Source of the DNA: Flavobacteriales bacterium
GTDB lineage: Bacteria; Bacteroidota; Bacteroidia; Flavobacteriales; UBA7312
Reading direction: 5' to 3'
NCBI GenBank assembly: GCA_029248105.1
Contig: JAQWJZ010000018.1
Location: 7,596 to 71,595, forward strand
DNA length: 64,000 nt
Part shown: in pieces, positions 1 through 64,000 of the stretch
Layout: each line of letters starts with the position of its first letter
Position numbering within the stretch: position 1 is the stretch's first letter
The notes under the pieces: generated by a model
The model's database searches: none
What the model saw: the letters and a program-made list of their open reading frames with translations, nothing else
Told to the model about the DNA's origin: nothing
Program-made: the position numbers and the translations under genes

Positions 1-3000
1 TTAGACGGACAAAGCGCATCTATTTTAAAGCGTTATGAATATTTTTCTGGTATAGACGGCAATTCAGCAATTCCCAACCCCACACCTACAATGTCTACTA
101 CCATTCCTAACACAGAGGATATAAACTTTGATAATACACTAAATGAGTCGGAGAGTTATTATCACTACAATATTCCATTATTTCCCAATATGCAAATTGG
201 CGATAGCTATATAACCGATATACAAGAAACTACCGCCAAAACCCCTACAGGTGATAGGTCAATCAAATGGTATCAGTTTAAAATACCAGTACAACAGCCA
301 GATAAAACAGTAGGTTCTATTCGTGATTTCAAGTCCATACGATTCATACGTATGTTGTTGAAAGATTTTGACCAACCTATCGTTATGCGTTTTGCAACTT
401 TGGAGTTGGTTCGTGGTGAATGGAGACGTTATAATTTCAGCTTAAAAACAGAGGGTGAATATGTTCCTAATGATAACTCCAGCACCACATCCTTTGATGT
501 TTCTGTGGTAAATATAGAAGAGAATGCTGAAAAAATCCCAGTGCCATACGTGCTACCACCAGGTATTGAGCAAGAAGTAGATAACACAACGACTTATGTC
601 AGAAGACAAAACGAACAGTCTTTAGTACTCAAAGTTTGCGATTTAGAAGACGGAGATTCTCGAGCAGCATACAAAACCTTCAATAATGACTTCAGAACTT
701 ATAAACGTCTGAAAATGTATGTTCATGCCGAGGCTTCAGGAGAAGTGGAGTCTGCATTACAAGATGGTGAATTGTCCTTGTTCGTTAGGTTAGGAACCGA
801 CTTTAATGATAACTATTACGAATACGAAATACCTTTAAAAGTAACACCTTGGGGCGTTTCTAGACTGGACGACCAACTTATTTGGCCAATCGAAAACGAG
901 CTCAATATCACCTTTGAACAATTGCTTGATGCTAAGCAAGAAAGAAATAAAGCGGTAAGAGATGGTATTCATGCTAGTACTACAGATCCATTTTCAGGAA
1001 CTGACAAACAAGTTACTGTAGTTGGTAACCCAAATATAAGCATGGTAAAAACCATAATGTTGGGTGTCAGAAATCCTCGAAAAGGAAGTCCAAACTCGAC
1101 CTCTAATGACGATGGCTCATCGAAGTGTGGTGAAATTTGGTTGAATGAATTGCGATTGACTGATTTTGACGAAAGGGGTGGTTATGCTGCAAACGGCCGA
1201 ATAAATGCTAGATTAGCAGACTTTGCAAATGTAAACCTTACGGGAAGCATGAGTACTATTGGCTTTGGTTCTATTGACCAGAGTCTTACAGCAAGACAAA
1301 AATACGATGCCTATCAATATGACTTCTCTTCAACCTTTGCATTAGGTAATTTCTTTGGTGAAAAGGCAGCTATAAAAATACCGATGTATGTTGGTATTTC
1401 TGAAGCCATTCAAAACCCTCAATACAATCCACTTGACCCAGATATTACGCTGAAAGCCTCTCTAGATGAGTTGCAGTCCAATGAGAAGAAAGAAGAATTA
1501 AAAGAGATAGCTCAAGACTTAACAAAAAGGAAGTCTATCAACTTCACTAATGTCAGGAAGAATAAGTCGTCATCAGCGGGGAACAAAACAAAGATTTACG
1601 ATATTGAAAACCTATCAGCAACATATTCAAGAAACGAAACATTTTCTAGAAATGTAAGCCTCAAGGAAAGAACAACAGTGAGCACTAAAGCATCATTAAA
1701 TTACACCTATTCCTCTAAACCTAAAAATATAAAACCTTTCCAAAAAGTTAAGCTGTTCAAAAACAAGTATTTTGCTCTTTTAAAAGATTTTAACTTTTAT
1801 ACTTTACCGAAATCAATCTCATTCCAAACAGATTTGGATAGGTATTACAATAAAACTCAATTTAGAAATATCAACAACCCAGATTTCACATTGCCACCCT
1901 ACTACAACAAGGCATTTGTTTGGAATAGAAACTATAGTATTAAGTACGATTTGACACGTACTCTAAAAACAGAATTCAAAGTCAATAACTCAGCTAGTAT
2001 AGACGAGCCACAAGGTGAACTTGTTAGGTCTGACCCTTATTATCAAGAGAAAAAAGACTCCGTTTGGAATAATATCTTGAATTTTGGACGACCCACTTTG
2101 TACCATCATTCTCTCAATGCGAGTTATAATGTACCGTTAAATAAATTTCCACTTACTTCTTGGATTAATTTAAATACTAAGTATGTTGCAAATTACGATT
2201 GGCTAGCGGCACCTTTAAGTTTGCAAAGTCTAGGTAATACTATTCAGAATAGTAATAATAAACAGATAAACTCGACATTTAATTTTGGGCAATTGTATAA
2301 CAAAGTGCCATTCCTTAAAAAGCTCAATAGGACTAGTTCTAGAAATGTAACTCGAGGGAGGGGGTCTACTAGAGAATCTATCCGACTACCTAACGAGGCG
2401 CAAGATACCGTAAGAGTTTCTATGAAAGATATTGTTAATGGCGTTTTGAAAACAGCTCTATTAGTCAAAAATATATCCATTTCCTATAGACAAAATCAAG
2501 GTGTAGTATTGCCTGGTTTCAATAAAAAACCTCATTTCTTTGGACAAGATTGGGACGCTATGGCACCAGGCATTCCTTTTGCTTTAGGAAGTCAAAACAT
2601 TGATATTAGAGAGTTAAGTTCACAAGGAGGTTGGCTTACTTCAAATACAGATTTGAATCAATTCTTTAAGCTTACCAATAGCGAAACACTTAATTTGAGA
2701 GGTACTCTTGAGCCTATTAAAGGATTTAGGATAGAGCTGACAGCTAATAGAACCAAAACCAATAATTCACAAGAGATATATAAGTATGATCCTAATTTGG
2801 GTGACTACGAATCATTCAATACAATAGAAAATGGTAGCCATAGCATTTCTTTTATTAGTTGGAATACATCCTTTATAAAAGATGATGACAATTATTCTAA
2901 TGCTACTTTTCAGCAGTTTAGAGATAATAGAGAAGTCATTGCCAATAGACTTGCTGGATCTAACCCATATGATAATAGTATTGTTGATAGCACAGGTTAT

Positions 3001-3807
3001 CCCTTAGGATATCAAAGTAATTCTCAAGATGTGTTGATACCTGCCTTCTTGGCAGCTTACTCAGGTAAAAATGCTTCGTCAGTTGGGCTCAATAATTTTC
3101 CAAACATACCATTGCCAAATTGGCGAATCAATTTTGATGGTTTGCGTAATCTGAAATGGATAAAAAAGAGAATGAATAACATAGTGTTGAGCCATTCTTA
3201 CCAATCTACATACAGCGTAGGAAATTACGTGACTAGTTTAGATTATGAGGAGGGTTTTGACCAATGGCCAAATGCTATAAACGAAGCAACCTTAAACTAT
3301 TATGACAAGTACGAAATTAATCAAGTTACCCTAAGAGAAAGCTTGAACCCACTATTTAAGATAGACATGACTTTCAAAAATAGTATGACGGCTCGTTTGG
3401 AAATCAAAAAAGAAAGAACCTTGAGTTTAGGTCTAAGTAATAATCAACTTACGGATAGATCTTCAGACGAATGGATTGTTGGTACAGGCTACAGAATAAA
3501 AGAATTATCCTTTAATGTTAGGGCGGCAGGGAAACAAAGGAAGATAAGTTCAGACCTAGATTTAAAGCTTGATTTTTCATTACGAAGTAACAAAGTTATC
3601 ATTAGAAAGATTGAAGAGAATCAAGAAGAAATAACAGGTGGCAATAGCGTAATTACTTTAAAATTTACTGCTGACTATGTAGTAAGTAGTAGATTTAATT
3701 TGCGCTTATTCTTCGATAAAGTAATGACAAATCCATACGTTTCAAATACCTTCCCTTCAGCAATAACAAATGGTGGTTTTAGTGTCAGATTCACCTTAGC
3801 TCAATAG
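1..3807 (+). CDS. sprA: Cell-surface protein SprA (type IX secretion translocon), C-terminal ~1268 codons; the 5' end lies outside the window
   Basis: The frame is open from base 1, with no stop before the first ATG at 91. It is a very long Asn/Tyr/Thr-rich beta-strand-type outer-membrane protein ending ...GGFSVRFTLAQ, which I recognise as the Bacteroidota SprA family. Confidence 0.75.
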   Translation, partial: LDGQSASILKRYEYFSGIDGNSAIPNPTPTMSTTIPNTEDINFDNTLNESESYYHYNIPLFPNMQIGDSYITDIQETTAKTPTGDRSIKWYQFKIPVQQPDKTVGSIRDFKSIRFIRMLLKDFDQPIVMRFATLELVRGEWRRYNFSLKTEGEYVPNDNSSTTSFDVSVVNIEENAEKIPVPYVLPPGIEQEVDNTTTYVRRQNEQSLVLKVCDLEDGDSRAAYKTFNNDFRTYKRLKMYVHAEASGEVESALQDGELSLFVRLGTDFNDNYYEYEIPLKVTPWGVSRLDDQLIWPIENELNITFEQLLDAKQERNKAVRDGIHASTTDPFSGTDKQVTVVGNPNISMVKTIMLGVRNPRKGSPNSTSNDDGSSKCGEIWLNELRLTDFDERGGYAANGRINARLADFANVNLTGSMSTIGFGSIDQSLTARQKYDAYQYDFSSTFALGNFFGEKAAIKIPMYVGISEAIQNPQYNPLDPDITLKASLDELQSNEKKEELKEIAQDLTKRKSINFTNVRKNKSSSAGNKTKIYDIENLSATYSRNETFSRNVSLKERTTVSTKASLNYTYSSKPKNIKPFQKVKLFKNKYFALLKDFNFYTLPKSISFQTDLDRYYNKTQFRNINNPDFTLPPYYNKAFVWNRNYSIKYDLTRTLKTEFKVNNSASIDEPQGELVRSDPYYQEKKDSVWNNILNFGRPTLYHHSLNASYNVPLNKFPLTSWINLNTKYVANYDWLAAPLSLQSLGNTIQNSNNKQINSTFNFGQLYNKVPFLKKLNRTSSRNVTRGRGSTRESIRLPNEAQDTVRVSMKDIVNGVLKTALLVKNISISYRQNQGVVLPGFNKKPHFFGQDWDAMAPGIPFALGSQNIDIRELSSQGGWLTSNTDLNQFFKLTNSETLNLRGTLEPIKGFRIELTANRTKTNNSQEIYKYDPNLGDYESFNTIENGSHSISFISWNTSFIKDDDNYSNATFQQFRDNREVIANRLAGSNPYDNSIVDSTGYPLGYQSNSQDVLIPAFLAAYSGKNASSVGLNNFPNIPLPNWRINFDGLRNLKWIKKRMNNIVLSHSYQSTYSVGNYVTSLDYEEGFDQWPNAINEATLNYYDKYEINQVTLRESLNPLFKIDMTFKNSMTARLEIKKERTLSLGLSNNQLTDRSSDEWIVGTGYRIKELSFNVRAAGKQRKISSDLDLKLDFSLRSNKVIIRKIEENQEEITGGNSVITLKFTADYVVSSRFNLRLFFDKVMTNPYVSNTFPSAITNGGFSVRFTLAQ

Positions 3808-3829
3808 CATTAAATTAAACTTTATATTG

Positions 3830-3837
3830 TATTTTTG
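3830..3837 (+). promoter_or_regulatory. Bacteroidota sigma-A -7 box (TAnnTTTG) upstream of gcvH
   Basis: Exact match tatttttg, 27 nt upstream of the ATG at 3865. Confidence 0.55.
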
Positions 3838-3864
3838 TGCCAAATAAAATAAATAAAAGTAGAC

Positions 3865-4242
3865 ATGAATATTCCTGCAGATTTAAAATATACTAAAGAC
3901 CACGAATGGGTAAAGATTGAAGGTGACGAGGCAGTAGTCGGAATTACCGATTTTGCTCAGAGTGAATTGGGCGATATTGTTTTTGTTGAGGTTGAAACTG
4001 AAGGAGATACTATTGACCAAGAGGAAGTTTTTGGTTCAGTTGAAGCTGTAAAAACAGTATCTGACTTATTTATGCCATTGTCGGCTGAAATACTTTCATT
4101 CAACTCTGAGTTAGAAGATACTCCTGAAGTAGTCAATACTGACCCTTACGGAGAAGGATGGATGATTCGAATTAAAATTTCAGACAACTCTGAATTAGAT
4201 TCATTATTATCAGCTGAACAATACAAGGAATTAATTAGTTAA
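3865..4242 (+). CDS. gcvH: Glycine cleavage system protein H
   Basis: 125 aa. YTKDHEWVK...[17 protein letters not shown] and the lipoyl-lysine motif VEAVKTVSD are typical of GcvH. Confidence 0.95.
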
Positions 4243-4620
4243 ATGCGCTTTACTTTAGCAATAGTATGGGCTGTAGTTATAGCAGTTTTACATGCTATTC
4301 CAGGCTCTGATTTTCCAGAATTTTCTATTTCTGACTTTTTTCAAATCGATAAGCTTGTACACGCTATCGTTTTTATGATTGGCGTTTATTTGTTTGCCGT
4401 GGCATTAGCCGAGCAACAAAAAAAGGCTTTTATTCGTTATCTTATTGTATCATTTGTTGCTTACGGATTGTTGCTTGAGTTACTTCAAGATCTAGTTTTT
4501 GTAGAAAGAAGTGCCGATGTCTTAGATTGGTTAGCAGACACCGTAGGGGTGTTTTTAGGCGTTTGGATTTTTAAGAAATTTCCTTTTCCCGTATCAACAA
4601 ATTCGATTAAAAAAGGTTAA
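4243..4620 (+). CDS. VanZ-like family membrane protein
   Basis: 125 aa, 4 predicted TM segments, VanZ-like pattern (DKLVHAIVF...LLELLQ...R.AD..DWLADT.G). The start abuts the gcvH stop (TAAATG). Confidence 0.65.
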   Translation: MRFTLAIVWAVVIAVLHAIPGSDFPEFSISDFFQIDKLVHAIVFMIGVYLFAVALAEQQKKAFIRYLIVSFVAYGLLLELLQDLVFVERSADVLDWLADTVGVFLGVWIFKKFPFPVSTNSIKKG

Positions 4621-4644
4621 ATTTGCTCAAGTAACCCAATTTTT

Positions 4645-5316
4645 ATGGAACCAAAAAAGAACCCCAAAGTAGATTTAGAGAAGAAAAGAGGTTTGTTTAT
4701 GCAAATCGGCTTGGCTCTATCTCTATTAATCGTTTTAGGCGCTTTCGAGTACAGAACGTATGAAAAAGTTGTTGCTTCGTTAGGAGATTTAGTGCTAGAT
4801 GCAGAGTTTGAGGAAGAAATAGAAAATACGTTTAGAGAACAAAAGCCACCTCCACCACCTCCACCGCCGCCAGATGAAATTATAATTGTTGAAGACGATG
4901 AGGAAATTGAAGAGGTAGAAATTGAAGATACTGAATCTGATGAAGACCTTGAGGTTATAGAAGAGGAAGAAGAAACTACCGACGAAATATTTATGGTGGT
5001 AGAAGATATGCCTCGCTTTGAAGGATGTAGTGACGAAACGTGTACTCAAACTAAGATTATGCAGTTCATTGCTAGAAAAACAAAGTATCCGCCAATTGCA
5101 AAAGAAAACAATATTACGGGTAGAGTTTTTGTCAGTTTTGTCGTTGATAAAACAGGAAAAGTCACCAACGTTAAAATATTAAGAGGTGTTGACAAGTATC
5201 TAGATTCAGAAGCAATTCGTGTAGTTTCTAGTTTGCCAAAATTTAAACCAGGAAAACAAAGGGGTAAGCCTGTAAAGGTTCAGTATAATGTTCCAATTAG
5301 TTTTAAATTAAACTAA
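4645..5316 (+). CDS. TonB family energy transducer
   Basis: N-terminal membrane anchor, a Pro9 run plus an acidic linker, and a C-terminal TonB-type domain (YPPIAKENNITGRVFVSFVVDKTGKV...PGKQRGKPV). Confidence 0.85.
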   Translation: MEPKKNPKVDLEKKRGLFMQIGLALSLLIVLGAFEYRTYEKVVASLGDLVLDAEFEEEIENTFREQKPPPPPPPPPDEIIIVEDDEEIEEVEIEDTESDEDLEVIEEEEETTDEIFMVVEDMPRFEGCSDETCTQTKIMQFIARKTKYPPIAKENNITGRVFVSFVVDKTGKVTNVKILRGVDKYLDSEAIRVVSSLPKFKPGKQRGKPVKVQYNVPISFKLN

Positions 5317-5339
5317 CCCCTATTTAACAATACTTAAAA

Positions 5340-5365
5340 GGCTCTCCGTTTGGAGAGCCTTTTTT
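5340..5365 (+). terminator. Rho-independent terminator after the tonB-like gene
   Basis: ggctctcc-gttt-ggagagcc is a perfect 8-bp GC-rich stem followed by T6. An A4 run upstream would also let it act on the opposite strand. Confidence 0.8.
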
Positions 5366-5423
5366 AATACTAGATTTTCTGCTTTAAAATCGCTATTTTT
5401 ACTAGCCCAAAACAAGACACTAT

Positions 5424-6173
5424 ATGAATTCTAAAATGGTCAACTTTTTTGATTCTACTTATCTTAAAACTAAAGAACAGGCAAATATATCATCTGAAGA
5501 AGATATACATTGTATTAAGTCTGTGGTTTTGGAGGCTATAGAGCATCAGTTTAAATTAGTAATGATTCGTTCAGGTCACATCTCTTTGGCTAGGCAAATT
5601 ATAGCTGCTAAAAATAGTCAAGTCTTAGTGGGTACAGTCATCGATTTTCCGAGCGGAACTTCATCAACAGAAAGTAAGTTAAATGAGATTCAATCAGCCA
5701 TTGAGCTAGGAGCTGACGACATAGATGTTGTTATCAATTATAATCGATTTATACAAAATGAAAAAGACTATATCGCTAATGAAGTCAAAGAATGTACAGC
5801 CTTATGCCTATCAAACAACAAGACCATAAAGTGGATAATTGAGTCGGCAGCTTTAAGTGATAACGAGATAATAAACATCTGTCAGCTGATCAGAGATATT
5901 GTTTTGGAGAACTTTGAAAATGCCAAATCACAAGATGTGTTTGTAAAATCTTCTACAGGTTTTTATGTTAGTCCAAATTCAGAACCTAACGGTGCCACCG
6001 TTTCAGCAATTAAGCTTATGGTTGAGCATTCATCGCCCTTGGCTGTAAAAGCATCTGGCGGAATTCGTAGTGCTGAAGACTTTTACACTATGATTGACCT
6101 TGGTGTTAAGCGCATAGGCACCTCTTCTGCTTTGGCAATATTACAAGGCAAACATTCTAATTCAAACTATTAG
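5424..6173 (+). CDS. deoC: Deoxyribose-phosphate aldolase
   Basis: Class I aldolase lysine motifs FVKSSTGF and VKASGGIR. Confidence 0.85.
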   Translation: MNSKMVNFFDSTYLKTKEQANISSEEDIHCIKSVVLEAIEHQFKLVMIRSGHISLARQIIAAKNSQVLVGTVIDFPSGTSSTESKLNEIQSAIELGADDIDVVINYNRFIQNEKDYIANEVKECTALCLSNNKTIKWIIESAALSDNEIINICQLIRDIVLENFENAKSQDVFVKSSTGFYVSPNSEPNGATVSAIKLMVEHSSPLAVKASGGIRSAEDFYTMIDLGVKRIGTSSALAILQGKHSNSNY

Positions 6174-6178
6174 ACTTT

Positions 6179-7516
6179 TTGAATAAAATAAAATCATACC
6201 TTTCAAAATATTCTCGAGATGTTCATTTTTTTGAATTAATCAAAGGAGCATCTAGTACATTTCTTCTTAAAATTGTAGGCTTGTTAGTCGGCTATGGTCT
6301 TGCCATTTTTATTACAAATAAGTTTGGAGCTTTTGTTTTTGGTCAGTACGTGACCGCACTACTAATAGTTGAGATCTTAAGCATTATTTCAAGGCTAGGA
6401 ATAGATACGGTATTAGTGCGATTTATCTCCAGATATGTACATAAAGGAGCTTCTAGCTTAATCAATCAACTTTTTTTTAAGTCAATAGCACTTGTTACTT
6501 TATCGGCAGTTGTTTTCACCTTATTGTTATTATTCTTTTCTGATTATATAGCTAACTTTATGAATTTAGATGAAGAATACCTCTTAATAGTTTCTTTTTC
6601 TTTTATTCCATTAGTTCTGTTCCACATGAACACTCAGGCTATCCGAGGATTGAAGCAAATGATGTCTTTTTCATTTTTGAATAACGTTGCCATCACCTTA
6701 TTTACGTTTATTTTAATGGTGGTATTAGTTGCTTTTTCTACCTCTGAAAAGCTACCTATTTACGCTTATGTAATGAGTGTTTTTGTCATGACCATTTCTT
6801 CTTATTTTTTATGGTTTTTTCATAGAGCTAAGATTGTTGATTCAAAGCAGAATAATAGTGAGTCAGAGTTGAGTACCAAAGCATTGTTTAAAGTTTCTAT
6901 TCCTTTATTGCTGGGCCAATCTATGATGCTAATAATGGGGAAGGTAGACTTATTTATGCTGGCTAATATGACCTCATCGGATAAAGTAGGAATTTATAAT
7001 ATCGCATTAAAACTATCCATGTTAGCCTATATGGGTTTAATGGCTGTTAACAGTATTGCGGCACCAAAATTTTCAGAAATTCACTCTTCAGGAGATATTG
7101 ATGCTCTAAAGAAAATAGTTCAACAATCAACAAAAACTATATTTTGGGTAACTTTTCCGGTCATACTTTTATTTTTAATTTTCCCAGACACTATTTTAGG
7201 TGTTTTTGGTGATGAGTTTAAGTTAGCCGCTATGGCATTAATAATATTATCCATTAGCAAAATGTTCAGCGCAATTTCTGGTTCTGTAGGGACATTTTTA
7301 CAAATGGTTGGCAAACAAAATGTTTTTCAGAACATACTTATCTTTACAGCGATTATTAATATAGTTTTGAATTATACACTTATCCCCAAGTATGGTATCG
7401 ACGGAGCTGCATTTGCTAGTGCTATAAGCGGAGTGATATGGAATGTGTTAATGATAATTTATATAAAGAAGAACTTTGGTTTTTATTCCATATATTTCCC
7501 TGGAATTAAACGATGA
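6179..7516 (+). CDS. wzx: Polysaccharide flippase (Wzx / MOP superfamily)
   Basis: 445 aa polytopic membrane protein with the polysaccharide-biosynthesis-protein topology. It is the first gene of a tightly coupled glycan locus and has a TTG start. Confidence 0.75.
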   Translation: MNKIKSYLSKYSRDVHFFELIKGASSTFLLKIVGLLVGYGLAIFITNKFGAFVFGQYVTALLIVEILSIISRLGIDTVLVRFISRYVHKGASSLINQLFFKSIALVTLSAVVFTLLLLFFSDYIANFMNLDEEYLLIVSFSFIPLVLFHMNTQAIRGLKQMMSFSFLNNVAITLFTFILMVVLVAFSTSEKLPIYAYVMSVFVMTISSYFLWFFHRAKIVDSKQNNSESELSTKALFKVSIPLLLGQSMMLIMGKVDLFMLANMTSSDKVGIYNIALKLSMLAYMGLMAVNSIAAPKFSEIHSSGDIDALKKIVQQSTKTIFWVTFPVILLFLIFPDTILGVFGDEFKLAAMALIILSISKMFSAISGSVGTFLQMVGKQNVFQNILIFTAIINIVLNYTLIPKYGIDGAAFASAISGVIWNVLMIIYIKKNFGFYSIYFPGIKR

Positions 7517-8436
7517 TTTATCCTAACTTTTATATTGTTGGTGCGCCCAAGGCGGGAACGACTTCTTTGTATCACTACCTTGATCAACATCCAGAGATAG
7601 CAATTCCTGATAAAGAGCCTCGTTTTTTTATTAAAGAAAGTATAGAAAAAACGTCTGATTCAGATCCAATTAAACCTTATTTACTGAGAAGTTCGGTGTT
7701 AAATGAGAATGATTATTCTAATCTGTATGCAGATAAAAAAGAAAAAGTTAGATGCGACGCTAGCACTCAATATCTGTATCATTTTGATGAGGTAATACCA
7801 AAAATCAAACAGCTTAATAGTGATTCTCCAAAAATCTTAATACTCTTGAGAAACCCTATTGAAAGAGCTTTTTCTAATTATTCTCACAATTATTCGACCT
7901 ATGAAAATCTAGATTTTGAGGAAGCTCTTCAACAAGAGTCTGAGCGTATCTCAAAAGGGTTTAACTCTTTTTGGCACTACAAGGGTTTGAGTACGTATGC
8001 CGACTCAGTAAAAGCTTATAAAGAGGCATTTAAAGAAGTTAAAGTGATATTGTTTGAAGACTTCATAAAAGACATCGATAAGTCTTTAGTTGATATTTTT
8101 AATTTTTTAGAAGTTGACAGCAACTTTAAAGTGTCGCACTTTATGATAAATAAAAAAAGTACAGGTGCGCCAAAGAGTAAAAAACTAAATGTAATTCTTC
8201 AAAATTCTTCAAAGTTTAGCATTCTCAAAACCGTTCTTTATAAGGTTATTGGAGAACAAAGAACAAAGTTATTTAGAGAGTTAGTAATGCGTAAGAATTT
8301 ATCTAAATCAAAAATTTCTTTAGATGAATCTTTGAAATCCAAATTAGAATCCTATTTTGTGGAAGATATTGCTCAGTTAAAAGAAATATTGCCTGAGCAA
8401 AATATAGGCTGGTTAAATAATGGAACAAATTCATAA
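7513..8436 (+). CDS. Sulfotransferase family protein (PAPS-dependent type)
   Basis: 5'-PSB loop GAPKAGTTSL at the N-terminus and a 3'-PB-like LLRNPIERAFSNY. ATGA overlap with wzx. Confidence 0.85.
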   Translation: MIYPNFYIVGAPKAGTTSLYHYLDQHPEIAIPDKEPRFFIKESIEKTSDSDPIKPYLLRSSVLNENDYSNLYADKKEKVRCDASTQYLYHFDEVIPKIKQLNSDSPKILILLRNPIERAFSNYSHNYSTYENLDFEEALQQESERISKGFNSFWHYKGLSTYADSVKAYKEAFKEVKVILFEDFIKDIDKSLVDIFNFLEVDSNFKVSHFMINKKSTGAPKSKKLNVILQNSSKFSILKTVLYKVIGEQRTKLFRELVMRKNLSKSKISLDESLKSKLESYFVEDIAQLKEILPEQNIGWLNNGTNS

Positions 8437-9013
8437 AATATACCGAAGAATAAGAGATAAGATTTTTACTTTCCTTTATCGAACTTCATTTAAGGAATTA
8501 GGACCTAAATCTACACTTGCTATGCCCTTTAGTGTTGAAGGTGCTCGCTTTATTTCTATTGAAAGAGAAGTCTATGTAAAACCTAACGCTTGGTTTTTGG
8601 CTTTGAATAATAGCGAGGTAAAATCTTCTGAAATTAAATTGTCAATAGGTGAAAGAACCTATATTGGACGAAATGCTCATATAGTAGCTTTAAAAAGTAT
8701 ACGTATTGGTAAAGGGGTTTTAATGGGAGACAACGTATATATTGCGGATAATTTTCATCGCTTTGACAGAGTGGATTTGCCATTTAAAGACCAAGGGATT
8801 GGCTTCAAGTCTGAAGTTGAAGTCGGTGAAGGGACGTGGCTTGGAGAAAACGTATGTGTGATTTCTTCTAAAATTGGAAAACACTGTATTGTTGGAGCGA
8901 ACTCTGTCGTGCTCAATCATGTTCCTGACTACTGTATGGTTGCTGGTTCACCTGCTCGAATCATAAAGAGATACGACCATTCTACTGAAAGCTGGGAAAA
9001 GATTAAAGAATAA
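8420..9013 (+). CDS. Hexapeptide-repeat (left-handed beta-helix) O-acetyltransferase
   Basis: Repeated [LIV]G-x4 hexapeptides (IGKGVLMGDNVYIADN...VGEGTWLGENVCVISS...IGKHCIVGANSVV...VAGSPARI). Confidence 0.85.
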   Translation: MEQIHKIYRRIRDKIFTFLYRTSFKELGPKSTLAMPFSVEGARFISIEREVYVKPNAWFLALNNSEVKSSEIKLSIGERTYIGRNAHIVALKSIRIGKGVLMGDNVYIADNFHRFDRVDLPFKDQGIGFKSEVEVGEGTWLGENVCVISSKIGKHCIVGANSVVLNHVPDYCMVAGSPARIIKRYDHSTESWEKIKE

Positions 9014-9015
9014 TT

Positions 9016-10239
9016 ATGAAAATTGCGTTAAAACAACTGAGTTTATCTTGGCTTCCAATGCTTTTTTTGGTCTTAACAGCAGGAAGTATGTTGTTTGTTT
9101 TTTTTAGAAAAGAGATGCTTTATTTTGTTTTTTTTCTTTTCTCTAGTTTGTTTTTAGCCAAGCATATTTACAAGAGAGAGCTTCTCATTTTTGTTCAGCT
9201 TTTGATATTGTTTTTATCTTTTCTGCTAATAAACTTTTTATTTGCGACCTCTACTCAATCTACGCAGAAGCTTTTTGCAAACATTGTCATATTTACTTCT
9301 TCTATTTTCTCTGCCTTATATTACTCGAGAGAGGAAAATAAAAAACAGTTTATTCCACACCTGTATTTGGTGTTAAAGATTATATTAATACATTCTTTAA
9401 TTAGTTTCTTTATATATCCCTTTATACAATCTTTTTTATTTGAGATTAGTAACAGTCGTTACGACTGTGTTTCTTTCTTAAACATTTTCTTTTATTTAAA
9501 ATACACGCACTCATTTTCTGTATTAGGTATAGATCTAGTGAGAAATCAAGGAATATTTTGGGAGCCGGGTGTTCTACAAATATTTCTCAATCTATTATTA
9601 TTTATCATATCTTTTGTTAAAAAGAAAAGAGGCTTAATATTTTGGCTTACTGTACTTGCTATTTTCACAACCTTTTCAACTACAGGTTTAGTGGTAATGT
9701 TTATTCTGCTTCTTATTTCTTTTGGTGCAGATATCAGAAAGAACATCTTGTTTTTACCCATTAGTGTTTTATTGATTGCGTTGGTCTATTTCGTTACAGC
9801 GGCTAACATTTCCGATAAGCTTCATGGTGAGGGTCAATATTCTTTTCAGGCACGTTTTTTTGACCTAGTTCAGCCGCTTTATATGGTCTATGAAAATCCA
9901 CTAACAGGTGTTGGATTAGATGATGAACAATTTATGAATACACGCCAAAAAACAAACTTTTCATTAAACTTACAGGCATTAGATTTCTCAAATGTTAATG
10001 ATAAAGGATCAACCAATTCGATAATGTTTTTCTTAGCTGCAGCAGGAATACCCTTTACTTTGATGCTTTTACTCATGCTTTATCATCAAGCTTTTATATT
10101 GGAAAAGCGTAATTTGTTTTTTATCTTTATAATAATATCATTAATGACTGAGCCCATTATGCTCAGACCTTTTTTCCTTACTTTTGTGATTTCAGGTGGA
10201 ATAGGTTTTATAAACAAGTTTAGATGGAAAATATATTAA
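9016..10239 (+). CDS. wzy: O-antigen polymerase / ligase-like (Wzy-type) membrane protein
   Basis: 407 aa, about 10 TM segments, very Phe/Leu/Ile-rich with one larger loop. The position in the glycan locus fits Wzy. Confidence 0.6.
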   Translation: MKIALKQLSLSWLPMLFLVLTAGSMLFVFFRKEMLYFVFFLFSSLFLAKHIYKRELLIFVQLLILFLSFLLINFLFATSTQSTQKLFANIVIFTSSIFSALYYSREENKKQFIPHLYLVLKIILIHSLISFFIYPFIQSFLFEISNSRYDCVSFLNIFFYLKYTHSFSVLGIDLVRNQGIFWEPGVLQIFLNLLLFIISFVKKKRGLIFWLTVLAIFTTFSTTGLVVMFILLLISFGADIRKNILFLPISVLLIALVYFVTAANISDKLHGEGQYSFQARFFDLVQPLYMVYENPLTGVGLDDEQFMNTRQKTNFSLNLQALDFSNVNDKGSTNSIMFFLAAAGIPFTLMLLLMLYHQAFILEKRNLFFIFIIISLMTEPIMLRPFFLTFVISGGIGFINKFRWKIY

Positions 10240-11357
10240 TTTCTGGTGGAGCTGGATTTATAGGTTCCAATTTAGCATTGAAGCTTGTTAGTCTTGGTCA
10301 TAAAGTAACAATCCTTGATAACCTTTCTCCACAAATACATACCGAGTCTGAGAACAATTCACAGTTGTATTTATCAATTAAAGATAAAGTCTTTTTTATA
10401 AAAGGTGACGTAAGAAACAGAAAAGATTGGCAAAAGGCCATTGCCAATAATAGTGTCATTGTTCATCTCGCTGCAGAAACAGGAACAGGACAATCCATGT
10501 ATCAAATTGAAAAATATGTTGAGGTTAACTGTAGTGGTACAGCTATCATGTTAGATATATTAGCCAACGAGGAACATCAAGTTAAAAAGGTAGTTGTAGC
10601 TTCATCAAGAGCTATTTATGGAGAAGGTAAATACCAATGCAGTGATCATGGAGATGTATATCCTTCTGAAAGGAGTGACGAACAAATGTCGAAAGGTCAT
10701 TTTGAGCCTATTTGTACAAAATGCAAGCAATCGGTTGCTTTAGTATCCACCGATGAAAATTCAAAAATCCATCCAACTTCTATATATGGTATCACCAAGA
10801 GCAATCAAGAGCAAATGATTCTTGTAGCGTGTAAAAGCTTAGGCATCTCTGCCGTTTCTTTAAGGTATCAAAATGTATATGGTCCAGGACAATCACTCAG
10901 CAATCCATACACTGGAATTTTATCTATCTTTTCTACAAGAATATTAAATAATAATCCGATTAATATTTTTGAAGATGGACAGGAAAGTCGTGACTTCGTA
11001 TTCATAGACGATGTGGTGGACGCTACTGTTTTAGCCATTCAAAACAATACTATAGAATCCGACTCATTTAATGTTGGCTCGGGGGTTTCTACAACTGTAC
11101 AAACTGTAGCTGATGGATTGAAGCGCTTATATCAATCAGATGTCGAAATTCATGTTTCTGGAAATTATAGATTGGGAGATATTCGTCATAATAAGGCAGA
11201 CATCAGTAAAATTAAACAGACCTTAGGTTTCACCCCAAAAGTACCTTTTGAAGAGGGCTTGAAACAATTTGTAGATTGGGTTAAAAGGCAAGATGTTAAT
11301 TCTGATAACTACGACCATTCTATAAGTGAAATGAAAGATAAAGGTTTGATGAAATGA
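10224..11357 (+). CDS. NAD-dependent epimerase/dehydratase (extended SDR) with a Cys/His-containing insertion
   Basis: GGAGFIGSNL Rossmann motif and the SSRAIYG...YGITK catalytic Ser and YxxxK. Confidence 0.85.
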   Translation: MENILISGGAGFIGSNLALKLVSLGHKVTILDNLSPQIHTESENNSQLYLSIKDKVFFIKGDVRNRKDWQKAIANNSVIVHLAAETGTGQSMYQIEKYVEVNCSGTAIMLDILANEEHQVKKVVVASSRAIYGEGKYQCSDHGDVYPSERSDEQMSKGHFEPICTKCKQSVALVSTDENSKIHPTSIYGITKSNQEQMILVACKSLGISAVSLRYQNVYGPGQSLSNPYTGILSIFSTRILNNNPINIFEDGQESRDFVFIDDVVDATVLAIQNNTIESDSFNVGSGVSTTVQTVADGLKRLYQSDVEIHVSGNYRLGDIRHNKADISKIKQTLGFTPKVPFEEGLKQFVDWVKRQDVNSDNYDHSISEMKDKGLMK

Positions 11358-12256
11358 AAATAGGTGTTGTCACAGTAACTTATAATAGCTCTTCTGTATT
11401 GGAAGATTTCTTCACGTCAATAGAAAATCTAGCCTATCCAGATTTTAACTTATATGTTATTGATAACGCATCTAGTGATGACACGATTTCAAAAATTGAG
11501 GACTGGAGTTTTGAATCTAAACTTCTTTTAAAAAACACCAATAATCTTGGTGTAGCAGCAGGTAATAATCAAGGTATAAAGTTGGCATTAAAGGATAATT
11601 GTGATTTTGTTTTACTGCTAAATAATGATACGGTATTTGAAAATCATCTATTAAGCAAGCTTTTAGATACATATCGGACTTACGGCTCTTCCATTGTTGT
11701 ACCAAAAATGAATTATTTTTCTCCTTCAAATATGATTTGGTATGCAGGAGGGTTTTATAACAGAAAAAAAGCATTTTTAAACTACCACAGGGGGCAAGGA
11801 GAAACAGATGATAATCAATATAATGTAGACGATAAAATTGAGTATGCTCCTACCTGTTGTGCTCTAGTTCATAAATCTGTTTTTGAAGATGTGGGCTTAA
11901 TGGACGAAAAGTATTTTGTCTATTTTGACGACACCGATTTTTTCTATAGAGTTTTGATACACGGAAAACATGAGGTTAGATATAGGCACGACATTCATTT
12001 TTTACATAAAATAGGAAGTCTGACACAATCAAGAAATAAAGATAAGCCTCAGAAATACGGCACTTTTTTCATTAAGCAGAATAGTAAAAATCACGTCTAT
12101 TTTTTAAAGAAACAAAAGACATTCATAGCCTATATAAATTTGATTTATCTATGGTTTTATTTGACGACTCGGTTTTTTATAAGTCCAAGGTTTGAAAAAA
12201 AATGGAGTGTCTTTTACCTAATTCAATCGTCCTATTTTCAAGGATTTAAAATGTAA
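11354..12256 (+). CDS. Family 2 glycosyltransferase
   Basis: VVTVTYNS...DNASSD...NLGVAAGNNQGI...LLLNND are GT2/rhamnosyltransferase-like motifs. Confidence 0.85.
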   Translation: MKIGVVTVTYNSSSVLEDFFTSIENLAYPDFNLYVIDNASSDDTISKIEDWSFESKLLLKNTNNLGVAAGNNQGIKLALKDNCDFVLLLNNDTVFENHLLSKLLDTYRTYGSSIVVPKMNYFSPSNMIWYAGGFYNRKKAFLNYHRGQGETDDNQYNVDDKIEYAPTCCALVHKSVFEDVGLMDEKYFVYFDDTDFFYRVLIHGKHEVRYRHDIHFLHKIGSLTQSRNKDKPQKYGTFFIKQNSKNHVYFLKKQKTFIAYINLIYLWFYLTTRFFISPRFEKKWSVFYLIQSSYFQGFKM

Positions 12257-12258
12257 TA

Positions 12259-13107
12259 ATGAAAGTCAATACATTTATTGTAGGCACACCAAAGGCGGGA
12301 ACCACCTCCTTACACCATTATCTTGATCAGCATGCAGATGTGTGTATGAGTAGCGTTAAGGAACCGAACTATTTTTCCTCAAACGAAGTCTCTACTTTAT
12401 TTTACAATTCATTATGTGTGGACAATAGTGAAGATTATCAAAAACTTTTTTCCAACCAAAAGTCAAAAATTACAGGCGAAGCTAGTGTCTCTTATTTGTT
12501 TTATGAGGACGTTCCCAAACGTATTCACGACTACAATTCAGAGGCTAAAATTATAATAATGTTAAGGCACCCTATAGAACGGGCTTTTTCACATTACTTG
12601 ATGGATTGTCGTCTTGGTTTTTGCTCAGAAAATTTAGAGGATATCATAGCTAATCCACAAAAATTTCCTCAATATTTTCAGCAATACTTAGAGTTGGGCA
12701 ATTATTGTCCACAATTGAAACGCTATATTGATACCTTTGGTAGAGAACAAGTGATGATTATTTTTTACGAAGACTTTAAGGCAGATGCTCAAAAAGTGAT
12801 GACTAGCCTATTTAGCTTTTTGAGGATTAACCAACAAGTGGTTGACTTAAGCATTCAAAATCCATTCTTAGCACCTTCAAATTCAATAATATCTCTATTG
12901 TATAAAATCAATTGGGTCAGAAAAGGGGTTAAAATGATATTACCTCTCACACTTTTGTCATCAATAAAAGTCAGGTTTTTCTCAAAAAAGGATAAACCCA
13001 AGTTATTAAATCTGACTGAACAGAAATTAAGAGATTACTATAAGGAAGATGTTTTGCAATTAGAAAAATTATTAAATATTGATTTAACTCGATGGAAGAT
13101 AAAGTAG
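12259..13107 (+). CDS. Sulfotransferase family protein, paralog of 7513..8436
   Basis: GTPKAGTTSLHHYLDQH and MLRHPIERAFSHY, the same PAPS-binding motifs as the first copy. Confidence 0.85.
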   Translation: MKVNTFIVGTPKAGTTSLHHYLDQHADVCMSSVKEPNYFSSNEVSTLFYNSLCVDNSEDYQKLFSNQKSKITGEASVSYLFYEDVPKRIHDYNSEAKIIIMLRHPIERAFSHYLMDCRLGFCSENLEDIIANPQKFPQYFQQYLELGNYCPQLKRYIDTFGREQVMIIFYEDFKADAQKVMTSLFSFLRINQQVVDLSIQNPFLAPSNSIISLLYKINWVRKGVKMILPLTLLSSIKVRFFSKKDKPKLLNLTEQKLRDYYKEDVLQLEKLLNIDLTRWKIK

Positions 13108-14213
13108 CCATCATAGATCCGGTAGGGATAAAAAGCGGAATGAATCATTACGATACATTTCTTTGTAACTCATTGACTAAGCAAGAAATTACACCTTTTA
13201 TTTATTCTAACTTTGAGTTGCACTCTGATTCGGTTATCGCTAAGCGTTTTTTCGGCACTTTTTTCAAAAATAAATTTTCTCAAACGCTCAATTTTTTAAT
13301 GGGAATGCTCAAGTCTTGTATGGATTGCAGAAGGAATAATATTTCTAAAGTAATAATCCATGTATTCTCTACTCATAATATGGCGGTTATGACCTATGCT
13401 TTTTGCAAATTATTCGGGCTAAAGACGATTACAATTTCACACGATGTATTTTCCTTCACAAATCAAGATAATAAATGGTACCACCACCTTATTTATAATT
13501 TTTGGTCTGATAGGATAGTGGTCCACAATAGCTATTCTTTTGATCATTTGTTGCCTCAAATACAATCAAAAATGCATTCTAAGGTTAGTGTTTTAAAGCA
13601 CGGCGCTTTTGTTGATTTGCCCAACAGAGCAATAAGTAGAAACTCAGCAAGAAAATCACTAGGCTTAGAAAACGATAGGCAATATATCTTATTTTTTGGT
13701 CGATTAAAGCCGACCAAGCGTTTAGATGTTATGTTAAGAGCAATGCCTCTAATTGATGCTTCAACGCACCTTATCATTGCGGGTCATTCGGGTAAAGATG
13801 ACTTTAGTAAATATCAGTCCATTATTGATGAGCTGGACTTGTCAAGTAGATTGATATTGGACATCAATTACATTAGTGAGGAAAAAAGAGAATTATATTT
13901 CAAGGCAACTGATTGTTTAGCTTTACCTTATGAGCTTATCTTCCAAAGTGGTGTTTTGCTTATGTCGCTTTCCTATGGTTTGCCTGTAGTTGCAACTAAA
14001 ATAGCCCCATTTGAAGAAGTTATAGAAGATGGACAAAATGGTTTGCTTTTTGAAAAAGGTAATTTCAAACATTTGGCACAACAGTTAAATATACTAATGA
14101 ACAACAAGGATTTAATGACGGACATGACACAGAATGCGATAAACCACATGAGAGAGGATTATTCGTGGGATGATATTGCTAAAGGTTATACCTCGATAAT
14201 AAATTCTCTGTAA
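13092..14213 (+). CDS. Family 4 (GT-B) glycosyltransferase
   Basis: C-terminal GT-B motif QSGVLLMSLSYGLPVVATKIAPFEEVIEDGQNGLLF. Confidence 0.85.
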   Translation: MEDKVAIIDPVGIKSGMNHYDTFLCNSLTKQEITPFIYSNFELHSDSVIAKRFFGTFFKNKFSQTLNFLMGMLKSCMDCRRNNISKVIIHVFSTHNMAVMTYAFCKLFGLKTITISHDVFSFTNQDNKWYHHLIYNFWSDRIVVHNSYSFDHLLPQIQSKMHSKVSVLKHGAFVDLPNRAISRNSARKSLGLENDRQYILFFGRLKPTKRLDVMLRAMPLIDASTHLIIAGHSGKDDFSKYQSIIDELDLSSRLILDINYISEEKRELYFKATDCLALPYELIFQSGVLLMSLSYGLPVVATKIAPFEEVIEDGQNGLLFEKGNFKHLAQQLNILMNNKDLMTDMTQNAINHMREDYSWDDIAKGYTSIINSL

Positions 14214-14279
14214 TGCTTGTTTTGTTTACTTTTGCTTTAGACATCAGTTCAAAATCTATTTTGATTAAATAATCTGCAA

Positions 14280-15860
14280 ATGAAAAAATACCTTTTAATT
14301 TTTTTACTGTCACAGTTTTCACTCACTCTTATTGGGCAAATAAATGCACCCTTAAGCCATTCCTATTATTCATATACGGAAAAGGATATACACGATATTG
14401 GTATCTCAAAACATACATCATTTAAGCCCTTTTTATTCTCCTCTGACGACACTACCTATTATAACTCTTTCAAGCCAATTTCATCAAGAAAGTCATTGAT
14501 TTATGATTTTTTAAACGCAGATTTATTGAGAGTTGAAGATGCAGATTATATGTTTGCATTGAATCCGCTTTTTCATTTTGAATTAGCAGAAGACAATGAT
14601 AGACGATATGTCAACACAAGAGGGGTTGAGGTAAAAGGAAGGATAGGAAAAAAAATAACTTTTTACTCTTCTTTTTATGAAAATCAGTTGTTGCTCTCAG
14701 ACTATTTAGAAGACTATGTGAGAACTAATGAGAATGTTGTTCCTGGTCAAGGTATGGCAAAGTACAATCTGCTTTACGAAGAGGGCATTATGGATTTTTA
14801 TTATGCTTCAGGATATGCTAATTATGATATCAATAAATTCTTTGACGTACAGTTTGGTCATGGCAAACATTTTATTGGCGATGGGTATCGTTCTATGTTA
14901 CTTTCCGATAATTCATTTAATTATCCTTATTTGAAAATAACTACCGACGTATGGAAATTTAAGTACGTCAATCTATTTTCTTATTTTCAAGATATCAATT
15001 TCGACATAGATGCGCAAGATATAAGCAAGTCAAAATTTAGTGCTATTCATTACTTGAGTACTAATTTAGGTGAGCGGTTGAATATTGGCATTTTTGAATC
15101 CATAATGTTAGCCGAAGATAGTTTAGGCAATGTATTTGACATCAACTATATGAATCCTATAATCTTTTACAGACCTGTAGAGTATTCTATTGGTTATTCA
15201 CGACAAGGTAATGCCTTATTAGGTTTGTCATTAAAGTATAAGTTGACGTCTACTTCTCATTTATACGGTCAGCTAGTTCTTGATGAGTTTAGGTTGAGCG
15301 ATTTTTTAGATCGTAATGGTTCTTGGCTCAATAAATATGGAGGGCAAATTGGGATGAAATATTTTGATGCTTTTGGTTTTGAAAACCTGTCACTACAGAC
15401 GGAGGTAAACTTCGCTAGACCATTTACTTATTCTCATTTCAACCCTATTCAGAACTATGCTCATTATGCTCAGCCTTTAGCACACCCGCTAGGTGCAAGT
15501 TTTCTTGAAAATGTAAGCATTGCGCGTTATAGAAAAGATAGGTGGACTGCCGATTTGAAACTAATACATGCCAAGCATGGTGGCGAAATAACTGGGGACA
15601 CTACAAATTATGGTAGTGATTTATTTATTTCATACAAAGAAGGTAAAAAAGATTACGGTAATGAAATAGCTCAAGGCAATACCACTAATTTGCAAATTGT
15701 TGATTTTAGATTGGGTTATATTGTAAACCCTAGAACCAATATGAAGTTGGAGATAGGAATTACTAATAGGGTTTCTAAAGATTTGAATACCACTTCCAAA
15801 AATCAATATTTATTCTTTGCCTTCAAAACGGATTTGCAAAACTTCTATTACGATTTTTAG
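14280..15860 (+). CDS. Outer-membrane beta-barrel protein at the end of the glycan locus (possibly Wzi-like or RemB-like; uncertain)
   Basis: Signal peptide, alternating aromatic/polar beta-strand pattern, C-terminal ...QNFYYDF. The specific family was not verified. Confidence 0.45.
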   Translation: MKKYLLIFLLSQFSLTLIGQINAPLSHSYYSYTEKDIHDIGISKHTSFKPFLFSSDDTTYYNSFKPISSRKSLIYDFLNADLLRVEDADYMFALNPLFHFELAEDNDRRYVNTRGVEVKGRIGKKITFYSSFYENQLLLSDYLEDYVRTNENVVPGQGMAKYNLLYEEGIMDFYYASGYANYDINKFFDVQFGHGKHFIGDGYRSMLLSDNSFNYPYLKITTDVWKFKYVNLFSYFQDINFDIDAQDISKSKFSAIHYLSTNLGERLNIGIFESIMLAEDSLGNVFDINYMNPIIFYRPVEYSIGYSRQGNALLGLSLKYKLTSTSHLYGQLVLDEFRLSDFLDRNGSWLNKYGGQIGMKYFDAFGFENLSLQTEVNFARPFTYSHFNPIQNYAHYAQPLAHPLGASFLENVSIARYRKDRWTADLKLIHAKHGGEITGDTTNYGSDLFISYKEGKKDYGNEIAQGNTTNLQIVDFRLGYIVNPRTNMKLEIGITNRVSKDLNTTSKNQYLFFAFKTDLQNFYYDF

Positions 15861-15994
15861 ATTAATTCTAAATACACAATTTTGTTAAAATTTCAGCAAT
15901 AAAAGCCCATGCAAATATAAAAATTGGTAAATTTACTCCCTAGATAAAAAAGACGTTTTTTGTCTCATAATGCTCATTATCAAACACTTATAAA

Positions 15995-16849
15995 TTGTCC
16001 ATAAACGACATTTTACAGCTTTCAAAAATTAGATTGACCACAAGCGTCGTCTTTTCTGCTATTGCAGGGTATTTTATTGCGGGCGGATTGTTTCAATCTT
16101 TTGATTTGATAGCTTTAATTTTAGGAGGCTTTTTAGTTGTTGCTGCATCAAACGGATTTAATCAAGTGATCGAAAAAGACTTGGATAAATTGATGAAGAG
16201 AACAGAGAACAGGCCTTTGCCTAAGCAAAGAATGACAACCAATCAAGCTTTAATACTGTCTCTTGCAATGGGGCTTGTTGGAGTCTTTTTCCTGTTTTCC
16301 ATAAATATGTACTCTGGTATTTTTGGTTCACTATCTGTGCTTTTGTATGTGTTGGCCTACACGCCATTAAAGCGTATTTCCTCCTTTTCTGTGTTTGTTG
16401 GAGCTTTTCCTGGCGCTATCCCTTTTATGTTGGGTTGGGTAGCTGTATCTAATGATTTTGCTATTGAGGCGGGTATTTTATTTGCTATTCAATTCATTTG
16501 GCAATTCCCGCATTTTTGGGCTATTGCATGGGTGTCTGACGAAGACTATACTAAGGCGGGCTTCAAAATGTTGCCTGGAGAAAAGGGTAAGGCTACCGCC
16601 TTCAAAACATTAATTTATACTTTATTTTTAATACCCTTATCGGTATTGCCAGCCTTTGGTTTTACAGGTGAGCTAAAGTTATCTTTATTAGCCTGTCTGT
16701 TTGCTATAATTTTAGGATTATGGTTTTTCACAAAGTCTGTAATGCTATTCAAAAGTCTTTCTAATGACGATGCAAAGAAGCTCATGTTTGCTTCCTTTAT
16801 ATACCTACCATTATTACAATTAATTTATGTTATTGATAAACTATTATGA
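15995..16849 (+). CDS. cyoE: Protohaem IX farnesyltransferase (haem O synthase)
   Basis: UbiA-type polytopic protein with NQVIEKDLDKLMKRTENRPLP and YTPLKR motifs. TTG start. Confidence 0.9.
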   Translation: MSINDILQLSKIRLTTSVVFSAIAGYFIAGGLFQSFDLIALILGGFLVVAASNGFNQVIEKDLDKLMKRTENRPLPKQRMTTNQALILSLAMGLVGVFFLFSINMYSGIFGSLSVLLYVLAYTPLKRISSFSVFVGAFPGAIPFMLGWVAVSNDFAIEAGILFAIQFIWQFPHFWAIAWVSDEDYTKAGFKMLPGEKGKATAFKTLIYTLFLIPLSVLPAFGFTGELKLSLLACLFAIILGLWFFTKSVMLFKSLSNDDAKKLMFASFIYLPLLQLIYVIDKLL

Positions 16850-17412
16850 CAACATTTGAAGAACAAAAGAAAAAGTCTGCCAAGCCATTATTATGGATTT
16901 CTATGATAAGTATGGCTATGATATTTGCCGGTTTGACGAGTGCCTTAGTGGTAAGAAAAGCTGAAGGCAATTGGTTAGCATATGACTTTCCAATTTGGTT
17001 TTATATCAGTACAGCTTTGATTATACTTTCAAGTTTTACTATGAATTGGGCAAAGAAAAGCGTTAAAAAAGATGATTTAGAAACTGCTCAAAAAGGACTT
17101 AATTGGACGATTATATTGGGTTTAGGATTTGCCTTATCGCAATACCTTACTTGGGGAGCATTGTATGATGAAGGGGTATACTTTACCGGACCAGGTAGTA
17201 ATGCCTCAGGTTCATTTTTGTATGTACTAACCTTATTGCATTTATTACATTTAGCAGGTGGTATTATTGCGCTTTTGATTACCGCTTTTAAAGCCAAAAG
17301 AGGCTTGTATTCCAGCCAAAACTCTATTGGCATTGAGCTATGTGCAATTTTTTGGAACTTTTTAGATTTTTTATGGCTTTATTTATTCCTGTTTTTACTA
17401 TATAATCACTAA
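16846..17412 (+). CDS. Cytochrome c oxidase subunit III family protein (short form)
   Basis: 5 TM segments, with LHLLHLAGG and FWNFLDFLWLYLF resembling the subunit III C-terminal half. Confidence 0.75.
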   Translation: MTTFEEQKKKSAKPLLWISMISMAMIFAGLTSALVVRKAEGNWLAYDFPIWFYISTALIILSSFTMNWAKKSVKKDDLETAQKGLNWTIILGLGFALSQYLTWGALYDEGVYFTGPGSNASGSFLYVLTLLHLLHLAGGIIALLITAFKAKRGLYSSQNSIGIELCAIFWNFLDFLWLYLFLFLLYNH

Positions 17413-17442
17413 TATTGCATAACTTTTTCAAACCAAGAAAAA

Positions 17443-18339
17443 ATGGCAGACATTACAACAAATGAAAAACAAGCATGGTCGGGAGGGGACAGACCTTTTG
17501 CGGCAAGCTACGGTAAGCTAATGATGTGGTTCTTCCTCGTATCAGATGCACTTACTTTCTCCGGATTTTTATGCGCTTATGGCTTTATGCGTTTCAAATA
17601 TGCAGACGTTTGGCCTATTGCAGAAGATGTGTTTACACACTTTCCTTTCTTACATGGCGATCACCCCTTATTGTTTGTTGCACTGATGACCTTTATTCTT
17701 ATTATGAGTTCTGTAACTATGGTACTCGCAGTAAATGAAGGGCACAAAAACAACAAAAACAAAGTTATCCTATGGATGGGGCTTACTATTTTTGGAGGAA
17801 TAACATTCTTAGGTTCTCAAGCATGGGAGTGGGGACACTTCATTCATGGCGACAGAGGAGGAATAGAGCTTAGCAACCACGATATAGTACACGTTGTAGA
17901 TGCAGACGCACACTTTTATTCTATCTATGATTTAGTAGGTGTTGATTCTTATGCCGATGATGTAAACATTACTATTAACGATGTGAAAAGTGCATTGTTA
18001 GCAGATACACAATACGGTATCAGATTAGCCGACAAATCGGTAGTTAGTGGTGAGGCTATAACAGCCTATCTAAATAATGCAGAAGTTGTTTTAGGAGCTA
18101 ACCTTGTTAGAAACGAGTATGGTCACCAATTATTTGCCAATTTCTTTTATTTCATTACTGGATTTCACGGCTTCCACGTATTTAGTGGTGTAGTGATTCT
18201 TATTGTCATATTCATTAACGTTATAAAAGGCACTTACGAAAGAAGAGGGCATTATGAGATGGTTGAGAAAGTTGGTCTTTATTGGCACTTTGTCGATTTA
18301 GTTTGGGTCTTTGTATTTACCTTTTTCTATTTAGTATAA
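17443..18339 (+). CDS. Cytochrome c oxidase subunit III with a ~90-aa hydrophilic insertion
   Basis: FFLVSDALTFSGF, FYFITGFHGFHV and LYWHFVDLVWVFVF are subunit III signatures. Confidence 0.85.
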   Translation: MADITTNEKQAWSGGDRPFAASYGKLMMWFFLVSDALTFSGFLCAYGFMRFKYADVWPIAEDVFTHFPFLHGDHPLLFVALMTFILIMSSVTMVLAVNEGHKNNKNKVILWMGLTIFGGITFLGSQAWEWGHFIHGDRGGIELSNHDIVHVVDADAHFYSIYDLVGVDSYADDVNITINDVKSALLADTQYGIRLADKSVVSGEAITAYLNNAEVVLGANLVRNEYGHQLFANFFYFITGFHGFHVFSGVVILIVIFINVIKGTYERRGHYEMVEKVGLYWHFVDLVWVFVFTFFYLV

Positions 18340-18363
18340 AACAAACATTTTAAATATATAATT

Positions 18364-18681
18364 ATGTCAGAGCAAACAGGAACTTGGTGGATTTGGAGAG
18401 TATTTTGGATTCTTCTAATCGTTACAGCTGTTGAGGTTATATTAGGAATAATCAAACCTGCAGTACTTACAGACAACATCTTTTTAGGTACTACTCTTTT
18501 GAATTTAATTTTCATCATTCTTACTATTATTAAGGCAGCTTATATTGTAATGGAATTCATGCACTTAGGACATGAAGTCAAAGGCTTAAAGCTAAGCATA
18601 CTTCTACCTGCTGTTGTCCTAATTCCTTATTTAGTATTTATTCTTTTGGTAGAAGGTCACTATATTTTTGGAATACTATAA
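18364..18681 (+). CDS. Cytochrome c oxidase subunit IV (prokaryotic small subunit)
   Basis: 105 aa, 3 TM segments, with KAAYIVMEFMHL typical of the bacterial CoxIV/CyoD-like family. Confidence 0.7.
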   Translation: MSEQTGTWWIWRVFWILLIVTAVEVILGIIKPAVLTDNIFLGTTLLNLIFIILTIIKAAYIVMEFMHLGHEVKGLKLSILLPAVVLIPYLVFILLVEGHYIFGIL

Positions 18682-18684
18682 TAT

Positions 18685-19371
18685 ATGAAGAAATACAAAG
18701 GTATATTAGCGATATTAATTCTGATTTTACCTACGGCTATTTATGTGTTTCTAACTTATGGAAAACACAATTTCACACACTTGCCCTATGTAGGTCCACA
18801 AACCGATTCTACTTACCATAGTATTCCTGATTTTTCTTTTGTCAATCAGTTTTCTGATACGGTTAGTCAGTCCGATTATGAAGGTAATATTTACCTTGCA
18901 AATTTTGTATTTACGACTTGCCCAACAATTTGTCCTGTAATGACCTACAACATGCGTCGCATACAGCAAAAGATGGCGCTGTACCCTAACTTTAAGATAC
19001 TATCTCACTCGGTTTTTCCAGAATACGACACGCCAGAAGTATTACTCCAATATGCCAATGATATGGAAGCCGATTTATCCAATTGGAACTTTGTAACAGG
19101 CGATAGAAATGAGATTTATTCTATAGCTTCTTCATACTTTGTAAATGTTATGGAAGATAGCGCCGCCGCAGGTGGTTTTTTACATTCGGAATATTTTGTT
19201 TTAGTCGATAAAGAAGGTCGCATAAGAGCTAGAGAAGACGATAACGGAAATAATATTGGTGTTTATGATGGCACTAGTGATTATGAAGTTAATTTGCTAA
19301 TAGACGATATCAAAGTACTGATGGCAGAATATAATTTGGCTAAGAAAGACAAAAATGAATCAAAACGATAA
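18685..19371 (+). CDS. SCO1/SenC family copper chaperone
   Basis: Thioredoxin fold with a CPTICP (CxxxC) copper site and a downstream conserved His (FLHSEYFVLVD). Confidence 0.9.
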   Translation: MKKYKGILAILILILPTAIYVFLTYGKHNFTHLPYVGPQTDSTYHSIPDFSFVNQFSDTVSQSDYEGNIYLANFVFTTCPTICPVMTYNMRRIQQKMALYPNFKILSHSVFPEYDTPEVLLQYANDMEADLSNWNFVTGDRNEIYSIASSYFVNVMEDSAAAGGFLHSEYFVLVDKEGRIRAREDDNGNNIGVYDGTSDYEVNLLIDDIKVLMAEYNLAKKDKNESKR

Positions 19372-19891
19372 ATTTTATATCCCTTTAATCGTTGCCCTTT
19401 CGGTAATTATACCAATTGCAGTAGCGGCTTTAATGCTTTTGCCTGACGATTTGCGTGTATCTTTTGGCGGTGCTGATTTGCGTTCCTTGCCTTTTTTTCA
19501 CGCTGTCCTTAATGGTTCTACTGCTGTATTGTTGTTTGTTGGTTTTGTTTGGATAAAGAATAAAAAAATTGCTCTTCATCGTATTGCTATGATGAGTGCT
19601 TTTATTTTGTCAGCTATTTTCTTAGTATCATATGTTATTTCTAAACTATCCAATGCGCCAACACCTTACGAAGGTGAAGGTTGGTTAAGACCGACATATT
19701 TTTTTATACTTATTTCACACATTATACTTTCTATTCCTGTACTTCCTTTGGCGTTATTAGCCATTTATAGAGGCATTACTGGAGAGTATCAAAAGCATGT
19801 AAAAATTGTCAAATGGACTTTTCCTATTTGGATGTATGTCGCTATTACAGGGGTATTGGTATATATTTTTATGATACCATATTATGCTTAA
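19355..19891 (+). CDS. DUF420-type membrane protein (cytochrome oxidase-associated)
   Basis: 178 aa, 4 TM segments, position after SCO in a cox cluster. Confidence 0.7.
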   Translation: MNQNDKFYIPLIVALSVIIPIAVAALMLLPDDLRVSFGGADLRSLPFFHAVLNGSTAVLLFVGFVWIKNKKIALHRIAMMSAFILSAIFLVSYVISKLSNAPTPYEGEGWLRPTYFFILISHIILSIPVLPLALLAIYRGITGEYQKHVKIVKWTFPIWMYVAITGVLVYIFMIPYYA

Positions 19892-19901
19892 ATTTGTACC
19901 T

Positions 19902-20126
19902 ATGAAAAGAATGTTAATCCTAGTCTTATTTTTAGTTGCTGTAGCAGCAGATACCTATGCTCAGTGTGCTATGTGCAAGTCTGTTGTAGAAAGCAATATA
20001 GACGGAGGTTCTTCTATTGGTTCTGGTCTGAACGACGGTATTTTATATTTGATGGCAATGCCTTATTTAGCCTTAGGTATCATCGCTTTTGCATGGCTAC
20101 GTTACAATAAACGTGTCAAAGCATAG
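19902..20126 (+). CDS. Small secreted/membrane protein with a CAMC motif
   Basis: The likely true start is MKRMLILVLF (19902). It has a signal peptide, a CxxC motif and a C-terminal TM segment. Confidence 0.45.
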   Translation: MKRMLILVLFLVAVAADTYAQCAMCKSVVESNIDGGSSIGSGLNDGILYLMAMPYLALGIIAFAWLRYNKRVKA

Positions 20127-20142
20127 TTAATCAAATTAACTA

Positions 20143-20150
20143 TATCTTTG
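20143..20150 (+). promoter_or_regulatory. -7 box TAnnTTTG directly upstream of tolC
   Basis: tatctttg, only 5 nt before the ATG at 20156. Confidence 0.5.
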
Positions 20151-20155
20151 ATGAT

Positions 20156-21520
20156 ATGAAAAGAACCCTATTTTTTCTTTGTTTTGTTTTAAGCGCTACG
20201 GCTATTTTTGGGCAAAAGACTTGGTCTTTAGAAGATTGTTTGCGTTATGCTCAAGACAATAATATGACCATTAAAAAGGCCTATCTCAATACAGAAATTT
20301 CTAAGCAAAACTATTTTCAATCAAAGATGGCTTTATTGCCAAACCTCAATGGTAATGTTTCAGACAACACCAATTTTGGTCGAAATATTGACCCCGTAAC
20401 CAATCAGATTAACATAGACAGAGTACGTAATAATAATTTTAGTTTGAGTTCATCTGTTACGTTGTTCAATGGTTTTCAGAATATCAATTCTATAAGAAAG
20501 AGCAATTTCGACTATCTATCTTCAAAATACGATGCCGAAAAGATAGCTAATGATATATCAGTTAATATAGTGACTGCCTATTTGCAATTGCTGTATAATT
20601 CGGATTTGGTAGAAGTTAATGAACAGAAAGTAAGTATTTCTGAATTGCAGGTAGAACGTATTTCAAAGATGGTAGAAGTGGGCAGTCTTCCCAAAGGAGA
20701 TTTGTTAAATACGGAATCACAAAAAGCTCAAGAAGAATTGCAGCTTATCAATGCCCAAAACCAAAGAGACATAGCCAAATTGAATTTAATGCAGCTTTTA
20801 GATTTGCCCGTTTCGGAGTCTTTTGCCATTGCTCAACTTAATGTTGAGGTAGATGAAAATTATAATTCTCTAGCTAACGATGCTATTTATTCTCTTGCTG
20901 TTGAAAGCTTACCAGAGGTTAAAAGTGCAGAGACCAAGCTCAAAAGTTCAGAGCGTTCTTTAGCCATTTCGCAAGGGATAAGAAGCCCTCGTTTAAGCAT
21001 GTCTGCTAGTGTAGGGACTGCCTATTCGGATGCTAGCAAGCGTTTAGCTCCATACGATTCATTAGCTTTGCCATTAACACCTGTCTATGAAGACTATCCT
21101 TTTCAAGATCAATTTGACGACAATGTGAATCAGTCCATAAGTTTGAGTTTGAGTATTCCTATATTTAACAATTGGCAAGCCAATGCCTCCGTTAGTAAAG
21201 CTAAGATTGGTGTTCTACAAGCTGAATACGGTTTGCAAGAGGCCAAAAACAATTTGAGGAAAACCATAGAACAAGCTCAGAATGACGCCCTATCGGCACA
21301 AAAAAAATACATAGCGAGTAAAAAGTCTGTGGAATATCAGCAAGAATCTTTTCAGTACACACAAGATAAGTACGATTTGCAACTGCTGAATTCTTACGAT
21401 TATAATAACGCTAAAAACACCCTTTTTAGAGCTGAAACAGATTTGTTACAGTCCAAATACGATTACCTATTTAAAACCAAGATGTTGGATTTTTATATGG
21501 GCAAACCACTTACATTTTAA
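20156..21520 (+). CDS. TolC family outer-membrane efflux protein
   Basis: Signal peptide, LEDCLRYAQDNN start, and two coiled-coil/beta-barrel repeats typical of OEP/TolC. Confidence 0.9.
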   Translation: MKRTLFFLCFVLSATAIFGQKTWSLEDCLRYAQDNNMTIKKAYLNTEISKQNYFQSKMALLPNLNGNVSDNTNFGRNIDPVTNQINIDRVRNNNFSLSSSVTLFNGFQNINSIRKSNFDYLSSKYDAEKIANDISVNIVTAYLQLLYNSDLVEVNEQKVSISELQVERISKMVEVGSLPKGDLLNTESQKAQEELQLINAQNQRDIAKLNLMQLLDLPVSESFAIAQLNVEVDENYNSLANDAIYSLAVESLPEVKSAETKLKSSERSLAISQGIRSPRLSMSASVGTAYSDASKRLAPYDSLALPLTPVYEDYPFQDQFDDNVNQSISLSLSIPIFNNWQANASVSKAKIGVLQAEYGLQEAKNNLRKTIEQAQNDALSAQKKYIASKKSVEYQQESFQYTQDKYDLQLLNSYDYNNAKNTLFRAETDLLQSKYDYLFKTKMLDFYMGKPLTF

Positions 21521-21523
21521 ATT

Positions 21524-22810
21524 ATGATAGTATTTATTCTCTTCATTGTTTCAGGTATTTTATTGTTCTATTTCGGCAAGAAAAAAGAACGCCGTTCAAT
21601 GCGTATTTCTGGAATTTCTTTATTTGTTTTAGGTCTTTTATTACTTATTGCTAAATCTGCAGGTTGGATCTCTTCAGAAGAAGGTATTAGCATACAAACC
21701 ACACTGGTAGATCAGAAAACCATTATTCAGACCGTTTCGGCAAGTGGTAAAATACAACCTGAAGTAGAAGTTAAAATTTCTCCTGACGTTTCTGGCGAAA
21801 TAGTTCAGCTATATATTATGGAAGGTGACCAAGTTGAAAAAGGCGATTTGTTATTAAAGATAAAACCCGACACTTACCAATCCATACTGGACAGGAGTAA
21901 AGCTGCACTAAACACTTCTAAGTCGGCACTTGCTAAAGCCAAAGCTCAATTGATAGAAAGCCAAGCTAACTTTAATAGAAACCAGACGCTTTTTAATAAG
22001 GGCACCATTTCTCAGTCAGAATTTGAGAAAGTACAAGCTTCTTATACCGTAGCTCAGCTTAATGTAGAAGATGGTGAGTATGCGGTGACAAGTGCTGAAG
22101 CGTCCTTGAAGGAAGCCCAAGAGAATTTGAATAAGACAAATATCTACGCTCCTATTAGTGGTACTATTTCTCGTCTTAATGTAGAGTTAGGAGAGCGAGT
22201 AGTAGGAACAGCACAAATGGCTGGTACAGAATTGTTGCGTTTGGCCAATTTGAATAGAATGGAAGTAGCTGTTGAGGTCAACGAGAACGATATCAATAGC
22301 GTAAATTTAGGTGATACGGCTATTATTGAAGTCGATGCTTTTCTAGGAGAAAAGTATAAGGGATTGGTGTCAGAAATTGCCAATTCGGCTAATGTCACAG
22401 GGGCGAGTGCCGACCAAGTGACTAATTTTGAGGTTAAGGTGCGTATTATAAAGGCGGTTAATTTCAGACCTGGCATGACGGCCACAGTCGATATACAATC
22501 CCAACGTGCCAAAGACGTTTTGGCTTTGCCTATACAAGCTGTTACTACCAGAAAAGATACGGCTGGTGGCGATGAAAAAATAGAATGCGTTTTTGAATAC
22601 CAAGAAGGCATAGCTAAAATGATTGTCGTTCAAACAGGCATACAAGACGATGAATATATACAAATCCTTTCAGGAGTTAAAGACAGTATGGAAATTGTCA
22701 AAGGGCCTTACAGCGCAGTCTCTCGATTAATTAAGGATGGTTCTTACCTTGCTAAGGCGGATGGAAGCTATGAATCCAAAGGCAGTAGTATTTCTATAAG
22801 CGTAAATTAA
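21524..22810 (+). CDS. Efflux periplasmic adaptor subunit (HlyD/MFP family)
   Basis: N-terminal TM segment, a lipoyl-like domain (VSGEIVQLYIMEGDQVEKGDLLLKI), a long coiled coil, and IYAPISGTISRLNVELGERV. Confidence 0.9.
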   Translation: MIVFILFIVSGILLFYFGKKKERRSMRISGISLFVLGLLLLIAKSAGWISSEEGISIQTTLVDQKTIIQTVSASGKIQPEVEVKISPDVSGEIVQLYIMEGDQVEKGDLLLKIKPDTYQSILDRSKAALNTSKSALAKAKAQLIESQANFNRNQTLFNKGTISQSEFEKVQASYTVAQLNVEDGEYAVTSAEASLKEAQENLNKTNIYAPISGTISRLNVELGERVVGTAQMAGTELLRLANLNRMEVAVEVNENDINSVNLGDTAIIEVDAFLGEKYKGLVSEIANSANVTGASADQVTNFEVKVRIIKAVNFRPGMTATVDIQSQRAKDVLALPIQAVTTRKDTAGGDEKIECVFEYQEGIAKMIVVQTGIQDDEYIQILSGVKDSMEIVKGPYSAVSRLIKDGSYLAKADGSYESKGSSISISVN

Positions 22811-22813
22811 ACA

Positions 22814-23482
22814 ATGGCATTGATTTTATGTATAGAAACAGCTACCAAAAGTTGCTCCATTGCTTTGGCGAAACAGGGGCAATTGTTGGGCTGCAAAGAA
22901 AGTGTTTCTGAAAACTATTCTCATTCCGAACAACTTACGGTTTTTATTGAAGATTTACTCCAAGAGCATAAACTCTCGGTTAAAGATTTGGATGCCATTG
23001 CTATCAGTTCAGGACCGGGTTCTTATACCGGTTTGCGCATAGGTGCATCTACAGCTAAGGGCTTGTGCTACGCTTTAAACATTCCTTTGATAGCCATTTC
23101 CACTTTGGAAGCTATGGCACAACTTATGGCCGAACAGCACAGCGACAAAACACTTTGTCCTATGATTGACGCTAGACGCATGGAGGTGTATTGCGCTTTG
23201 TTTGGTACAGACCAATCTACAGAAGTACAGGCTAAAGTGATTGATGAGGCTTCCTTTTCTCAAGAGTTAGAACAAGGCTCGATTTTATTTTTTGGCGATG
23301 GGGCAGACAAGTGCCAAGAAACCCTAACACACCCCAACGCTCATTTTGAGTTAGGCATTTACCCTTCGGCAAAAGGAATGATTGCTTTAGCACATCACCA
23401 ATACCAACAACAGAACTTTGAAGATGTGGCTTATTTTGTGCCTTTTTATCTTAAAGAGTTTGTGGCTGGGGTGAAGAAGTAA
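22814..23482 (+). CDS. tsaB: tRNA t6A37 biosynthesis protein TsaB
   Basis: ILCIETATKSCSIAL...SGPGSYTGLRIG is the TsaB/YeaZ signature. Confidence 0.9.
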   Translation: MALILCIETATKSCSIALAKQGQLLGCKESVSENYSHSEQLTVFIEDLLQEHKLSVKDLDAIAISSGPGSYTGLRIGASTAKGLCYALNIPLIAISTLEAMAQLMAEQHSDKTLCPMIDARRMEVYCALFGTDQSTEVQAKVIDEASFSQELEQGSILFFGDGADKCQETLTHPNAHFELGIYPSAKGMIALAHHQYQQQNFEDVAYFVPFYLKEFVAGVKK

Positions 23483-23633
23483 CACACCCCTGATAACTGC
23501 GTTTTCTGTCCCCTCTCAAGAGGGGAGTAATTCATCGTTTAGTGTATAGACTTCACTTTTTTTGTAGCGGAAGTATTTCATAAATCTCCCCTCTTGAGAG
23601 GGGATAGTTTTGCAATGCAAAACAGGGGTGTGT
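23482..23633. repeat. 152-bp GC-rich nested inverted-repeat element (MITE/REP-like or structured RNA)
   Basis: 11-bp termini acacacccctg / caggggtgtgt. Two internal 18-nt hairpins, tcccctctcaagagggga (23509..23526) and its exact reverse complement (23587..23604). An extra hairpin gttttgc-aat-gcaaaac. Confidence 0.7.
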
Positions 23634-23682
23634 CTTTCACAATCCACACATAAAACAAGAATGCGGTTACATTCCTTTTCTC

Positions 23683-23690
23683 TATTTTTG
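23683..23690 (+). promoter_or_regulatory. -7 box TAnnTTTG upstream of the DCC-family gene
   Basis: tatttttg, 5 nt before the ATG at 23696. Confidence 0.5.
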
Positions 23691-23695
23691 CACCG

Positions 23696-24061
23696 ATGAG
23701 TTCTTTATCCATTTACATCGACTCTTGGTGTCCTATGTGTGTTCGTTTTGGGTCTTGGCTCAAGCGTTTGGATATCTTCAACGGTATCCGTCAAGCCGAT
23801 ATACGAACATATGAAGGTACAGCCATTTCGAAAGAAAAAGGCTTACAACAAATAGCTTCTATCAATAGACATTCTCGTGTCTTTTATGGTTACGATAGCA
23901 TTTGGCAAATCGTAGTCAGATTGCCCCTATTGTGGGTGTTTGTACCTGTCTTTTTCATTTTAAAAGTGAGTCGGCTAGGGCATTGGGCTTATAAGGAATT
24001 GGCTATTAAGCGTCAGATTATTCCTTTGCATTGTAAGGAAGAAGACTGCCGCCCTAACTAG
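23696..24061 (+). CDS. Thiol-disulfide oxidoreductase, DCC family (DUF393)
   Basis: N-terminal IYIDSWCPMC (CxxC) with the size and pattern of the DCC family. Confidence 0.75.
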   Translation: MSSLSIYIDSWCPMCVRFGSWLKRLDIFNGIRQADIRTYEGTAISKEKGLQQIASINRHSRVFYGYDSIWQIVVRLPLLWVFVPVFFILKVSRLGHWAYKELAIKRQIIPLHCKEEDCRPN

Positions 24062-24560
24062 CGTTTTGGGCTTTCTTCATGGCCTTTTCTAAAGCTTTGT
24101 GGTCTTGGCTACCAAAAAGCACTTTTCTGCCATTGCTCAACTCCAATTGTAAGCCTTTATCCCCACTCACATTGTAGGCCTTACTTTCAAAACCGAAACG
24201 TATGCCCCAGCCTCCAAACTCTTTGAGGGGAGAATAGGTTCTAGCTTTGAAATTAGTGATGTCTTCAAAAGGAATAAGCCTTTCTTTGAAGTGAACGGGA
24301 AAAAACTGATAGTGCAAACCCTCTTTGCTAACCCTTAGTTTGAGCTTCATAAACCAAAATAGAACGGGCAATCCCAAGCCTACAATTAATGAAAAGCTAA
24401 TGAGTCCTTCGTCACTGAGGGGGTTATCGCCAATGGCATTGCCCATCATCACTTGTTGGTACAGGCCGTACAAGGAAAAAGCAGGAAAAAATAAAAGGAC
24501 TAGCCAGAGCAGTTTTTGTCTAAAATATTGTTCTTCTTTGAAATAGGTCATAATCCTCAA
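24054..24560 (-). CDS. Hypothetical membrane protein (2 TM segments plus a PH-like C-terminal domain)
   Basis: ORF with two hydrophobic helices. No confident family. Confidence 0.4.
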   Translation of the reverse strand: MRIMTYFKEEQYFRQKLLWLVLLFFPAFSLYGLYQQVMMGNAIGDNPLSDEGLISFSLIVGLGLPVLFWFMKLKLRVSKEGLHYQFFPVHFKERLIPFEDITNFKARTYSPLKEFGGWGIRFGFESKAYNVSGDKGLQLELSNGRKVLFGSQDHKALEKAMKKAQNAS

Positions 24561-24575
24561 AAATAAGATTAAATC

Positions 24576-24923
24576 TTATTTTAATGAATCACTTCTAGAA
24601 AGATTATTTTCAATTTCTTCTTGACTTAATTTATCCATGAAAACTTGAAATTTCCTTTCACTACTTCTATCTTTACTGTCTGCCGACCATGATACGTGAA
24701 CAACCTTTAAATCTTCCTCACCATCCAATTGTATTGTCTTTGACGCTTTACCATAAAGGATGTCTTTATCGATTTGATCATCAGCATAATCCATCATTTC
24801 ATTAATAATTTCGAATTCTTGGTCATCTGAATTGGAGGAGTTCTTTTCACATTCAGACTGTGTGCAGCTTTGAAAGCTAAAAGATAGAATGAGTACAACT
24901 ACTAAGTGTTGGATTTTTTTCAT
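24576..24923 (-). CDS. Hypothetical lipoprotein
   Basis: Signal peptide with a lipobox-like ...SFQSC and an acidic mature part. Confidence 0.4.
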   Translation of the reverse strand: MKKIQHLVVVLILSFSFQSCTQSECEKNSSNSDDQEFEIINEMMDYADDQIDKDILYGKASKTIQLDGEEDLKVVHVSWSADSKDRSSERKFQVFMDKLSQEEIENNLSRSDSLK

Positions 24924-24961
24924 GATTTTAAGTTTTAATTATTATGCAAAACTAATAAAAA

Positions 24962-27058
24962 TCAGGGCATTAATTCAAAGGCTTGTTTAACATCTGTAGT
25001 GGGTAGCTGACAGCTTTTGTTTTGACAGATGTAAATGGTAGTCTGACCAGCTATCATTTTGTTTTTTAATAAAGGTAAATCACTTTCTTTGTCGCTTCCT
25101 AATATTAAACTATTAGGCTGATAGTTTTCTTGCAAATCCATCGATTTTTCAAGGGCATCAGTTCCTACAATTGCAATTTCGTAAAAGGGTGCTACTTGTT
25201 TGAGCATCAAATTAGCCCAATTGGAATAGCCCGAACCGTAAGAGGGCATATCGTTTTTTATATTGTTAAGTTGCACTTTAGCCATATTCAAATAGTCGCT
25301 ATCGTTCAAAAGCTGACCCAATACAAAGAGGTTGTTCGCCATGACGGAGGAGGAGGCTGGAATGACATTATCGTTGATTTCCATTTTTCGTGCAACCAAT
25401 GGTGCATCTTCATCCGAAGTGAAATAAAACATTCCGCTTTGACTGTCGTAAAAATGAGTTTTGCAATAGTCCATTAATACTTGTGCTTGACTGAGCCATT
25501 GCTCGTCAAAAGTAGCTTGATACAAACGGATAAAAGCTTCAATGGTAAAGGCGTAATCCTCCAAGAAAGCGTTGATACTGGACTTGCCGTCTTTATAAGA
25601 ATGCCATAAAGAATTATCGCTTCGCCACTGTTTATCTATGATGAATGCGGCATTCTTTAAGGCTTTGTTTAAGTAGCCTTTGCGCCCCAAAGCTAGATAT
25701 GCATCGGTATAGGCTTTGCACATGAGTGCATTCCAAGAGGTTAAGGATTTGTCGTCTAAAGCCGGTCGAATCCGTTCTTCTCTCTCGCTCAGTAGTTGCC
25801 TTTGCCAAGATTTTACTTTTACTTTCAAAGTTCCGAGATCTATTTTTTCTTTTTCGCAAAAGGCTTCGTCCGTCTGATCCTTGAGTAAGATATAATTGCC
25901 GTATTCCCAAAACCCTTTGCTATTGATGTTGTAGTATTTAGCAAAAAGAGAATAATCATCGTCTAGCAAACTTTTCAACTCTTCTTTTTTCCAGACATAA
26001 AACTTTCCCTCTACACCCTCGCTATCGGCATCTAAAGCAGAATAAAATGCGCCGTTTTCGTGGCTCAATTCTCTTTCTATAAAAGCAAGGGTTTGTTCCA
26101 CAACTTCTTTGTACATATCTTCTCCAAAGCAAGAATAGGCTTCGCTATATAAGCTTACCAATTGGGCATTATCATAAAGCATCTTTTCAAAGTGAGGAAT
26201 TTTCCATAGCTCATCCGTAGAATAACGGGCAAAGCCACCACCCACTTGATCGTAGATGCCACCAAAGGCCATTTTTTCTAAAGTTAGTTGAACATAATCA
26301 CTGATAAGCTGGTCTTTTTTAAGGTGGGCATATCGCATCAAAAAAGTGTAGTTGTTGGGTATAGGAAACTTGGGCGAACGGTTTGCCCCTCCTTCTTTGT
26401 AGTCGAATTGTTTGCTCCATGGCTCAAGCATATTGTCCAAGTCTTGCCACGAGAAAATAGCATCGCTGTTGTTGTAAGCTACCAATTCAGATTGCTGAAT
26501 ACCTGCGGCTAATTTTTCAGCATACTCAATCATATCTTGTGGTCTTTCTTCGTAAAAGTTAGCTACTTGATTGATTTGTTCCATCCATTGCCCCTTAGGA
26601 AAATAAGTTCCTCCCCAAACGGGTTTGCCATCTGGCAATGCGATGCAGTTCAGTGGCCACCCTCCTCTTTGCTGCATAAGCTGAACGGCATTCATATACA
26701 CTTGGTCTATGTCAGGTCGTTCTTCTCGGTCCACCTTAATATTGATGAACCTCTCGTTCATGAGCCTAGCCACTTCTTGGTCTTCAAAACTTTCGTGTTC
26801 CATAACGTGACACCAATGACAAGCCGAATAACCTATACTAATGATAAGGAGTTTGCCTTCTTCTTGGGCTTTTTTTAGTGTCTGTTCATTCCAAGGATAC
26901 CAATCCACTGGATTGTGGGCGTGTTGCAATAAATAGGGACTGCTTTCGTCGACTAAAGCATTGGTATATGGTTGTGTATTCATTTTGGTTGTCTGTCCGT
27001 TGCAACTCACTATTAGCACCATTAAAAATAAAATGGAGTAGAAAGTTTTCATCCCCAA
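24962..27058 (-). CDS. Thioredoxin-domain protein, YyaL/DUF255 family (thioredoxin + (alpha/alpha)6 domain)
   Basis: [18 protein letters not shown] motif and ~700 aa length. Confidence 0.9.
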
Positions 27059-27151
27059 ATTTAAACTATTTGTAGATCGTTAAATGTTCGTTTGTACTTG
27101 CTACTCATGATTTGAATTTACAATTGAATGAACAATTAGGCACATTTAAAA

Positions 27152-28540
27152 CTATTGGTTTAACTCTTTAAATTTGGTAAAAAAGTGTGGAATAGTTTCG
27201 ATTCCTTTGAAATAATTGAATAAACCGTAATGCTCATTAGGAGAGTGGATAGCGTCACTGTCTAAGCCAAATCCCATAAGTATAGATTTTACACCCAGTT
27301 CTTGTTCAAACAAGGCTACAATAGGAATACTCCCACCACTTCTTACTGGCACTGGTTTTTTGCCATAGGTTGCTTCCATAGCAGCACTAGCAGCTAAGTA
27401 AGCAGGACTGTCTGTAGGTGCTACATAAGGTTCGCCTCCATGGTGTGGGCGCACATCTACTTTAACACTTTTCGGAGCGATTTTCTTAAAATGGTCTTCA
27501 AACATTTTGGTGATTTCTGCATCACTCTGATTGGGGACAAGACGCATGGAGATTTTAGCAAATGCCTTAGATGCAATAACTGTTTTAGCACCTTCGCCGG
27601 TATAACCTCCCCACATGCCATTGACATCAAGGGTAGGGCGAATGCCTGTTCTTTCCATAGTGCTATAGCCTTCTTCACCATGAATATCGCTAAGGTCTAG
27701 TGCTTTCTTATAGTGATCTAGTGAGAAAGGTGCTCGTGCCATGTCTTCCCTTTCTTGTGCTGATAATTCAACCACTTTGTCATAAAAGCCAGGAATGCTT
27801 ATATGATTGTTTTCATCTTTTAAAGAGGCTATCATTTCACACAATACATTGATAGGATTGGCTACAGCTCCACCGTATAGTCCAGAATGTAAATCTCGGT
27901 TCGGACCTGTAACTTCTACTTCAACATAGCTCAAGCCTTTGAGACCTGTTGTAATAGAAGGGGTGTCGTTAGCAATAATGCCAGTATCGGAAATAAGTAT
28001 AGCATCACACTCCAAACGTTCTTTGTTGGCTTTCACAAAGTCGCCCAAATTATCAGAGCCTACTTCTTCTTCACCTTCAATCATAAACTTAACATTACAA
28101 GCTAAGGTGTTGGTTTGCATCATCAACTCAAATGCTTTGACGTGCATAAACATTTGCCCTTTGTCATCGCAAGCCCCACGAGCAAAAATTGCGCCATCAG
28201 GGTGTATGTCTGTCGTTTTGATTACGGGTTCAAAGGGTCCGCTTTCCCACAGTTCTAGAGGATCAGCCGGTTGCACATCGTAATGTCCATAAACCAAAAC
28301 TGTTGGCAGATTAGGGTCTATAATTTTTTCGCCATAGACAATAGGATATCCAGCGGTCTGACATATTTCAACTTTTTCGGCACCAGCTTTTTCCAAATGG
28401 TCTCTGACGGATTCGGCACAAGCGTGAACATCCTTACTGTATGCTGGGTCTGCACTAATGGATGGTATTCTAAGCAAATCCATCAATTCATTTACAAATC
28501 GGTCTTTATTTTCTTTAATGTATGTGTTAATGTGTTCCAT
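27152..28540 (-). CDS. M20 family dipeptidase
   Basis: GHYDVQPADP, ARGACDDKG and EGEEEVGS are M20 metal-ligand motifs. Confidence 0.9.
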   Translation of the reverse strand: MEHINTYIKENKDRFVNELMDLLRIPSISADPAYSKDVHACAESVRDHLEKAGAEKVEICQTAGYPIVYGEKIIDPNLPTVLVYGHYDVQPADPLELWESGPFEPVIKTTDIHPDGAIFARGACDDKGQMFMHVKAFELMMQTNTLACNVKFMIEGEEEVGSDNLGDFVKANKERLECDAILISDTGIIANDTPSITTGLKGLSYVEVEVTGPNRDLHSGLYGGAVANPINVLCEMIASLKDENNHISIPGFYDKVVELSAQEREDMARAPFSLDHYKKALDLSDIHGEEGYSTMERTGIRPTLDVNGMWGGYTGEGAKTVIASKAFAKISMRLVPNQSDAEITKMFEDHFKKIAPKSVKVDVRPHHGGEPYVAPTDSPAYLAASAAMEATYGKKPVPVRSGGSIPIVALFEQELGVKSILMGFGLDSDAIHSPNEHYGLFNYFKGIETIPHFFTKFKELNQ

Positions 28541-28542
28541 AA

Positions 28543-30057
28543 TTATACTAGGCTATTTCCTGTCATTTCTGGGGGTATGTTTACTCCCAGAAGGGTTAAT
28601 ATTGTTGGGGCTATGTCGCCCAGTTTTCCGTTTTTTATGCTGTCGTAATCAGTATTTAATAAAAAGCAAGGGACTAAGTTCGTAGTGTGGGCTGTGTTGG
28701 GGCTACCATCAGTATTAATGGCAAAATCTGCATTACCATGATCAGCAATAATAATAAAGGCGTAATCGCTTTTCAAACCTGCATTAACGACTTCTTTAGT
28801 GCATTGGTCAACCGTTTCTACGGCTTTCATAATAGCATTGTAATCGCCAGTATGCCCTACCATATCTGGGTTGGCAAAGTTAAGGCATACAAAGTCGGCA
28901 GTGCTGCCCTCTAACTCAGGAACTATTTTGTCCACTACTTCGAGTGCACTCATCTCAGGTTGTAAATCGTAGGTTGCTACTTGAGGTGATTTTGCCATAA
29001 GTCGTTTTTCTCCTTCGAATTCGGCTTCTCGTCCTCCTGAAAAGAAGAAAGTAACGTGAGGGTATTTTTCGGTTTCTGCAATACGTATTTGCTTCAGGCC
29101 ATTTTCGGCAACCACTTGACCTAGCGTATTGTTCAGGTTGTCTTTTTCGAAGATAACATTTACATCTTTGAAGTTTTTATCATACATCGTCATAGTAGTG
29201 TAGTGTAAAACTAAGGCCTCCATCTGAAATTCTGTCTTGTCTTCTTGGGTCAGTACGCTAGTGATTTCTCTGCATCTATCTGTTCTAAAGTTGAAGCATA
29301 TTACAGCATCGCTTTCTTGGATTCTAGCTATTGGGTCATCATTATCATCTACACAGACTATGGGTTTTATAAACTCATCTGTGATATTTGTATTGTAGGA
29401 ATCTTGTATGCTTTGACAAATGTCTTGTGTCTTTTCACCATGTCCATTGGTCAATAAATCGTATGCTAATTTTATACGTTCCCAACGGTTGTCCCTATCC
29501 ATGGCGTAATACCTGCCACAAACAGAGGCAATTTTTGCACCGTGAAGGTTGTTCTCTAAGTCTTGTAGAAATCCTTTACCGCTTTTAGGGTCGGTATCTC
29601 TGCCGTCGGTAAAAGCGTGAATATAAACCTCTCTTAATCCGGCTTTTTGGGCCAATCGGCACAATTCAAAAAGGTGTTTGGAATGTGAATGTATTCCTCC
29701 ATCTGAAACTAAACCCATTAGGTGTAAGGGTTTGTTATTTTCTTTTGCATAGTTGAAAGTGGCCTGTAATTTGGGCATACTTTCTAAGGTGTTTTCAGCA
29801 CATGCTTTGTTGATTTTTGCTAAGTCTTGGTAAACAATACGACCAGCGCCAATGTTGAGGTGACCGACTTCAGAGTTGCCCATTTGCCCCTCTGGTAATC
29901 CCACTTCTAAACCGTCAGTTTTAAGTTCTGAATTAGGATAATCGTGGTATAACGAATCGATAAAAGGGGTGTTGGCATGGTGTATAGCATCGGACTTTGT
30001 ACGGTCACCATGTCCCCAACCATCCAAAATCATTAAAACCGTCTTCTTTCCTCGCAT
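28543..30057 (-). CDS. gpmI: 2,3-bisphosphoglycerate-independent phosphoglycerate mutase
   Basis: VLMILDGWG...MGNSEVGHLNIGAGR...ADHGNA are iPGM motifs. Confidence 0.95.
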   Translation of the reverse strand: MRGKKTVLMILDGWGHGDRTKSDAIHHANTPFIDSLYHDYPNSELKTDGLEVGLPEGQMGNSEVGHLNIGAGRIVYQDLAKINKACAENTLESMPKLQATFNYAKENNKPLHLMGLVSDGGIHSHSKHLFELCRLAQKAGLREVYIHAFTDGRDTDPKSGKGFLQDLENNLHGAKIASVCGRYYAMDRDNRWERIKLAYDLLTNGHGEKTQDICQSIQDSYNTNITDEFIKPIVCVDDNDDPIARIQESDAVICFNFRTDRCREITSVLTQEDKTEFQMEALVLHYTTMTMYDKNFKDVNVIFEKDNLNNTLGQVVAENGLKQIRIAETEKYPHVTFFFSGGREAEFEGEKRLMAKSPQVATYDLQPEMSALEVVDKIVPELEGSTADFVCLNFANPDMVGHTGDYNAIMKAVETVDQCTKEVVNAGLKSDYAFIIIADHGNADFAINTDGSPNTAHTTNLVPCFLLNTDYDSIKNGKLGDIAPTILTLLGVNIPPEMTGNSLV

Positions 30058-30063
30058 AGTTCA

Positions 30064-30071
30064 CAAAGATA
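30064..30071 (-). promoter_or_regulatory. -7 box TAnnTTTG (minus strand) upstream of gpmI
   Basis: Plus-strand caaagata reads tatctttg on the minus strand, 6 nt before the gpmI ATG (30057). Confidence 0.5.
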
Positions 30072-30117
30072 ATGGCTTTATCATCAATAATAAAATGAAT
30101 AAAAGAAAAGATAAAAA

Positions 30118-30555
30118 TTAGTGAAGCCAGTTTTTTGTAATTGCAAATTTTGAAAACCAAACCAAGAAGACCCCATAAACAATGACTATTATTGGCATTA
30201 TGAGCGTTTCTACTAAACCATAAACTTCAATAGATGAAGTGAAAAATATATTGTAGCTCATTTGAATCAGTATGGCGATTAACGAAATTTTAAATATAGG
30301 ATGGCTCATTTGTTGTCTTGCTAAAAGCATGATAGAGCCCACAAAACCTGTCAATACTGCAATGGCAAAAACAACACTTACCCATAGGGGAAAACTGTTG
30401 TATAAACTTTGTTCTTTTTCTGATAGTAAGGCTAAGGCTTCCTCACTAATAAAAGTATGTCCTACAAATGAAAATATTCCCATAATATTCCATAACAAAG
30501 AAACAATTCCAATAATCCAAAACCAACTGGGTAGCTTCTTTTGAAGTGTGTTCAT
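30118..30555 (-). CDS. Hypothetical 4-TM membrane protein
   Basis: ORF with four hydrophobic helices. No confident family. Confidence 0.4.
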   Translation of the reverse strand: MNTLQKKLPSWFWIIGIVSLLWNIMGIFSFVGHTFISEEALALLSEKEQSLYNSFPLWVSVVFAIAVLTGFVGSIMLLARQQMSHPIFKISLIAILIQMSYNIFFTSSIEVYGLVETLIMPIIVIVYGVFLVWFSKFAITKNWLH

Positions 30556-30576
30556 ATTTTTTATTTAATAATACAT

Positions 30577-31053
30577 TTATTTTTTAAGGTAAGCCGAATA
30601 CATCCACACTAATTTTTCTTGTTCTCTTATGTAGTCGCTCATTAAGGCATTAGTTCCTTCGTCTTCTATTTCTCCAGATAATTCTAATATTTGTCTTTGT
30701 TTGCTGAGTAAAATAGCGAAAGCGCTCAAAATTTCTTGTAGAGATTTTGGACCATCATTAACTTCGTTAGTTTCTACAATTGCTGTTTTCTCAAGATAAA
30801 ATGAAAATTTATGATTCGGTTGGTATCCTAAAGTTAAAATACGCTCAGCTATTTCATCAATTTTCACGAACAAATCGTTGTACAACTCTTCAAACTTGAG
30901 GTGTAATTCAAAAAATTTATCGCCTTGTACGTTCCAATGGTAGCCTCTCACGTTTTGATACAATACAGTGTAATTTGAAAGTAAATCATTCAGCGAGTTA
31001 GCAAGTGTTTGACTTTTTGCAGCATCTAATCCAATAAGGTTTAAGGTAATCAT
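30577..31053 (-). CDS. dps: Dps family DNA-protection/ferritin-like protein
   Basis: YQNVRGYHWNVQGDKFFELHLKFEELY is the Dps ferroxidase-site pattern. Confidence 0.9.
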   Translation of the reverse strand: MITLNLIGLDAAKSQTLANSLNDLLSNYTVLYQNVRGYHWNVQGDKFFELHLKFEELYNDLFVKIDEIAERILTLGYQPNHKFSFYLEKTAIVETNEVNDGPKSLQEILSAFAILLSKQRQILELSGEIEDEGTNALMSDYIREQEKLVWMYSAYLKK

Positions 31054-31064
31054 AGTTTTAATTT

Positions 31065-31582
31065 TTAGGGTAAAATTCGTTTTAGTGTGTTTTCTTTTGT
31101 TTTGATATAATGCTTGATTACTCCAGCTATATGGACTAATAATAATATCATGAGAATAAAAGAGGTTATACCGTGCGCTTCAAGAGGTTTGATATTTTCT
31201 CTTTGGTTTATGAGTTCAGTATTCTGACTTTCTATAGCATTTATATAGCCACCGCTAAGCATAGTAGCAATTCCGCTTATGGTTATGGAAATAGTAAAAT
31301 GTAAAAGGTATTGTGAATCCAAATAATCAACTTGTTGTTGATAGGCGATCCTGTTTGTATGTCTTTTGGTCTTTTCTTCGTAAAAAAGAAGTAGGTTCTT
31401 ATAATAGTCAGTAGAAATACACTTATTCCTAATAGGGCATGGGTTTGTACAAGTCCTAATTTTTCTGTTGTATCCAATCCTGACATATAACTGCCCATTG
31501 GAAATAAAATTAAAATCAATACAGTGCTAAGCCAATGAATGGTTATAGTCGTTATATTGTATTTGTTGTTGGATGGTTTCAT
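31065..31582 (-). pseudogene. Cytochrome b561 (CybB family) split by a 1-nt frameshift
   Basis: ORF 31283..31582 matches the CybB N-terminal half (NKYN..ITIHWL...H..LGIS). ORF 31065..31322 matches the C-terminal half (...LVHIAGVIKHYIKTKENTLKRILP). The frames join if one T is added to the T3 run at 31289..31291. Confidence 0.7.
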
Positions 31583-31608
31583 AGCTTTAGGGTTTAAATG
31601 TTTAGAGT

Positions 31609-31986
31609 TTAGGGGTATAAAAGTTTTTCCAACTCTTTTAATTCTTTAGGGACAATAGAATAGGTTTTGCCTTTGAGTTTGTATTGAATTTTACATATGG
31701 TGTCAGAATTCCAAAGCTCTTTGCTTTTGTAGGCGAATACCATTAAGGTATCACCTTTCTGATATTTTTCTGGATTTACGCTGTGCATTAAGGCTTTGCG
31801 ATATGCCTTGATCTGCTCTATTTGGAAGTTGGCATCGTTGTCAGGAGCAACTACTTGAAAATGATAATTTGTGCCGCTTCCAGTTTCAGGACGCCCACCT
31901 ACCCAATGCTGGTAAGTCGATGAAATTAATAAATCTTGTGTATTACAAGAAAACAGAATTAAGAAGAAAAATAAGTAGATTTTCAT
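31609..31986 (-). CDS. Hypothetical lipoprotein
   Basis: Signal peptide with lipobox LFSC. No family recognised. Confidence 0.4.
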   Translation of the reverse strand: MKIYLFFFLILFSCNTQDLLISSTYQHWVGGRPETGSGTNYHFQVVAPDNDANFQIEQIKAYRKALMHSVNPEKYQKGDTLMVFAYKSKELWNSDTICKIQYKLKGKTYSIVPKELKELEKLLYP

Positions 31987-32069
31987 CTGACAAAGGTAAC
32001 AAAAAAAATCGGTAAATTTTTTTAATAATTTTTCTTATTTAAAATTAGTCTAAATAAAAATAAAGGTCA

Positions 32070-32077
32070 TATATTTG
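32070..32077 (+). promoter_or_regulatory. -7 box TAnnTTTG upstream of the porin gene
   Basis: tatatttg, 27 nt upstream of the ATG at 32104. Confidence 0.55.
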
Positions 32078-32103
32078 CCGAAACTTTAAATAAACATTTT
32101 AAA

Positions 32104-33231
32104 ATGAAACTACATATTTACTTATTAGCTTTAAGTTTTTTGGCTCTTCCAACGCTTAAAGCACAAAATTCGTCTGAAAATATTTTAGGTGGAAAAGAGG
32201 GTTTAATTATTGGAGGTTATGGCCAAATTGATGGGAACTTCAATTTGGATAATGACAATAAGATGAATTCTAACGGTAAACTTGATGTTCATCGTTTAGT
32301 AACTTTTTTAGGCTATAAATTTAATGACAAAGCTACTTTCGTTTCTGAATTAGAATACGAGCATGTGGTAGAACTTTATGTTGAACAAGCCTTCTTAGAT
32401 TATAAAATTAAGGATAATATGAGCGTTCAAGCAGGTTTAATGCTTATCCCTATGGGTATCCAAAACCTTTACCATGAGCCTCCAACATTCAATGGTGTTG
32501 AACGAACAAATGTAGATAAATACATTGTTCCTACTACTTGGAGAGAGATTGGTGTAGGTCTTAATGGTCGTTTAGATGAGCAATCGATTAATTATCAGTT
32601 AATGGTCGTCAATGGTCCATTAGGATACGAAGAGGGTTCTGCTAATTTTAGTGGCAAAAAAGGCCTTAGAGGAGGTCGTCAGAAAGGTGCAGAAGCTACA
32701 GTTACGGATTTCGATTTTGCTGGTAGGTTATCTTACTTTGGAATGTTAGGCTGGAATTTTGGAGCATCTTTTTACAAAGGAAACTCAGAAACAACCGACT
32801 TTGAAGCAGATTCTACACAAGTTGGTTTAACAATGATGGGTGTCGATGCACGATATAACAATGGTCCATTTCAAGCAAGAGGTCAGTATATTCTAGCTAA
32901 TCTAGAAAATACGGCAGAGTATAACGCTAAAACTGGTGCTGATTTAGGCTCAAAGTTATTGGGTTATTACCTTGAGGCGGGTTATAATGTTTTAGATGGT
33001 AAATCTGAAAATGAGCTTATTGTATTCGGTCGTTATGAGAATTACAATACTCACGAAGAGACAGATGGCTTCGATGCTAATGCTGCTTACGATAGAACAG
33101 ACAAAACTTTTGGTTTGATGTATAAGTTGAATAAGGGGGCAGCCTTTAAAGCAGATTATCAGTTGAAAAGTAATGAGTCTTCCGTAGAAGAAACAAAACA
33201 CCTTAACCTTGGCGTTGCCGTTTGGTTCTAA
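32104..33231 (+). CDS. Outer-membrane porin-like beta-barrel
   Basis: Signal peptide, alternating beta-strand pattern, C-terminal ...NLGVAVWF. Confidence 0.6.
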   Translation: MKLHIYLLALSFLALPTLKAQNSSENILGGKEGLIIGGYGQIDGNFNLDNDNKMNSNGKLDVHRLVTFLGYKFNDKATFVSELEYEHVVELYVEQAFLDYKIKDNMSVQAGLMLIPMGIQNLYHEPPTFNGVERTNVDKYIVPTTWREIGVGLNGRLDEQSINYQLMVVNGPLGYEEGSANFSGKKGLRGGRQKGAEATVTDFDFAGRLSYFGMLGWNFGASFYKGNSETTDFEADSTQVGLTMMGVDARYNNGPFQARGQYILANLENTAEYNAKTGADLGSKLLGYYLEAGYNVLDGKSENELIVFGRYENYNTHEETDGFDANAAYDRTDKTFGLMYKLNKGAAFKADYQLKSNESSVEETKHLNLGVAVWF

Positions 33232-33266
33232 TTTTAGATAAATTGGTTAATAAAGTTTATAATCAA

Positions 33267-33770
33267 ATGCATATTCAGAGAGTTATACCTGCTATTATGG
33301 TGGGTATACTCTTTTTTGTGTTATGTCCCAAAATAGCATTATCACAGTGGACACCTTCAGATAAAATAGTGTCTAAAGCTGAGCTGACTGTTCAGAAATT
33401 ATTTAATGTGGATTACCTAAAATCGCCTATCGATATCAGTTCTAATTTTTACGAGTTGAGTAATAACGATAGCGTTATTGGTTATATGTGTTTGCAACAA
33501 GCACCTAGTAAGCACGATATGTTTGATTTTTTAGCGGTTTATTCTGCGGATATGCAGTTGCTCAAATTGCAGATTTTAGCATACAGAGAAAATTATGGTG
33601 GAGAAATTTCTAATAAGCGTTGGCTCAAACAGTTTTTGACACGCCCTATTGAACAAGTACAAGCTATCTCTGGAGCAACTATTTCTGTTGAATCTATGAA
33701 AATGGTCGTATCTTCGCTCACTCAAAAAATGAACGATTGGCATAACACTCAAACTATAACCGATAACTAA
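33267..33770 (+). CDS. FMN-binding domain protein (extracytoplasmic, probable flavinylation substrate)
   Basis: Signal anchor from MHIQRV..., and the AISGATISVESM motif (SGAT Thr flavinylation site of the NqrC/RnfG-type FMN_bind domain). Confidence 0.7.
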   Translation: MHIQRVIPAIMVGILFFVLCPKIALSQWTPSDKIVSKAELTVQKLFNVDYLKSPIDISSNFYELSNNDSVIGYMCLQQAPSKHDMFDFLAVYSADMQLLKLQILAYRENYGGEISNKRWLKQFLTRPIEQVQAISGATISVESMKMVVSSLTQKMNDWHNTQTITDN

Positions 33771-34259
33771 ATGGATTTCAAACTGCATCAATTACCAAAG
33801 TCTTTAAGAATATCGTTATCTGTTTTTTTGCTTACCCTTTCTTTTGGTTATTTTTCAGGTTTAGATTTGTTAAAGCACACCACCGATTATAAGGCGGAAG
33901 GGATTCAAGAAAATGTTTTGGGTAACGAATTTGACGAAGAGGCTGAAGAATTGCATTTTAAAATGTCTGAAAGAGAGTTGCAAGGCATTATTCACTCTCA
34001 CGTCATAACGATTTCTATGTTATTTGCCCTTTTATCTTTTATGGTTTACTTTACTTCATTGCCGTTATACTTCAAGTCTTTTTTAATGATAGAGCCTAAC
34101 GTGTCACTGGTCGTTACCTTTGGTGGATTATGGCTAATGTGGTTGGGGCATACTTGGATTAAGTATGTCATTATGATATCAGGAATACTGATGCATCTTT
34201 CTATGATAATGTTAATTGTAACATTATTATGGCAACTACTTATAAAAAAAGAAAATTAA
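33771..34259 (+). CDS. Hypothetical 4-TM membrane protein with His residues in or next to TM segments
   Basis: 162 aa. His residues at IIHSHVITI, WLGHTWI and LMHLSMI. The start abuts the preceding stop. Confidence 0.45.
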   Translation: MDFKLHQLPKSLRISLSVFLLTLSFGYFSGLDLLKHTTDYKAEGIQENVLGNEFDEEAEELHFKMSERELQGIIHSHVITISMLFALLSFMVYFTSLPLYFKSFLMIEPNVSLVVTFGGLWLMWLGHTWIKYVIMISGILMHLSMIMLIVTLLWQLLIKKEN

Positions 34260-34714
34260 AGCTTAGCTTCTTTCAAAAACTTTGAAGGAACAATAAGCAT
34301 TCCAAAACAACTCCCGTTATTTTTAACTAAACTTTTGTGATGTACTTTATGAGCTTTTCTTATGGCTTTAAGATAAGGTATCTTTGTGCGTTTAAATAGT
34401 TTTATGCGTTGGTGAATAAAAACTTCGTGTACAATAAAATATGCAAAACCATACAAGGTAATGCCTATACCAATATATAGAAGTGTAGAGCCTAAAATCA
34501 TAAATATGGCTCCTGGGATGGCAAAAATGAGGAAAAAGGCATCGTTATTTTCTAAAACTCTGTCTTTATTGACTTGGTGATGGTCTTTATGGAGCCTCCA
34601 TAAGAATCCGTGCATAACATACTTATGAGTTGCCCAAGCGATGAACTCCATCATCCAAAATGTTGAGAAAATAATTAAAATACCTAAACCTAAACCTAAA
34701 TTCATGGGGAACAC
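34256..34714 (-). CDS. crtZ: Beta-carotene 3-hydroxylase
   Basis: His boxes HKYVMH, HKDHH, HEVFIHQR and HKVHH. 152 aa. Confidence 0.9.
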   Translation of the reverse strand: MFPMNLGLGLGILIIFSTFWMMEFIAWATHKYVMHGFLWRLHKDHHQVNKDRVLENNDAFFLIFAIPGAIFMILGSTLLYIGIGITLYGFAYFIVHEVFIHQRIKLFKRTKIPYLKAIRKAHKVHHKSLVKNNGSCFGMLIVPSKFLKEAKL

Positions 34715-35257
34715 TTATGCAATTAAAACTTCTTTTTTGACAGTCGATTTACTTTCTAATACCTTTTCTACACATATCTTAAGCCATGGGGTAAAGGTAT
34801 TAGGTTTTTCTTTAATTTCTTTCATTAAATTACTCGATTTAATATACCTGTAACCTCCAACTTCTGATGGGTTTGGTTTGGGCTTTTCGTCAGAAAAACC
34901 AATGTAAACGTGGTCTAATTCATTTTCAATAAGTCCATTGTCAAAATTAGCCTTATACAGAAAACTAAACGAAAAATATAAGTCACAACTGATACCCATT
35001 TCTTCCTTTAGTCGCCTTTCTGCTGCGTGTTTTACCATTTCATTACTTCTTGGGTGACTACATGCTGTATTACTCCAAAGACTAGGAGTATGGTATTTGT
35101 GTGAAGCACGTTTTTGAATTAACATTTCACCTTCTGAATTAAAGATAAAAATAGAAATAGCTCTATGTAAAAGTCCTTTTTGGTGGGCTTCTAATTTTCC
35201 TATTTTGCCAATAGGCATATCGTTTTTATTTACTAGAATAACTTGTTCTTCCATCAT
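34715..35257 (-). CDS. idi: Isopentenyl-diphosphate delta-isomerase, type 1 (Nudix fold)
   Basis: LLHRAISIFIFN..., WSNTACSHP (catalytic Cys) and a conserved Glu region. Confidence 0.85.
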   Translation of the reverse strand: MMEEQVILVNKNDMPIGKIGKLEAHQKGLLHRAISIFIFNSEGEMLIQKRASHKYHTPSLWSNTACSHPRSNEMVKHAAERRLKEEMGISCDLYFSFSFLYKANFDNGLIENELDHVYIGFSDEKPKPNPSEVGGYRYIKSSNLMKEIKEKPNTFTPWLKICVEKVLESKSTVKKEVLIA

Positions 35258-35717
35258 TTAATGATTTGAATATTGGTGTTATAAACTTTTGAAGTTCTTC
35301 TGAACTAGTAGAAATAGTTTTGTTTATCAAGTCACTATCTTCTTTCATATTTAACTTGTAATCTAAAAATTGTGGTGTGCCATCTTGTACACAAAATCGT
35401 AAAAACCTCAGTTCAATATCTTCTGGATATAGATTAATTACTTTTTCTAATTTTTCTTTACCTTGTTTGAAGGCTTTGAGTTTGTCTAAAGGGTTTATTG
35501 AAAACTTACTTTGTAACATTTGCGAAACGGCATAATAGGTATATCGTAAATACTCTGTTTCAATAGAACTGTTTTCTGTTAATTCGAATAGTTTTTTTGC
35601 TGCATCTTCATCAAAAGATGCTTCAAGATACAGTTCTCTAATTTGCGAAATACTAAGCTCTTGGGCTTGGCTATTCATTAGGAAAAAGAATAATGTAATA
35701 ATAAACCAATACCTCAT
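35226..35717 (-). CDS. Hypothetical secreted protein embedded in the crt operon
   Basis: Signal peptide (…FFLMNSQAQE), helical-repeat-like. ATGA overlap with the crtB stop. Confidence 0.45.
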   Translation of the reverse strand: MRYWFIITLFFFLMNSQAQELSISQIRELYLEASFDEDAAKKLFELTENSSIETEYLRYTYYAVSQMLQSKFSINPLDKLKAFKQGKEKLEKVINLYPEDIELRFLRFCVQDGTPQFLDYKLNMKEDSDLINKTISTSSEELQKFITPIFKSLNDGRTSYSSK

Positions 35718-36553
35718 ATTAGGTTGAATTGATTTTTCAACATAGACTGAAGCATTAATCCAACCTTATTAGTATTAGGAATTCGGATACGTTCTTCAAG
35801 AATTCTAGATGAAGGTAATGACTTTATCTTTCTGAATAAATTGTAGTAATATATGTAAGCTAGATAAACTCCACCTCTTGAGCTTAGCGGTAGTTTTTTA
35901 ATTCCTCTAAGTGCATCGGCAAAATCAATCTCTATATCATTTTCAATTTTTCTTTTATCTTCTTCTGAAAAATTAACCATATTCACGTCAGGAAAATAGG
36001 TTCTTCCTAAGTATGAAAAATCACTATTTGCATCTCTTAAGAAATTCACTTTTTGAAAAGCTGATCCTAAGCTCATAGCGCTAGGCTTTAGTGCTTCATA
36101 TTGTTCTTCATTGCCATTTACAAATACTTTCAAGCACATTAGACCGACAACTTCGGCTGAGCCTAAGATATATTTATTGTATTTGTCTGTGTCATAACTC
36201 TGGAACTCGTCCAAATCCATTTCCATGCTATCTAAAAAGGTATTGATAAGTTCCCATTCTATCTGATAGTCGTTAACTACTTTTTGAAAGCTATTCAAGA
36301 TAGGATTCAAACTAATTTTAGATTCTATGGCATCAATTGTATCTGCTTTAAACTTATGAAATAAGCGGTGCTTGTCGTAGTCGTGAAAGGTATCCACTAT
36401 TTCATCGGCAAAACGAACAAATCCATATATCCCATAAATAGGGGCGTGTATTTTTTTGTCTAACGCTTTGATGCCAAAGCTGAAACTTGTGCTGTAAGCT
36501 ATAGTTGTTAGCTTACTGCATTTATCTGAAACATTGTCAAAAATGTACTTCAT
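35714..36553 (-). CDS. crtB: Phytoene synthase
   Basis: YGFVRFADEIVD and NFLRDANSDFSYLGRTYFP are the Asp-rich motifs of squalene/phytoene synthases. Confidence 0.9.
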   Translation of the reverse strand: MKYIFDNVSDKCSKLTTIAYSTSFSFGIKALDKKIHAPIYGIYGFVRFADEIVDTFHDYDKHRLFHKFKADTIDAIESKISLNPILNSFQKVVNDYQIEWELINTFLDSMEMDLDEFQSYDTDKYNKYILGSAEVVGLMCLKVFVNGNEEQYEALKPSAMSLGSAFQKVNFLRDANSDFSYLGRTYFPDVNMVNFSEEDKRKIENDIEIDFADALRGIKKLPLSSRGGVYLAYIYYYNLFRKIKSLPSSRILEERIRIPNTNKVGLMLQSMLKNQFNLI

Positions 36554-36555
36554 AA

Positions 36556-38028
36556 TTAGATAAGGTTAGATTCTACTATGTGATTTGCTACCACTTGTCC
36601 TGAAATGATAGACGGTGGCACACCAGGTCCGGGTACTGTAAGCTGACCTGTGTAGAAAAGGTTATTTATTTTCTTGTTAATGATTTTAGGTTTAAAGTTT
36701 GCCGTTTGAAGTAGCGTGTTAGCCAACCCATAAGCATTGCCCTTGTAGGCATTGTAATCGTTTACAAAGTCGTTAACGCAATAACTTCTCTTATATTCTA
36801 TATGTTCTTCAATGGATTGACCAGTATATTTTTCTAATCGTCTAAGCATAATGTCAAAATATTTTTCTCTAATTTCATCATTATCTTTTAGTCCTGGTGC
36901 AATTGGCATCAAAAAGAAGATGTTTTCTTTACCTTTAGGAGCAACAGACGGGTCTGTTTTGGATGGACAACAAACATAAAATAAGGGTTTGTTTGGCCAT
37001 TTTGGATCGGAATAAATTTCGTCTGTATGTTTCTCAATATCTTCATCAAAAAATAAGTTGTGATGAATCAGTTTGTTGAGCTTGGTATTAACGCCAACAT
37101 AAAACAAGAGACTGGAGGGAGAGAAGGTTCTTTTTTCCCAATAATCATCGTTGTAATTTCTATATTTTGGAGGAAGTAGTTTACTTTCAATATGATTGTA
37201 GTCAGCAGAACCTACCACAATGTCTGTTTTTAATATTCTTATATCTGTGACTATGGATTTTATTTTTTCATCTTCAATATTGACAGAATTTACGGCTTCG
37301 TTGGTGTGAAATTCTACACCTTGTTCTAGACAAATTTCTTTAAATGCATCAATGACTTTTCCGAACCCTCCCATAGGATAAAATGTGCCTTTTTTAATTC
37401 CAGAATAAGTCATTAGACTATATAAAGCAGGTGTTTGACTTGGGGCAGTTCCTAAAAATAAGACAGGAAATTCTAATAAAGATTTTAAATAATGATTTTT
37501 AAAATATTTAGCTACGTGATTTCTGTATGAAGTAAACACTTGCAGCTTGAAAACATTAGCAAATAATTTAGGTTTACATACCTCCAACAGAGATAGACCA
37601 GGTTCATAGACTAATTGGTTGATGCCAAAATCATATTTGAATTCGGCTTCCCTCATAAATTCTTCTAACTTTTTGGAAGAGCCTTTTTCAAAGCTTTCGA
37701 ATAACTCGCATACAGCAGACCAATCTGATGATAGCTTTATAGTTTTTTCTTGTTCGAAGATGATTTGAAAGCCCGGGTCTAACTGAGTTAAATCGAAATA
37801 GTCGCTTGCTTTTTTTCCAAATTCTGCGAAAAATTTCTCAAACACATCAGCCATCCAATACCAGCTAGGCCCCATATCAAAGGTGTATCCTTTAGCTTTA
37901 AACTGTCTTGCTCGTCCTCCTATGCTTTCGTTTTTCTCAAAGACGCTAACCTTATGCCCTTCTTTGGCAAGAAAAGCAGCGGCACTTAAACCCGAAAACC
38001 CACTCCCTATGACTGATATATTACTCAT
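36556..38028 (-). CDS. crtI: Phytoene desaturase
   Basis: VIGSGFSGLSAAAFLAKEGHKVSVFEKN dinucleotide fold and C-terminal LFYTGQLTVPGPGVP. Confidence 0.9.
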   Translation of the reverse strand: MSNISVIGSGFSGLSAAAFLAKEGHKVSVFEKNESIGGRARQFKAKGYTFDMGPSWYWMADVFEKFFAEFGKKASDYFDLTQLDPGFQIIFEQEKTIKLSSDWSAVCELFESFEKGSSKKLEEFMREAEFKYDFGINQLVYEPGLSLLEVCKPKLFANVFKLQVFTSYRNHVAKYFKNHYLKSLLEFPVLFLGTAPSQTPALYSLMTYSGIKKGTFYPMGGFGKVIDAFKEICLEQGVEFHTNEAVNSVNIEDEKIKSIVTDIRILKTDIVVGSADYNHIESKLLPPKYRNYNDDYWEKRTFSPSSLLFYVGVNTKLNKLIHHNLFFDEDIEKHTDEIYSDPKWPNKPLFYVCCPSKTDPSVAPKGKENIFFLMPIAPGLKDNDEIREKYFDIMLRRLEKYTGQSIEEHIEYKRSYCVNDFVNDYNAYKGNAYGLANTLLQTANFKPKIINKKINNLFYTGQLTVPGPGVPPSIISGQVVANHIVESNLI

Positions 38029-38036
38029 GTATTTTA

Positions 38037-38729
38037 TTAAGATTTTATGAATTCATAAAATTCATTTCTTGTTTTATTAGACTCTATAAATTCCCCCGTC
38101 AGTTTTGAGGTCTTCATAGATGTTCCTTGGTGTCCTACACCTCTACATTGTACACAATTGTGTGAGGCTTCAATCATCACGGCAACACCTTTGTTATTTT
38201 CTACAATCTTATTTATAGCGTCATGTATTCTTACAGTAAGATTCTCTTGTATAGCACCTCTTCGAGCATAATGTTCAACAATTCTGTTGAGTTTGCTAAG
38301 CCCAATAATCTCTTGATTGATTTGCGGAATGTAAGCAATGTGAGCTTTGCCCATAATAGTTTGATGGTGATGTGAACACATTGATATAATAGGAATATTA
38401 CCTTCGAAAATAATTCCATCGTATTCGTAATTAGGAAATGTAGTAATTTTTGGAAATTCGTTATATCGTCCAGCCCATAAATCGTTGACGTAGGCTTTGG
38501 CTACTCTTGTAGGAGTTTCTTTTGAGTTAGGATCGTTTTTCCAATCGCAACCCAAAGCATCCAAAAATTCCCCAAACTTGACAGCCGCTTTGTCAATCAT
38601 TTCAAGTTTTTCTTCTTCGTTGAGAGAGCCGTTAATATTTATTCCGTCTGCATATCCTATATTTCTTAGTTCAGGATTTATCTCAATTATCTGAGCTGAT
38701 GAGCCATTAATTATTTTAGTTTTATCCAT
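38037..38729 (-). CDS. folE: GTP cyclohydrolase I
   Basis: SMCSHHHQ and ASHNCVQCRGV are zinc/active-site motifs of FolE type I. Confidence 0.9.
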   Translation of the reverse strand: MDKTKIINGSSAQIIEINPELRNIGYADGININGSLNEEEKLEMIDKAAVKFGEFLDALGCDWKNDPNSKETPTRVAKAYVNDLWAGRYNEFPKITTFPNYEYDGIIFEGNIPIISMCSHHHQTIMGKAHIAYIPQINQEIIGLSKLNRIVEHYARRGAIQENLTVRIHDAINKIVENNKGVAVMIEASHNCVQCRGVGHQGTSMKTSKLTGEFIESNKTRNEFYEFIKS

Positions 38730-39138
38730 TGTATTCTACATAGTTATTTTCAGTTTCATACAATTTAACACTGTGCAAATTATTGCCAGTAGCTCGTATG
38801 TCGCTTTCTAATTCTTCATATATTTTTATGGCAATGTTTTCTGCAGTAGTAATAGTATCTTTCATAAAATCAACCTCAAGGTTAAGGTTTCTATGATCCA
38901 TTTTATCAACAATTCTACTTTTGATTATATCGCTCAACACTTTCAAGTCTATTACATAACCTGTATCCGGGTCAACACTGCCTTCAACCGTAACAAATAA
39001 GGTGTAGTTGTGGCCATGCCAATTTTTGTTTGAACACTTTCCAAATACTAGCTCATTTTTTTCATCAGTCCAATTTGGGTTGAATAATCGATGGGCAGCA
39101 TTGAATCTTTCTCGACGGATAACTTGTACGGTTTTCAT
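38722..39138 (-). CDS. 6-pyruvoyl-tetrahydropterin synthase (COG0720; Cx5HGH, PTPS-II-like)
   Basis: FNAAHRL...VFGKCSNKNWHGHNYTLFVTVEG is very close to the animal PTPS motif. The start is taken at the ATG of MKTVQV. The TTG-extended ORF to 39171 runs through the palindrome. Confidence 0.8.
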   Translation of the reverse strand: MKTVQVIRRERFNAAHRLFNPNWTDEKNELVFGKCSNKNWHGHNYTLFVTVEGSVDPDTGYVIDLKVLSDIIKSRIVDKMDHRNLNLEVDFMKDTITTAENIAIKIYEELESDIRATGNNLHSVKLYETENNYVEYNG

Positions 39139-39172
39139 TTTGTATAAACTTTCAGCGATAAAATTATACAAA
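39139..39172. promoter_or_regulatory. Palindromic operator candidate TTTGTATAA-N16-TTATACAAA (copy 1 of 3)
   Basis: tttgtataa-actttcagcgataaaa-ttatacaaa, with perfect 9-bp arms, between divergent PTPS-folE-crt and SDR-MMPL genes. Confidence 0.7.
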
Positions 39173-39178
39173 AATGCT

Positions 39179-39186
39179 TAACTTTG
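39179..39186 (+). promoter_or_regulatory. -7 box TAnnTTTG upstream of the SDR gene
   Basis: taactttg, 10 nt before the ATG at 39197 and 6 nt after the palindrome. Confidence 0.5.
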
Positions 39187-39196
39187 CAAAAAAAAG

Positions 39197-39862
39197 ATGA
39201 AAATATTATTAGTTGGCTCTTCAAGTGACATCGCTCACAATCTAGTAAATAATTTTAATTCGGAGTTTGATTTTATTGAGCTTACTTCGACGCCAAGTTC
39301 TTCAAGTCAGCATCAAATCAATGTTCAGAATGAAGAAACCTACCCCAAAATTGATGGTGAAATTAATGGTTTAGTCTATTTTCCAGGCTCCATCAATCTC
39401 AGGCCTTTTTCTGGGCTCAAGCTTGTAGACTTTCAAGCAGATTATGATATTAATGTATTGGGATTAATCAAAACACTTAAACACTATCATAAACATTTGG
39501 CAGTAGATTCTTCTGTAGTGATGATTAGTTCTGTTGCGGCAACAGTAGGGATGCCTTATCATGCTTCAATTTCAATGTGTAAATCTGCTATTGAAGGGCT
39601 TTGTCGTTCTCTTGCTGCTGAATGGGCGCCTAAAGTGCGTGTTAATTGTATTGCTCCTTCTGTTGTTCAAACTAAATTATCTGCTAGACTATTCAGAACA
39701 GATGCTCAAGTAGAACAGATGAATACTCGTCATCCATTACAGAAAGTTGGTCAGCCTAAGAATATTTCAGATGCAATTTCATTTCTATTATCTGACAAAT
39801 CATCCTGGATTACGGGGCAAACATTACATGTTGATGGTGGTCTTTCAAAATTAAAGAAATAA
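39197..39862 (+). CDS. Short-chain dehydrogenase/reductase (candidate pterin/sepiapterin-type reductase)
   Basis: Rossmann N-terminus KILLVGSSSDIA and the SDR core ...SSVAA...CKSAIEGLCRSLAAEWAPKVRVNCIAP...GQTLHVDGG. Confidence 0.75.
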   Translation: MKILLVGSSSDIAHNLVNNFNSEFDFIELTSTPSSSSQHQINVQNEETYPKIDGEINGLVYFPGSINLRPFSGLKLVDFQADYDINVLGLIKTLKHYHKHLAVDSSVVMISSVAATVGMPYHASISMCKSAIEGLCRSLAAEWAPKVRVNCIAPSVVQTKLSARLFRTDAQVEQMNTRHPLQKVGQPKNISDAISFLLSDKSSWITGQTLHVDGGLSKLKK

Positions 39863-39864
39863 AA

Positions 39865-41940
39865 ATGTATCAATACATTTGGCGTTATAAGTATCTTCTT
39901 TCGGTCATAATTCTAGTCGTTTTCTCTATCTGTTTAAATCAGTTATTGAAAGCCAATATATTCTTTGATTCTGAACGTATAATAAAAGAGTTAGAAGCTG
40001 CTAATGTTGACGTTAGTGTATTGGATGATAACAACCTACTTTTCTTTGGGATTTCTTTTGAAGACAGTATATCCTATCAAGACATGTTGGATGTGGACAC
40101 TTTTCACAAGTCTTTAAAAAAGTCTAAATACGTGAAGCGTGTATTTAGTATAATCAACGATAGACAAATTATCAATACGGGTCTTTTTCCTATTACTAAG
40201 AAAGTAATGAGGATAAGCGATGAAGAATCGTTTAAGAATTCATTAAAGCAAATAGATGAAAGAGGCAATAATTTCTTATCAACAGATGGTAAGAAATTGC
40301 TCTTTTTGATAGAGAATGAATCAGGACTTAGCAAAGACGATAATCGTAAATTTGTCAATTCATTATACTCAACTGATTTGAACGAAAATATGTCAAGCGT
40401 TAATGTCAGTGGTCGTTCGCCAAGCGAATTATATTTTGAGAAAAAAGTAATTCAAGAGTTTATCATACTTACTATTGTGAGTGGCTTATTGTGCTTTTTG
40501 TTTTTACTTTTTATCACAAAAAACCTAAGGCTAGTTATTCTTACAGTTTTCAGTGTTATTGCAAGTATAGTCGTTAGTTTAGGCTTATCTCAAATTCTTT
40601 TTGGAGGTATTGAGTTGGTTATGATTATCACCCCCGCCATATTGTTTATTGTTTGTCTTTCTGATATAATGCACTTAACCAATAAGCAAAGCAAGATTAC
40701 CGTTTCTAAAGAATTATTCTTTTTGTCAAGAATAGATACTGTTGGAAAGGCTGTTGCCCTAACATCCATAACAACTGCAATGAGCTTTCTGACGTTTTTG
40801 GTGAACGATATTATGCCAATTCTACGTTTTGGCCTTATCACATCTATAGGAGTAGTCTTTACACTTTTTATCGCTTTACTGGTATATGCTATCAGTATTG
40901 ATAAAAACTTCAACAAAAGTAAGCCTTTGTTGTCTTTTCAGCGCTTTACAGATACAGTTATTTATAAACTTAAAAATGGTCAAAAGAGTAAATCTTTTCA
41001 TCTTGTAATGGGGGCATTGATTTTCATAGGAATATATGGTGTTGCTAATGTAAAAATTGATAATTACCTTACTGATGAAATCAATAAAAAGTCAGAAATG
41101 TACAAGCAAACGGCATTTTTTGACAATCACTTTGGAGGGATAAAGCCCATTACTATTTTCCTTGATAAAGAAAATATTGGTGATTTAAGTATATTATCTC
41201 AGGTAGAGAAGTCTATTGAAAAATTGGGTTTTGTAGTTGATTTTTCCAACACCAATACGTCTGCTATGATGCTAGAGCAATTGGGCTTTGCAGACCAAGA
41301 GTTAGTGGGTAAATACTTTTATATCTGCCGAACTGGAGACGAGGGTTCTTTAGCGACTCTTAAAAAACTAAATGCTTTAGAAAGGGAGTATTTGTCTAAT
41401 GATTTAACATTTAATTATTCCGGTGCTGGTTATTTGTTTGACCTACTGGGCAATGATCTTACCAAGCAACTAATTTTAGGTTTGCTAATTGCTATTTTTT
41501 CTATTGGATTGGTGTTCTTTTTGTTGAATAAATTTGATTTTAACTATTTCATTATTGCTATCGTACCAAATCTTACTCCGATAGTTGTTTGTATAGGGTT
41601 GCTTTTCTGTGGTGGTTTCTACTTTAGTTTGTCCAATGCCTTTATATTCACTATTGTATTTGGATTAATTATCGATGATTCTATTCACCTTATCAGCGCA
41701 TATACCAATGCTAGAAAAAGAAAAGTATCTCAGATAGAAGCTTTGGACTTGGTGGTCAGTAGAACAGGAGATGCTATAATAAAGACCACTTTGATAGTTA
41801 TAATTTGTCTCTTCCCTTTGTCTTTTTCAGAGTTTAAATCTGTTTCTCAGCTGTCAGTAATCACTATAATAAGTGCCTTTGTAGCAGTCTTTTTTGACTT
41901 AGTTTATCTTCCGTTAATCATTAAAAGACTGACTAAGTAG
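39865..41940 (+). CDS. MMPL/RND-superfamily (SSD-type) transporter
   Basis: 691 aa with two blocks of ~6 TM segments, each preceded by a large soluble loop. Confidence 0.7.
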   Translation: MYQYIWRYKYLLSVIILVVFSICLNQLLKANIFFDSERIIKELEAANVDVSVLDDNNLLFFGISFEDSISYQDMLDVDTFHKSLKKSKYVKRVFSIINDRQIINTGLFPITKKVMRISDEESFKNSLKQIDERGNNFLSTDGKKLLFLIENESGLSKDDNRKFVNSLYSTDLNENMSSVNVSGRSPSELYFEKKVIQEFIILTIVSGLLCFLFLLFITKNLRLVILTVFSVIASIVVSLGLSQILFGGIELVMIITPAILFIVCLSDIMHLTNKQSKITVSKELFFLSRIDTVGKAVALTSITTAMSFLTFLVNDIMPILRFGLITSIGVVFTLFIALLVYAISIDKNFNKSKPLLSFQRFTDTVIYKLKNGQKSKSFHLVMGALIFIGIYGVANVKIDNYLTDEINKKSEMYKQTAFFDNHFGGIKPITIFLDKENIGDLSILSQVEKSIEKLGFVVDFSNTNTSAMMLEQLGFADQELVGKYFYICRTGDEGSLATLKKLNALEREYLSNDLTFNYSGAGYLFDLLGNDLTKQLILGLLIAIFSIGLVFFLLNKFDFNYFIIAIVPNLTPIVVCIGLLFCGGFYFSLSNAFIFTIVFGLIIDDSIHLISAYTNARKRKVSQIEALDLVVSRTGDAIIKTTLIVIICLFPLSFSEFKSVSQLSVITIISAFVAVFFDLVYLPLIIKRLTK

Positions 41941-42324
41941 TTAAATCTTATCGAGTTCAGCTTTAAAAAAAGACCATAAATTTGGTGGTAGATTATCTCT
42001 TTTGAAAAAGTCGAATTGCTCATTTTCATGGTTGAGTGCGATATCATTTTCTAGTGAAATGGAGTGATAAAACCAATATTCGTCCCCGTCGTACATACAA
42101 TGATTCAAAAATTTAGGATTATCAATTTTTAAGTTAGTCTCTTCTTGTGTCTCTCTTACTACAGCAAGGGAAGGATGTTCGTCAGTTTTTATTTTACCAA
42201 CTACTGGAGTCCAAATTCCGGGATAAAAAGGATTGCTTAGTTTTCTTTTTAGCAGTAGCACTTTACTGTTTTTAAATATGTAATGAACACAATACCTCAT
42301 TTTTGGACGTTTGGGCAATACCAA
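41941..42324 (-). CDS. Nudix hydrolase
   Basis: Nudix box GKIKTDEHPSLAVVRETQEETN (Gx5Ex7REx2EE). Confidence 0.75.
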   Translation of the reverse strand: MVLPKRPKMRYCVHYIFKNSKVLLLKRKLSNPFYPGIWTPVVGKIKTDEHPSLAVVRETQEETNLKIDNPKFLNHCMYDGDEYWFYHSISLENDIALNHENEQFDFFKRDNLPPNLWSFFKAELDKI

Positions 42325-43091
42325 CTTTTTCTTTGGTCTGAAGTGGTGGTGCTTATTATTTCGTTACCATTTTCATCTTCTTTTTTACCATACACTTTAA
42401 GTTCAAATTCTGATACGTGAAAGGGGTTTTTAAAATCCTTGAGTTCAGCCCCCCCGCTGATATAGCTTCTTTGCATAATATCTTGAGTGGCAAACACCAA
42501 TTCTTTTCGCCTCTTAGAAGATAGCTTACCCCATTTTTTTTCGGGATGTATTTTGGCAGCATACAATGCTTCAGACTTGATATAGTTGCCAACGCCTGGA
42601 AAAAAACGTTGATCCATAAGGGTAGAGCAGATAGATTTGGTAGCACTCACTTTTTCTTTAAGGTAATTAAGGTGCTTATCCAAATCGTAGTCATCGTTCA
42701 ATAGGTCGAAAGTTTTGAAATGTTTGTTTTGTAATTCTTCAAGAGATAACACTCTCATTTTGCCAAACTTTCTAACATCCCTAAAAAAAAGCTCCCTATC
42801 TGAAGCGCTCACTCTAAAATGGCAATGTTTAATGTTATCTAAATTCCATCCACCTGTCATGCCTAAATGAAAGTTAAAGAAAAGCCCATTGGTTAGTGGA
42901 AGAAAAATATTTTTTCCAATAGTAAATGTAGCTTGAAAATCCTTTGAATGGTGTTTGTTTACTGTGTCAAAAACGTCAGCGTATTTTTTCTCGTAATACT
43001 CTGTCAATAAATTAAAACGTAAGTTTTTTGATCCTTCAAAAAAGCGATTGTAATAAGTGGATGCTATTTTTACCTCTGGTCCTTCAGGCAT
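42297..43091 (-). CDS. Fpg/Nei family DNA glycosylase with a zinc-less finger
   Basis: N-terminal MPEGPEV (catalytic Pro2/Glu3) and an H2TH region. The C-terminus retains only 1 of the 4 zinc-finger Cys. Confidence 0.85.
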   Translation of the reverse strand: MPEGPEVKIASTYYNRFFEGSKNLRFNLLTEYYEKKYADVFDTVNKHHSKDFQATFTIGKNIFLPLTNGLFFNFHLGMTGGWNLDNIKHCHFRVSASDRELFFRDVRKFGKMRVLSLEELQNKHFKTFDLLNDDYDLDKHLNYLKEKVSATKSICSTLMDQRFFPGVGNYIKSEALYAAKIHPEKKWGKLSSKRRKELVFATQDIMQRSYISGGAELKDFKNPFHVSEFELKVYGKKEDENGNEIISTTTSDQRKSWYCPNVQK

Positions 43092-43648
43092 TATTTTAGT
43101 ATGACGATAACTTCGTTTCTTCTATTCAAAACTTTGTAAGGAGAGTCATAAACGAGTAGTTCAAACTCATTAGCATGAGTGATATTGTATTTTTCTAGTG
43201 TAGAGATTAACTCTTGTTTTTTGCGCTTTACCTTTGCGCTGTTGGAATAACCCGAAAAACGAATAGCAGCTACCATTCGGGATTCCATTTCAATGATTTC
43301 AATTTCATTGGAATTAGGAGCAGGCAGACTTTCCATTTCATAGCGTTCTGGCATTAAAAATAGCATTTCTTTATTTTCAGAAGACAGGCGCATATTGACA
43401 GGTGAAGTCATTCCAATTTGCTCGTTTTTACTATTTCCGCCAAAAATATAATTTGCTAAAACACGAAACTGAGAATTATTGCCTGTCTGTTCAGAATAAT
43501 GACTAGCATAAATTTGAGATGGATATTCTCTAATCTCTACCGAGTCGATGGTTCGTATTATATTGTAGTTTTCAGTTTTGCTCACGTTAAAAGAAAATAG
43601 GCCGTATAGTGTTAGTATAGCTACAGTTAAAATTAGTAATTTTTTCAT
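43091..43648 (-). CDS. SOUL haem-binding family protein
   Basis: Signal peptide, then the YNIIRTIDSVEIREYPSQIYAS... pattern of the SOUL/HBP family. Confidence 0.7.
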   Translation of the reverse strand: MKKLLILTVAILTLYGLFSFNVSKTENYNIIRTIDSVEIREYPSQIYASHYSEQTGNNSQFRVLANYIFGGNSKNEQIGMTSPVNMRLSSENKEMLFLMPERYEMESLPAPNSNEIEIIEMESRMVAAIRFSGYSNSAKVKRKKQELISTLEKYNITHANEFELLVYDSPYKVLNRRNEVIVILK

Positions 43649-44175
43649 TATTGAATTTTTGTTGTTATCTCATTATCCAAAGGACTAACACCACTTTTGA
43701 AATACGCCATCAACTTTCCGTTAGGTCCTATCAAGAATTTATTGAAATTCCAAGAGACATTAAAATCGTCTAAACCATTTTTAGATTTATTCGTTAGCCA
43801 AGTGTATAAAGGGTGTTGAGCATTTCCTTTGACATCGACTTTTTCGGTTAAAGGAAATGTAACATTGAATTTACTTTCGCAAAACGTTTTTATTTCGGAC
43901 GCTTTGCCAGGTTCTTGACCACCAAATTGATTGCAAGGCACACCAAGAACAACAAGTTTGTCAGTATATTCCTGACTTAGTTTTTGCAAATCGCTATACT
44001 GAGAAGTATAGCCACAGTAGGAGGCAACGTTAACAATAAGGATGTATTTATCCTTAAAATCGGACATGCTGATTTCTTTACCATCAATAGAAGATATGGA
44101 TATATCGTGTATAGACTGTGAAAAGGATGAACTTGCCATAAGTAGTGTAATTAAAAATGTGAGAAATATTTTCAT
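43648..44175 (-). CDS. Glutathione peroxidase (Cys type)
   Basis: VNVASYCGYT, NQFGGQEPG and WNFNKFLIG are the catalytic-tetrad motifs. Confidence 0.9.
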   Translation of the reverse strand: MKIFLTFLITLLMASSSFSQSIHDISISSIDGKEISMSDFKDKYILIVNVASYCGYTSQYSDLQKLSQEYTDKLVVLGVPCNQFGGQEPGKASEIKTFCESKFNVTFPLTEKVDVKGNAQHPLYTWLTNKSKNGLDDFNVSWNFNKFLIGPNGKLMAYFKSGVSPLDNEITTKIQ

Positions 44176-44188
44176 TATTTAATGTTTT

Positions 44189-44220
44189 AAAAAAAAGTGA
44201 GAGAGTTTTACCTCTCCCAC
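44189..44220 (-). terminator. Probable rho-independent terminator of the cupredoxin-fasciclin gene
   Basis: On the minus strand, gtgggagag-gtaaaa-ctctctcac (one mismatch) is followed by T8. Confidence 0.5.
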
Positions 44221-44252
44221 CTAATTATTAAATTAACCTCAATTACTATTTA

Positions 44253-45995
44253 CTAGCGTAAATTGTATCTTTTAATACTCGTTCCGTTGGAATAAATATC
44301 TATTACTATTTTGTCTGTAGAGTTTCTGTCTACTAATTCACCTAATAGGTTTATGGTATGCAGATACTCAACGTCTTTATTATTGAAGAGTATTTCGATT
44401 GATGTTGGATCTGCAGGAATTAATACCATATCTATAATATGTACTACGCCATTGTCGGCTACAACATCAGCTTGAATAACTGAGGCCATATCAATCATTA
44501 CGCTACTTCCATCTATAGTTACAACTAACACATCATTGTTCATTGTTGGGATTTCCATACCGTCCATTAAGTCCTCTGCCAAAGCATTGTCTGCGTGAAC
44601 ATGGTGTAATAGGATTTCTGTTAAGAGTTGGATATCAGCAAGTAATTCATCTACAGCTCCTTCAGGTAATGCATCAAAGGCATCATCTGTTGGTGCAAAT
44701 ACTGTATAGGGACCATCTCCTGATAAAGTTTCCCCTAAACCAGCGGCATCAATTGCTGCTTCCAAAGTTGTATGAATTGGAGACGCTTTAATGATACTCC
44801 AAACTGTAGTGTCTACTTCTCCCATTCCAGGTAATAATATTTTATCTATTATGTGCACTACACCATTACTTGCAGGAAGATCTGCTTCTATGACTGTTGC
44901 TAGATTAATCATAACTGTCATTCCATCAATGCTAACTTCCAATTCAGTGCCGTTCAATGTTGGAACCATCATGCCATCTTCTAGATCTTCTGAATAGACT
45001 TCTCCAGAGTGAACGTGATTATATAATAAGTCAATTAGTTCATCTTGGTTTGCTAATATTAAGTCAAGTGTTCCTGGCGGCAGACCATCAAATGCTTCAT
45101 CAGCTGGTGCAAATACTGTGAATGGGCCATCACCTGAAAGTGTTTCTTGCAAGTTCGCAGCTGTAATGGCTTGATTTAGAGTTGTGTGTATAGGTGAGTT
45201 TGCAATAATGTCCATTACTGTTTGCTCATCTGTAGAAGGTAAAAGCACCATATCAATAACGTGTACAATGCCATTATCAGCTACTATATTAGCAAAAGTA
45301 ACTGTAGACATATCAATCATAATTACCTCACCGTTTACAGAAACTTCTAAAATACCTTCATTAAGAGTTTCCACTTCCATACCTTCTTCTAAGTCATCAG
45401 CAGTAACATAGCCAGGGTGTACGTGTTGAAGAAGAACTGCAGTTAGAGCGTTTTCATCATCTAATAAAGCATCTAAAGCTCCTGCAGATAAGGCATTAAA
45501 GGCTGCATCTGTTGGAGCAAATACAGTAAACGGACCGTTGCCAGAAAGATCATCAACTAAATCAGCTAAAATTACAGCTGACTCTAAAATAGTATGATCA
45601 GGTGAGTTTACTATAATTTCTACAACAGTTCCGTTTTCCCCACCTTCAACAGTTATAGAGCCTACCATACCTTGTAAAGCATGATTTCCTACAGAACAAT
45701 CGTATTCATATGTTCCCGCTAAATTAAATACTTGAGTATGTATAGTAGCTCCCATAACATTGGTTGAGGATGAGTTAAAGCTTTCTGGGTTTCCAAAGCT
45801 TTCTCCTGTGACTGAGTTTGTATTTGCATTCACATCGTGTGTTCCGCCATCGTTAATCCATACAACGGTATCACCTAATGATATAGTCAGTGAACTTGGG
45901 TTATAATAAAACATTCCCGCATTAACCTGATGAACAGTTGCGAAAGTGGTTAAAGAAATAAATGATAATATAAGTACTCGTAGTAGATGTTTCAT
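44253..45995 (-). CDS. Secreted cupredoxin (plastocyanin-like) + 3x fasciclin (FAS1) + T9SS C-terminal sorting domain protein
   Basis: The start is taken at MKHLLRVLIL (signal peptide). Cu ligands are GGTHDV...YDCSVGNHALQGM. There are three ~135-aa FAS1 repeats (GPFTVFAPTDAAF...NG.VHVID.VLLP). The ~50-aa tail resembles the T9SS CTD. Confidence 0.8.
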   Translation of the reverse strand: MKHLLRVLILSFISLTTFATVHQVNAGMFYYNPSSLTISLGDTVVWINDGGTHDVNANTNSVTGESFGNPESFNSSSTNVMGATIHTQVFNLAGTYEYDCSVGNHALQGMVGSITVEGGENGTVVEIIVNSPDHTILESAVILADLVDDLSGNGPFTVFAPTDAAFNALSAGALDALLDDENALTAVLLQHVHPGYVTADDLEEGMEVETLNEGILEVSVNGEVIMIDMSTVTFANIVADNGIVHVIDMVLLPSTDEQTVMDIIANSPIHTTLNQAITAANLQETLSGDGPFTVFAPADEAFDGLPPGTLDLILANQDELIDLLYNHVHSGEVYSEDLEDGMMVPTLNGTELEVSIDGMTVMINLATVIEADLPASNGVVHIIDKILLPGMGEVDTTVWSIIKASPIHTTLEAAIDAAGLGETLSGDGPYTVFAPTDDAFDALPEGAVDELLADIQLLTEILLHHVHADNALAEDLMDGMEIPTMNNDVLVVTIDGSSVMIDMASVIQADVVADNGVVHIIDMVLIPADPTSIEILFNNKDVEYLHTINLLGELVDRNSTDKIVIDIYSNGTSIKRYNLR

Positions 45996-46020
45996 AATTT
46001 TTTTATTAGTTAAGTTGGTA

Positions 46021-46028
46021 CAAATATA
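46021..46028 (-). promoter_or_regulatory. -7 box TAnnTTTG (minus strand) for the cupredoxin-fasciclin gene
   Basis: Plus-strand caaatata reads tatatttg on the minus strand, 26 nt upstream of the ATG at 45995. Confidence 0.5.
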
Positions 46029-46041
46029 TAACTTTTTTAAA

Positions 46042-46075
46042 TTTGTATAAATATTTTCGCTCAATGTTATACAAA
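46042..46075. promoter_or_regulatory. Palindromic operator candidate TTTGTATAA-N16-TTATACAAA (copy 2 of 3)
   Basis: tttgtataa-atattttcgctcaatg-ttatacaaa, lying between the two divergent -7 boxes (46021..46028 minus, 46081..46088 plus). Confidence 0.7.
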
Positions 46076-46080
46076 ATGCG

Positions 46081-46088
46081 TATATTTG
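46081..46088 (+). promoter_or_regulatory. -7 box TAnnTTTG for the small ORF / carH-like transcription unit
   Basis: tatatttg, 6 nt downstream of the palindrome. Confidence 0.5.
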
Positions 46089-46136
46089 CAAAGTAAATAA
46101 TGACTATTGTGTCTAAAAACATTAAAATTTGGTAAA

Positions 46137-46301
46137 ATGCCAAGAAAGAAAAAAAAGAAAATTTCAATAGAAGAAATCAAAAAAAGAACTCCAAAAATCA
46201 TTTTTTATACTGATAAAATGAAAATCAACTTAAAAACAATGAGTAGCTTGGATTTTTGGTTCAATAAGTACCCTAATGGAAAATATATAGTCAATGACTA
46301 A
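46137..46301 (+). CDS. Small Lys-rich ORF (54 aa) overlapping the regulator start
   Basis: MPRKKKKKISIEEIKKR.... Its stop overlaps the regulator ATG (ATGACTAA). There is no family support, so it could be a non-coding leader. Confidence 0.3.
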   Translation: MPRKKKKKISIEEIKKRTPKIIFYTDKMKINLKTMSSLDFWFNKYPNGKYIVND

Positions 46302-47175
46302 GTATAGTATAGACCAGTTTTCACAAATCACTGGTATTACTAAGTTCGTTTTACGAACTTGGGAAAACCGTTATGGATTTTTGAAAGCACAACGAACCGA
46401 TACCAAAATTCGATTTTATACTGATGAATTGTTAGTGCGTGCTCTGAATTCCAATTACCTGCTCGAAAATGGTTATAAAATATCAGCAATATCTAAATTA
46501 GCTCACGATGAAATCGCCAAAAAAGTTGATGAAATCAAAAACAGTTCTGATGACAATTCAACAGAGTCCTATTATATTGCAAAATTGATTAAGTCTGCTC
46601 TTGATTTTGATTCACATCTTTTTCACTCAACTTATGAAAAAGGGGTTGAGGAGTTAGGAATACTTGAGTTTTATAAAAACGTCTTATTAGTAGCCTTTTC
46701 TAAGATTGGAATTTTTTGGCTTACCAATAGAATAGCACCTTCGCAAGAGCATTTTCTTTCTGAACTTGTTAAACAAAAAATTGGAGCTGCTGCAGATGCT
46801 GCTTCTATGAACGATTCTTTTAAAGAAACGTGGTTATTATTCTTACCTGAAAATGAATTCCATGAAATTGGATTAATTTTTGCTAAGTTTTTACTTATAA
46901 ATAGTGGGCACGAAGTTGTTTATTTAGGAGCAAACGTACCTTACGGATCGCTTTTACAGTTGGCTGAAAAAAAGCACATTGATAATGTCTTGTTTTTCTC
47001 TGTTTCTAACACTTCCAAAAGTAATCTTGATTTTACGATTAATTATTTAGAAAAGTCTTTCCCAAAATCAACACATTATTTAGTGGCAAATAGTCTTGAT
47101 ATTAATTTCTTAACTAAGAGTCATAAAATCACAATTCTTGATAACTTAGATGATTTTGTAGGAATTATTGACTAG
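46294..47175 (+). CDS. MerR-family, B12-binding light-responsive regulator (CarH/LitR type)
   Basis: N-terminal MerR HTH (YSIDQFSQITGITKFVLRTWENRYGF). W142-x9-E152-H153 (FWLTNRIAPSQEH). E188-x-H190-x-x-G193 (ENEFHEIG) followed by a Rossmann-type B12 domain. Confidence 0.85.
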   Translation: MTKYSIDQFSQITGITKFVLRTWENRYGFLKAQRTDTKIRFYTDELLVRALNSNYLLENGYKISAISKLAHDEIAKKVDEIKNSSDDNSTESYYIAKLIKSALDFDSHLFHSTYEKGVEELGILEFYKNVLLVAFSKIGIFWLTNRIAPSQEHFLSELVKQKIGAAADAASMNDSFKETWLLFLPENEFHEIGLIFAKFLLINSGHEVVYLGANVPYGSLLQLAEKKHIDNVLFFSVSNTSKSNLDFTINYLEKSFPKSTHYLVANSLDINFLTKSHKITILDNLDDFVGIID

Positions 47176-47575
47176 AAAAATTTCTACTTTTCATAAAACT
47201 TTGCATGAACTTTTTGTGGGCTTTAGTGTCTGCAATTTTTAGTTTTAGGATGTAGTTTTTTACTTGAGCTTCGAGCTTTCCGTCATTATTTAAAAAGCTC
47301 ATTTGATTGTATCTCGACATCAGTACATATTCTTCATTTTTGTGTCTAAAGTATATTGCGCTTCCTTTGGTTCTCATCTCAATAGTACAATAAACTAAGT
47401 CATTGTAATTTTCAAAATCTATATCAAATGCTGTTGGTCTAATGTTTAATAGTAGATATTTTGGAGATCCATAAAAGCCATATTTTATTTTCTCTAAAAG
47501 CGTGTAGGCTTTACCGCAAATATTTACTAATTCTTCTCTTATTTTTTTCTGATTTTGGCTTGTTTTAAATAGCAT
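47165..47575 (-). CDS. Hypothetical protein (136 aa)
   Basis: The start is taken at the ATG of MLFKTSQNQ. The longer ORF to 47617 runs into the palindrome and promoter. No family recognised. Confidence 0.4.
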   Translation of the reverse strand: MLFKTSQNQKKIREELVNICGKAYTLLEKIKYGFYGSPKYLLLNIRPTAFDIDFENYNDLVYCTIEMRTKGSAIYFRHKNEEYVLMSRYNQMSFLNNDGKLEAQVKNYILKLKIADTKAHKKFMQSFMKSRNFSSQ

Positions 47576-47580
47576 AATCG

Positions 47581-47588
47581 TATATTTG
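47581..47588 (+). promoter_or_regulatory. -7 box TAnnTTTG (plus strand) ahead of the 47660..59552 gene string
   Basis: tatatttg overlapping the left arm of palindrome copy 3. Confidence 0.45.
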
Positions 47589-47618
47589 TATAACAAAAAT
47601 ACAAAATAGTTATACAAG
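47585..47618. promoter_or_regulatory. Palindromic operator candidate TTTGTATAA-N16-TTATACAAg (copy 3 of 3)
   Basis: tttgtataa-caaaaatacaaaatag-ttatacaag, in the 84-bp divergent intergenic region. A minus-strand -7 box (tatttttg, plus coordinates 47594..47601) lies in its spacer. Confidence 0.7.
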
Positions 47619-47659
47619 TTGTTTTTTTAACATAAATAATTTCATTTACTAATACTAAT

Positions 47660-48121
47660 ATGGCTCATTACCAACTCCGTAAAGAACAGTTTTTAAATAC
47701 AGATATAGATACTATTTGGGATTTCGCATCATCTCCGGCTAATTTGAAAGAAATTACCCCTGACTATATGTTGTTTGACATCACTTCAAAAGACTTGCCC
47801 GAGAAGATGTATCCCGGTATGATAATCTCCTATAGAGTATCTCCTTTGCTTAATATCAAGATGAATTGGGTAACCGAAATTACTCAAGTTAAAGACAAGC
47901 ATTTTTTTATTGATGAACAACGATTAGGTCCATACAAGATGTGGCATCACCAACACTTTTTTGAAGAAAAAGACGGTGGAATTCTTATGACCGATATTAT
48001 AACCTACATTCCTCCTTTTGGAATACTTGGAGATATTGCCAACACTCTATTAATCAAAAAACAGCTTAAAGGCATTTTTGACTATCGTTTTAAAGTAATG
48101 GATGAAAAATTTAATCGATAA
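47660..48121 (+). CDS. SRPBCC (START/Bet v1-like) family protein
   Basis: 153 aa. The pattern W.F.S.P.NL..ITP...GPYK.W.H.H.F is typical of the SRPBCC proteins found next to photolyase genes. Confidence 0.7.
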   Translation: MAHYQLRKEQFLNTDIDTIWDFASSPANLKEITPDYMLFDITSKDLPEKMYPGMIISYRVSPLLNIKMNWVTEITQVKDKHFFIDEQRLGPYKMWHHQHFFEEKDGGILMTDIITYIPPFGILGDIANTLLIKKQLKGIFDYRFKVMDEKFNR

Positions 48122-48124
48122 GTA

Positions 48125-48604
48125 ATGAAACGACCTTGGAATATAATCAGCCCTCCTGTATATAGTTTAGTTACTTATGACGATGAAGGCAAAGTCAATA
48201 TGAATATATGTACATACGTTTCTGCGGTGAGTATGAAGCCTAAGATATACTCTATTGCTATTGACTATACCACTAAGACGTATAAAAATCTTGAAAAATC
48301 TTCCAAAGTGGTGTTACAATTATTAAGTGCTAACAATCTAAAGGTTATTAGAAAGTTAGGTAAAATTAGCGGCAAACTTTTCGATAAGGATCGTTATCTT
48401 AATTCATACAATTTGCTTCAGCCATGGAAAAATTATGCTGTCTTAAAGGATACCTGTGCGCTAATAGAGTTAGAAAAAAAATCTGTTGTCAATAATCATG
48501 GTGATCACGCTATTTTTTTCTTTGACGTAACAGGTTTTAAAACCATTTCTGAAAAAAATGTGCTGTCCTTTCAAGACTTAGTGGATAATAGAATAATACT
48601 TTAA
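48125..48604 (+). CDS. Flavin reductase-like (split-barrel FMN-binding) protein
   Basis: 159 aa. The N-terminal part resembles the Flavin_Reduct domain (VYSLVTYDDEGKVNMNICTYVSAVSMKP). Confidence 0.65.
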   Translation: MKRPWNIISPPVYSLVTYDDEGKVNMNICTYVSAVSMKPKIYSIAIDYTTKTYKNLEKSSKVVLQLLSANNLKVIRKLGKISGKLFDKDRYLNSYNLLQPWKNYAVLKDTCALIELEKKSVVNNHGDHAIFFFDVTGFKTISEKNVLSFQDLVDNRIIL

Positions 48605-48605
48605 T

Positions 48606-49238
48606 ATGCATCTTACTCAAGAACAAATACAACAAACACCACGCATCAAAAGGTTGAATTTAATCAATTCAATTACAGGTGTTAAACCAGCAAATTTAAT
48701 AGGAACTGTTTCTGATGATGGGCATACTAATTTGGCGGTTTTTAGTTCAATAGTCCATTTGGGAAGTAATCCTGCTCTTTTGGGATTCGTCTTGCGTCCT
48801 CAACATGAAGTGAGGCGAGATACTTATGATAATATTTTGCAGAATAAGTGTTACACTATAAACCACATTCATACAGATTTTATTGAGAACGCTCATTATA
48901 CGTCAGCAAAATTTGATAAAGATGAATCTGAATTTGATAAATGCAATTTTACTGAAGAATTTTTGTTCGACTTTCAAGCACCTTTTGTCAAGGAAAGTCG
49001 TGTTAAGCTAGCAATGCAATTAGAAGATATGTTACCAATAGAATTAAACAATTGTATGATGGTAATTGGTTCTATACAACATTTGTGGATTGACGATGTG
49101 GCTGTAGAGGATGATGGTCAAATCAATTTGGAGTTATTGAATGACGTTGGAATAGGAGGGTTAAATAGCTACTATAGGCTAGAAAGGATAGGGCAATTTC
49201 CATATGCTAGGGCTAACGAATTACCTGATTTTCGATAA
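48606..49238 (+). CDS. Flavin reductase family protein
   Basis: GVKPANLIGTVSDDGHTNLAVFSSIVHLGSNPALLGFVLRP is the Flavin_Reduct pattern. Confidence 0.75.
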   Translation: MHLTQEQIQQTPRIKRLNLINSITGVKPANLIGTVSDDGHTNLAVFSSIVHLGSNPALLGFVLRPQHEVRRDTYDNILQNKCYTINHIHTDFIENAHYTSAKFDKDESEFDKCNFTEEFLFDFQAPFVKESRVKLAMQLEDMLPIELNNCMMVIGSIQHLWIDDVAVEDDGQINLELLNDVGIGGLNSYYRLERIGQFPYARANELPDFR

Positions 49239-49241
49239 ATT

Positions 49242-49373
49242 TTGAAAAAGCCTTTGCCACATAAAATTTGTACCGTTTGTCAGAGACCTTTCTCTTGGCG
49301 AAAAAAGTGGGAAAGAGTATGGGAGGATGTTAAATACTGTAGCCAACGCTGTAGAAGAAATAAAAGTAATTAG
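49242..49373 (+). CDS. DUF2256 small zinc-ribbon protein (43 aa; absent from the ORF track)
   Basis: Translation from TTG is [42 protein letters not shown]. CxxC...CxxxC and FSWRKKWE match DUF2256. It sits 2 nt before the cryptochrome-like gene. Confidence 0.75.
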
Positions 49374-49375
49374 TA

Positions 49376-50887
49376 ATGAATAGTGTAAATATTATTTTTC
49401 CTCATCAGTTATTTCAGCAAAGTGATTTGTTAGATAATAACTTCCCTATATACCTTGTTGAGGAATACCTATTTTTTAAACACTACAATTTTCATAAACA
49501 AAAACTGGCTTTCCATAGAGCAAGTATGAAGTTTTATCAATCTTATCTTGAGTCAAAAGGCAAAAAAGTAATCTATGTTCAAGCTAATGAAACAACTTCA
49601 GACATTCGCCTATTGATACCTGAACTAATCGACAAAGGTGTGCGTGAAATACACATCATTAATCCAGTTGATGATTGGCTTGAAAAAAGATTGTCAGAGG
49701 GGGCTAAAGATATGCTTTGTACCATCTATGAAAGTCCATATTTTATTAATCTATCAGATGAATATTCAGACTTTTTTAAGGCGACCAAGAAGAAGTATTT
49801 TCAAACCTCTTTTTACATTGAGCAACGTAAAAAATTAAGGATATTAATAGATAAAAATGCTTCACCCACAGGCGGTAAATGGAGCTATGACACCGATAAT
49901 AGAAAGAAGTATCCTAAAGATAAAGAAGCGCCCAAATTCAGGCCTTTGCCGTCCAACGAATTTTATTCGGAGGCTGTAACCTATGTCAATCAGAATTTTT
50001 CTGATAATCTTGGTCAACTGTCCGATAATCCTATTTACCCCAATGATTTTGCTCAAACATCAAAATGGCTTAATGACTTCTTTGACCAACGATTTTATGA
50101 CTTTGGTATTTATGAAGATGCTATTGTAGACAAAGAACACTTTCTTAATCATAGTATTCTTACGCCCATGCTTAATGTGGGTTTAATAACTCCTGCGCAA
50201 ATTATAGATGCTGTGTTGGCTTATAGCCAGACCAATGAAATCCCCCTTAATTCCTTAGAAGGATTTATCCGTCAAATTATTGGTTGGAGAGAATTTATAA
50301 GAGGAATATATGTTGCTAAAGGTACTGAAGAAAGAAACCGTAATTTCTTTCAACATAGTCGTAAAATACCACCTTCTTTTTATGATGGCACTACAGGAAT
50401 AGTGCCCATTGACACAACCATAAAAAAGATACTAAAAACAGCTTATGCTCATCATATAGAACGGTTGATGGTATTAGGCAATTTCATGTTGTTGTGTGAG
50501 TTTGATCCAGATGAAATTTACCGTTGGTTTATGGAGTTATTTATTGATGCTTACGATTGGGTGATGGTGCCTAATGTATATGGCATGAGTCAATTTGCTG
50601 ACGGTGGACTCATGTCTACTAAGCCGTACATAAGTAGTAGTAACTATTTGAGAAAAATGAGTAATTACAAAAAGGATGAATGGCAAGATACATGGGACGC
50701 ATTATACTGGCAGTTTATAGATAAACACAGGGATGTCTTTAATAAAAACATAAGAATGAAATTTATGGTTTCTATGTATGATAAAATGTCAAGCCAAAAA
50801 AAGGAGAAATTCGTACAAATTGTAGATAATTATTTTACAACTTTGGACGTTGAATTTAAAAAAACAGAAAAGATAAAAAATGGCTAG
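49376..50887 (+). CDS. Cryptochrome/photolyase-related protein (DPRP / FeS-BCP-CryPro clade) lacking the Fe-S cysteines
   Basis: IIFPHQLF N-terminus, GWREFIRG, HHIERLMVLGNF and DAYDWVMVPNVYGMSQFADGG. There are only two Cys in the whole protein. Confidence 0.8.
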   Translation: MNSVNIIFPHQLFQQSDLLDNNFPIYLVEEYLFFKHYNFHKQKLAFHRASMKFYQSYLESKGKKVIYVQANETTSDIRLLIPELIDKGVREIHIINPVDDWLEKRLSEGAKDMLCTIYESPYFINLSDEYSDFFKATKKKYFQTSFYIEQRKKLRILIDKNASPTGGKWSYDTDNRKKYPKDKEAPKFRPLPSNEFYSEAVTYVNQNFSDNLGQLSDNPIYPNDFAQTSKWLNDFFDQRFYDFGIYEDAIVDKEHFLNHSILTPMLNVGLITPAQIIDAVLAYSQTNEIPLNSLEGFIRQIIGWREFIRGIYVAKGTEERNRNFFQHSRKIPPSFYDGTTGIVPIDTTIKKILKTAYAHHIERLMVLGNFMLLCEFDPDEIYRWFMELFIDAYDWVMVPNVYGMSQFADGGLMSTKPYISSSNYLRKMSNYKKDEWQDTWDALYWQFIDKHRDVFNKNIRMKFMVSMYDKMSSQKKEKFVQIVDNYFTTLDVEFKKTEKIKNG

Positions 50888-52127
50888 AATTATTTTTACA
50901 ACAATACTCATAGCTTTCATTTTAAGTATCGACATTTATGTATGGTCGGCGTTTAAAAGTCAAATTACAGGAAATCCAATATTTAAATATGGCTTTTGGC
51001 TCATTACTGCAATTACTATTGCTTTGATGTATTACCCAGCTATAAATACCAATATGACACTTTACCCCAATTATTTGGTAATTATTTTTGGTTTTGTGTT
51101 TACCATAATTGCATCCAAATTAGCAATGATTTTACCTTTGTTGATTGATGATGTTATTCGTCTATTTAAGTATTTGTATCAATCCATTTTTGTAAATAAA
51201 AGCTTATCTCTAGGTGGTCAGCCAATTAGCAGAATAGATTTTTTAAAAAATACAGCTTTAGGTATTGGGGCATTAACTTTTTCACTGTTTTCATATGGAA
51301 TTCTTGTAGGCAGGTTTAATTTTAAAAAACACATAGTTGATTTATCACTAAACAACTTTCCTAAAGGATCTAAGCCTTTGAAGATTGTTCAGATTTCGGA
51401 TTTGCATTTGGGTAGTTTTCAAAGAAAAGATAAGCTTTTGGAAGCGGTAGAATTAATCAATGAAGAAAAGCCTGACTTGATATTTTTTACAGGAGATTTG
51501 GTCAATAATCATGCTAAAGAAGCCGAGCCATTTGTTGACACATTAAAGCAGCTCAAATCGAAGTATGGTAAATTTGCAGTTTTGGGAAATCACGATTATG
51601 CAGACTATGTTGGTTTAGATTTAAATTCTGAAGACGGTCGTTCCAAATGGCAAAGGAATTTTGATGAGATAAAATCGCATTTTGCAAATTCGGATTTCAA
51701 ACTTTTACTCAATGAAACCGAGATGCTTAGTCTGGATGGATTAGAAATAAATGTAGTCGGAGTAGAGAATTGGGGCGATGGTAGGTTTTCAAAATACGGT
51801 GATTTAGAAAAAGCCATGCTATCGGCTAAAGAAGGTATTCCAACTTTTTTACTTTCTCATGATCCTACACATTGGACTAACAAGGTTATTCCTTTCTCTA
51901 AACAAGTAGACTTACAATTAGCAGGGCATACTCATGGAATGCAGTTTGGTATTGAAATTGGCGGCGTAAAATGGAGCCCTTCGCAATGGAAGTATAAATT
52001 TTGGGCTGGTCTTTACCAAAACAAAGAGCAATACCTTTACGTCAATAGAGGTATAGGTCATTTGGGTTATCCTGGAAGAGTAGGAATTATGCCTGAAATA
52101 ACTATTTTAAATATTCAATCAACCTAA
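50880..52127 (+). CDS. Membrane-anchored metallophosphoesterase
   Basis: N-terminal TM segments, then VQISDLHLG, TGDLVN, GNHDY and GHTHG motifs. Confidence 0.85.
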   Translation: MARIIFTTILIAFILSIDIYVWSAFKSQITGNPIFKYGFWLITAITIALMYYPAINTNMTLYPNYLVIIFGFVFTIIASKLAMILPLLIDDVIRLFKYLYQSIFVNKSLSLGGQPISRIDFLKNTALGIGALTFSLFSYGILVGRFNFKKHIVDLSLNNFPKGSKPLKIVQISDLHLGSFQRKDKLLEAVELINEEKPDLIFFTGDLVNNHAKEAEPFVDTLKQLKSKYGKFAVLGNHDYADYVGLDLNSEDGRSKWQRNFDEIKSHFANSDFKLLLNETEMLSLDGLEINVVGVENWGDGRFSKYGDLEKAMLSAKEGIPTFLLSHDPTHWTNKVIPFSKQVDLQLAGHTHGMQFGIEIGGVKWSPSQWKYKFWAGLYQNKEQYLYVNRGIGHLGYPGRVGIMPEITILNIQST

Positions 52128-52133
52128 CAACTT

Positions 52134-54515
52134 ATGAAGTATTACTTATCCTTAATTTTTACGTGTCTTATTTTTTATTCAAATGCCCAGACTGTGAGGG
52201 TATATGGTAGCGTTAAAAATGCCCTAAATAATGAGGCAATTCCTTTTGCAAATGTTATAATTGATGGGACTTCAAAGGGAGCAACCACAGATATTGATGG
52301 AAATTTTGAATTGCTTGATATTACTCCTGGTATATATAACTTTAAGTGTAGTTACATCGGCTTTAACACGGATTTAAAAACAGAGATACAATTAACTCCA
52401 AATAAGAATTTAAGATTAGATTTTTTCTTAACAGAAAACGCTCAAATTATTGATGAGGTTCAGGTTACTGCCAATACGTTTAATAAAACAGAAGAAAGCC
52501 CTACTAGTTTAAGGACAATTAATGCATCTGAAATATTAAGAAGCCCAGGAGGAAATCGTGATATTTCAAAGGTAATAGCCAATTTACCAGGCGTTTCTAG
52601 TTCGCCATCTTTTAGGAATGATATTGTAATTCGTGGTGGCGCACCCAATGAAAATCGTTTTTTTCTCGATGGTGTTGAAATACCTAACATCAATCACTTT
52701 GCCACACAAGGGTCTTCAGGTGGTCCGGTAGGCATTTTGAATGTCAATTTTATTAGAGAAGTAGATTTTTATTCAGGAGCTTTTCCTGCAAATAGAGGAA
52801 ATGCTTTGAGCTCTGTAATGGAACTTAAACAAATTGAAGGAAGTGATGAAGAATTGAGCGCATCATTTATGTTGGGTTCAAGTGATGCGGGTTTAACGAT
52901 AAGCACTCCTTTATCAGAAAAATCTACTATGTTGTTGTCAGCAAGACGTTCCTATTTGCAGTTTTTATTCAAAGCACTGCAATTGCCTTTTTTGCCTACT
53001 TACAACGATTTGCAATTTAAGTATACTCACAAGCCAGATGCTAAAAATCAATTTAATATTATTGCTTTGGCAGCTATTGATGAATTTACACTTAACCCAG
53101 AAGCTAATGAGGGTATCGATGACCTTCAACAACTTGCTCAAAATGAATATACGCTGAATAACTTGCCCGTAAATGAGCAATGGAATTATACCCTTGGTGG
53201 AACATGGAAACGTTTTTTTGATAACTCTAATTTATTTGTTGTATTGAGTCGTAGCCACCTCAATAATACGGCAGTAAAGTATGCTGACTATGCAGACGAA
53301 ACATCGGAAAAACTATTAGATTATGAATCTCAAGAAATAGAAAATAAAGCCAGAATAGAGTATAATTTTAGAAGAAGTGATGTTAAATTTAACGTAGGGT
53401 TAAATCTAGAAGATGCTACCTATTTAAATTCAACAAATCAAACTATTACTTCAGGAACTTCTATTATTCCAGTTCTAGTGGAAGCAGATTTGCATTTTAT
53501 TAAATACGGTGCTTTTGCTCAATTGAGTAAGACTTATTTGGTTGATAGGTTAGTAACATCTTTTGGTTTTAGAATAGATGGGAATAGTTTTACAGAGAAT
53601 TCAACAACTCCTAATTTTTCACCTCGACTCTCTTTGGCATATAATCTTTCACAAAAAGCAAGTGTAAACGCTAACTTAGGGAGGTATTATCAGTTACCAG
53701 CTTATACAATTTTGGGGTATGGGTTAAATAATAATTTCGAAAATCAAGATGTTGAATATATTCAATGCGACCATGCCGTCTTTGGTTTAGAATTCAACCC
53801 TTCTAATTACAGTAAAGTAACGCTTGAGACGTTCTATAAGCAATACGATAACTATCCTTTTTCTATTATTGATAGTATTTCTTTAGCCAATTTGGGTGGT
53901 GACTTTGGTGTAATCGGTAACGAGGATATTTCTTCCATCTCTAAAGGCAGAAGTTATGGGGTAGAGTTTTTAGCTCAACAAAAACTAAGCTCATCGGTTT
54001 ACGGTATTATGTCTGTGACTTATTATAGAAGTGAGTTCGAAGATAAAAATGGTGAGCTTATTCCTTCGGCTTGGGATAATCGTTTTATTTTTAATATGAC
54101 TGCCGGTAAAAAATTCAAAAGAAATATTGAACTAGGGCTAAAATTCCGTTACTCTGGCGGAGCACCTTATACTCCTATCGATTTAGTTACCTCCAGTGAT
54201 AAAGGTGTTTGGGATAAAAATCGAAGAGGAGTGTTAAGTTACGATGCTTTGAATACTGAACGTTTAAACAATGTTCATGGTGTTGACTTGCGATTGGATA
54301 AAAAATGGTATTTCAACAAGTGGAGTTTGAATGCCTACATAGATGTGGAAAATTTATATAACTTCAAGATACAACTGCCATCCGAAGTAGGTATTGACCC
54401 TGAAATTGGCAATCAAGTATATACAGCACAAGACAGTAATCAATATTCTCTTTACGAAATTATTAATGAGTCAGGAACAGTACTTCCTAGTATTGGGCTA
54501 TTAATAGAATTTTAA
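52134..54515 (+). CDS. TonB-dependent receptor with an N-terminal carboxypeptidase-regulatory-like domain
   Basis: Signal peptide, VYGSVKNA...DGNFEL (CarbopepD_reg), a plug region, a long beta-barrel and the terminal ...GLLIEF. Confidence 0.85.
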   Translation: MKYYLSLIFTCLIFYSNAQTVRVYGSVKNALNNEAIPFANVIIDGTSKGATTDIDGNFELLDITPGIYNFKCSYIGFNTDLKTEIQLTPNKNLRLDFFLTENAQIIDEVQVTANTFNKTEESPTSLRTINASEILRSPGGNRDISKVIANLPGVSSSPSFRNDIVIRGGAPNENRFFLDGVEIPNINHFATQGSSGGPVGILNVNFIREVDFYSGAFPANRGNALSSVMELKQIEGSDEELSASFMLGSSDAGLTISTPLSEKSTMLLSARRSYLQFLFKALQLPFLPTYNDLQFKYTHKPDAKNQFNIIALAAIDEFTLNPEANEGIDDLQQLAQNEYTLNNLPVNEQWNYTLGGTWKRFFDNSNLFVVLSRSHLNNTAVKYADYADETSEKLLDYESQEIENKARIEYNFRRSDVKFNVGLNLEDATYLNSTNQTITSGTSIIPVLVEADLHFIKYGAFAQLSKTYLVDRLVTSFGFRIDGNSFTENSTTPNFSPRLSLAYNLSQKASVNANLGRYYQLPAYTILGYGLNNNFENQDVEYIQCDHAVFGLEFNPSNYSKVTLETFYKQYDNYPFSIIDSISLANLGGDFGVIGNEDISSISKGRSYGVEFLAQQKLSSSVYGIMSVTYYRSEFEDKNGELIPSAWDNRFIFNMTAGKKFKRNIELGLKFRYSGGAPYTPIDLVTSSDKGVWDKNRRGVLSYDALNTERLNNVHGVDLRLDKKWYFNKWSLNAYIDVENLYNFKIQLPSEVGIDPEIGNQVYTAQDSNQYSLYEIINESGTVLPSIGLLIEF

Positions 54516-54516
54516 G

Positions 54517-55425
54517 ATGGCAGAAAAAGTACTTATTACAGGAGCAAGTGGCTCATTAGCAATTCGGGTAAAACGAATACTCATATCTCAAGGCTATGAA
54601 GTTATTGCATTATCGACCAATAAGCGAAAGGTAGATAATAAGGACGTCTTTTATTGGAATATTTCTGAAAAATTAATTGACAAAAATGCATTGTTAGACT
54701 GTCAGCATATCATTCATCTTTCAGGTTATAACATCATGAAGCCTTGGACGGAAAAAAACAAGGACTTAATGTATGAAAGTAGGATAGATGCGGCTGATTT
54801 ATTATATGAACGGTGTAAATCTTTAGGAGTAAATCCAAAAACATTTGTTTCCGCTTCAGCACTTGGCTTCTATGGTATTGATGCCCAGGGTATCCAATCA
54901 GAAGAAGACTCTCCTGCTGACGATTGGCTCTCTAAAATGTGTGTTGATTGGGAGTCTGCTGCTCAACAATTTGAGACACTAGGCAGTAGAGTAATTCAAA
55001 TGAGAATATCTCTGCTTTTAAGCAAAGATGCTGGTTTTTTACAGCCTACAATTTTATCTATGCGCTTGGGTATGGGTGTTGTGTTTGGAAATGGAATACA
55101 ATCCATTGAATGGATACATATAGAGGATGCAGCAAAATTCGTATATTATGCCATCGAGAATCGGTCGGTCAGTGGAGCTTATAATATGGCCTCAAAACAA
55201 AAATGGACTCAATATGACTTTATGAAATTTATAAAGTCTAAAGTAGCAAAGTATGCTATTCTCATAAAATTGCCATTATTTGTTTTAAGATTGATTTTTG
55301 GGGGAAGAAGTATTATCCTTGTGGGTGGCTGCTCACTCTCAGTTGATAAGCTTTTAAGCACTGGATTTAAGTACGATTATCCTACTTTAGAAAGTGCTAT
55401 TAATAAAGAATTAATGAAGTCATGA
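54517..55425 (+). CDS. TIGR01777-family (YfcH/SDR39U1-like) epimerase-fold protein
   Basis: VLITGASGSLA Rossmann start, ~300 aa, C-terminal DUF1731-like ...GFKYDYPTLESAI. Confidence 0.8.
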   Translation: MAEKVLITGASGSLAIRVKRILISQGYEVIALSTNKRKVDNKDVFYWNISEKLIDKNALLDCQHIIHLSGYNIMKPWTEKNKDLMYESRIDAADLLYERCKSLGVNPKTFVSASALGFYGIDAQGIQSEEDSPADDWLSKMCVDWESAAQQFETLGSRVIQMRISLLLSKDAGFLQPTILSMRLGMGVVFGNGIQSIEWIHIEDAAKFVYYAIENRSVSGAYNMASKQKWTQYDFMKFIKSKVAKYAILIKLPLFVLRLIFGGRSIILVGGCSLSVDKLLSTGFKYDYPTLESAINKELMKS

Positions 55426-56723
55426 ATTATAATCTAAGTATATTTTGGTTTAGGCGAGACTTGAGATTGCATGATAATCATGGTTTTTTTCAAGCCTTGA
55501 GTAAATCTAAATCTGTTCTTCCTGTTTTCATCTTTGATATCAATATTTTAGATAAGCTTGATGAAAATGATAGACGTGTGAGTCTTCTTTTTGATCGCTT
55601 AAAAGAGTTAAATAAAGAACTTGCTAAACACAATAAAAAAATTCATGTCTATTATGGTAATCCAAAATCGATTTTCAATGACCTTTTAGAAAAGGTGCCT
55701 TATGAAGCTATATTTGCCAATAGGGATTATGAACCTTACGCTATCCAAAGAGATCAGTCGATAAAAACATCAATGATTAAAAAAAAGGTAAAATTTCGTT
55801 CCTTCAAAGATCATGTTATTTTTGAAAAAGACGAAGTCTTAACAGATACGGGCAAAGTTTACTCTGTTTACACCTATTATATGAAAAAATGGAAAGCACA
55901 GTTTAGAGCTTCAATGACTCAGCCTTTCCCCTCAGATACCCTATTGCATAAATGCAAAACTTCAAACGAATTGCCATGTGTTGAAACTATTGAAGATATT
56001 GGATTTGATTACACAGATTATATCTTACACAAGCCAAATTTAACCTACCGTTCATTGCTCGAATATGATGCTAGTAGGAATGATCCAAACCTAAATGGAA
56101 CCAGTAATGCATCTGTGCATTTGAGGTTTGGCTTTTTAAGTATAAGAGAGGTTTCAAAAATAGCCTATCAATATTCTGACACGTTTTTAAATGAATTAAT
56201 TTGGCGTTCATTTTATGCTCAAATACTTTGGCATTATCCTAAAATTGTAACGAGTTGCTTTAGAGAAAAATATAATAATATAAAATGGAATAACCCCGAT
56301 TTGTATATCAAGTGGAAGTACGGAGAAACAGGTTTTCCTATTGTTGATGCAGGTATGCGTCAGCTTTTTGAAACTGGCTATATGCACAATAGGGTACGCA
56401 TGATTACAGCCTCTTTTTTAGTCAAAAACTTAGGCATCGATTGGCGTCTAGGAGAAGCTTATTTTGCTTCTGCATTAATGGATTATGATCTAGCATCAAA
56501 CAATGGTAATTGGCAATGGGTTGCTGGTACAGGTTGTGATTCTGCACCTTATTTTAGAGTTTTTAATCCAAACACACAGTTAGAAAGGTATGACCCAAAA
56601 TTAACTTATTGTAAAAAATGGATTAATGAGATGGAGGAAAATGGGTTGTACAGAGTTCGTAAAGTTGTAGATGCTAAACAATCTAGACTTGAAGCTATTG
56701 ACCGTTATAAAACATGTGTGTGA
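55422..56723 (+). CDS. phr: Deoxyribodipyrimidine photolyase (class I CPD photolyase / Cry-DASH-like)
   Basis: IFWFRRDLRLHDNHG N-terminus, and C-terminal GNWQWVAGTGCDSAPYFRVFNP. Confidence 0.9.
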   Translation: MNYNLSIFWFRRDLRLHDNHGFFQALSKSKSVLPVFIFDINILDKLDENDRRVSLLFDRLKELNKELAKHNKKIHVYYGNPKSIFNDLLEKVPYEAIFANRDYEPYAIQRDQSIKTSMIKKKVKFRSFKDHVIFEKDEVLTDTGKVYSVYTYYMKKWKAQFRASMTQPFPSDTLLHKCKTSNELPCVETIEDIGFDYTDYILHKPNLTYRSLLEYDASRNDPNLNGTSNASVHLRFGFLSIREVSKIAYQYSDTFLNELIWRSFYAQILWHYPKIVTSCFREKYNNIKWNNPDLYIKWKYGETGFPIVDAGMRQLFETGYMHNRVRMITASFLVKNLGIDWRLGEAYFASALMDYDLASNNGNWQWVAGTGCDSAPYFRVFNPNTQLERYDPKLTYCKKWINEMEENGLYRVRKVVDAKQSRLEAIDRYKTCV

Positions 56724-58198
56724 GTAAAACTGAAAAAGTTGTAGTAATTGGAGCAGGAATTGGGGGATTAGCTACAGCTATTCGATTATCTATTAAAGGA
56801 TATTCTGTAGATGTCTTTGAGTCTAACCCATATGTTGGAGGTAAATTATCCCAAATTAATTCTAATGGTTTTCGTTTTGATGCGGGGCCTTCATTATTCA
56901 CGATGCCTGAACTTGTCGATGAACTGTATCGTTTAGCAGACAAAAATCCAAGAGATTTTTTCAATTATCAACGCTTAGATGAAAGTTGTAGATATTTTTA
57001 TCCCGATGGCACTTTCTTGAGAGGTTTTTCTGATATAAATAAGTTTGCTGAAGAATCTGCCAAGCAAACAGGTGTCCGTTCTGAAGATGTCAAAAATCAT
57101 CTAAAAAAAAGCGCCTATATTTATGATGCTACAGCTTTCATCTTTCTTGAACGCTCATTACATAAATTAAAATCTTATTGTTCTTTCAAGGTCTTAAAAT
57201 CCTTTCTTAAGTTGCCCTTTTTGGGTTTGTTTTCAAGTATGCATTCTGCCAATTTCAAAGCATTGAAAAATGAAAAAATGACTCAGTTATTTGATAGATA
57301 CGCCACCTACAACGGTTCTAATCCTTATGTGGCACCGTCAATACTTAATATTATCCCTCATCTTGAATTCAATAAAGGGGCTTATTTTCCGAAAAATGGC
57401 ATGTATTCCATAGCTAATTCTTTATTTGAATTGGCTCAATCTTTGGGTGTAAGGTTTCATTTGAGTACAAAGGTTACCAAAATATTAGTAAAGGATAAAA
57501 AAACTATAGGAGTAGAGATTAATGGTGAAAAAGTAATGTCGGATTACGTAGTATCAAACCTAGATGTTTATTTTGTCTATGATACATTACTCAAAGAGTA
57601 TAAAAAACCCATGAAAATATTAAAACAAGAGCGTTCTACGTCGGCTCTGATTTTCTATTGGGGTATGAACAAATCCTTTGAAAATTTGGACTTACATAAC
57701 CTATTTTTTTCTGATGATTATAAGGCAGAGTTTAATGCATTACAAGATGGAAAAGACATTTATTACGACCCTACAGTATATGTCAATATTACTTCAAAGA
57801 AAAATAAATCTGATGCCCCTGAAGGTTGTGAAAATTGGTTCGTGATGATTAATGTTCCTGCTAATAAAGGACAGGATTGGGATAGTCTAATCGCAAAAGC
57901 CAGAATAAATATTTTGCAAAAACTGTCAAAAGAATTGCAAACAAATATAGAATCTCTTATCTTAACGGAGGAAATTTTAGAACCAAGAACGATTGAATCT
58001 AAAACGGCATCTTATCAAGGCTCGCTTTATGGTACAGCTTCTAATAATAAGATGGCAGCTTTCTTTCGTCATTCTAATTTTTCTAATGATATTAAAGGCC
58101 TATATTTTTGTGGTGGAAGCGTTCATCCTGGTGGTGGAATACCATTAGCACTGTCTTCTGCTAAAATTATAGATGGCTTTTTTGAATCACTTAACTAA
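56714..58198 (+). CDS. crtD: Phytoene desaturase-family carotenoid 3,4-desaturase (CrtD-like)
   Basis: VVVIGAGIGGLATAIRLSIKGYSVDVFE, and C-terminal LYFCGGSVHPGGGIP. It is a paralog of crtI. Confidence 0.75.
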   Translation: MCVSKTEKVVVIGAGIGGLATAIRLSIKGYSVDVFESNPYVGGKLSQINSNGFRFDAGPSLFTMPELVDELYRLADKNPRDFFNYQRLDESCRYFYPDGTFLRGFSDINKFAEESAKQTGVRSEDVKNHLKKSAYIYDATAFIFLERSLHKLKSYCSFKVLKSFLKLPFLGLFSSMHSANFKALKNEKMTQLFDRYATYNGSNPYVAPSILNIIPHLEFNKGAYFPKNGMYSIANSLFELAQSLGVRFHLSTKVTKILVKDKKTIGVEINGEKVMSDYVVSNLDVYFVYDTLLKEYKKPMKILKQERSTSALIFYWGMNKSFENLDLHNLFFSDDYKAEFNALQDGKDIYYDPTVYVNITSKKNKSDAPEGCENWFVMINVPANKGQDWDSLIAKARINILQKLSKELQTNIESLILTEEILEPRTIESKTASYQGSLYGTASNNKMAAFFRHSNFSNDIKGLYFCGGSVHPGGGIPLALSSAKIIDGFFESLN

Positions 58199-58830
58199 TG
58201 AGTTGGACTAAGGAAAACATTGTAATTGTTATACTTTTTATCCTACATGCTGTAGGAGGGCTTGCTTTGTCATTTGAGTCGCTTAAGCCTTTATTTCTTT
58301 CTCTAACTCCAATGAATTTGACGTTATCTTTCCTTTTGTTGGTTTGGGCTAACAATGACTTTTCATTTAACTTCTACAAAGTTATCTCGTTTCTATTTAT
58401 TATCGGCTATCTTGTAGAGGTGTTAGGCGTTTATTCAGGCGTGTTATTTGGCGAATACGACTATGGAGCAACGCTCGGCTTTCAGCTTCTTGAGGTTCCG
58501 ATTATTATTGGAATAAACTGGATACTTTTAGCTGTGTCTTCTTTTGCGGTAAGCTCCTATTTTGTGACTAAGCCCATATATAAGATAGTACTTTCTTCAG
58601 TCATTATGGTGTTATTAGACCTAATGATTGAGCCTGTGGCAATACGCTTAGATTTTTGGCATTGGCAAGGTGGTGCTATACCAACTCAAAACTATATCAT
58701 GTGGTTTTTAGTGGCTATGTTCATGAATTGGATATTGAGTTTTAATCGAATAAAATTTAATGCTAAATTGGGTTTTGGCTTGATTATATCTCAAGTTTTA
58801 TTCTTTACCCTACAATCATTTAATTTTTAA
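58198..58830 (+). CDS. cruF: Carotenoid biosynthesis membrane protein (DUF422/CruF-like 1',2'-hydratase)
   Basis: 210 aa, ~6 TM segments. YDYG..LG, EPVAIRLDFWHW and the position between crtD and the lycopene cyclase fit CruF. Confidence 0.65.
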   Translation: MSWTKENIVIVILFILHAVGGLALSFESLKPLFLSLTPMNLTLSFLLLVWANNDFSFNFYKVISFLFIIGYLVEVLGVYSGVLFGEYDYGATLGFQLLEVPIIIGINWILLAVSSFAVSSYFVTKPIYKIVLSSVIMVLLDLMIEPVAIRLDFWHWQGGAIPTQNYIMWFLVAMFMNWILSFNRIKFNAKLGFGLIISQVLFFTLQSFNF

Positions 58831-58832
58831 TA

Positions 58833-59552
58833 ATGGAATTTTTAGAACATCATTTTTTCTATTTCATTTTAATGATTTTCTCTCTAGCTTATCCATTAGC
58901 TCAGAGTTTCGAAAGGCGAATAAATTATTACAGCAAGTGGTCTCGTCTTTTGCCCTCTATAATTGTGATGATGATATTGTTTATTCCATGGGATATCTGG
59001 TTTACTGATTTGTCAGTATGGCAGTTTAATAGTGATTATATCTGTGGAATAAAGTTTTTCCTATTGCCTTTAGAAGAATGGTTGTTTTTTATAATCATTC
59101 CATTTGCCTGTGTATTTATACATGAGGTGTTAAATTACTTTTTTAATAAGCAATTAGATTCAGGTAGCTATATTAAAATTGCATATTCTTTGGCCTGTAT
59201 ATTAGCCTTCTTTTCAGTTATTTACTCAGACAGATTATATACCCTTATATGCTTTAGCCTAACCTCACTTTCGCTTTTTATTTTGGCAATTCATAAGCCT
59301 AACTGGATAGGAACTTTTTTTAGAACCTATTTTGTTTCGCTGATTCCTTTTTTGATTATAAACGGCTTTTTAACTGGTAGTTTCAATGAAACACCAATCG
59401 TTAGTTATAGCTCAAGTCAGATAATTGGTCTTCGAATATTGAACATTCCCATTGAAGACAGTATGTACAATTTGTTGATGCTTTTAATAGTCATATCTAT
59501 TTATGAAAGAAAATCAACCTTAAATAGGATTGAAAATGTCATTTTCACTTAA
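58833..59552 (+). CDS. crtY: Lycopene cyclase, fused CrtYc/CrtYd (heterodimer-type) domain protein
   Basis: 239 aa polytopic protein with two repeats carrying PLEEW.FF / IPIED motifs. Confidence 0.75.
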   Translation: MEFLEHHFFYFILMIFSLAYPLAQSFERRINYYSKWSRLLPSIIVMMILFIPWDIWFTDLSVWQFNSDYICGIKFFLLPLEEWLFFIIIPFACVFIHEVLNYFFNKQLDSGSYIKIAYSLACILAFFSVIYSDRLYTLICFSLTSLSLFILAIHKPNWIGTFFRTYFVSLIPFLIINGFLTGSFNETPIVSYSSSQIIGLRILNIPIEDSMYNLLMLLIVISIYERKSTLNRIENVIFT

Positions 59553-59601
59553 AGCTGTAACAATTTTGTCTTGGTTAGTGTTGTTTTTACACTTTTTAGT
59601 A

Positions 59602-59609
59602 TATCTTTG
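59602..59609 (+). promoter_or_regulatory. -7 box TAnnTTTG upstream of pfkA
   Basis: tatctttg, 20 nt upstream of the first sense codons of the pfkA frame. Confidence 0.5.
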
Positions 59610-59629
59610 CTCAAAATATACATTAAGTT

Positions 59630-60601
59630 ATCAAAAAAATAGCAATCATAACTTCAGGAGGAGATTCTCCGGGCATGAACGCAGCACTTAGGAGTGTTGT
59701 TCGTTCTGCTAATTATCACGGCATAGAGTGTATTGGTTATTTTCGTGGTTATCAAGGAGTCATAGAAAATGATTTCAAGGTACTTGAAATGCGTTCAGTT
59801 AGTAATATTCTTGAGGTTGGAGGTACTGTTTTAAAGACCGCTCGTTCCTTAGATTTTCATAAAGCTGAAGTTCGAGAAAAAGCCTACAACAATTTAATTG
59901 CTTCTGGTGTAGAGGCGCTTGTCGTTATTGGTGGTAACGGTTCTATTACAGGAGCTAATGTATTTGCTAGCCAATTTGATTTTCCATGTGTTGGTATTCC
60001 TGCGTCTATTGATAATGATATTTATGGTACTGACAATTCAATTGGATTTCAAACCGCCCTACAAACTATAGTTGAATCTGTAGATAAAATTCGAGATACG
60101 GCCCGTTCTCACAATCGATTGTTTTTTGTTGAGGTAATGGGTAGAGATAACGGAAATCTAGCTCTTTATTCAAGTATTGCCTCTGGAGCATGCTTTGTTA
60201 TAATCCCAGAAAAGCAGTTCGAAATTAAAGATTTAGCAGAGCGTTTGAAAACAGGAAAGTCCTTGAGTAAATCGTCAAGTGTTGTTGTAGTAGCCGAAGG
60301 AAATAACCATGGGTCGTCCTACAAAATTGCTGAAGATTTAAAAGAAGTATTCGTTGAGTATGAGTCTAAGGTTACTATTCTAGGTCACCTTCAAAGAGGG
60401 GGCTCTCCAGTAGTTATGGATAGGGTCATAGCTAGTAGATTAGGCTTGTCGGCTATTCAGGCGTTAATGTCGGAAAACCACAAGCATATGGTAGGTATAA
60501 TTAAAAATGAAACGGTACTGATTCCTATGCAAGATGTGGTAGACAAAGAGAAAAAAATAAACGAAGATTTATATAAGTTAAACAAAATTATTTCAAGATA
60601 A
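59630..60601 (+). CDS. pfkA: ATP-dependent 6-phosphofructokinase (start assigned to a non-canonical ATC; the first ATG is at 59675)
   Basis: The frame upstream of ATG 59675 encodes (V)IKKIAIITSGGDSPGMNAA, the conserved PFK N-terminus. An in-frame TAA lies at 59624..59626. Downstream motifs are GIPASIDND and MGRDNG. Confidence 0.8.
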   Translation: MKKIAIITSGGDSPGMNAALRSVVRSANYHGIECIGYFRGYQGVIENDFKVLEMRSVSNILEVGGTVLKTARSLDFHKAEVREKAYNNLIASGVEALVVIGGNGSITGANVFASQFDFPCVGIPASIDNDIYGTDNSIGFQTALQTIVESVDKIRDTARSHNRLFFVEVMGRDNGNLALYSSIASGACFVIIPEKQFEIKDLAERLKTGKSLSKSSSVVVVAEGNNHGSSYKIAEDLKEVFVEYESKVTILGHLQRGGSPVVMDRVIASRLGLSAIQALMSENHKHMVGIIKNETVLIPMQDVVDKEKKINEDLYKLNKIISR

Positions 60602-60602
60602 A

Positions 60603-61613
60603 ATGACAAAAATTAAAGTAGCAATTAATGGATTTGGTAGAATCGGCAGAAATTTTTTCCGTCAGGCCCTAGAATCTGAAAACATAGAGGTCGTAGCAAT
60701 TAACGATCTTACAGATGTTAAAACATTAGCACATTTATTAAAGTACGATTCTACACACGGCGTACTAGCAAACCAAGTAAGCCCATCGGATAACAAGATT
60801 TTGGTTGATTCAACAGAAGTTCCTGTTTTTTCATGTCCAAACCCACAAGAATTACCTTGGAAAGATTTGAATGTGGATGTGGTTTTAGAATCTACTGGAA
60901 GGTTTTTGCAGAATGAACAAGCTTTGCAACATGTAATTGCTGGAGCCAAAAAAGTGGTTATTTCGGCACCTTCCCCTGATGCAAAAACAATAGTTTTAGG
61001 TGTGAACAATGAGGTTATTACCGAGGAAGATTTTGTGTTTTCAAATGCTTCTTGTACTACCAATTGCTTAGCGCCAATGGCAAAGGTAATTAACGACAAT
61101 TTTGGAATTAAATCTGGCTATATCACTACGACTCACGCATTTACGGCCGATCAGAGTTTGCAAGATATGCCTCACAAAGATTTGAGAAGAGCACGTTCAG
61201 CAATGAACTCAATTATACCAACAAAAACAGGAGCGGCTTCTGCTGTTGGTAAGGTATTACCTAGTTTGAATGGAAAGTTAGACGGTATCGCTTTACGTGT
61301 GCCCGTTGCATGTGGTTCAATAACTGATTTTATATGTGTTACAGAAAAAGAAACTAATGTAGATGAGGTAAATAATTTATTACAAGCTGCTGCTAATACT
61401 ACTATGAACGGAATTTTGGCAGTGAGTTCTGACCCATTAGTTTCAATTGATATTGTTGGTAGAAAAGAATCTTCAATTATTGATGCTGAGTTGACAAAAG
61501 TTGACGGGAATTTGATTAAATTAGTTTCTTGGTATGATAACGAGTCTGGCTATTCAGCACGACTAATTGATTTATGTTCAATCGTTACTGAACAAGCACT
61601 AACAAAAATTTAA
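60603..61613 (+). CDS. gap: Glyceraldehyde-3-phosphate dehydrogenase, type I
   Basis: INGFGRIGR, the NASCTTNCLAP active site and WYDNESGYS. Confidence 0.95.
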   Translation: MTKIKVAINGFGRIGRNFFRQALESENIEVVAINDLTDVKTLAHLLKYDSTHGVLANQVSPSDNKILVDSTEVPVFSCPNPQELPWKDLNVDVVLESTGRFLQNEQALQHVIAGAKKVVISAPSPDAKTIVLGVNNEVITEEDFVFSNASCTTNCLAPMAKVINDNFGIKSGYITTTHAFTADQSLQDMPHKDLRRARSAMNSIIPTKTGAASAVGKVLPSLNGKLDGIALRVPVACGSITDFICVTEKETNVDEVNNLLQAAANTTMNGILAVSSDPLVSIDIVGRKESSIIDAELTKVDGNLIKLVSWYDNESGYSARLIDLCSIVTEQALTKI

Positions 61614-61618
61614 TAAAA

Positions 61619-62035
61619 ATGAGTAAGATAGCAGTAATAGCCCACGACAACTTTAAGCCTAATCTCTTAGAATTTCTAAAGAGCAAAAAATCATGGTTTT
61701 TTGGTAGAGAAATTGTTGCCACAGGTAGAACTGCTGATTTCTTAGAAGAAGGAGAACTAAACTTACCATTATTTCACGTTAATAAAGGATCTGATGGTGG
61801 TTACCTTCAGATTACAGAAATGATAAAAAAAGGCGAAGTAGGTATTGTATTCTTTTTTAGAGATGCAACTATCGTACAACCTTATCATGAGGATATTAAC
61901 CAACTGCTTAATACCTGTGATTTGGAAAACATTCCATTGAGCACGAATCAAGCAGGTGCAGAATTGCTAATCATTGGCAAAATAAGAATGGAAGCTTCTC
62001 AAGAGGTCCAATCCAAACTTAATTCGAATCAATGA
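61619..62035 (+). CDS. Methylglyoxal synthase-like domain protein (divergent paralog; catalytic Asp position is Tyr)
   Basis: IAVIAHDNFK, VATGRTADFL, KGSDGGYLQI and YHEDINQLL align to MgsA, but GGD is replaced by GGY. Confidence 0.65.
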   Translation: MSKIAVIAHDNFKPNLLEFLKSKKSWFFGREIVATGRTADFLEEGELNLPLFHVNKGSDGGYLQITEMIKKGEVGIVFFFRDATIVQPYHEDINQLLNTCDLENIPLSTNQAGAELLIIGKIRMEASQEVQSKLNSNQ

Positions 62036-62397
62036 AGATAGCTATAATAGCACATGATGGTACTAAAGACCGTCTTAGAGGATTTATACAGTCCAAATTA
62101 GATGTGATAAGCAATCACACCATAGTTTGTACAAAAAGCACCTCTAAAATTGTTATAGAATTTGATTTAGATGTTACCGCAGTAGAGTCGGGTCCACTAG
62201 GTGGAGATGCCCAAATTGCTGCTCAAATTGTAAGTAATGAAATAGAGGCTGTTCTTTTTTTAAGAGATCCTTTAGGGAAACACCCTCATGAACCAGATAT
62301 TAATATGCTGTTAAGATTATGCGATGTGTACCAAGTTCCACTTGCCACTAATTTTAAAACAGCAGAGATTTTATTAAACCATTTTAAAAGTCTATAA
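62032..62397 (+). CDS. mgsA: Methylglyoxal synthase
   Basis: IAIIAHDGTK, SGPLGGDAQIAAQI and KHPHEPDINMLLRLCDVYQVPLATN keep the MgsA catalytic His/Asp residues. Confidence 0.75.
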   Translation: MKIAIIAHDGTKDRLRGFIQSKLDVISNHTIVCTKSTSKIVIEFDLDVTAVESGPLGGDAQIAAQIVSNEIEAVLFLRDPLGKHPHEPDINMLLRLCDVYQVPLATNFKTAEILLNHFKSL

Positions 62398-62401
62398 TAA
62401 G

Positions 62402-63340
62402 ATGAAAGTAGTTGGCGTAGATATAGGGGGGACAAATACAGAGTTGGCCGTTGTTGATTTAGTAGAAGGCATTGTTAAAACAAGCTCTTTCAAAACAAAA
62501 GCAAGCGATTCGTTTGCCGAATACATAGGCAGTCTAACTCATCAAATAGAGGCATTAACACTAGAGTATAGTGTTGAAGCTATCGGTATAGGTGCGCCCA
62601 ATTATGATTCTAGTGCCGAAACTTTTTGTCCTGTAAATTTTCCTTGGGATGATTTGAAGCCTTTCAACTTAAAGGTTCATATAGAAGAAGTACTTAATAT
62701 ACAAACTCATTTAATTAATGATGCCAATGCATCAGCTATGGCTGAGAACCGTTATGGTGCAGGAAAAAAATATAAAGATTTTGCTCTAATAACAATTGGT
62801 ACAGGTCTTGGCGGTGGTATAGTTATTAATAATCAGCTATTTGAAGGTGCTTTTGGATATGCTGGAGAGTTCGGACACACTAAGATAGAAGGTTTAGACA
62901 GACAATGTAATTGTGGAGGTGTAGGCTGTCTTGAAACGGTTGTCTCTGCTAATGGGATTAAAAAATCTTACGCAGTCAATATGAAAGAGATAAAAAGTAG
63001 CGAGCCTACCCAAATCCCATCTGTAAAAGCCATTTTTGACAAAGCAAAAAATGGAGACACAAGATGTCAGGCTATTCTTGATTTTACATTTGAAAAGTTG
63101 GGACAAAAAATGGCAGACTTTATTCATATCTTGAATCCTCAAGCAATTATTTTCTGTGGGAATATTGCCAAATCAATGGGAGCCTATATGCCTATCATTT
63201 CAGGATTTTGTGAAGCACAATTACTGAATGATTTCAAAGGAAAAATCCATTATGGTGTTTCCGAATTATTAGATGATAGAATGAATGTTTTAGGGCCAGC
63301 ATCTTTAGCTTTTGCGAAGGCTGAAGAATTAGTTGGGTAA
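62402..63340 (+). CDS. ROK family sugar kinase (glucokinase-like)
   Basis: VGVDIGGTN, GAGKKYKDFALITIGTGLGGG and the zinc motif GEFGHT...CNCGGVGCLE. Confidence 0.85.
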   Translation: MKVVGVDIGGTNTELAVVDLVEGIVKTSSFKTKASDSFAEYIGSLTHQIEALTLEYSVEAIGIGAPNYDSSAETFCPVNFPWDDLKPFNLKVHIEEVLNIQTHLINDANASAMAENRYGAGKKYKDFALITIGTGLGGGIVINNQLFEGAFGYAGEFGHTKIEGLDRQCNCGGVGCLETVVSANGIKKSYAVNMKEIKSSEPTQIPSVKAIFDKAKNGDTRCQAILDFTFEKLGQKMADFIHILNPQAIIFCGNIAKSMGAYMPIISGFCEAQLLNDFKGKIHYGVSELLDDRMNVLGPASLAFAKAEELVG

Positions 63341-63350
63341 AACTAAATCC

Positions 63351-64000
63351 TTATTGTTGGTTGAATTTATATAATTCAGCAGGTTTGTGAGAAACGCCTT
63401 TTTGTTTTTCGTTAGTTTTTTCTAAAATCCCTTTACTGATAATTTGTTTTCTGAAGTTTCTCTTATCTAACTTTTCGTCTAGAATGATTTCATATAGCTC
63501 TTGCAGTTGCGATAAAGTAAATTTTCTAGGTAATAATTCTGAAGTTACTTCATGGTTGATTTCCCTTCTTAAAAATTGGATAGCATCATTAACAATTAAA
63601 TTATGATCAAAGGCCATTTCAGGCATATTTTCAATATTTGTCCAACAAACATCATGAGCAAAATAAGAAGCTTCAGGGTTATAGTCTTCCATTCTTACAA
63701 TTGATGCATATCCAACTGTTATTACTCTTTCGTTGGGGTTTGCTCTGAAGTTTTTAAGCCATTCTTTATCTTTTTCTTCTTGAACACGGCTTGGACTACC
63801 AAAGGTCTTAAATTGTTTCAAATATAAATTATCCAATTTGGTCAGGCTGTAAAGGATTCTATTGGCTGCTTGGTCTATGTCTTCATCTAACTCAATAAGA
63901 TCGCCAGGAATAGCAAACTGAGTTCTTTTTTGTTCATGTTTTGAAAAGGGGTCAACTTTTTTTTCAATTGTTAACACTTTTAATTTTTTTTCTGAGTCGT
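63351..64000 (-). CDS. Nudix-related transcriptional regulator (NrtR-like), N-terminus outside the window
   Basis: A degenerate Nudix-fold segment (FAIPGDLIELDEDIDQAANRILYSLT) plus a C-terminal winged-helix-like part (FTLSQLQELYEIILDEKLDKRNFRKQI). The frame stays open to base 64000. Confidence 0.55.
   Translation of the reverse strand, partial: DSEKKLKVLTIEKKVDPFSKHEQKRTQFAIPGDLIELDEDIDQAANRILYSLTKLDNLYLKQFKTFGSPSRVQEEKDKEWLKNFRANPNERVITVGYASIVRMEDYNPEASYFAHDVCWTNIENMPEMAFDHNLIVNDAIQFLRREINHEVTSELLPRKFTLSQLQELYEIILDEKLDKRNFRKQIISKGILEKTNEKQKGVSHKPAELYKFNQQ

Follow-up and report, generated by a model that had tools for sequence, protein, structure and literature searches.

The footprinted operators of class I CarH proteins are built of tandem direct 11-bp repeats, nnnnTnnACAn, of which there are three per operator in Thermus thermophilus and four in Bacillus megaterium, while those in Myxococcales vary in arrangement but remain tandem (PMC9304148). 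Class II LitR proteins are also footprinted repressors; their light regulon includes phrB (photolyase), folE (GTP cyclohydrolase I) and cryB, they are without the Rossmann B12 domain and have kept only the four-helix bundle, and light is sensed via a LOV partner (PMC9758184). For the Pseudomonas members PplR1 and PmlR2, the binding site is T(G/A)TACA-N12-TGTA(C/T)A (PMC9758184; the PplR1 consensus originates from Sumi et al., 2020). For flavobacteria, or Bacteroidetes in general, our search of open-access papers and preprints found no description of a CarH/LitR operator, in agreement with a remark in the initial annotation of the DNA considered here that no characterised flavobacterial example was known. 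Transcriptomes of marine flavobacteria show that genes for carotenoids, photolyase and the like are induced by light, and to our knowledge neither a cis-element nor a regulator has been assigned to this response. In the cultured flavobacterium Dokdonia MED134, crtB and crtI were found by RNA-seq to be induced by light, as were a MerR-family regulator, photolyases, a DASH cryptochrome, a DPRP and a methionine sulfoxide reductase (bioRxiv 10.1101/2023.12.25.573297).

The element we consider here as a candidate for such a cis-element is a 34-bp palindrome of an uncultured marine Flavobacteriales bacterium, found within a 64-kb stretch of its DNA, the whole of which we refer to as the window. A pattern search for TTTGTATAA-N16-TTATACAA(A/G) found exactly three loci in the 64 kb. 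Both strands match at each of them, with zero mismatches in all three copies save for the final G in copy 3 (Table 1). The spacer is 16 nt long in every copy, and the three spacer sequences are unrelated to each other. The search thus reproduces what the initial annotation had described, namely three 34-bp palindromes with fixed arms, an N16 spacing and variable spacers, down to the deviating last base of copy 3. Dinucleotide-preserving shuffling, repeated 100 times, gave a mean of 0.14 matches by chance when up to two mismatches were allowed, and no shuffle came up to the observed count of 6. Searched for on its own, the 9-mer TTTGTATAA turns up nowhere in the 64 kb except as the left arms of the three palindrome copies. 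The description of their setting as divergent promoter regions likewise holds in that all three copies are intergenic and flanked by divergent genes; copy 1 touches the start codon of the PTPS (6-pyruvoyl-tetrahydropterin synthase) gene and lies 24 nt upstream of the 221-aa SDR gene.

Table 1. Predicted operator copies, promoter-like boxes, regulator and predicted target units in the window (positions counted from the first letter of the window).
Feature	Coordinates	Strand	Content or remark
Target unit 1	34715..39138	-	PTPS, GTP cyclohydrolase I, CrtI, CrtB, 163-aa protein of unknown function, NUDIX protein (Pfam)
Operator copy 1 (predicted)	39139..39172	.	TTTGTATAA-N16-TTATACAAA; between PTPS and SDR genes
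Candidate -7 box, PTPS-crt operon	39159..39166	-	TAATTTTA, conserved, within copy 1
Predicted -7 box, SDR promoter	39179..39186	+	TAACTTTG, 6 nt past copy 1; ATG just 10 nt after the box
Target unit 2	39197..41940	+	221-aa SDR and MMPL/HAE3-like membrane protein
Genes downstream of target unit 3, past a terminator-like hairpin	41941-44175		Glutathione peroxidase, SOUL, Fpg/Nei, NUDIX
Target unit 3	44253..45995	-	Protein with three fasciclin domains and a cupredoxin domain
Predicted -7 box, fasciclin gene promoter	46021..46028	-	TATATTTG, 13 nt beyond copy 2 on the minus strand
Exact TAnnTTTG box	46038-46045	+	Near copy 2
Operator copy 2 (predicted; the one initially reported)	46042..46075	.	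Between fasciclin-cupredoxin gene and small-ORF/regulator unit
Predicted -7 box, small-ORF/regulator promoter	46081..46088	+	TATATTTG, 5 nt past copy 2; its -33 position falls within the spacer
Conserved 54-aa ORF	46137..46301	+	Stop overlaps the regulator ATG (ATGACTAA)
CarH/LitR class-I-like regulator, 293 aa	46294..47175	+	MerR wHTH, four-helix bundle, Rossmann B12 domain
Target unit 4	47165..47575	-	136-aa protein of unknown function
Possible -7 box, 47660 operon	47581..47588	+	TATATTTG, overlaps the left arm of copy 3
Operator copy 3 (predicted)	47585..47618	.	TTTGTATAA-N16-TTATACAAG; between the 136-aa protein gene and the 153-aa protein gene that heads the photolyase operon
Predicted -7 box, 136-aa gene	47594..47601	-	TATTTTTG, within the spacer of copy 3
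Target unit 5 (probable long operon)	47660..59552	+	153-aa weakly SRPBCC-like protein, two flavin-reductase-like proteins, DUF2256, DPRP cryptochrome-like protein, metallophosphoesterase, TonB-dependent receptor, epimerase/DUF1731 protein, photolyase, CrtI-like, CruF-like, lycopene cyclase

For comparison with relatives we used 28 orthologous loci from species-representative Flavobacteriales genomes, obtained by scanning with an alignment of the regulator encoded next to copy 2 (regulator identity 41-91%); the loci were thus picked via the regulator, and the comparison covers genomes that carry it. In these 28 loci plus the window, 574 kb in all, allowing up to two mismatches over the 18 arm positions, the N16 spacer gave 53 sites, which are orthologous copies and hence not independent events, while any other spacer of 6-30 nt gave 0-3 matches. 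All 53 sites lie outside ORFs, although ORFs make up 92% of the sequence and non-ORF DNA only 8%. The arms and the N16 spacing are kept across the 28 genomes as the spacer sequence drifts, and the sites recur in six or more distinct gene arrangements. The initial annotation had proposed to look for the motif upstream of orthologous genes in relatives, and that is where it is found, with one spacing and in intergenic DNA throughout. The information profile reads TTTGTATAA-n-w-w-T and then stays at about 0 bits through the centre, the values for the arms being inflated because the sites were selected on the arms. A variant form is shared by two loci (L017 and L018), TTGTATAG-N16-CTATACA(A/T), in which the spacer-adjacent base is altered in both arms.

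Copy 1 has orthologues in 10 loci, and orthologues of copy 3 are also present among the related loci. For copy 2, orthologues upstream of the regulator were found in 25 of the 28 other loci. The automated count, which required a site within 350 bp upstream of the regulator transcription unit, returned the window and 24 other loci; in one further locus (L008) the site is present and was missed owing to a spurious ORF, and another (L014), where the contig ends at the gene, was left out. In two loci (L019 and L020), a pair of abutting palindromes precedes the SDR gene at the head of a same-strand cluster ending in the regulator (SDR, glutathione peroxidase, 153-aa protein, regulator, with a 163-bp gap after SDR). 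With these two same-strand-cluster loci included, a site heads the transcription unit of the regulator itself in 26 of the 27 testable loci besides the window. A metagenome-wide scan of all environments for TTTGTATAA-N{6,30}-TTATACAAA gave the N16 spacing 8 times among the 120 matches listed, with no enrichment versus other spacers, and only one N16 locus among the matches listed (L057) had related genes; taken by themselves, the 18 specified bases do not therefore identify the site outside the lineage, and on the lineage itself the scan has no bearing. A homologue search with the distant regulator of L022, aimed at cultured flavobacteria such as Dokdonia, returned only uncultured sequences.

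Sigma-A promoters of Bacteroidetes, as known from Bacteroides and Flavobacterium, have TTTG at -33 and TAnnTTTG at -7, and the promoter elements listed in Table 1 are predictions from this consensus rather than mapped start sites. A sigma-70 promoter scan of the window stayed at chance level (55 found vs 51 expected), as expected for Bacteroidetes. The initial annotation had pointed to exact TAnnTTTG boxes at or near each copy; we located six such boxes, with both strands represented. Over the 53 sites, an exact box starts 3-6 nt past the palindrome in 30 of 106 strand-instances, and in 26 of 106 it overlaps the first arm, TAnn being followed by the TTTG with which the arm begins. At least one strand carries an exact box at 50 of the 53 sites and both strands do so at 21 sites, the intergenic background being 2.3 per kb per strand. 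When the regulator-upstream regions are aligned, TATATTTG or a near variant follows the palindrome by 3-6 nt, and a conserved TTTG within the spacer stands about 20 bp upstream of this regulator-promoter box, so that the operator would bracket the predicted -33 element. At copy 1, since the start codon of PTPS touches the site, the promoter of PTPS must lie inside it; the candidate box there reads as an exact TAATTTTG in two of the related loci (L003 and L009). With boxes of both divergent promoters in or near the site, one bound complex would cover essential elements of both. As judged from these predicted boxes, promoter coverage on both sides fits repression by occlusion, and does not fit the single fixed geometry of MerR-type activation.

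The product of 46294-47175 matches MerR_1 (PF13411, E 1.5e-13, residues 4-70) and B12-binding_2 (PF02607, E 7.6e-6) in Pfam. Two motifs, W142-x9-E152-H153 (Wx9EH) and E188-x-H190-x-x-G193 (ExHxxG), are invariant among 19 homologues of 55-84% identity. Of these motifs, Wx9EH lies over the upper (adenosyl) face of the cobalamin and ExHxxG carries the lower axial His. The best solved relatives by sequence (phmmer) are T. thermophilus CarH/LitR, 5C8D and 3WHP, and the alignment to T. thermophilus CarH runs over the full length, from the DNA-binding to the cobalamin domain, and places both motifs in register. The AlphaFold2 model (pLDDT 80.8) leads to the same proteins, as the top 48 PDB matches listed by Foldseek are all T. 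thermophilus CarH/LitR structures, the full-length matches having E values of about 1e-14, with 5C8D/5C8E the best, and the cobalamin-binding domain superimposing with TM 0.84-0.86 and rmsd 2.7 A. At the same time, the protein shares only about 20% identity with T. thermophilus CarH, and the NCBIfam CarH equivalog NF052513, while it is the best-scoring family, scores 72.9 bits versus a cut-off of 400. The CarH fold and motifs, together with a score below the NCBIfam cut-off, therefore make this protein a divergent class I CarH/LitR-type protein, and not an orthologue of the studied ones. Among the annotated neighbours of the regulator in the window there is no LOV gene.

Directly before the regulator lies the 54-aa ORF, which is kept in the window and in 14 of the related loci (L001-L013 and L016), as well as in 32 metagenome clusters. 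Substitutions in it are concentrated at the third codon position (250), with 66 at the first and 32 at the second. Neither Pfam nor NCBIfam had a family for it, and its fold gave no significant match. From its placement it appears to be co-transcribed with the regulator from the predicted operator-controlled promoter, and its product may be a partner of the regulator.

We next consider what lies behind the sites. Genes were counted when they belonged to a same-strand string beginning within 350 bp of a site, and each count is given as the number of loci with the gene so placed over the number of loci with the gene. By this measure the regulator is behind a site in 26/29 loci, the fasciclin-cupredoxin protein in 21/21, the 153-aa protein in 21/25, the CrtI family in 18/20, the SDR in 17/17, the flavin-reductase-like proteins in 17/18, PTPS in 14/14, CrtB in 13/14 and glutathione peroxidase in 13/16; smaller counts were obtained for the MMPL-like protein, Fpg/Nei, SOUL, GTP cyclohydrolase I, CrtZ, photolyase and others. 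As a predicted regulon, this gene set is coherent with photoprotection and photo-oxidative repair, and the light-induced genes of Dokdonia MED134 form the same functional set. The initial statement that the palindrome always accompanies light-related genes needs to be narrowed, however. It stands for the carotenoid, pterin and photolyase/cryptochrome genes, whereas the most constant target, the fasciclin-cupredoxin gene, is without a known link to light, and two of the targets are of unknown function.

Putting these observations together, we consider it likely that the 34-bp palindrome is the operator of the class I, AdoCbl-binding CarH/LitR-type regulator encoded next to copy 2, as the initial annotation had suggested. 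All of our computational tests of this assignment agree with it, and several features of the sequences speak for it: the conservation of the N16 spacing, the intergenic location of the sites, the presence of a site ahead of the regulator's own transcription unit, the register of the -7 boxes, the CarH fold and motifs of the protein, and the TnnACA core in the arms. The precedent of class II LitR repressors, which bind two similar hexamers at a fixed long spacing, and the light induction of the same functional set in Dokdonia MED134 further support it. We infer binding, repression, the dependence on AdoCbl and light, and the oligomeric state from the family, and the mechanism that we propose is modelled on the characterised CarH proteins. 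The regulator, loaded with AdoCbl, would oligomerise in the dark, and two DNA-binding domains related by a dyad would occupy the inverted TGTATA/TATACA cores, 18 bp apart edge to edge. The bound regulator would then cover the -33 and/or -7 elements and the start sites, keeping RNA polymerase off both divergent promoters. Light would photolyse AdoCbl by cleavage of the Co-C bond, the oligomer would dissociate and the promoters would open. The regulon released in this way would comprise the carotenoid, pterin, photolyase/cryptochrome, peroxide-defence and base-excision genes along with the fasciclin-cupredoxin protein. The regulator gene itself would be derepressed by light as well, which would amount to negative autoregulation.

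Perhaps a different transcription factor binds the palindrome, for instance a global oxidative-stress regulator or a CRP/FNR-type protein such as LdrP in Thermus, and the CarH-like gene is merely one of its targets. Thermus does have a second regulator for its light genes and, since our loci were selected via the regulator, the strict co-occurrence of regulator and site is not independently established. Yet the 29 loci have no further conserved DNA-binding protein in common, and the half-sites, 24-25 bp apart, are too distant for a CRP/FNR dimer. The arms, moreover, hold the TnnACA core of CarH-family operators, the DNA-binding domain of the regulator is close to that of T. thermophilus CarH, and finding a site ahead of the regulator's own unit in almost all genomes is what one classically expects of an autoregulated factor. 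We therefore regard a different factor as unlikely.

One could also accept the CarH-like protein as the one that binds the site and suppose that it acts as a light-dependent activator or a dual regulator instead of a dark repressor, considering that the first described members of its superfamily, MerR, are activators. Repression, however, is how every characterised B12-type CarH/LitR protein acts, and class II LitR as well (PMC9304148, PMC9758184). MerR-type activation needs a short dyad placed in a 19-20 bp -35/-10 spacer, whereas the 34-bp site here spans the -33 element at some promoters and the -7 box with the start site at others, and one geometry could not activate all of them. Activation by this protein seems quite unlikely to us for these reasons.

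The resemblance of the arms to promoter elements raises the question whether two back-to-back sigma-A promoters, without any dedicated regulator, might leave such a palindrome as a by-product. Each arm starts with TTTG, the -33 consensus of Bacteroidetes, and the TAnn found before it in 26/106 strand-instances completes a TAnnTTTG box. The distances disagree with such an origin, as 34-37 bp separate the TTTG of the arm from the conserved -7 boxes, which stand at +38 to +41. This is too far for a -33/-7 pair, and the matching -33 element sits in the spacer, not in the arm. Nor is the right arm, TTATACAAA, a -7 box, and the full 9-bp arm with exact N16 spacing is conserved while ordinary promoters at the same loci are without them, leaving very little probability for this origin. 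Finally, a hairpin formed in RNA or DNA, as in a terminator, attenuator or REP-like element, is conceivable in that the arms can pair (MFE -5.6 to -8.6 kcal/mol, z-scores -1.5 to -2.4). It is extremely improbable and we reject it, as the folding is weak, with a loop of 16 nt and without a T-run, the sites are placed between the starts of divergent genes and not after genes, the arms are conserved in sequence and not by compensatory change, and an Rfam scan of the window gave no match, and hence no cobalamin riboswitch either.

Returning to the reading of the palindrome as the operator of the CarH/LitR-type regulator, we may ask what it would imply. A defined 34-bp predicted operator together with a CarH-type sensor constitutes a testable circuit, and offers a route to predicting light regulons straight from metagenome-assembled genomes of uncultured lineages. 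If the assignment is true, it would also tie the light response to how much B12 the sea has on offer. In CarH biochemistry and in optogenetics, two inverted half-sites with a fixed 16-bp spacer would, again if true, widen the known plasticity of CarH-DNA recognition, and a natural inverted operator could reveal a different oligomer-DNA geometry. A more specific picture can be drawn only tentatively, and we hold it to be a possibility on the doubtful side: a B12 photoreceptor of abundant, uncultured marine Flavobacteriales that binds widely spaced inverted half-sites with two-fold symmetry, unlike the three or four tandem direct repeats of every CarH protein characterised by structure or biochemistry, in part of the clade maybe together with the 54-aa partner, and switches a whole photoprotection regulon via a single operator. 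The light response of these bacteria would in that case depend on the supply of vitamin B12.

How, then, does this locus compare with the described systems? With class I CarH of Thermus thermophilus, Bacillus megaterium and Myxococcales it shares the domain order, the fold and the Wx9EH and ExHxxG motifs of the protein, an operator overlapping core promoter elements (predicted ones in our case), and targets that include crtI/crtB and the regulator's own gene. The half-site core TnnACA is shared as well; here TATACA is the most conserved hexamer, one core being present per arm, and its fit to TnnACA is in line with a DNA-binding domain whose recognition region is similar. The layout of the cores is different. 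Where class I operators have three to five tandem direct repeats, here there are exactly two inverted cores without a central repeat, and reading the site as tandem direct repeats is ruled out by the central spacer positions, which carry about 0 bits. The self-complementary TATA centres of the arms are 22 bp apart, the same as the distance from DR1 to DR3, with the hexamer centres 24 bp apart. The inverted layout without a central repeat means that the geometry of the CarH tetramer is not simply transferable. Class I systems also differ in that the predicted regulon here is much larger, including pterin, photolyase/cryptochrome, peroxidase, Fpg and fasciclin genes, and in that part of this clade has the translationally coupled 54-aa ORF.

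For a pair of hexamers at a long, fixed spacing, the class II LitR site is the nearest precedent, and a two-hexamer operator is thus not unprecedented in the family. In both cases the hexamers are near-identical (TGTACA/TATACA type) and the spacer long and fixed, the site overlaps the -35 element or the start site, and a photolyase, folE and a cryptochrome-like gene are found in the regulon. The gap between the hexamers, however, is 12 nt in class II and 18 nt in 53/53 sites here, the variable positions suggest opposite polarity of the half-sites, and the protein here keeps the full B12 module with the axial His. Canonical MerR activators are further removed. MerR, CueR and SoxR are coiled-coil dimers that sit on a short dyad in an elongated 19-20 bp -35/-10 spacer and activate by distorting the DNA. 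The N-terminal winged-helix type and the palindromic nature of the operators are in common with our system, while our site extends over 34 bp, its half-sites are separated by 24-25 bp, and where it lies with respect to the promoter varies by target. Taken against these systems, what we describe is a new architectural variant within the known CarH/LitR family, and not a new kind of system.

One predicted operator, a copy of the 34-bp palindrome, is common to crtI, crtB and the pterin-branch genes for PTPS, GTP cyclohydrolase I and possibly SDR (34715-39138 on the minus strand, 39197-39862 on the plus strand). Because the pterin-branch genes share it with the two carotenoid genes, the arrangement suggests that pterin synthesis is light-induced, perhaps for the antenna cofactors of a photolyase or cryptochrome. 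There are 0 nt between the palindrome and the PTPS start codon (window 39136-39197), which is repeated in all orthologues of that gene arrangement except at locus L008, where the start is called differently, and the -7 box of SDR lies only ~10 nt before its ATG; therefore, both mRNAs would be leaderless or nearly so if transcribed from the predicted promoters.

No gene neighbours the operator more constantly than that of a secreted-looking fasciclin-cupredoxin protein (21/21 loci), for which we know of no connection to light. A terminator-like hairpin follows this gene, so its co-transcription with the GSHPx-SOUL-Fpg-NUDIX genes downstream may be incomplete. In the distant clade of regulator loci (L024-L028), which carries two sites ahead of the fasciclin gene, one of them abuts the fasciclin start codon. 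At L019 and L020, the two abutting palindromes start 33 bp apart and their TATA centres fall at 0, 22, 33 and 55 bp, that is, in an 11-bp register; the SDR gene there heads a same-strand cluster continuing with GSHPx, a 153-aa protein and the regulator.

Features of the window and of related loci
Feature	Position	Strand	Remark
Fasciclin-cupredoxin protein (family F3)	window 44253-45995	-	plastocyanin/azurin-like copper domain, three fasciclin domains
Terminator-like hairpin with T-run	window 44195-44222	-	between fasciclin-cupredoxin and glutathione peroxidase genes
Conserved 54-aa ORF	window 46137-46301	+	MPRKKKKKISIEEIKKRTPKIIFYTDKMKINLKTMSSLDFWFNKYPNGKYIVND
DUF2256 gene, 39 aa	window 49254-49373	+	TTG start; Pfam E 1e-20
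Two abutting palindromes	L019 8056-8122; L020 8055-8121		upstream of SDR
Two sites ~65 bp apart	L024 9882-9980 (also L025-L028)		between fasciclin gene and regulator
Arm variant TTGTATAG-N16-CTATACA(A/T)	L017 9943-9976; L018 9941-9974		between crtI and regulator
371-aa protein	L017 13438-14553; L018 13432-14550	-	GCFWC methionine-sulfoxide-reductase motif in C-terminal half

The regulator ATG is overlapped (ATGACTAA) by the stop codon of a 54-aa ORF, which the window shares with L001-L013 and L016 but which the more distant clade of regulator loci lacks. Substitutions in it strongly favour the third codon position, and all 32 of its metagenome clusters are unannotated. An AF2 model (pLDDT 73) has the order alpha-beta-beta-alpha-beta, with no significant match in a PDB fold comparison. 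Its product is a possible partner protein for the regulator.

On the plus strand, the seeming 138-bp gap 5' of the DPRP cryptochrome-like gene is occupied by the DUF2256 gene, left out of the ORF list by its 60-aa threshold; once it is counted, no obvious break interrupts the string 47660-59552.

Among the matches listed from the global metagenome scan (L029-L148), a 6-nt spacer was commonest (TTTGTATAA-N6-TTATACAAA, 17/120), and in other organisms an unrelated regulator may have this form as its palindrome. The L017/L018 variant, altered at the spacer-adjacent base of both arms, may be a co-evolved specificity variant. At these two loci, the minus-strand string adjoining a copy of the palindrome includes the 371-aa gene with the reductase motif; in the cultured flavobacterium Dokdonia MED134, Msr is induced by light (bioRxiv 10.1101/2023.12.25.573297).

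Follow-up and report, generated by a model that had tools for sequence, protein, structure and literature searches.

Does the MerR-type regulator gene that lies among carotenoid and photolyase genes of an uncultured marine Flavobacteriales bacterium encode a B12-based light sensor, and which genes would such a sensor control, through which operator? The gene in question (46294..47175, plus strand, ATG start, 293 aa) lies within a 64,000-nucleotide stretch of contig JAQWJZ010000018.1, hereafter called the window, to which all coordinates refer. The original prediction described its product as a CarH/LitR-type adenosylcobalamin (AdoCbl) photoreceptor-regulator with a MerR HTH and with both signature motifs intact. 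Our analysis suggests that the protein is likely a class-I CarH/LitR-type, AdoCbl-dependent, autoregulated dark repressor that is released by light, and that this putative B12-based light sensor probably switches on sunscreen-pigment and DNA-repair genes in daylight.

Analysis of the domain composition supports the CarH/LitR-type assignment. The MerR-type winged-helix DNA-binding domain (residues 4-70, 46303..46503, plus strand; Pfam MerR_1, E 1.5e-13) contains the recognition helix R21-T-W-E-N-R-Y27, i.e. the RxWERRY motif of CarH and CarA (PMC9304148) with one change, R to N. It is followed by a four-helix-bundle subdomain (residues ~90-170, 46561..46803, plus strand), recognized from the AF2 model and from Pfam B12-binding_2 (PF02607, residues 95-165, 26.5 bits, above the gathering score of 23), which includes the sequence G139-xx-W142-x9-E152-H153. 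The C-terminal Rossmann-like B12-binding subdomain (residues 179-293, 46828..47172, plus strand), delineated by five beta/alpha units of the AF2 model and by Foldseek, carries E188-F-H190-E-I-G193 and G212-xxx-P216. The codons of W142 (46717-46719), E152-H153 (46747-46752) and H190 (46861-46863), as read from the ORF, are exactly those that had been predicted, and the MerR and B12-binding_2 families are matched as anticipated. The claim of intact signature motifs holds for these short motifs, but not for the distal elements of the classic B12 motif (x41 SxT/V and x22-27 GG), and the B12-binding family itself (PF02310, residues 186-242) scores 18.8 bits, below its gathering score of 32.1. Among 950 homologs, some are labelled "light-induced transcriptional regulator" by JGI. 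The top NCBIfam match is the equivalog NF052513 ("HTH-type transcriptional repressor CarH"), with 72.9 bits against a cut-off of 400, and by this sequence criterion the protein is a member of a distant clade of the CarH family, not a close ortholog of the characterized proteins.

The best PDB matches found by phmmer are TtCarH/LitR from Thermus thermophilus (5c8d, 3whp; E ~1e-12). In the printed HMMER/phmmer alignment, W142, E152, H153 and H190 stand opposite W131, E141, H142 and H177 of TtCarH (residue numbers equal the 3whp chain index minus 5), so that the misalignment of these residues, which would have spoken against the original assignment, is not observed; E188-F-H190-E-I-G193 stands opposite E175-R-H177-E-I-G180. 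The AF2 model, calculated from an alignment of 18 sequences and of moderate confidence (pLDDT 75), comprises the wHTH domain, a four-helix bundle (helices 90-104, 107-121, 123-139 and 149-170) and a five-stranded Rossmann unit, with the loop that bears W142 showing low pLDDT in this apo model. In a Foldseek search of the PDB, ranks 1-32 are all occupied by TtCarH (E down to 5e-14), whose cobalamin-binding domain (CBD) is superposed over ~200 columns with a TM(target) of 0.84 and an rmsd of 2.9 Å; the top 50 matches comprise TtCarH and the light-responsive CBD of CtMerR (8jbt).

Comparison of 34 orthologs with 41-90% identity reveals only 42 invariant positions, which include the four chromophore residues W142, E152, H153 and H190, as well as G139, G212 and the RTWENRY helix. 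E188 is also invariant, and G193 is present in 33 of the 34 sequences. A light-responsive CBD signature has been defined as GxxW, EH, GxxH and GxxxP (PMC11796333), and the protein possesses three of these four elements (G139xxW142, E152H153 and G212xxxP216), the GxxH element being N187xxH190 here and in 28 of the 34 orthologs, with G in four. The distal part of the motif is different throughout the clade. The residue 41 positions past G193, where the classic motif has Ser, is F235 (F in 33/34), while S236 lies one position off register and varies (S in 21, A in 6, L in 3 orthologs), and none of the 34 sequences has GG within its final 70 aa. A PDB profile search with the 18-sequence alignment, intended to cover the C-terminal 55 residues, again gave a similarity to TtCarH that stops at residue ~237, so that for Ser and GG the comparison relies on the register and on GG being absent.

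The replacement of GG and Ser, which in classic B12 domains form part of the lining of the nucleotide-tail pocket, raises the alternative that the protein binds a cobamide but responds to another signal or chromophore, namely B12 availability, or a non-standard cobamide or upper ligand (e.g. pseudocobalamin, MeCbl) accommodated by a remodelled pocket. Pseudocobalamin is abundant in surface oceans. This alternative is also favored by the loss of the TtCarH residue H132, owing to which the light-state chemistry must differ from that of TtCarH. On the other hand, the residues that recognize the adenosyl group on the upper face (W142, E152, H153) are intact, and light-damage and carotenoid genes, rather than genes for B12 uptake or B12-dependent metabolism, make up the putative regulon, so we regard a different ligand or signal as very improbable and retain AdoCbl as the predicted chromophore.

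The genomic neighborhood agrees with a function in photoprotection. Pfam searches identified around carH an island with crtB, crtI, crtZ and crtY genes, a folE-PTPS pair, three photolyase/cryptochrome genes, a peroxidase and Fpg. Its crtB, crtI, crtZ-like and lycopene cyclase genes and the three photolyase-family genes are all located within 12 kb of carH, and this linkage is kept in 28 genomes. The predicted position of carH amid carotenoid and photolyase genes is thus borne out, as it is flanked by crtB, crtI, a DPRP photolyase-related gene, a class-I photolyase, a crtI-like gene, a carotenoid-synthesis protein and lycopene cyclase. Three groups of putative target genes can be distinguished. 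The first (34256..39138, minus strand) comprises PTPS, folE, crtI, crtB, unk162, an Idi-like NUDIX protein and a crtZ-like hydroxylase. The second (41941..45995, minus strand) encodes a fasciclin/cupredoxin protein, glutathione peroxidase, a SOUL haem-binding protein, Fpg glycosylase and a NUDIX protein. The third (47660..59552, plus strand), which may form one or more operons as judged from tightly spaced same-strand ORFs, comprises unk153 (SRPBCC-like), two flavin-reductase-like genes, a DPRP cryptochrome/photolyase and a metallophosphoesterase, as well as a TonB receptor, an epimerase/DUF1731 protein, a photolyase, a crtI-like gene, a carotenoid-synthesis protein and lycopene cyclase. The products of unk150, unk153 and unk162 matched no significant Pfam family, with a weak Polyketide_cyc hint for unk153 only. 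Pfam recognized no B12 uptake or adenosylation genes within 24.9-63.3 kb, and a scan of the whole window at Rfam gathering thresholds gave no matches to a cobalamin riboswitch or any other RNA.

Each of these groups is preceded by a copy of the 32-bp palindrome TTGTATAA-N16-TTATACAA, which occurs in the window in three exact copies versus 0.01 expected. In a relaxed search of the window allowing up to 3 mismatches only these three stand out, the four additional sites being at chance level. Candidate operator O1 (39140..39171) is located between the PTPS-folE-crtI-crtB-...-crtZ operon on the minus strand and SDR-MMPL on the plus strand, O2 (46043..46074) between the fasciclin operon (minus) and the unit formed by a small ORF (sORF) and carH (plus), and O3 (47586..47617) between unk150 (minus) and the unk153/flavin-reductase/photolyase/crt operon (plus). 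O2 is the copy noticed next to carH in the original prediction, exact and 220 bp upstream of the ATG. The autoregulation proposed there gains support from the presence of the palindrome upstream of the sORF-carH unit; in 27 of 28 related genomes it is conserved next to carH or to the same gene families, in most of them directly before carH or the sORF. The footprint derived from 48 sites in 27 of the 28 species-level genomes shows conserved arms and a free spacer, and the sites follow carH, crtI/B and the fasciclin, SDR, GSHPx and sORF genes through rearrangements of gene order. O2 is conserved in place in loci L001-L016, with other arrangements in most of L017-L028, and O3 in L001-L009 and L016. 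The O1 arrangement is found also in metagenome loci L044, L076, L101, L108, L111, L119 and L146.

With respect to promoters, those of Bacteroidetes follow a -33/-7 consensus. Because they differ from sigma-70 promoters, a sigma-70 scan was set aside and promoters were scored by direct counts of TAnnTTTG. Of 96 flanks, 21 have this element starting 4-7 nt past an arm, versus ~0.3 expected, and 25 have a -7 box that overlaps the arm. In the window, boxes read from the sequence comprise TATATTTG for sORF-carH (46081..46088, plus strand, 6 nt downstream of O2), TAACTTTG near O1 (39179-39186), TATATTTG at O3 (47581-47588, overlapping its left arm), and a box of the fasciclin operon, divergent from O2 (46028-46021, minus strand). 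The 32-bp site spans approximately -50 to -19, encloses the -33 box and abuts or overlaps the -7 box.

The assignment of CarH as the binder of the palindrome is inferred from co-occurrence and half-site similarity. The footprinted CarH operators consist of an 11-bp repeat nnnnTnnACAn arranged in tandem direct repeats (PMC9304148). The half-site TATACA fits the core TnnACA of this repeat, but here two strong half-sites are inverted (TATACA/TGTATA), with the centers of the 11-bp sites 21 bp apart and on the same helix face, unlike all operators characterized so far, which are tandem direct repeats. No conserved tandem TnnACA was found in the operator spacer, which shows only symmetric T- and A-tracts, and a literature search for the palindrome words returned nothing relevant. 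Classical MerR activators typically use inverted repeats, as do many dimeric regulators unrelated to them, and it is conceivable that the palindrome belongs to a different regulator, the operator of CarH, if any, being elsewhere, or that CarH acts on it as a MerR-style activator. Furthermore, among 120 exact matches in metagenomes only 35 are within 1.5 kb of the same gene families, while 85 have no recognizable regulon genes beside them; many of the latter, however, are on GC-rich or gut contigs, where matches are expected by chance in a very large database. Against another regulator argue also the fit to TnnACA, the joint occurrence of palindrome and carH in nearly all the related genomes, and the fact that Pfam detects no other DNA-binding protein encoded in the island; against activation argues the position of the site around the -33 box, since MerR activation sites lie between -35 and -10. 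We therefore consider both variants unlikely, and the reading of the palindrome as a CarH repression site is preferred.

The sORF located between O2 and carH (46137..46301, plus strand) encodes a basic protein of 54 aa, and its stop overlaps the ATG of carH by 8 nt, which suggests translational coupling. By tblastn, 22 of 28 loci contain a conserved version, with identities as low as 42%, and the ORF always adjoins a palindrome. Its relatives form 32 "hypothetical" protein clusters; it matches no significant Pfam family, and a Foldseek search with its AF2 model (pLDDT 73) returned no PDB match below E 0.1.

The conservation and coupling of this ORF, together with the SRPBCC-like gene that is nearly always adjacent, bear on the possibility that a CarH-like fold senses light without B12 or indirectly, either as a CarA-like constitutive repressor relieved by an antirepressor or as the effector of a separate photoreceptor, in the way that class II LitR acts with a short LOV protein. 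Candidates for such a partner would be the 54-aa protein and unk153, the missing Ser and GG and the subthreshold PF02310 score would fit a lost ligand, and B12 dependence has been lost in CarA (PMC9304148) and in LitR classes II-V (PMC9758184). However, the Trp of Wx9EH is missing from CarA and the Rossmann domain from class II proteins, whereas here the complete CBD superposes on that of TtCarH, and the invariance of the four chromophore residues over such divergent sequences makes the cobalamin ligand hard to do without. The sORF product is basic, unlike the acidic DNA mimic CarS, and no structural relative of it was detected. B12-free sensing thus appears improbable, and we continue with an AdoCbl-dependent repressor.

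According to the mechanism suggested by homology, in the dark the C-terminal domain would bind AdoCbl with H190 as the lower axial ligand, while W142, E152 and H153 of the helical bundle would cap the adenosyl group. The holo-protein would oligomerize, and two of its MerR-type DNA-binding domains would contact the inverted TATACA/TGTATA half-sites. Occupancy of the operators, the positions of which are observed directly, would block RNA polymerase at the three divergent promoter regions, since the operators surround the -33 box and reach up to or into the -7 box. Light in the UV, blue or green range would then cleave the Co-C bond, the oligomer would disassemble, and the regulon would be derepressed. 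This regulon is predicted to include crtB/I/Y/Z for carotenoid synthesis, folE and PTPS for pterin cofactors, photolyases/cryptochromes, genes against oxidative damage, the 54-aa sORF and carH itself, i.e. negative autoregulation.

A more far-reaching interpretation, which we put forward tentatively and consider doubtful as a whole, is that these proteins form a distinct CarH sub-type of marine Flavobacteriales. Such a sub-type would combine a two-fold-symmetric operator (TTGTATAA-N16-TTATACAA) in -33/-7 promoters, a remodelled cobamide pocket and oligomer interface (devoid of Ser/GG, H132 and R176-D201), and an obligatorily co-regulated, translationally coupled basic accessory protein of 54 aa, and would govern an extensive photoprotection regulon in abundant bacteria of the surface ocean that are uncultured and dependent on exogenous B12. 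In that case the small protein would be a new accessory factor, such as a co-repressor, a cobamide-loading chaperone or a light-state modulator.

Surface-ocean Flavobacteriales are probably unable to make B12. If our interpretation of a B12-dependent repressor is right, the sunscreen and DNA-repair response of abundant members of this group would be tied to B12, and B12 supply would be linked to marine light tolerance. The conserved 32-bp operator offers a ready means to predict the light regulon from metagenomes, and a CarH with a symmetric operator and different light-state chemistry could serve as a green-light optogenetic part. Current understanding is left intact by these findings, as the family, the way it works and the plastic nature of its operators had already been established.

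CarH has so far been characterized in Thermus, Bacillus, Myxococcales, Streptomyces and one acidobacterium, and our literature search found no paper linking it to Bacteroidota. Light induces crtB, crtI, a MerR-family regulator gene grouped with them, and photolyase/cryptochrome genes in Dokdonia MED134, a flavobacterium available in culture (bioRxiv 10.1101/2023.12.25.573297). Class II LitR (PplR/PmlR of Pseudomonas) are MerR-type regulators whose light regulon, like the putative one described here, includes photolyase, cryptochrome-like and folE genes (PMC9758184); they possess the helical bundle alone, without the Rossmann B12 domain, and depend on a short LOV partner, whereas the present protein has a complete CBD. 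Identity with class II was rejected on the basis of the predicted five-stranded Rossmann unit and of the lack of an adjacent LOV/PAS gene in the window. A CarA-type identity was likewise rejected, because W142 is present and invariant and no CarS/CarQ/CarR-like genes were recognized in the island. CtMerR from Chloracidobacterium thermophilum and other "SignatureFinder" proteins are distant MerR-CBD proteins that were first predicted from the signature and subsequently proved responsive to green light (PMC11796333). The words "Bacteroid" and "Flavobacter" do not occur in the main text of that paper, and flavobacterial members are not discussed there. The CBD of CtMerR is among the structural matches of our protein, while the Gly of GxxH is replaced by Asn in most members of the clade described here. 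The CarH proteins of Myxococcales (CarHMx, Cystobacter CarH) and of Bacillus megaterium, which are AdoCbl-dependent dark repressors of crt genes, share the RxWERRY helix, Wx9EH and the B12 motif; they differ in keeping the full classic B12 motif and in operators that still read as tandem 11-bp repeats, and the present protein does not reach the NCBIfam cut-off for CarH. Partners of the CarS/CarA/CarQRS type are absent here, and the basic 54-aa ORF coupled upstream distinguishes this locus from those of characterized CarH proteins in general.

The closest match, both by sequence and by fold, is TtCarH (LitR; PDB 5C8A, 5C8D-F, 3WHP), which shares with our protein the three modules (MerR wHTH, Wx9EH four-helix bundle and Rossmann domain with the lower-axial His), the linkage to carotenoid genes and a TnnACA-type operator half-site (here putative) that overlaps the upstream promoter element. 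At ~20% identity the differences are nevertheless considerable. The light-state ligand H132 is replaced by L143 (invariant in the clade), the dimer salt bridge R176-D201 by F189-N214 and G160 by S171, the Ser of SxV is out of register and GG is missing. The promoters are of the Bacteroidetes -33/-7 type, and the three tandem 11-bp direct repeats of the Thermus operator have as their putative counterpart an inverted pair with centers 21 bp apart.

Translation of the carH ORF (46294..47175, + strand, ATG start) yields a protein of 293 aa, whose W142-x9-E152-H153 and E188-F-H190-E-I-G193 motifs lie at exactly the codon positions of the original prediction, which took it for a CarH/LitR-type adenosylcobalamin photoreceptor-regulator. 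In Pfam searches, two of the three expected domains were significant, namely MerR_1 over residues 4-70 (E 1.5e-13) and B12-binding_2 over residues 95-165 (26.5 bits; gathering score 23), while PF02310 B12-binding (residues 186-242) fell under the threshold (18.8 vs 32.1 bits). The CarH equivalog was the best NCBIfam match to the protein, yet scored 72.9 bits where the cut-off is 400. A marine Flavobacteriales MAG encodes an identical sequence, annotated as hypothetical protein; 950 homologs are detectable, and automated annotation already names some orthologs light-induced MerR regulators (JGI: "MerR family, light-induced transcriptional regulator"). In the literature searched we found no paper on CarH in Bacteroidota.

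A phmmer search against all PDB sequences returned CarH/LitR of Thermus thermophilus (TtCarH; 5c8d, 3whp) as the first matches (E about 1e-12), with W142/E152/H153/H190 aligned to W131/E141/H142/H177 of TtCarH; as the family profile reproduced this register, the W/E/H residues do correspond to those of CarH. In the AlphaFold2 model (input alignment of 18 sequences, pLDDT 75) a winged helix is joined by four helices over residues 90-170 and, over 179-293, by a beta/alpha unit with five strands; the sole low-confidence segment is the W142 loop, as expected of an apo model. Foldseek against PDB placed TtCarH at every rank from 1 to 32 (TM 0.84 and rmsd 2.9 Å for the cobalamin-binding domain, CBD), followed by the CBD of the light-responsive CtMerR. 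Among 34 orthologs (41-90% identity) just 42 positions are invariant, including R21-T-W-E-N-R-Y27, the counterpart of the CarH RxWERRY recognition helix, as well as G139, W142, E152, H153, E188, H190 and G212. We regard family-level homology to CarH, the shared fold and the invariance of the chromophore residues as established.

Comparison with TtCarH also reveals a number of losses. In TtCarH, H132 is the second of the two His residues in the bis-His adduct formed in the light state; in the carH clade it is replaced by an invariant Leu. The TtCarH dimer salt bridge R176-D201 corresponds to F189-N214, and G160 to S171, while G192 is retained as G205. Sequence similarity to TtCarH ends at about residue 237 in both the phmmer and family-profile alignments. 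The classic B12 motif reads D/ExHxxG-x41-SxT/V-x22-27-GG (PMC9304148); here F235 occupies the Ser position, S236 is off register and variable, and no GG occurs within the last 70 residues (0/34 orthologs). Likewise, in the "light-responsive CBD" signature GxxW/EH/GxxH/GxxxP (PMC11796333) the GxxH element is N187xxH in most of the clade. By this pattern of kept and lost residues, the core that contacts the chromophore is intact; what must depart from the Thermus model is the pocket on its nucleotide-tail side, the chemistry of the light state and the oligomer interface. The invariant Trp, EH pair and axial His, together with a complete Rossmann unit, speak against a variant that works independently of B12 or through a partner (CarA-like or class II-like). 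The remodeled pocket would leave room for another cobamide or for sensing of B12 itself, though with low probability; the regulon concerns light damage and not B12. The carH protein would work like class-I CarH/LitR and belongs there by most defining features, lacking three narrower ones (the distal part of the B12 motif, a PF02310 match above threshold and a score at the level of the NCBIfam equivalog); we classify it as class-I CarH/LitR-type with variant features.

Pfam annotation of the flanking genes bears out the predicted setting amid carotenoid and photolyase genes. This light-protection island contains, on the - strand, PTPS, folE, crtI, crtB, an unknown gene, a NUDIX gene and a crtZ-like hydroxylase; on the + strand, SDR and MMPL; and, again on the - strand, an operon of a fasciclin/cupredoxin protein, glutathione peroxidase, SOUL protein, Fpg and NUDIX. 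Downstream of carH lie an SRPBCC-like unknown, two flavin-reductase-like genes, a DPRP cryptochrome/photolyase and a metallophosphoesterase, as well as a TonB receptor, epimerase/DUF1731, class-I photolyase, crtI-like, carotenoid-synthesis protein and lycopene cyclase genes. The metallophosphoesterase and the CarboxypepD_reg/Plug TonB-dependent receptor (50880-54515, +), within this string, retain linkage to carH across many related genomes. folE (GTP cyclohydrolase I) and PTPS (38037-39138, -) head the crtI-crtB operon under the putative operator O1, which suggests light-induced supply of a pterin or folate-type cofactor, e.g. photolyase antenna chromophores; a Pseudomonas LitR light regulon likewise includes folE (PMC9758184). 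The fasciclin gene (44253-45995, -) leads an operon under putative operator control and contains DNA repeats spaced by about 410 bp (families D1/D2). Its product, of secreted type, combines a cupredoxin domain at the N terminus with three fasciclin domains, and the family is among the commonest beside the palindrome. unk153 (47660-48121, +; 153 aa), directly downstream of O3, adjoins carH in most of 28 related genomes; it has only a weak Polyketide_cyc/SRPBCC match (E 0.1) and may belong to the regulon as a binder of lipid or carotenoid. unk150 (47165-47575, -), a 136-aa ORF without family (ATG at 47575), is convergent with carH, shares 11 nt with its 3' end and starts 10 nt from O3; it is kept in related loci L001-L008 and L016 and adjoins palindromes in metagenome loci L067 and L104. 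A Dps/ferritin-like gene (30577-31053, -) and a DUF255 thioredoxin-like gene (24962-27058, -), just upstream of the island, are possibly related to oxidative stress; no palindrome is associated with either.

The palindrome, TTGTATAA-N16-TTATACAA, occurs in the window in three zero-mismatch copies (0.01 expected by chance), O1 (39140-39171), O2 (46043-46074) and O3 (47586-47617), each between divergently arranged gene groups; O2 is the copy predicted near carH. We compared 28 species-level genomes with a carH ortholog, all of them from uncultured marine bacteria (Flavobacteriales, Cryomorphaceae or Crocinitomicaceae), and found the palindrome (<=2 mismatches) in 27. Its arms are kept, the spacer is free except for symmetric T- and A-tracts, and despite extensive rearrangement it stays with the carH, crtI/B, fasciclin, SDR, GSHPx and unk153 families. 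Its exact 34-mer frame is matched by 120 metagenome loci, 35 of them with the site <=1.5 kb from island-gene homologs (SDR 11, sORF 10, fasciclin 9, PTPS/folE 8, carH 8, crtI 7, DPRP 5); many of the others lie on contigs that are rich in GC or come from the gut, which agrees with chance matching. On low-GC marine contigs the palindrome also precedes a ~193-aa secreted protein, YceI-like by eye (6 loci: L075, L078, L080, L089, L092, L109), and, at L071, L072 and L091, a 429-aa protein with, by eye only, an N-terminal PAS-like region and then a multi-pass membrane region; neither occurs in the window, and both may be additional members of the regulon.

The footprinted CarH repeat is 5'-nnnnTnnACAn-3' (PMC9304148). 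The half-site TATACA fits it, and as 11-mers the half-sites are inverted with a center spacing of 21 bp, i.e. two helical turns. The Bacteroidetes -7 box has the consensus TAnnTTTG; such boxes begin 4-7 nt past the arm in 21/96 flanks (about 0.3 expected) and overlap its outer edge in 25/96, and several sites have a -33 element (TTTG or TTTC) at mid-spacer, so that the putative operator encloses or abuts core promoter elements. We consider its existence, conservation and promoter overlap, together with the regulon composition, as documented. This geometry suits a repressor rather than activation in the MerR manner, from a site between -35 and -10. That another factor binds the palindrome, or that the carH protein activates, seems improbable: the island encodes no other DNA-binding protein, and the half-site matches that of CarH.

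Repression by the carH protein probably extends to its own gene. Just 6 nt separate O2 from a downstream -7 box (46081-46088), and this box precedes a small Lys-rich ORF (sORF; 46137..46301, +; 54 aa, MPRKKKKKISIEEIKKRTPKIIFYTDKMKINLKTMSSLDFWFNKYPNGKYIVND). The sORF is translationally coupled to carH, its stop end and the carH start sharing 8 nt; this supports a model in which carH would be autoregulated through O2. The sORF is kept in 22/28 loci, with identity down to 42%, and lies directly beside the palindrome even where unlinked from carH. It belongs to 32 protein clusters, all called "hypothetical", with no family in Pfam; its AlphaFold2 model is a small alpha-beta-beta-alpha-beta unit, for which structure search found no PDB relative.

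We propose that the carH protein would bind AdoCbl and oligomerize in the dark, two DNA-binding domains of the oligomer occupying the two inverted half-sites, an arrangement that comes readily to a dimer or tetramer with two-fold symmetry; bound there, it would repress the regulon until light triggers its release from DNA. External support comes from Dokdonia MED134, in which crtB, crtI and, from the same group, a MerR-family regulator gene are light-induced, as are photolyase/cryptochrome genes (bioRxiv 10.1101/2023.12.25.573297). Pseudomonas class II LitR regulons also hold photolyase, cryptochrome-like and folE genes (PMC9758184). The operator arrangement at carH departs from every characterized CarH case, and plasticity of CarH operators is already documented (PMC9304148).
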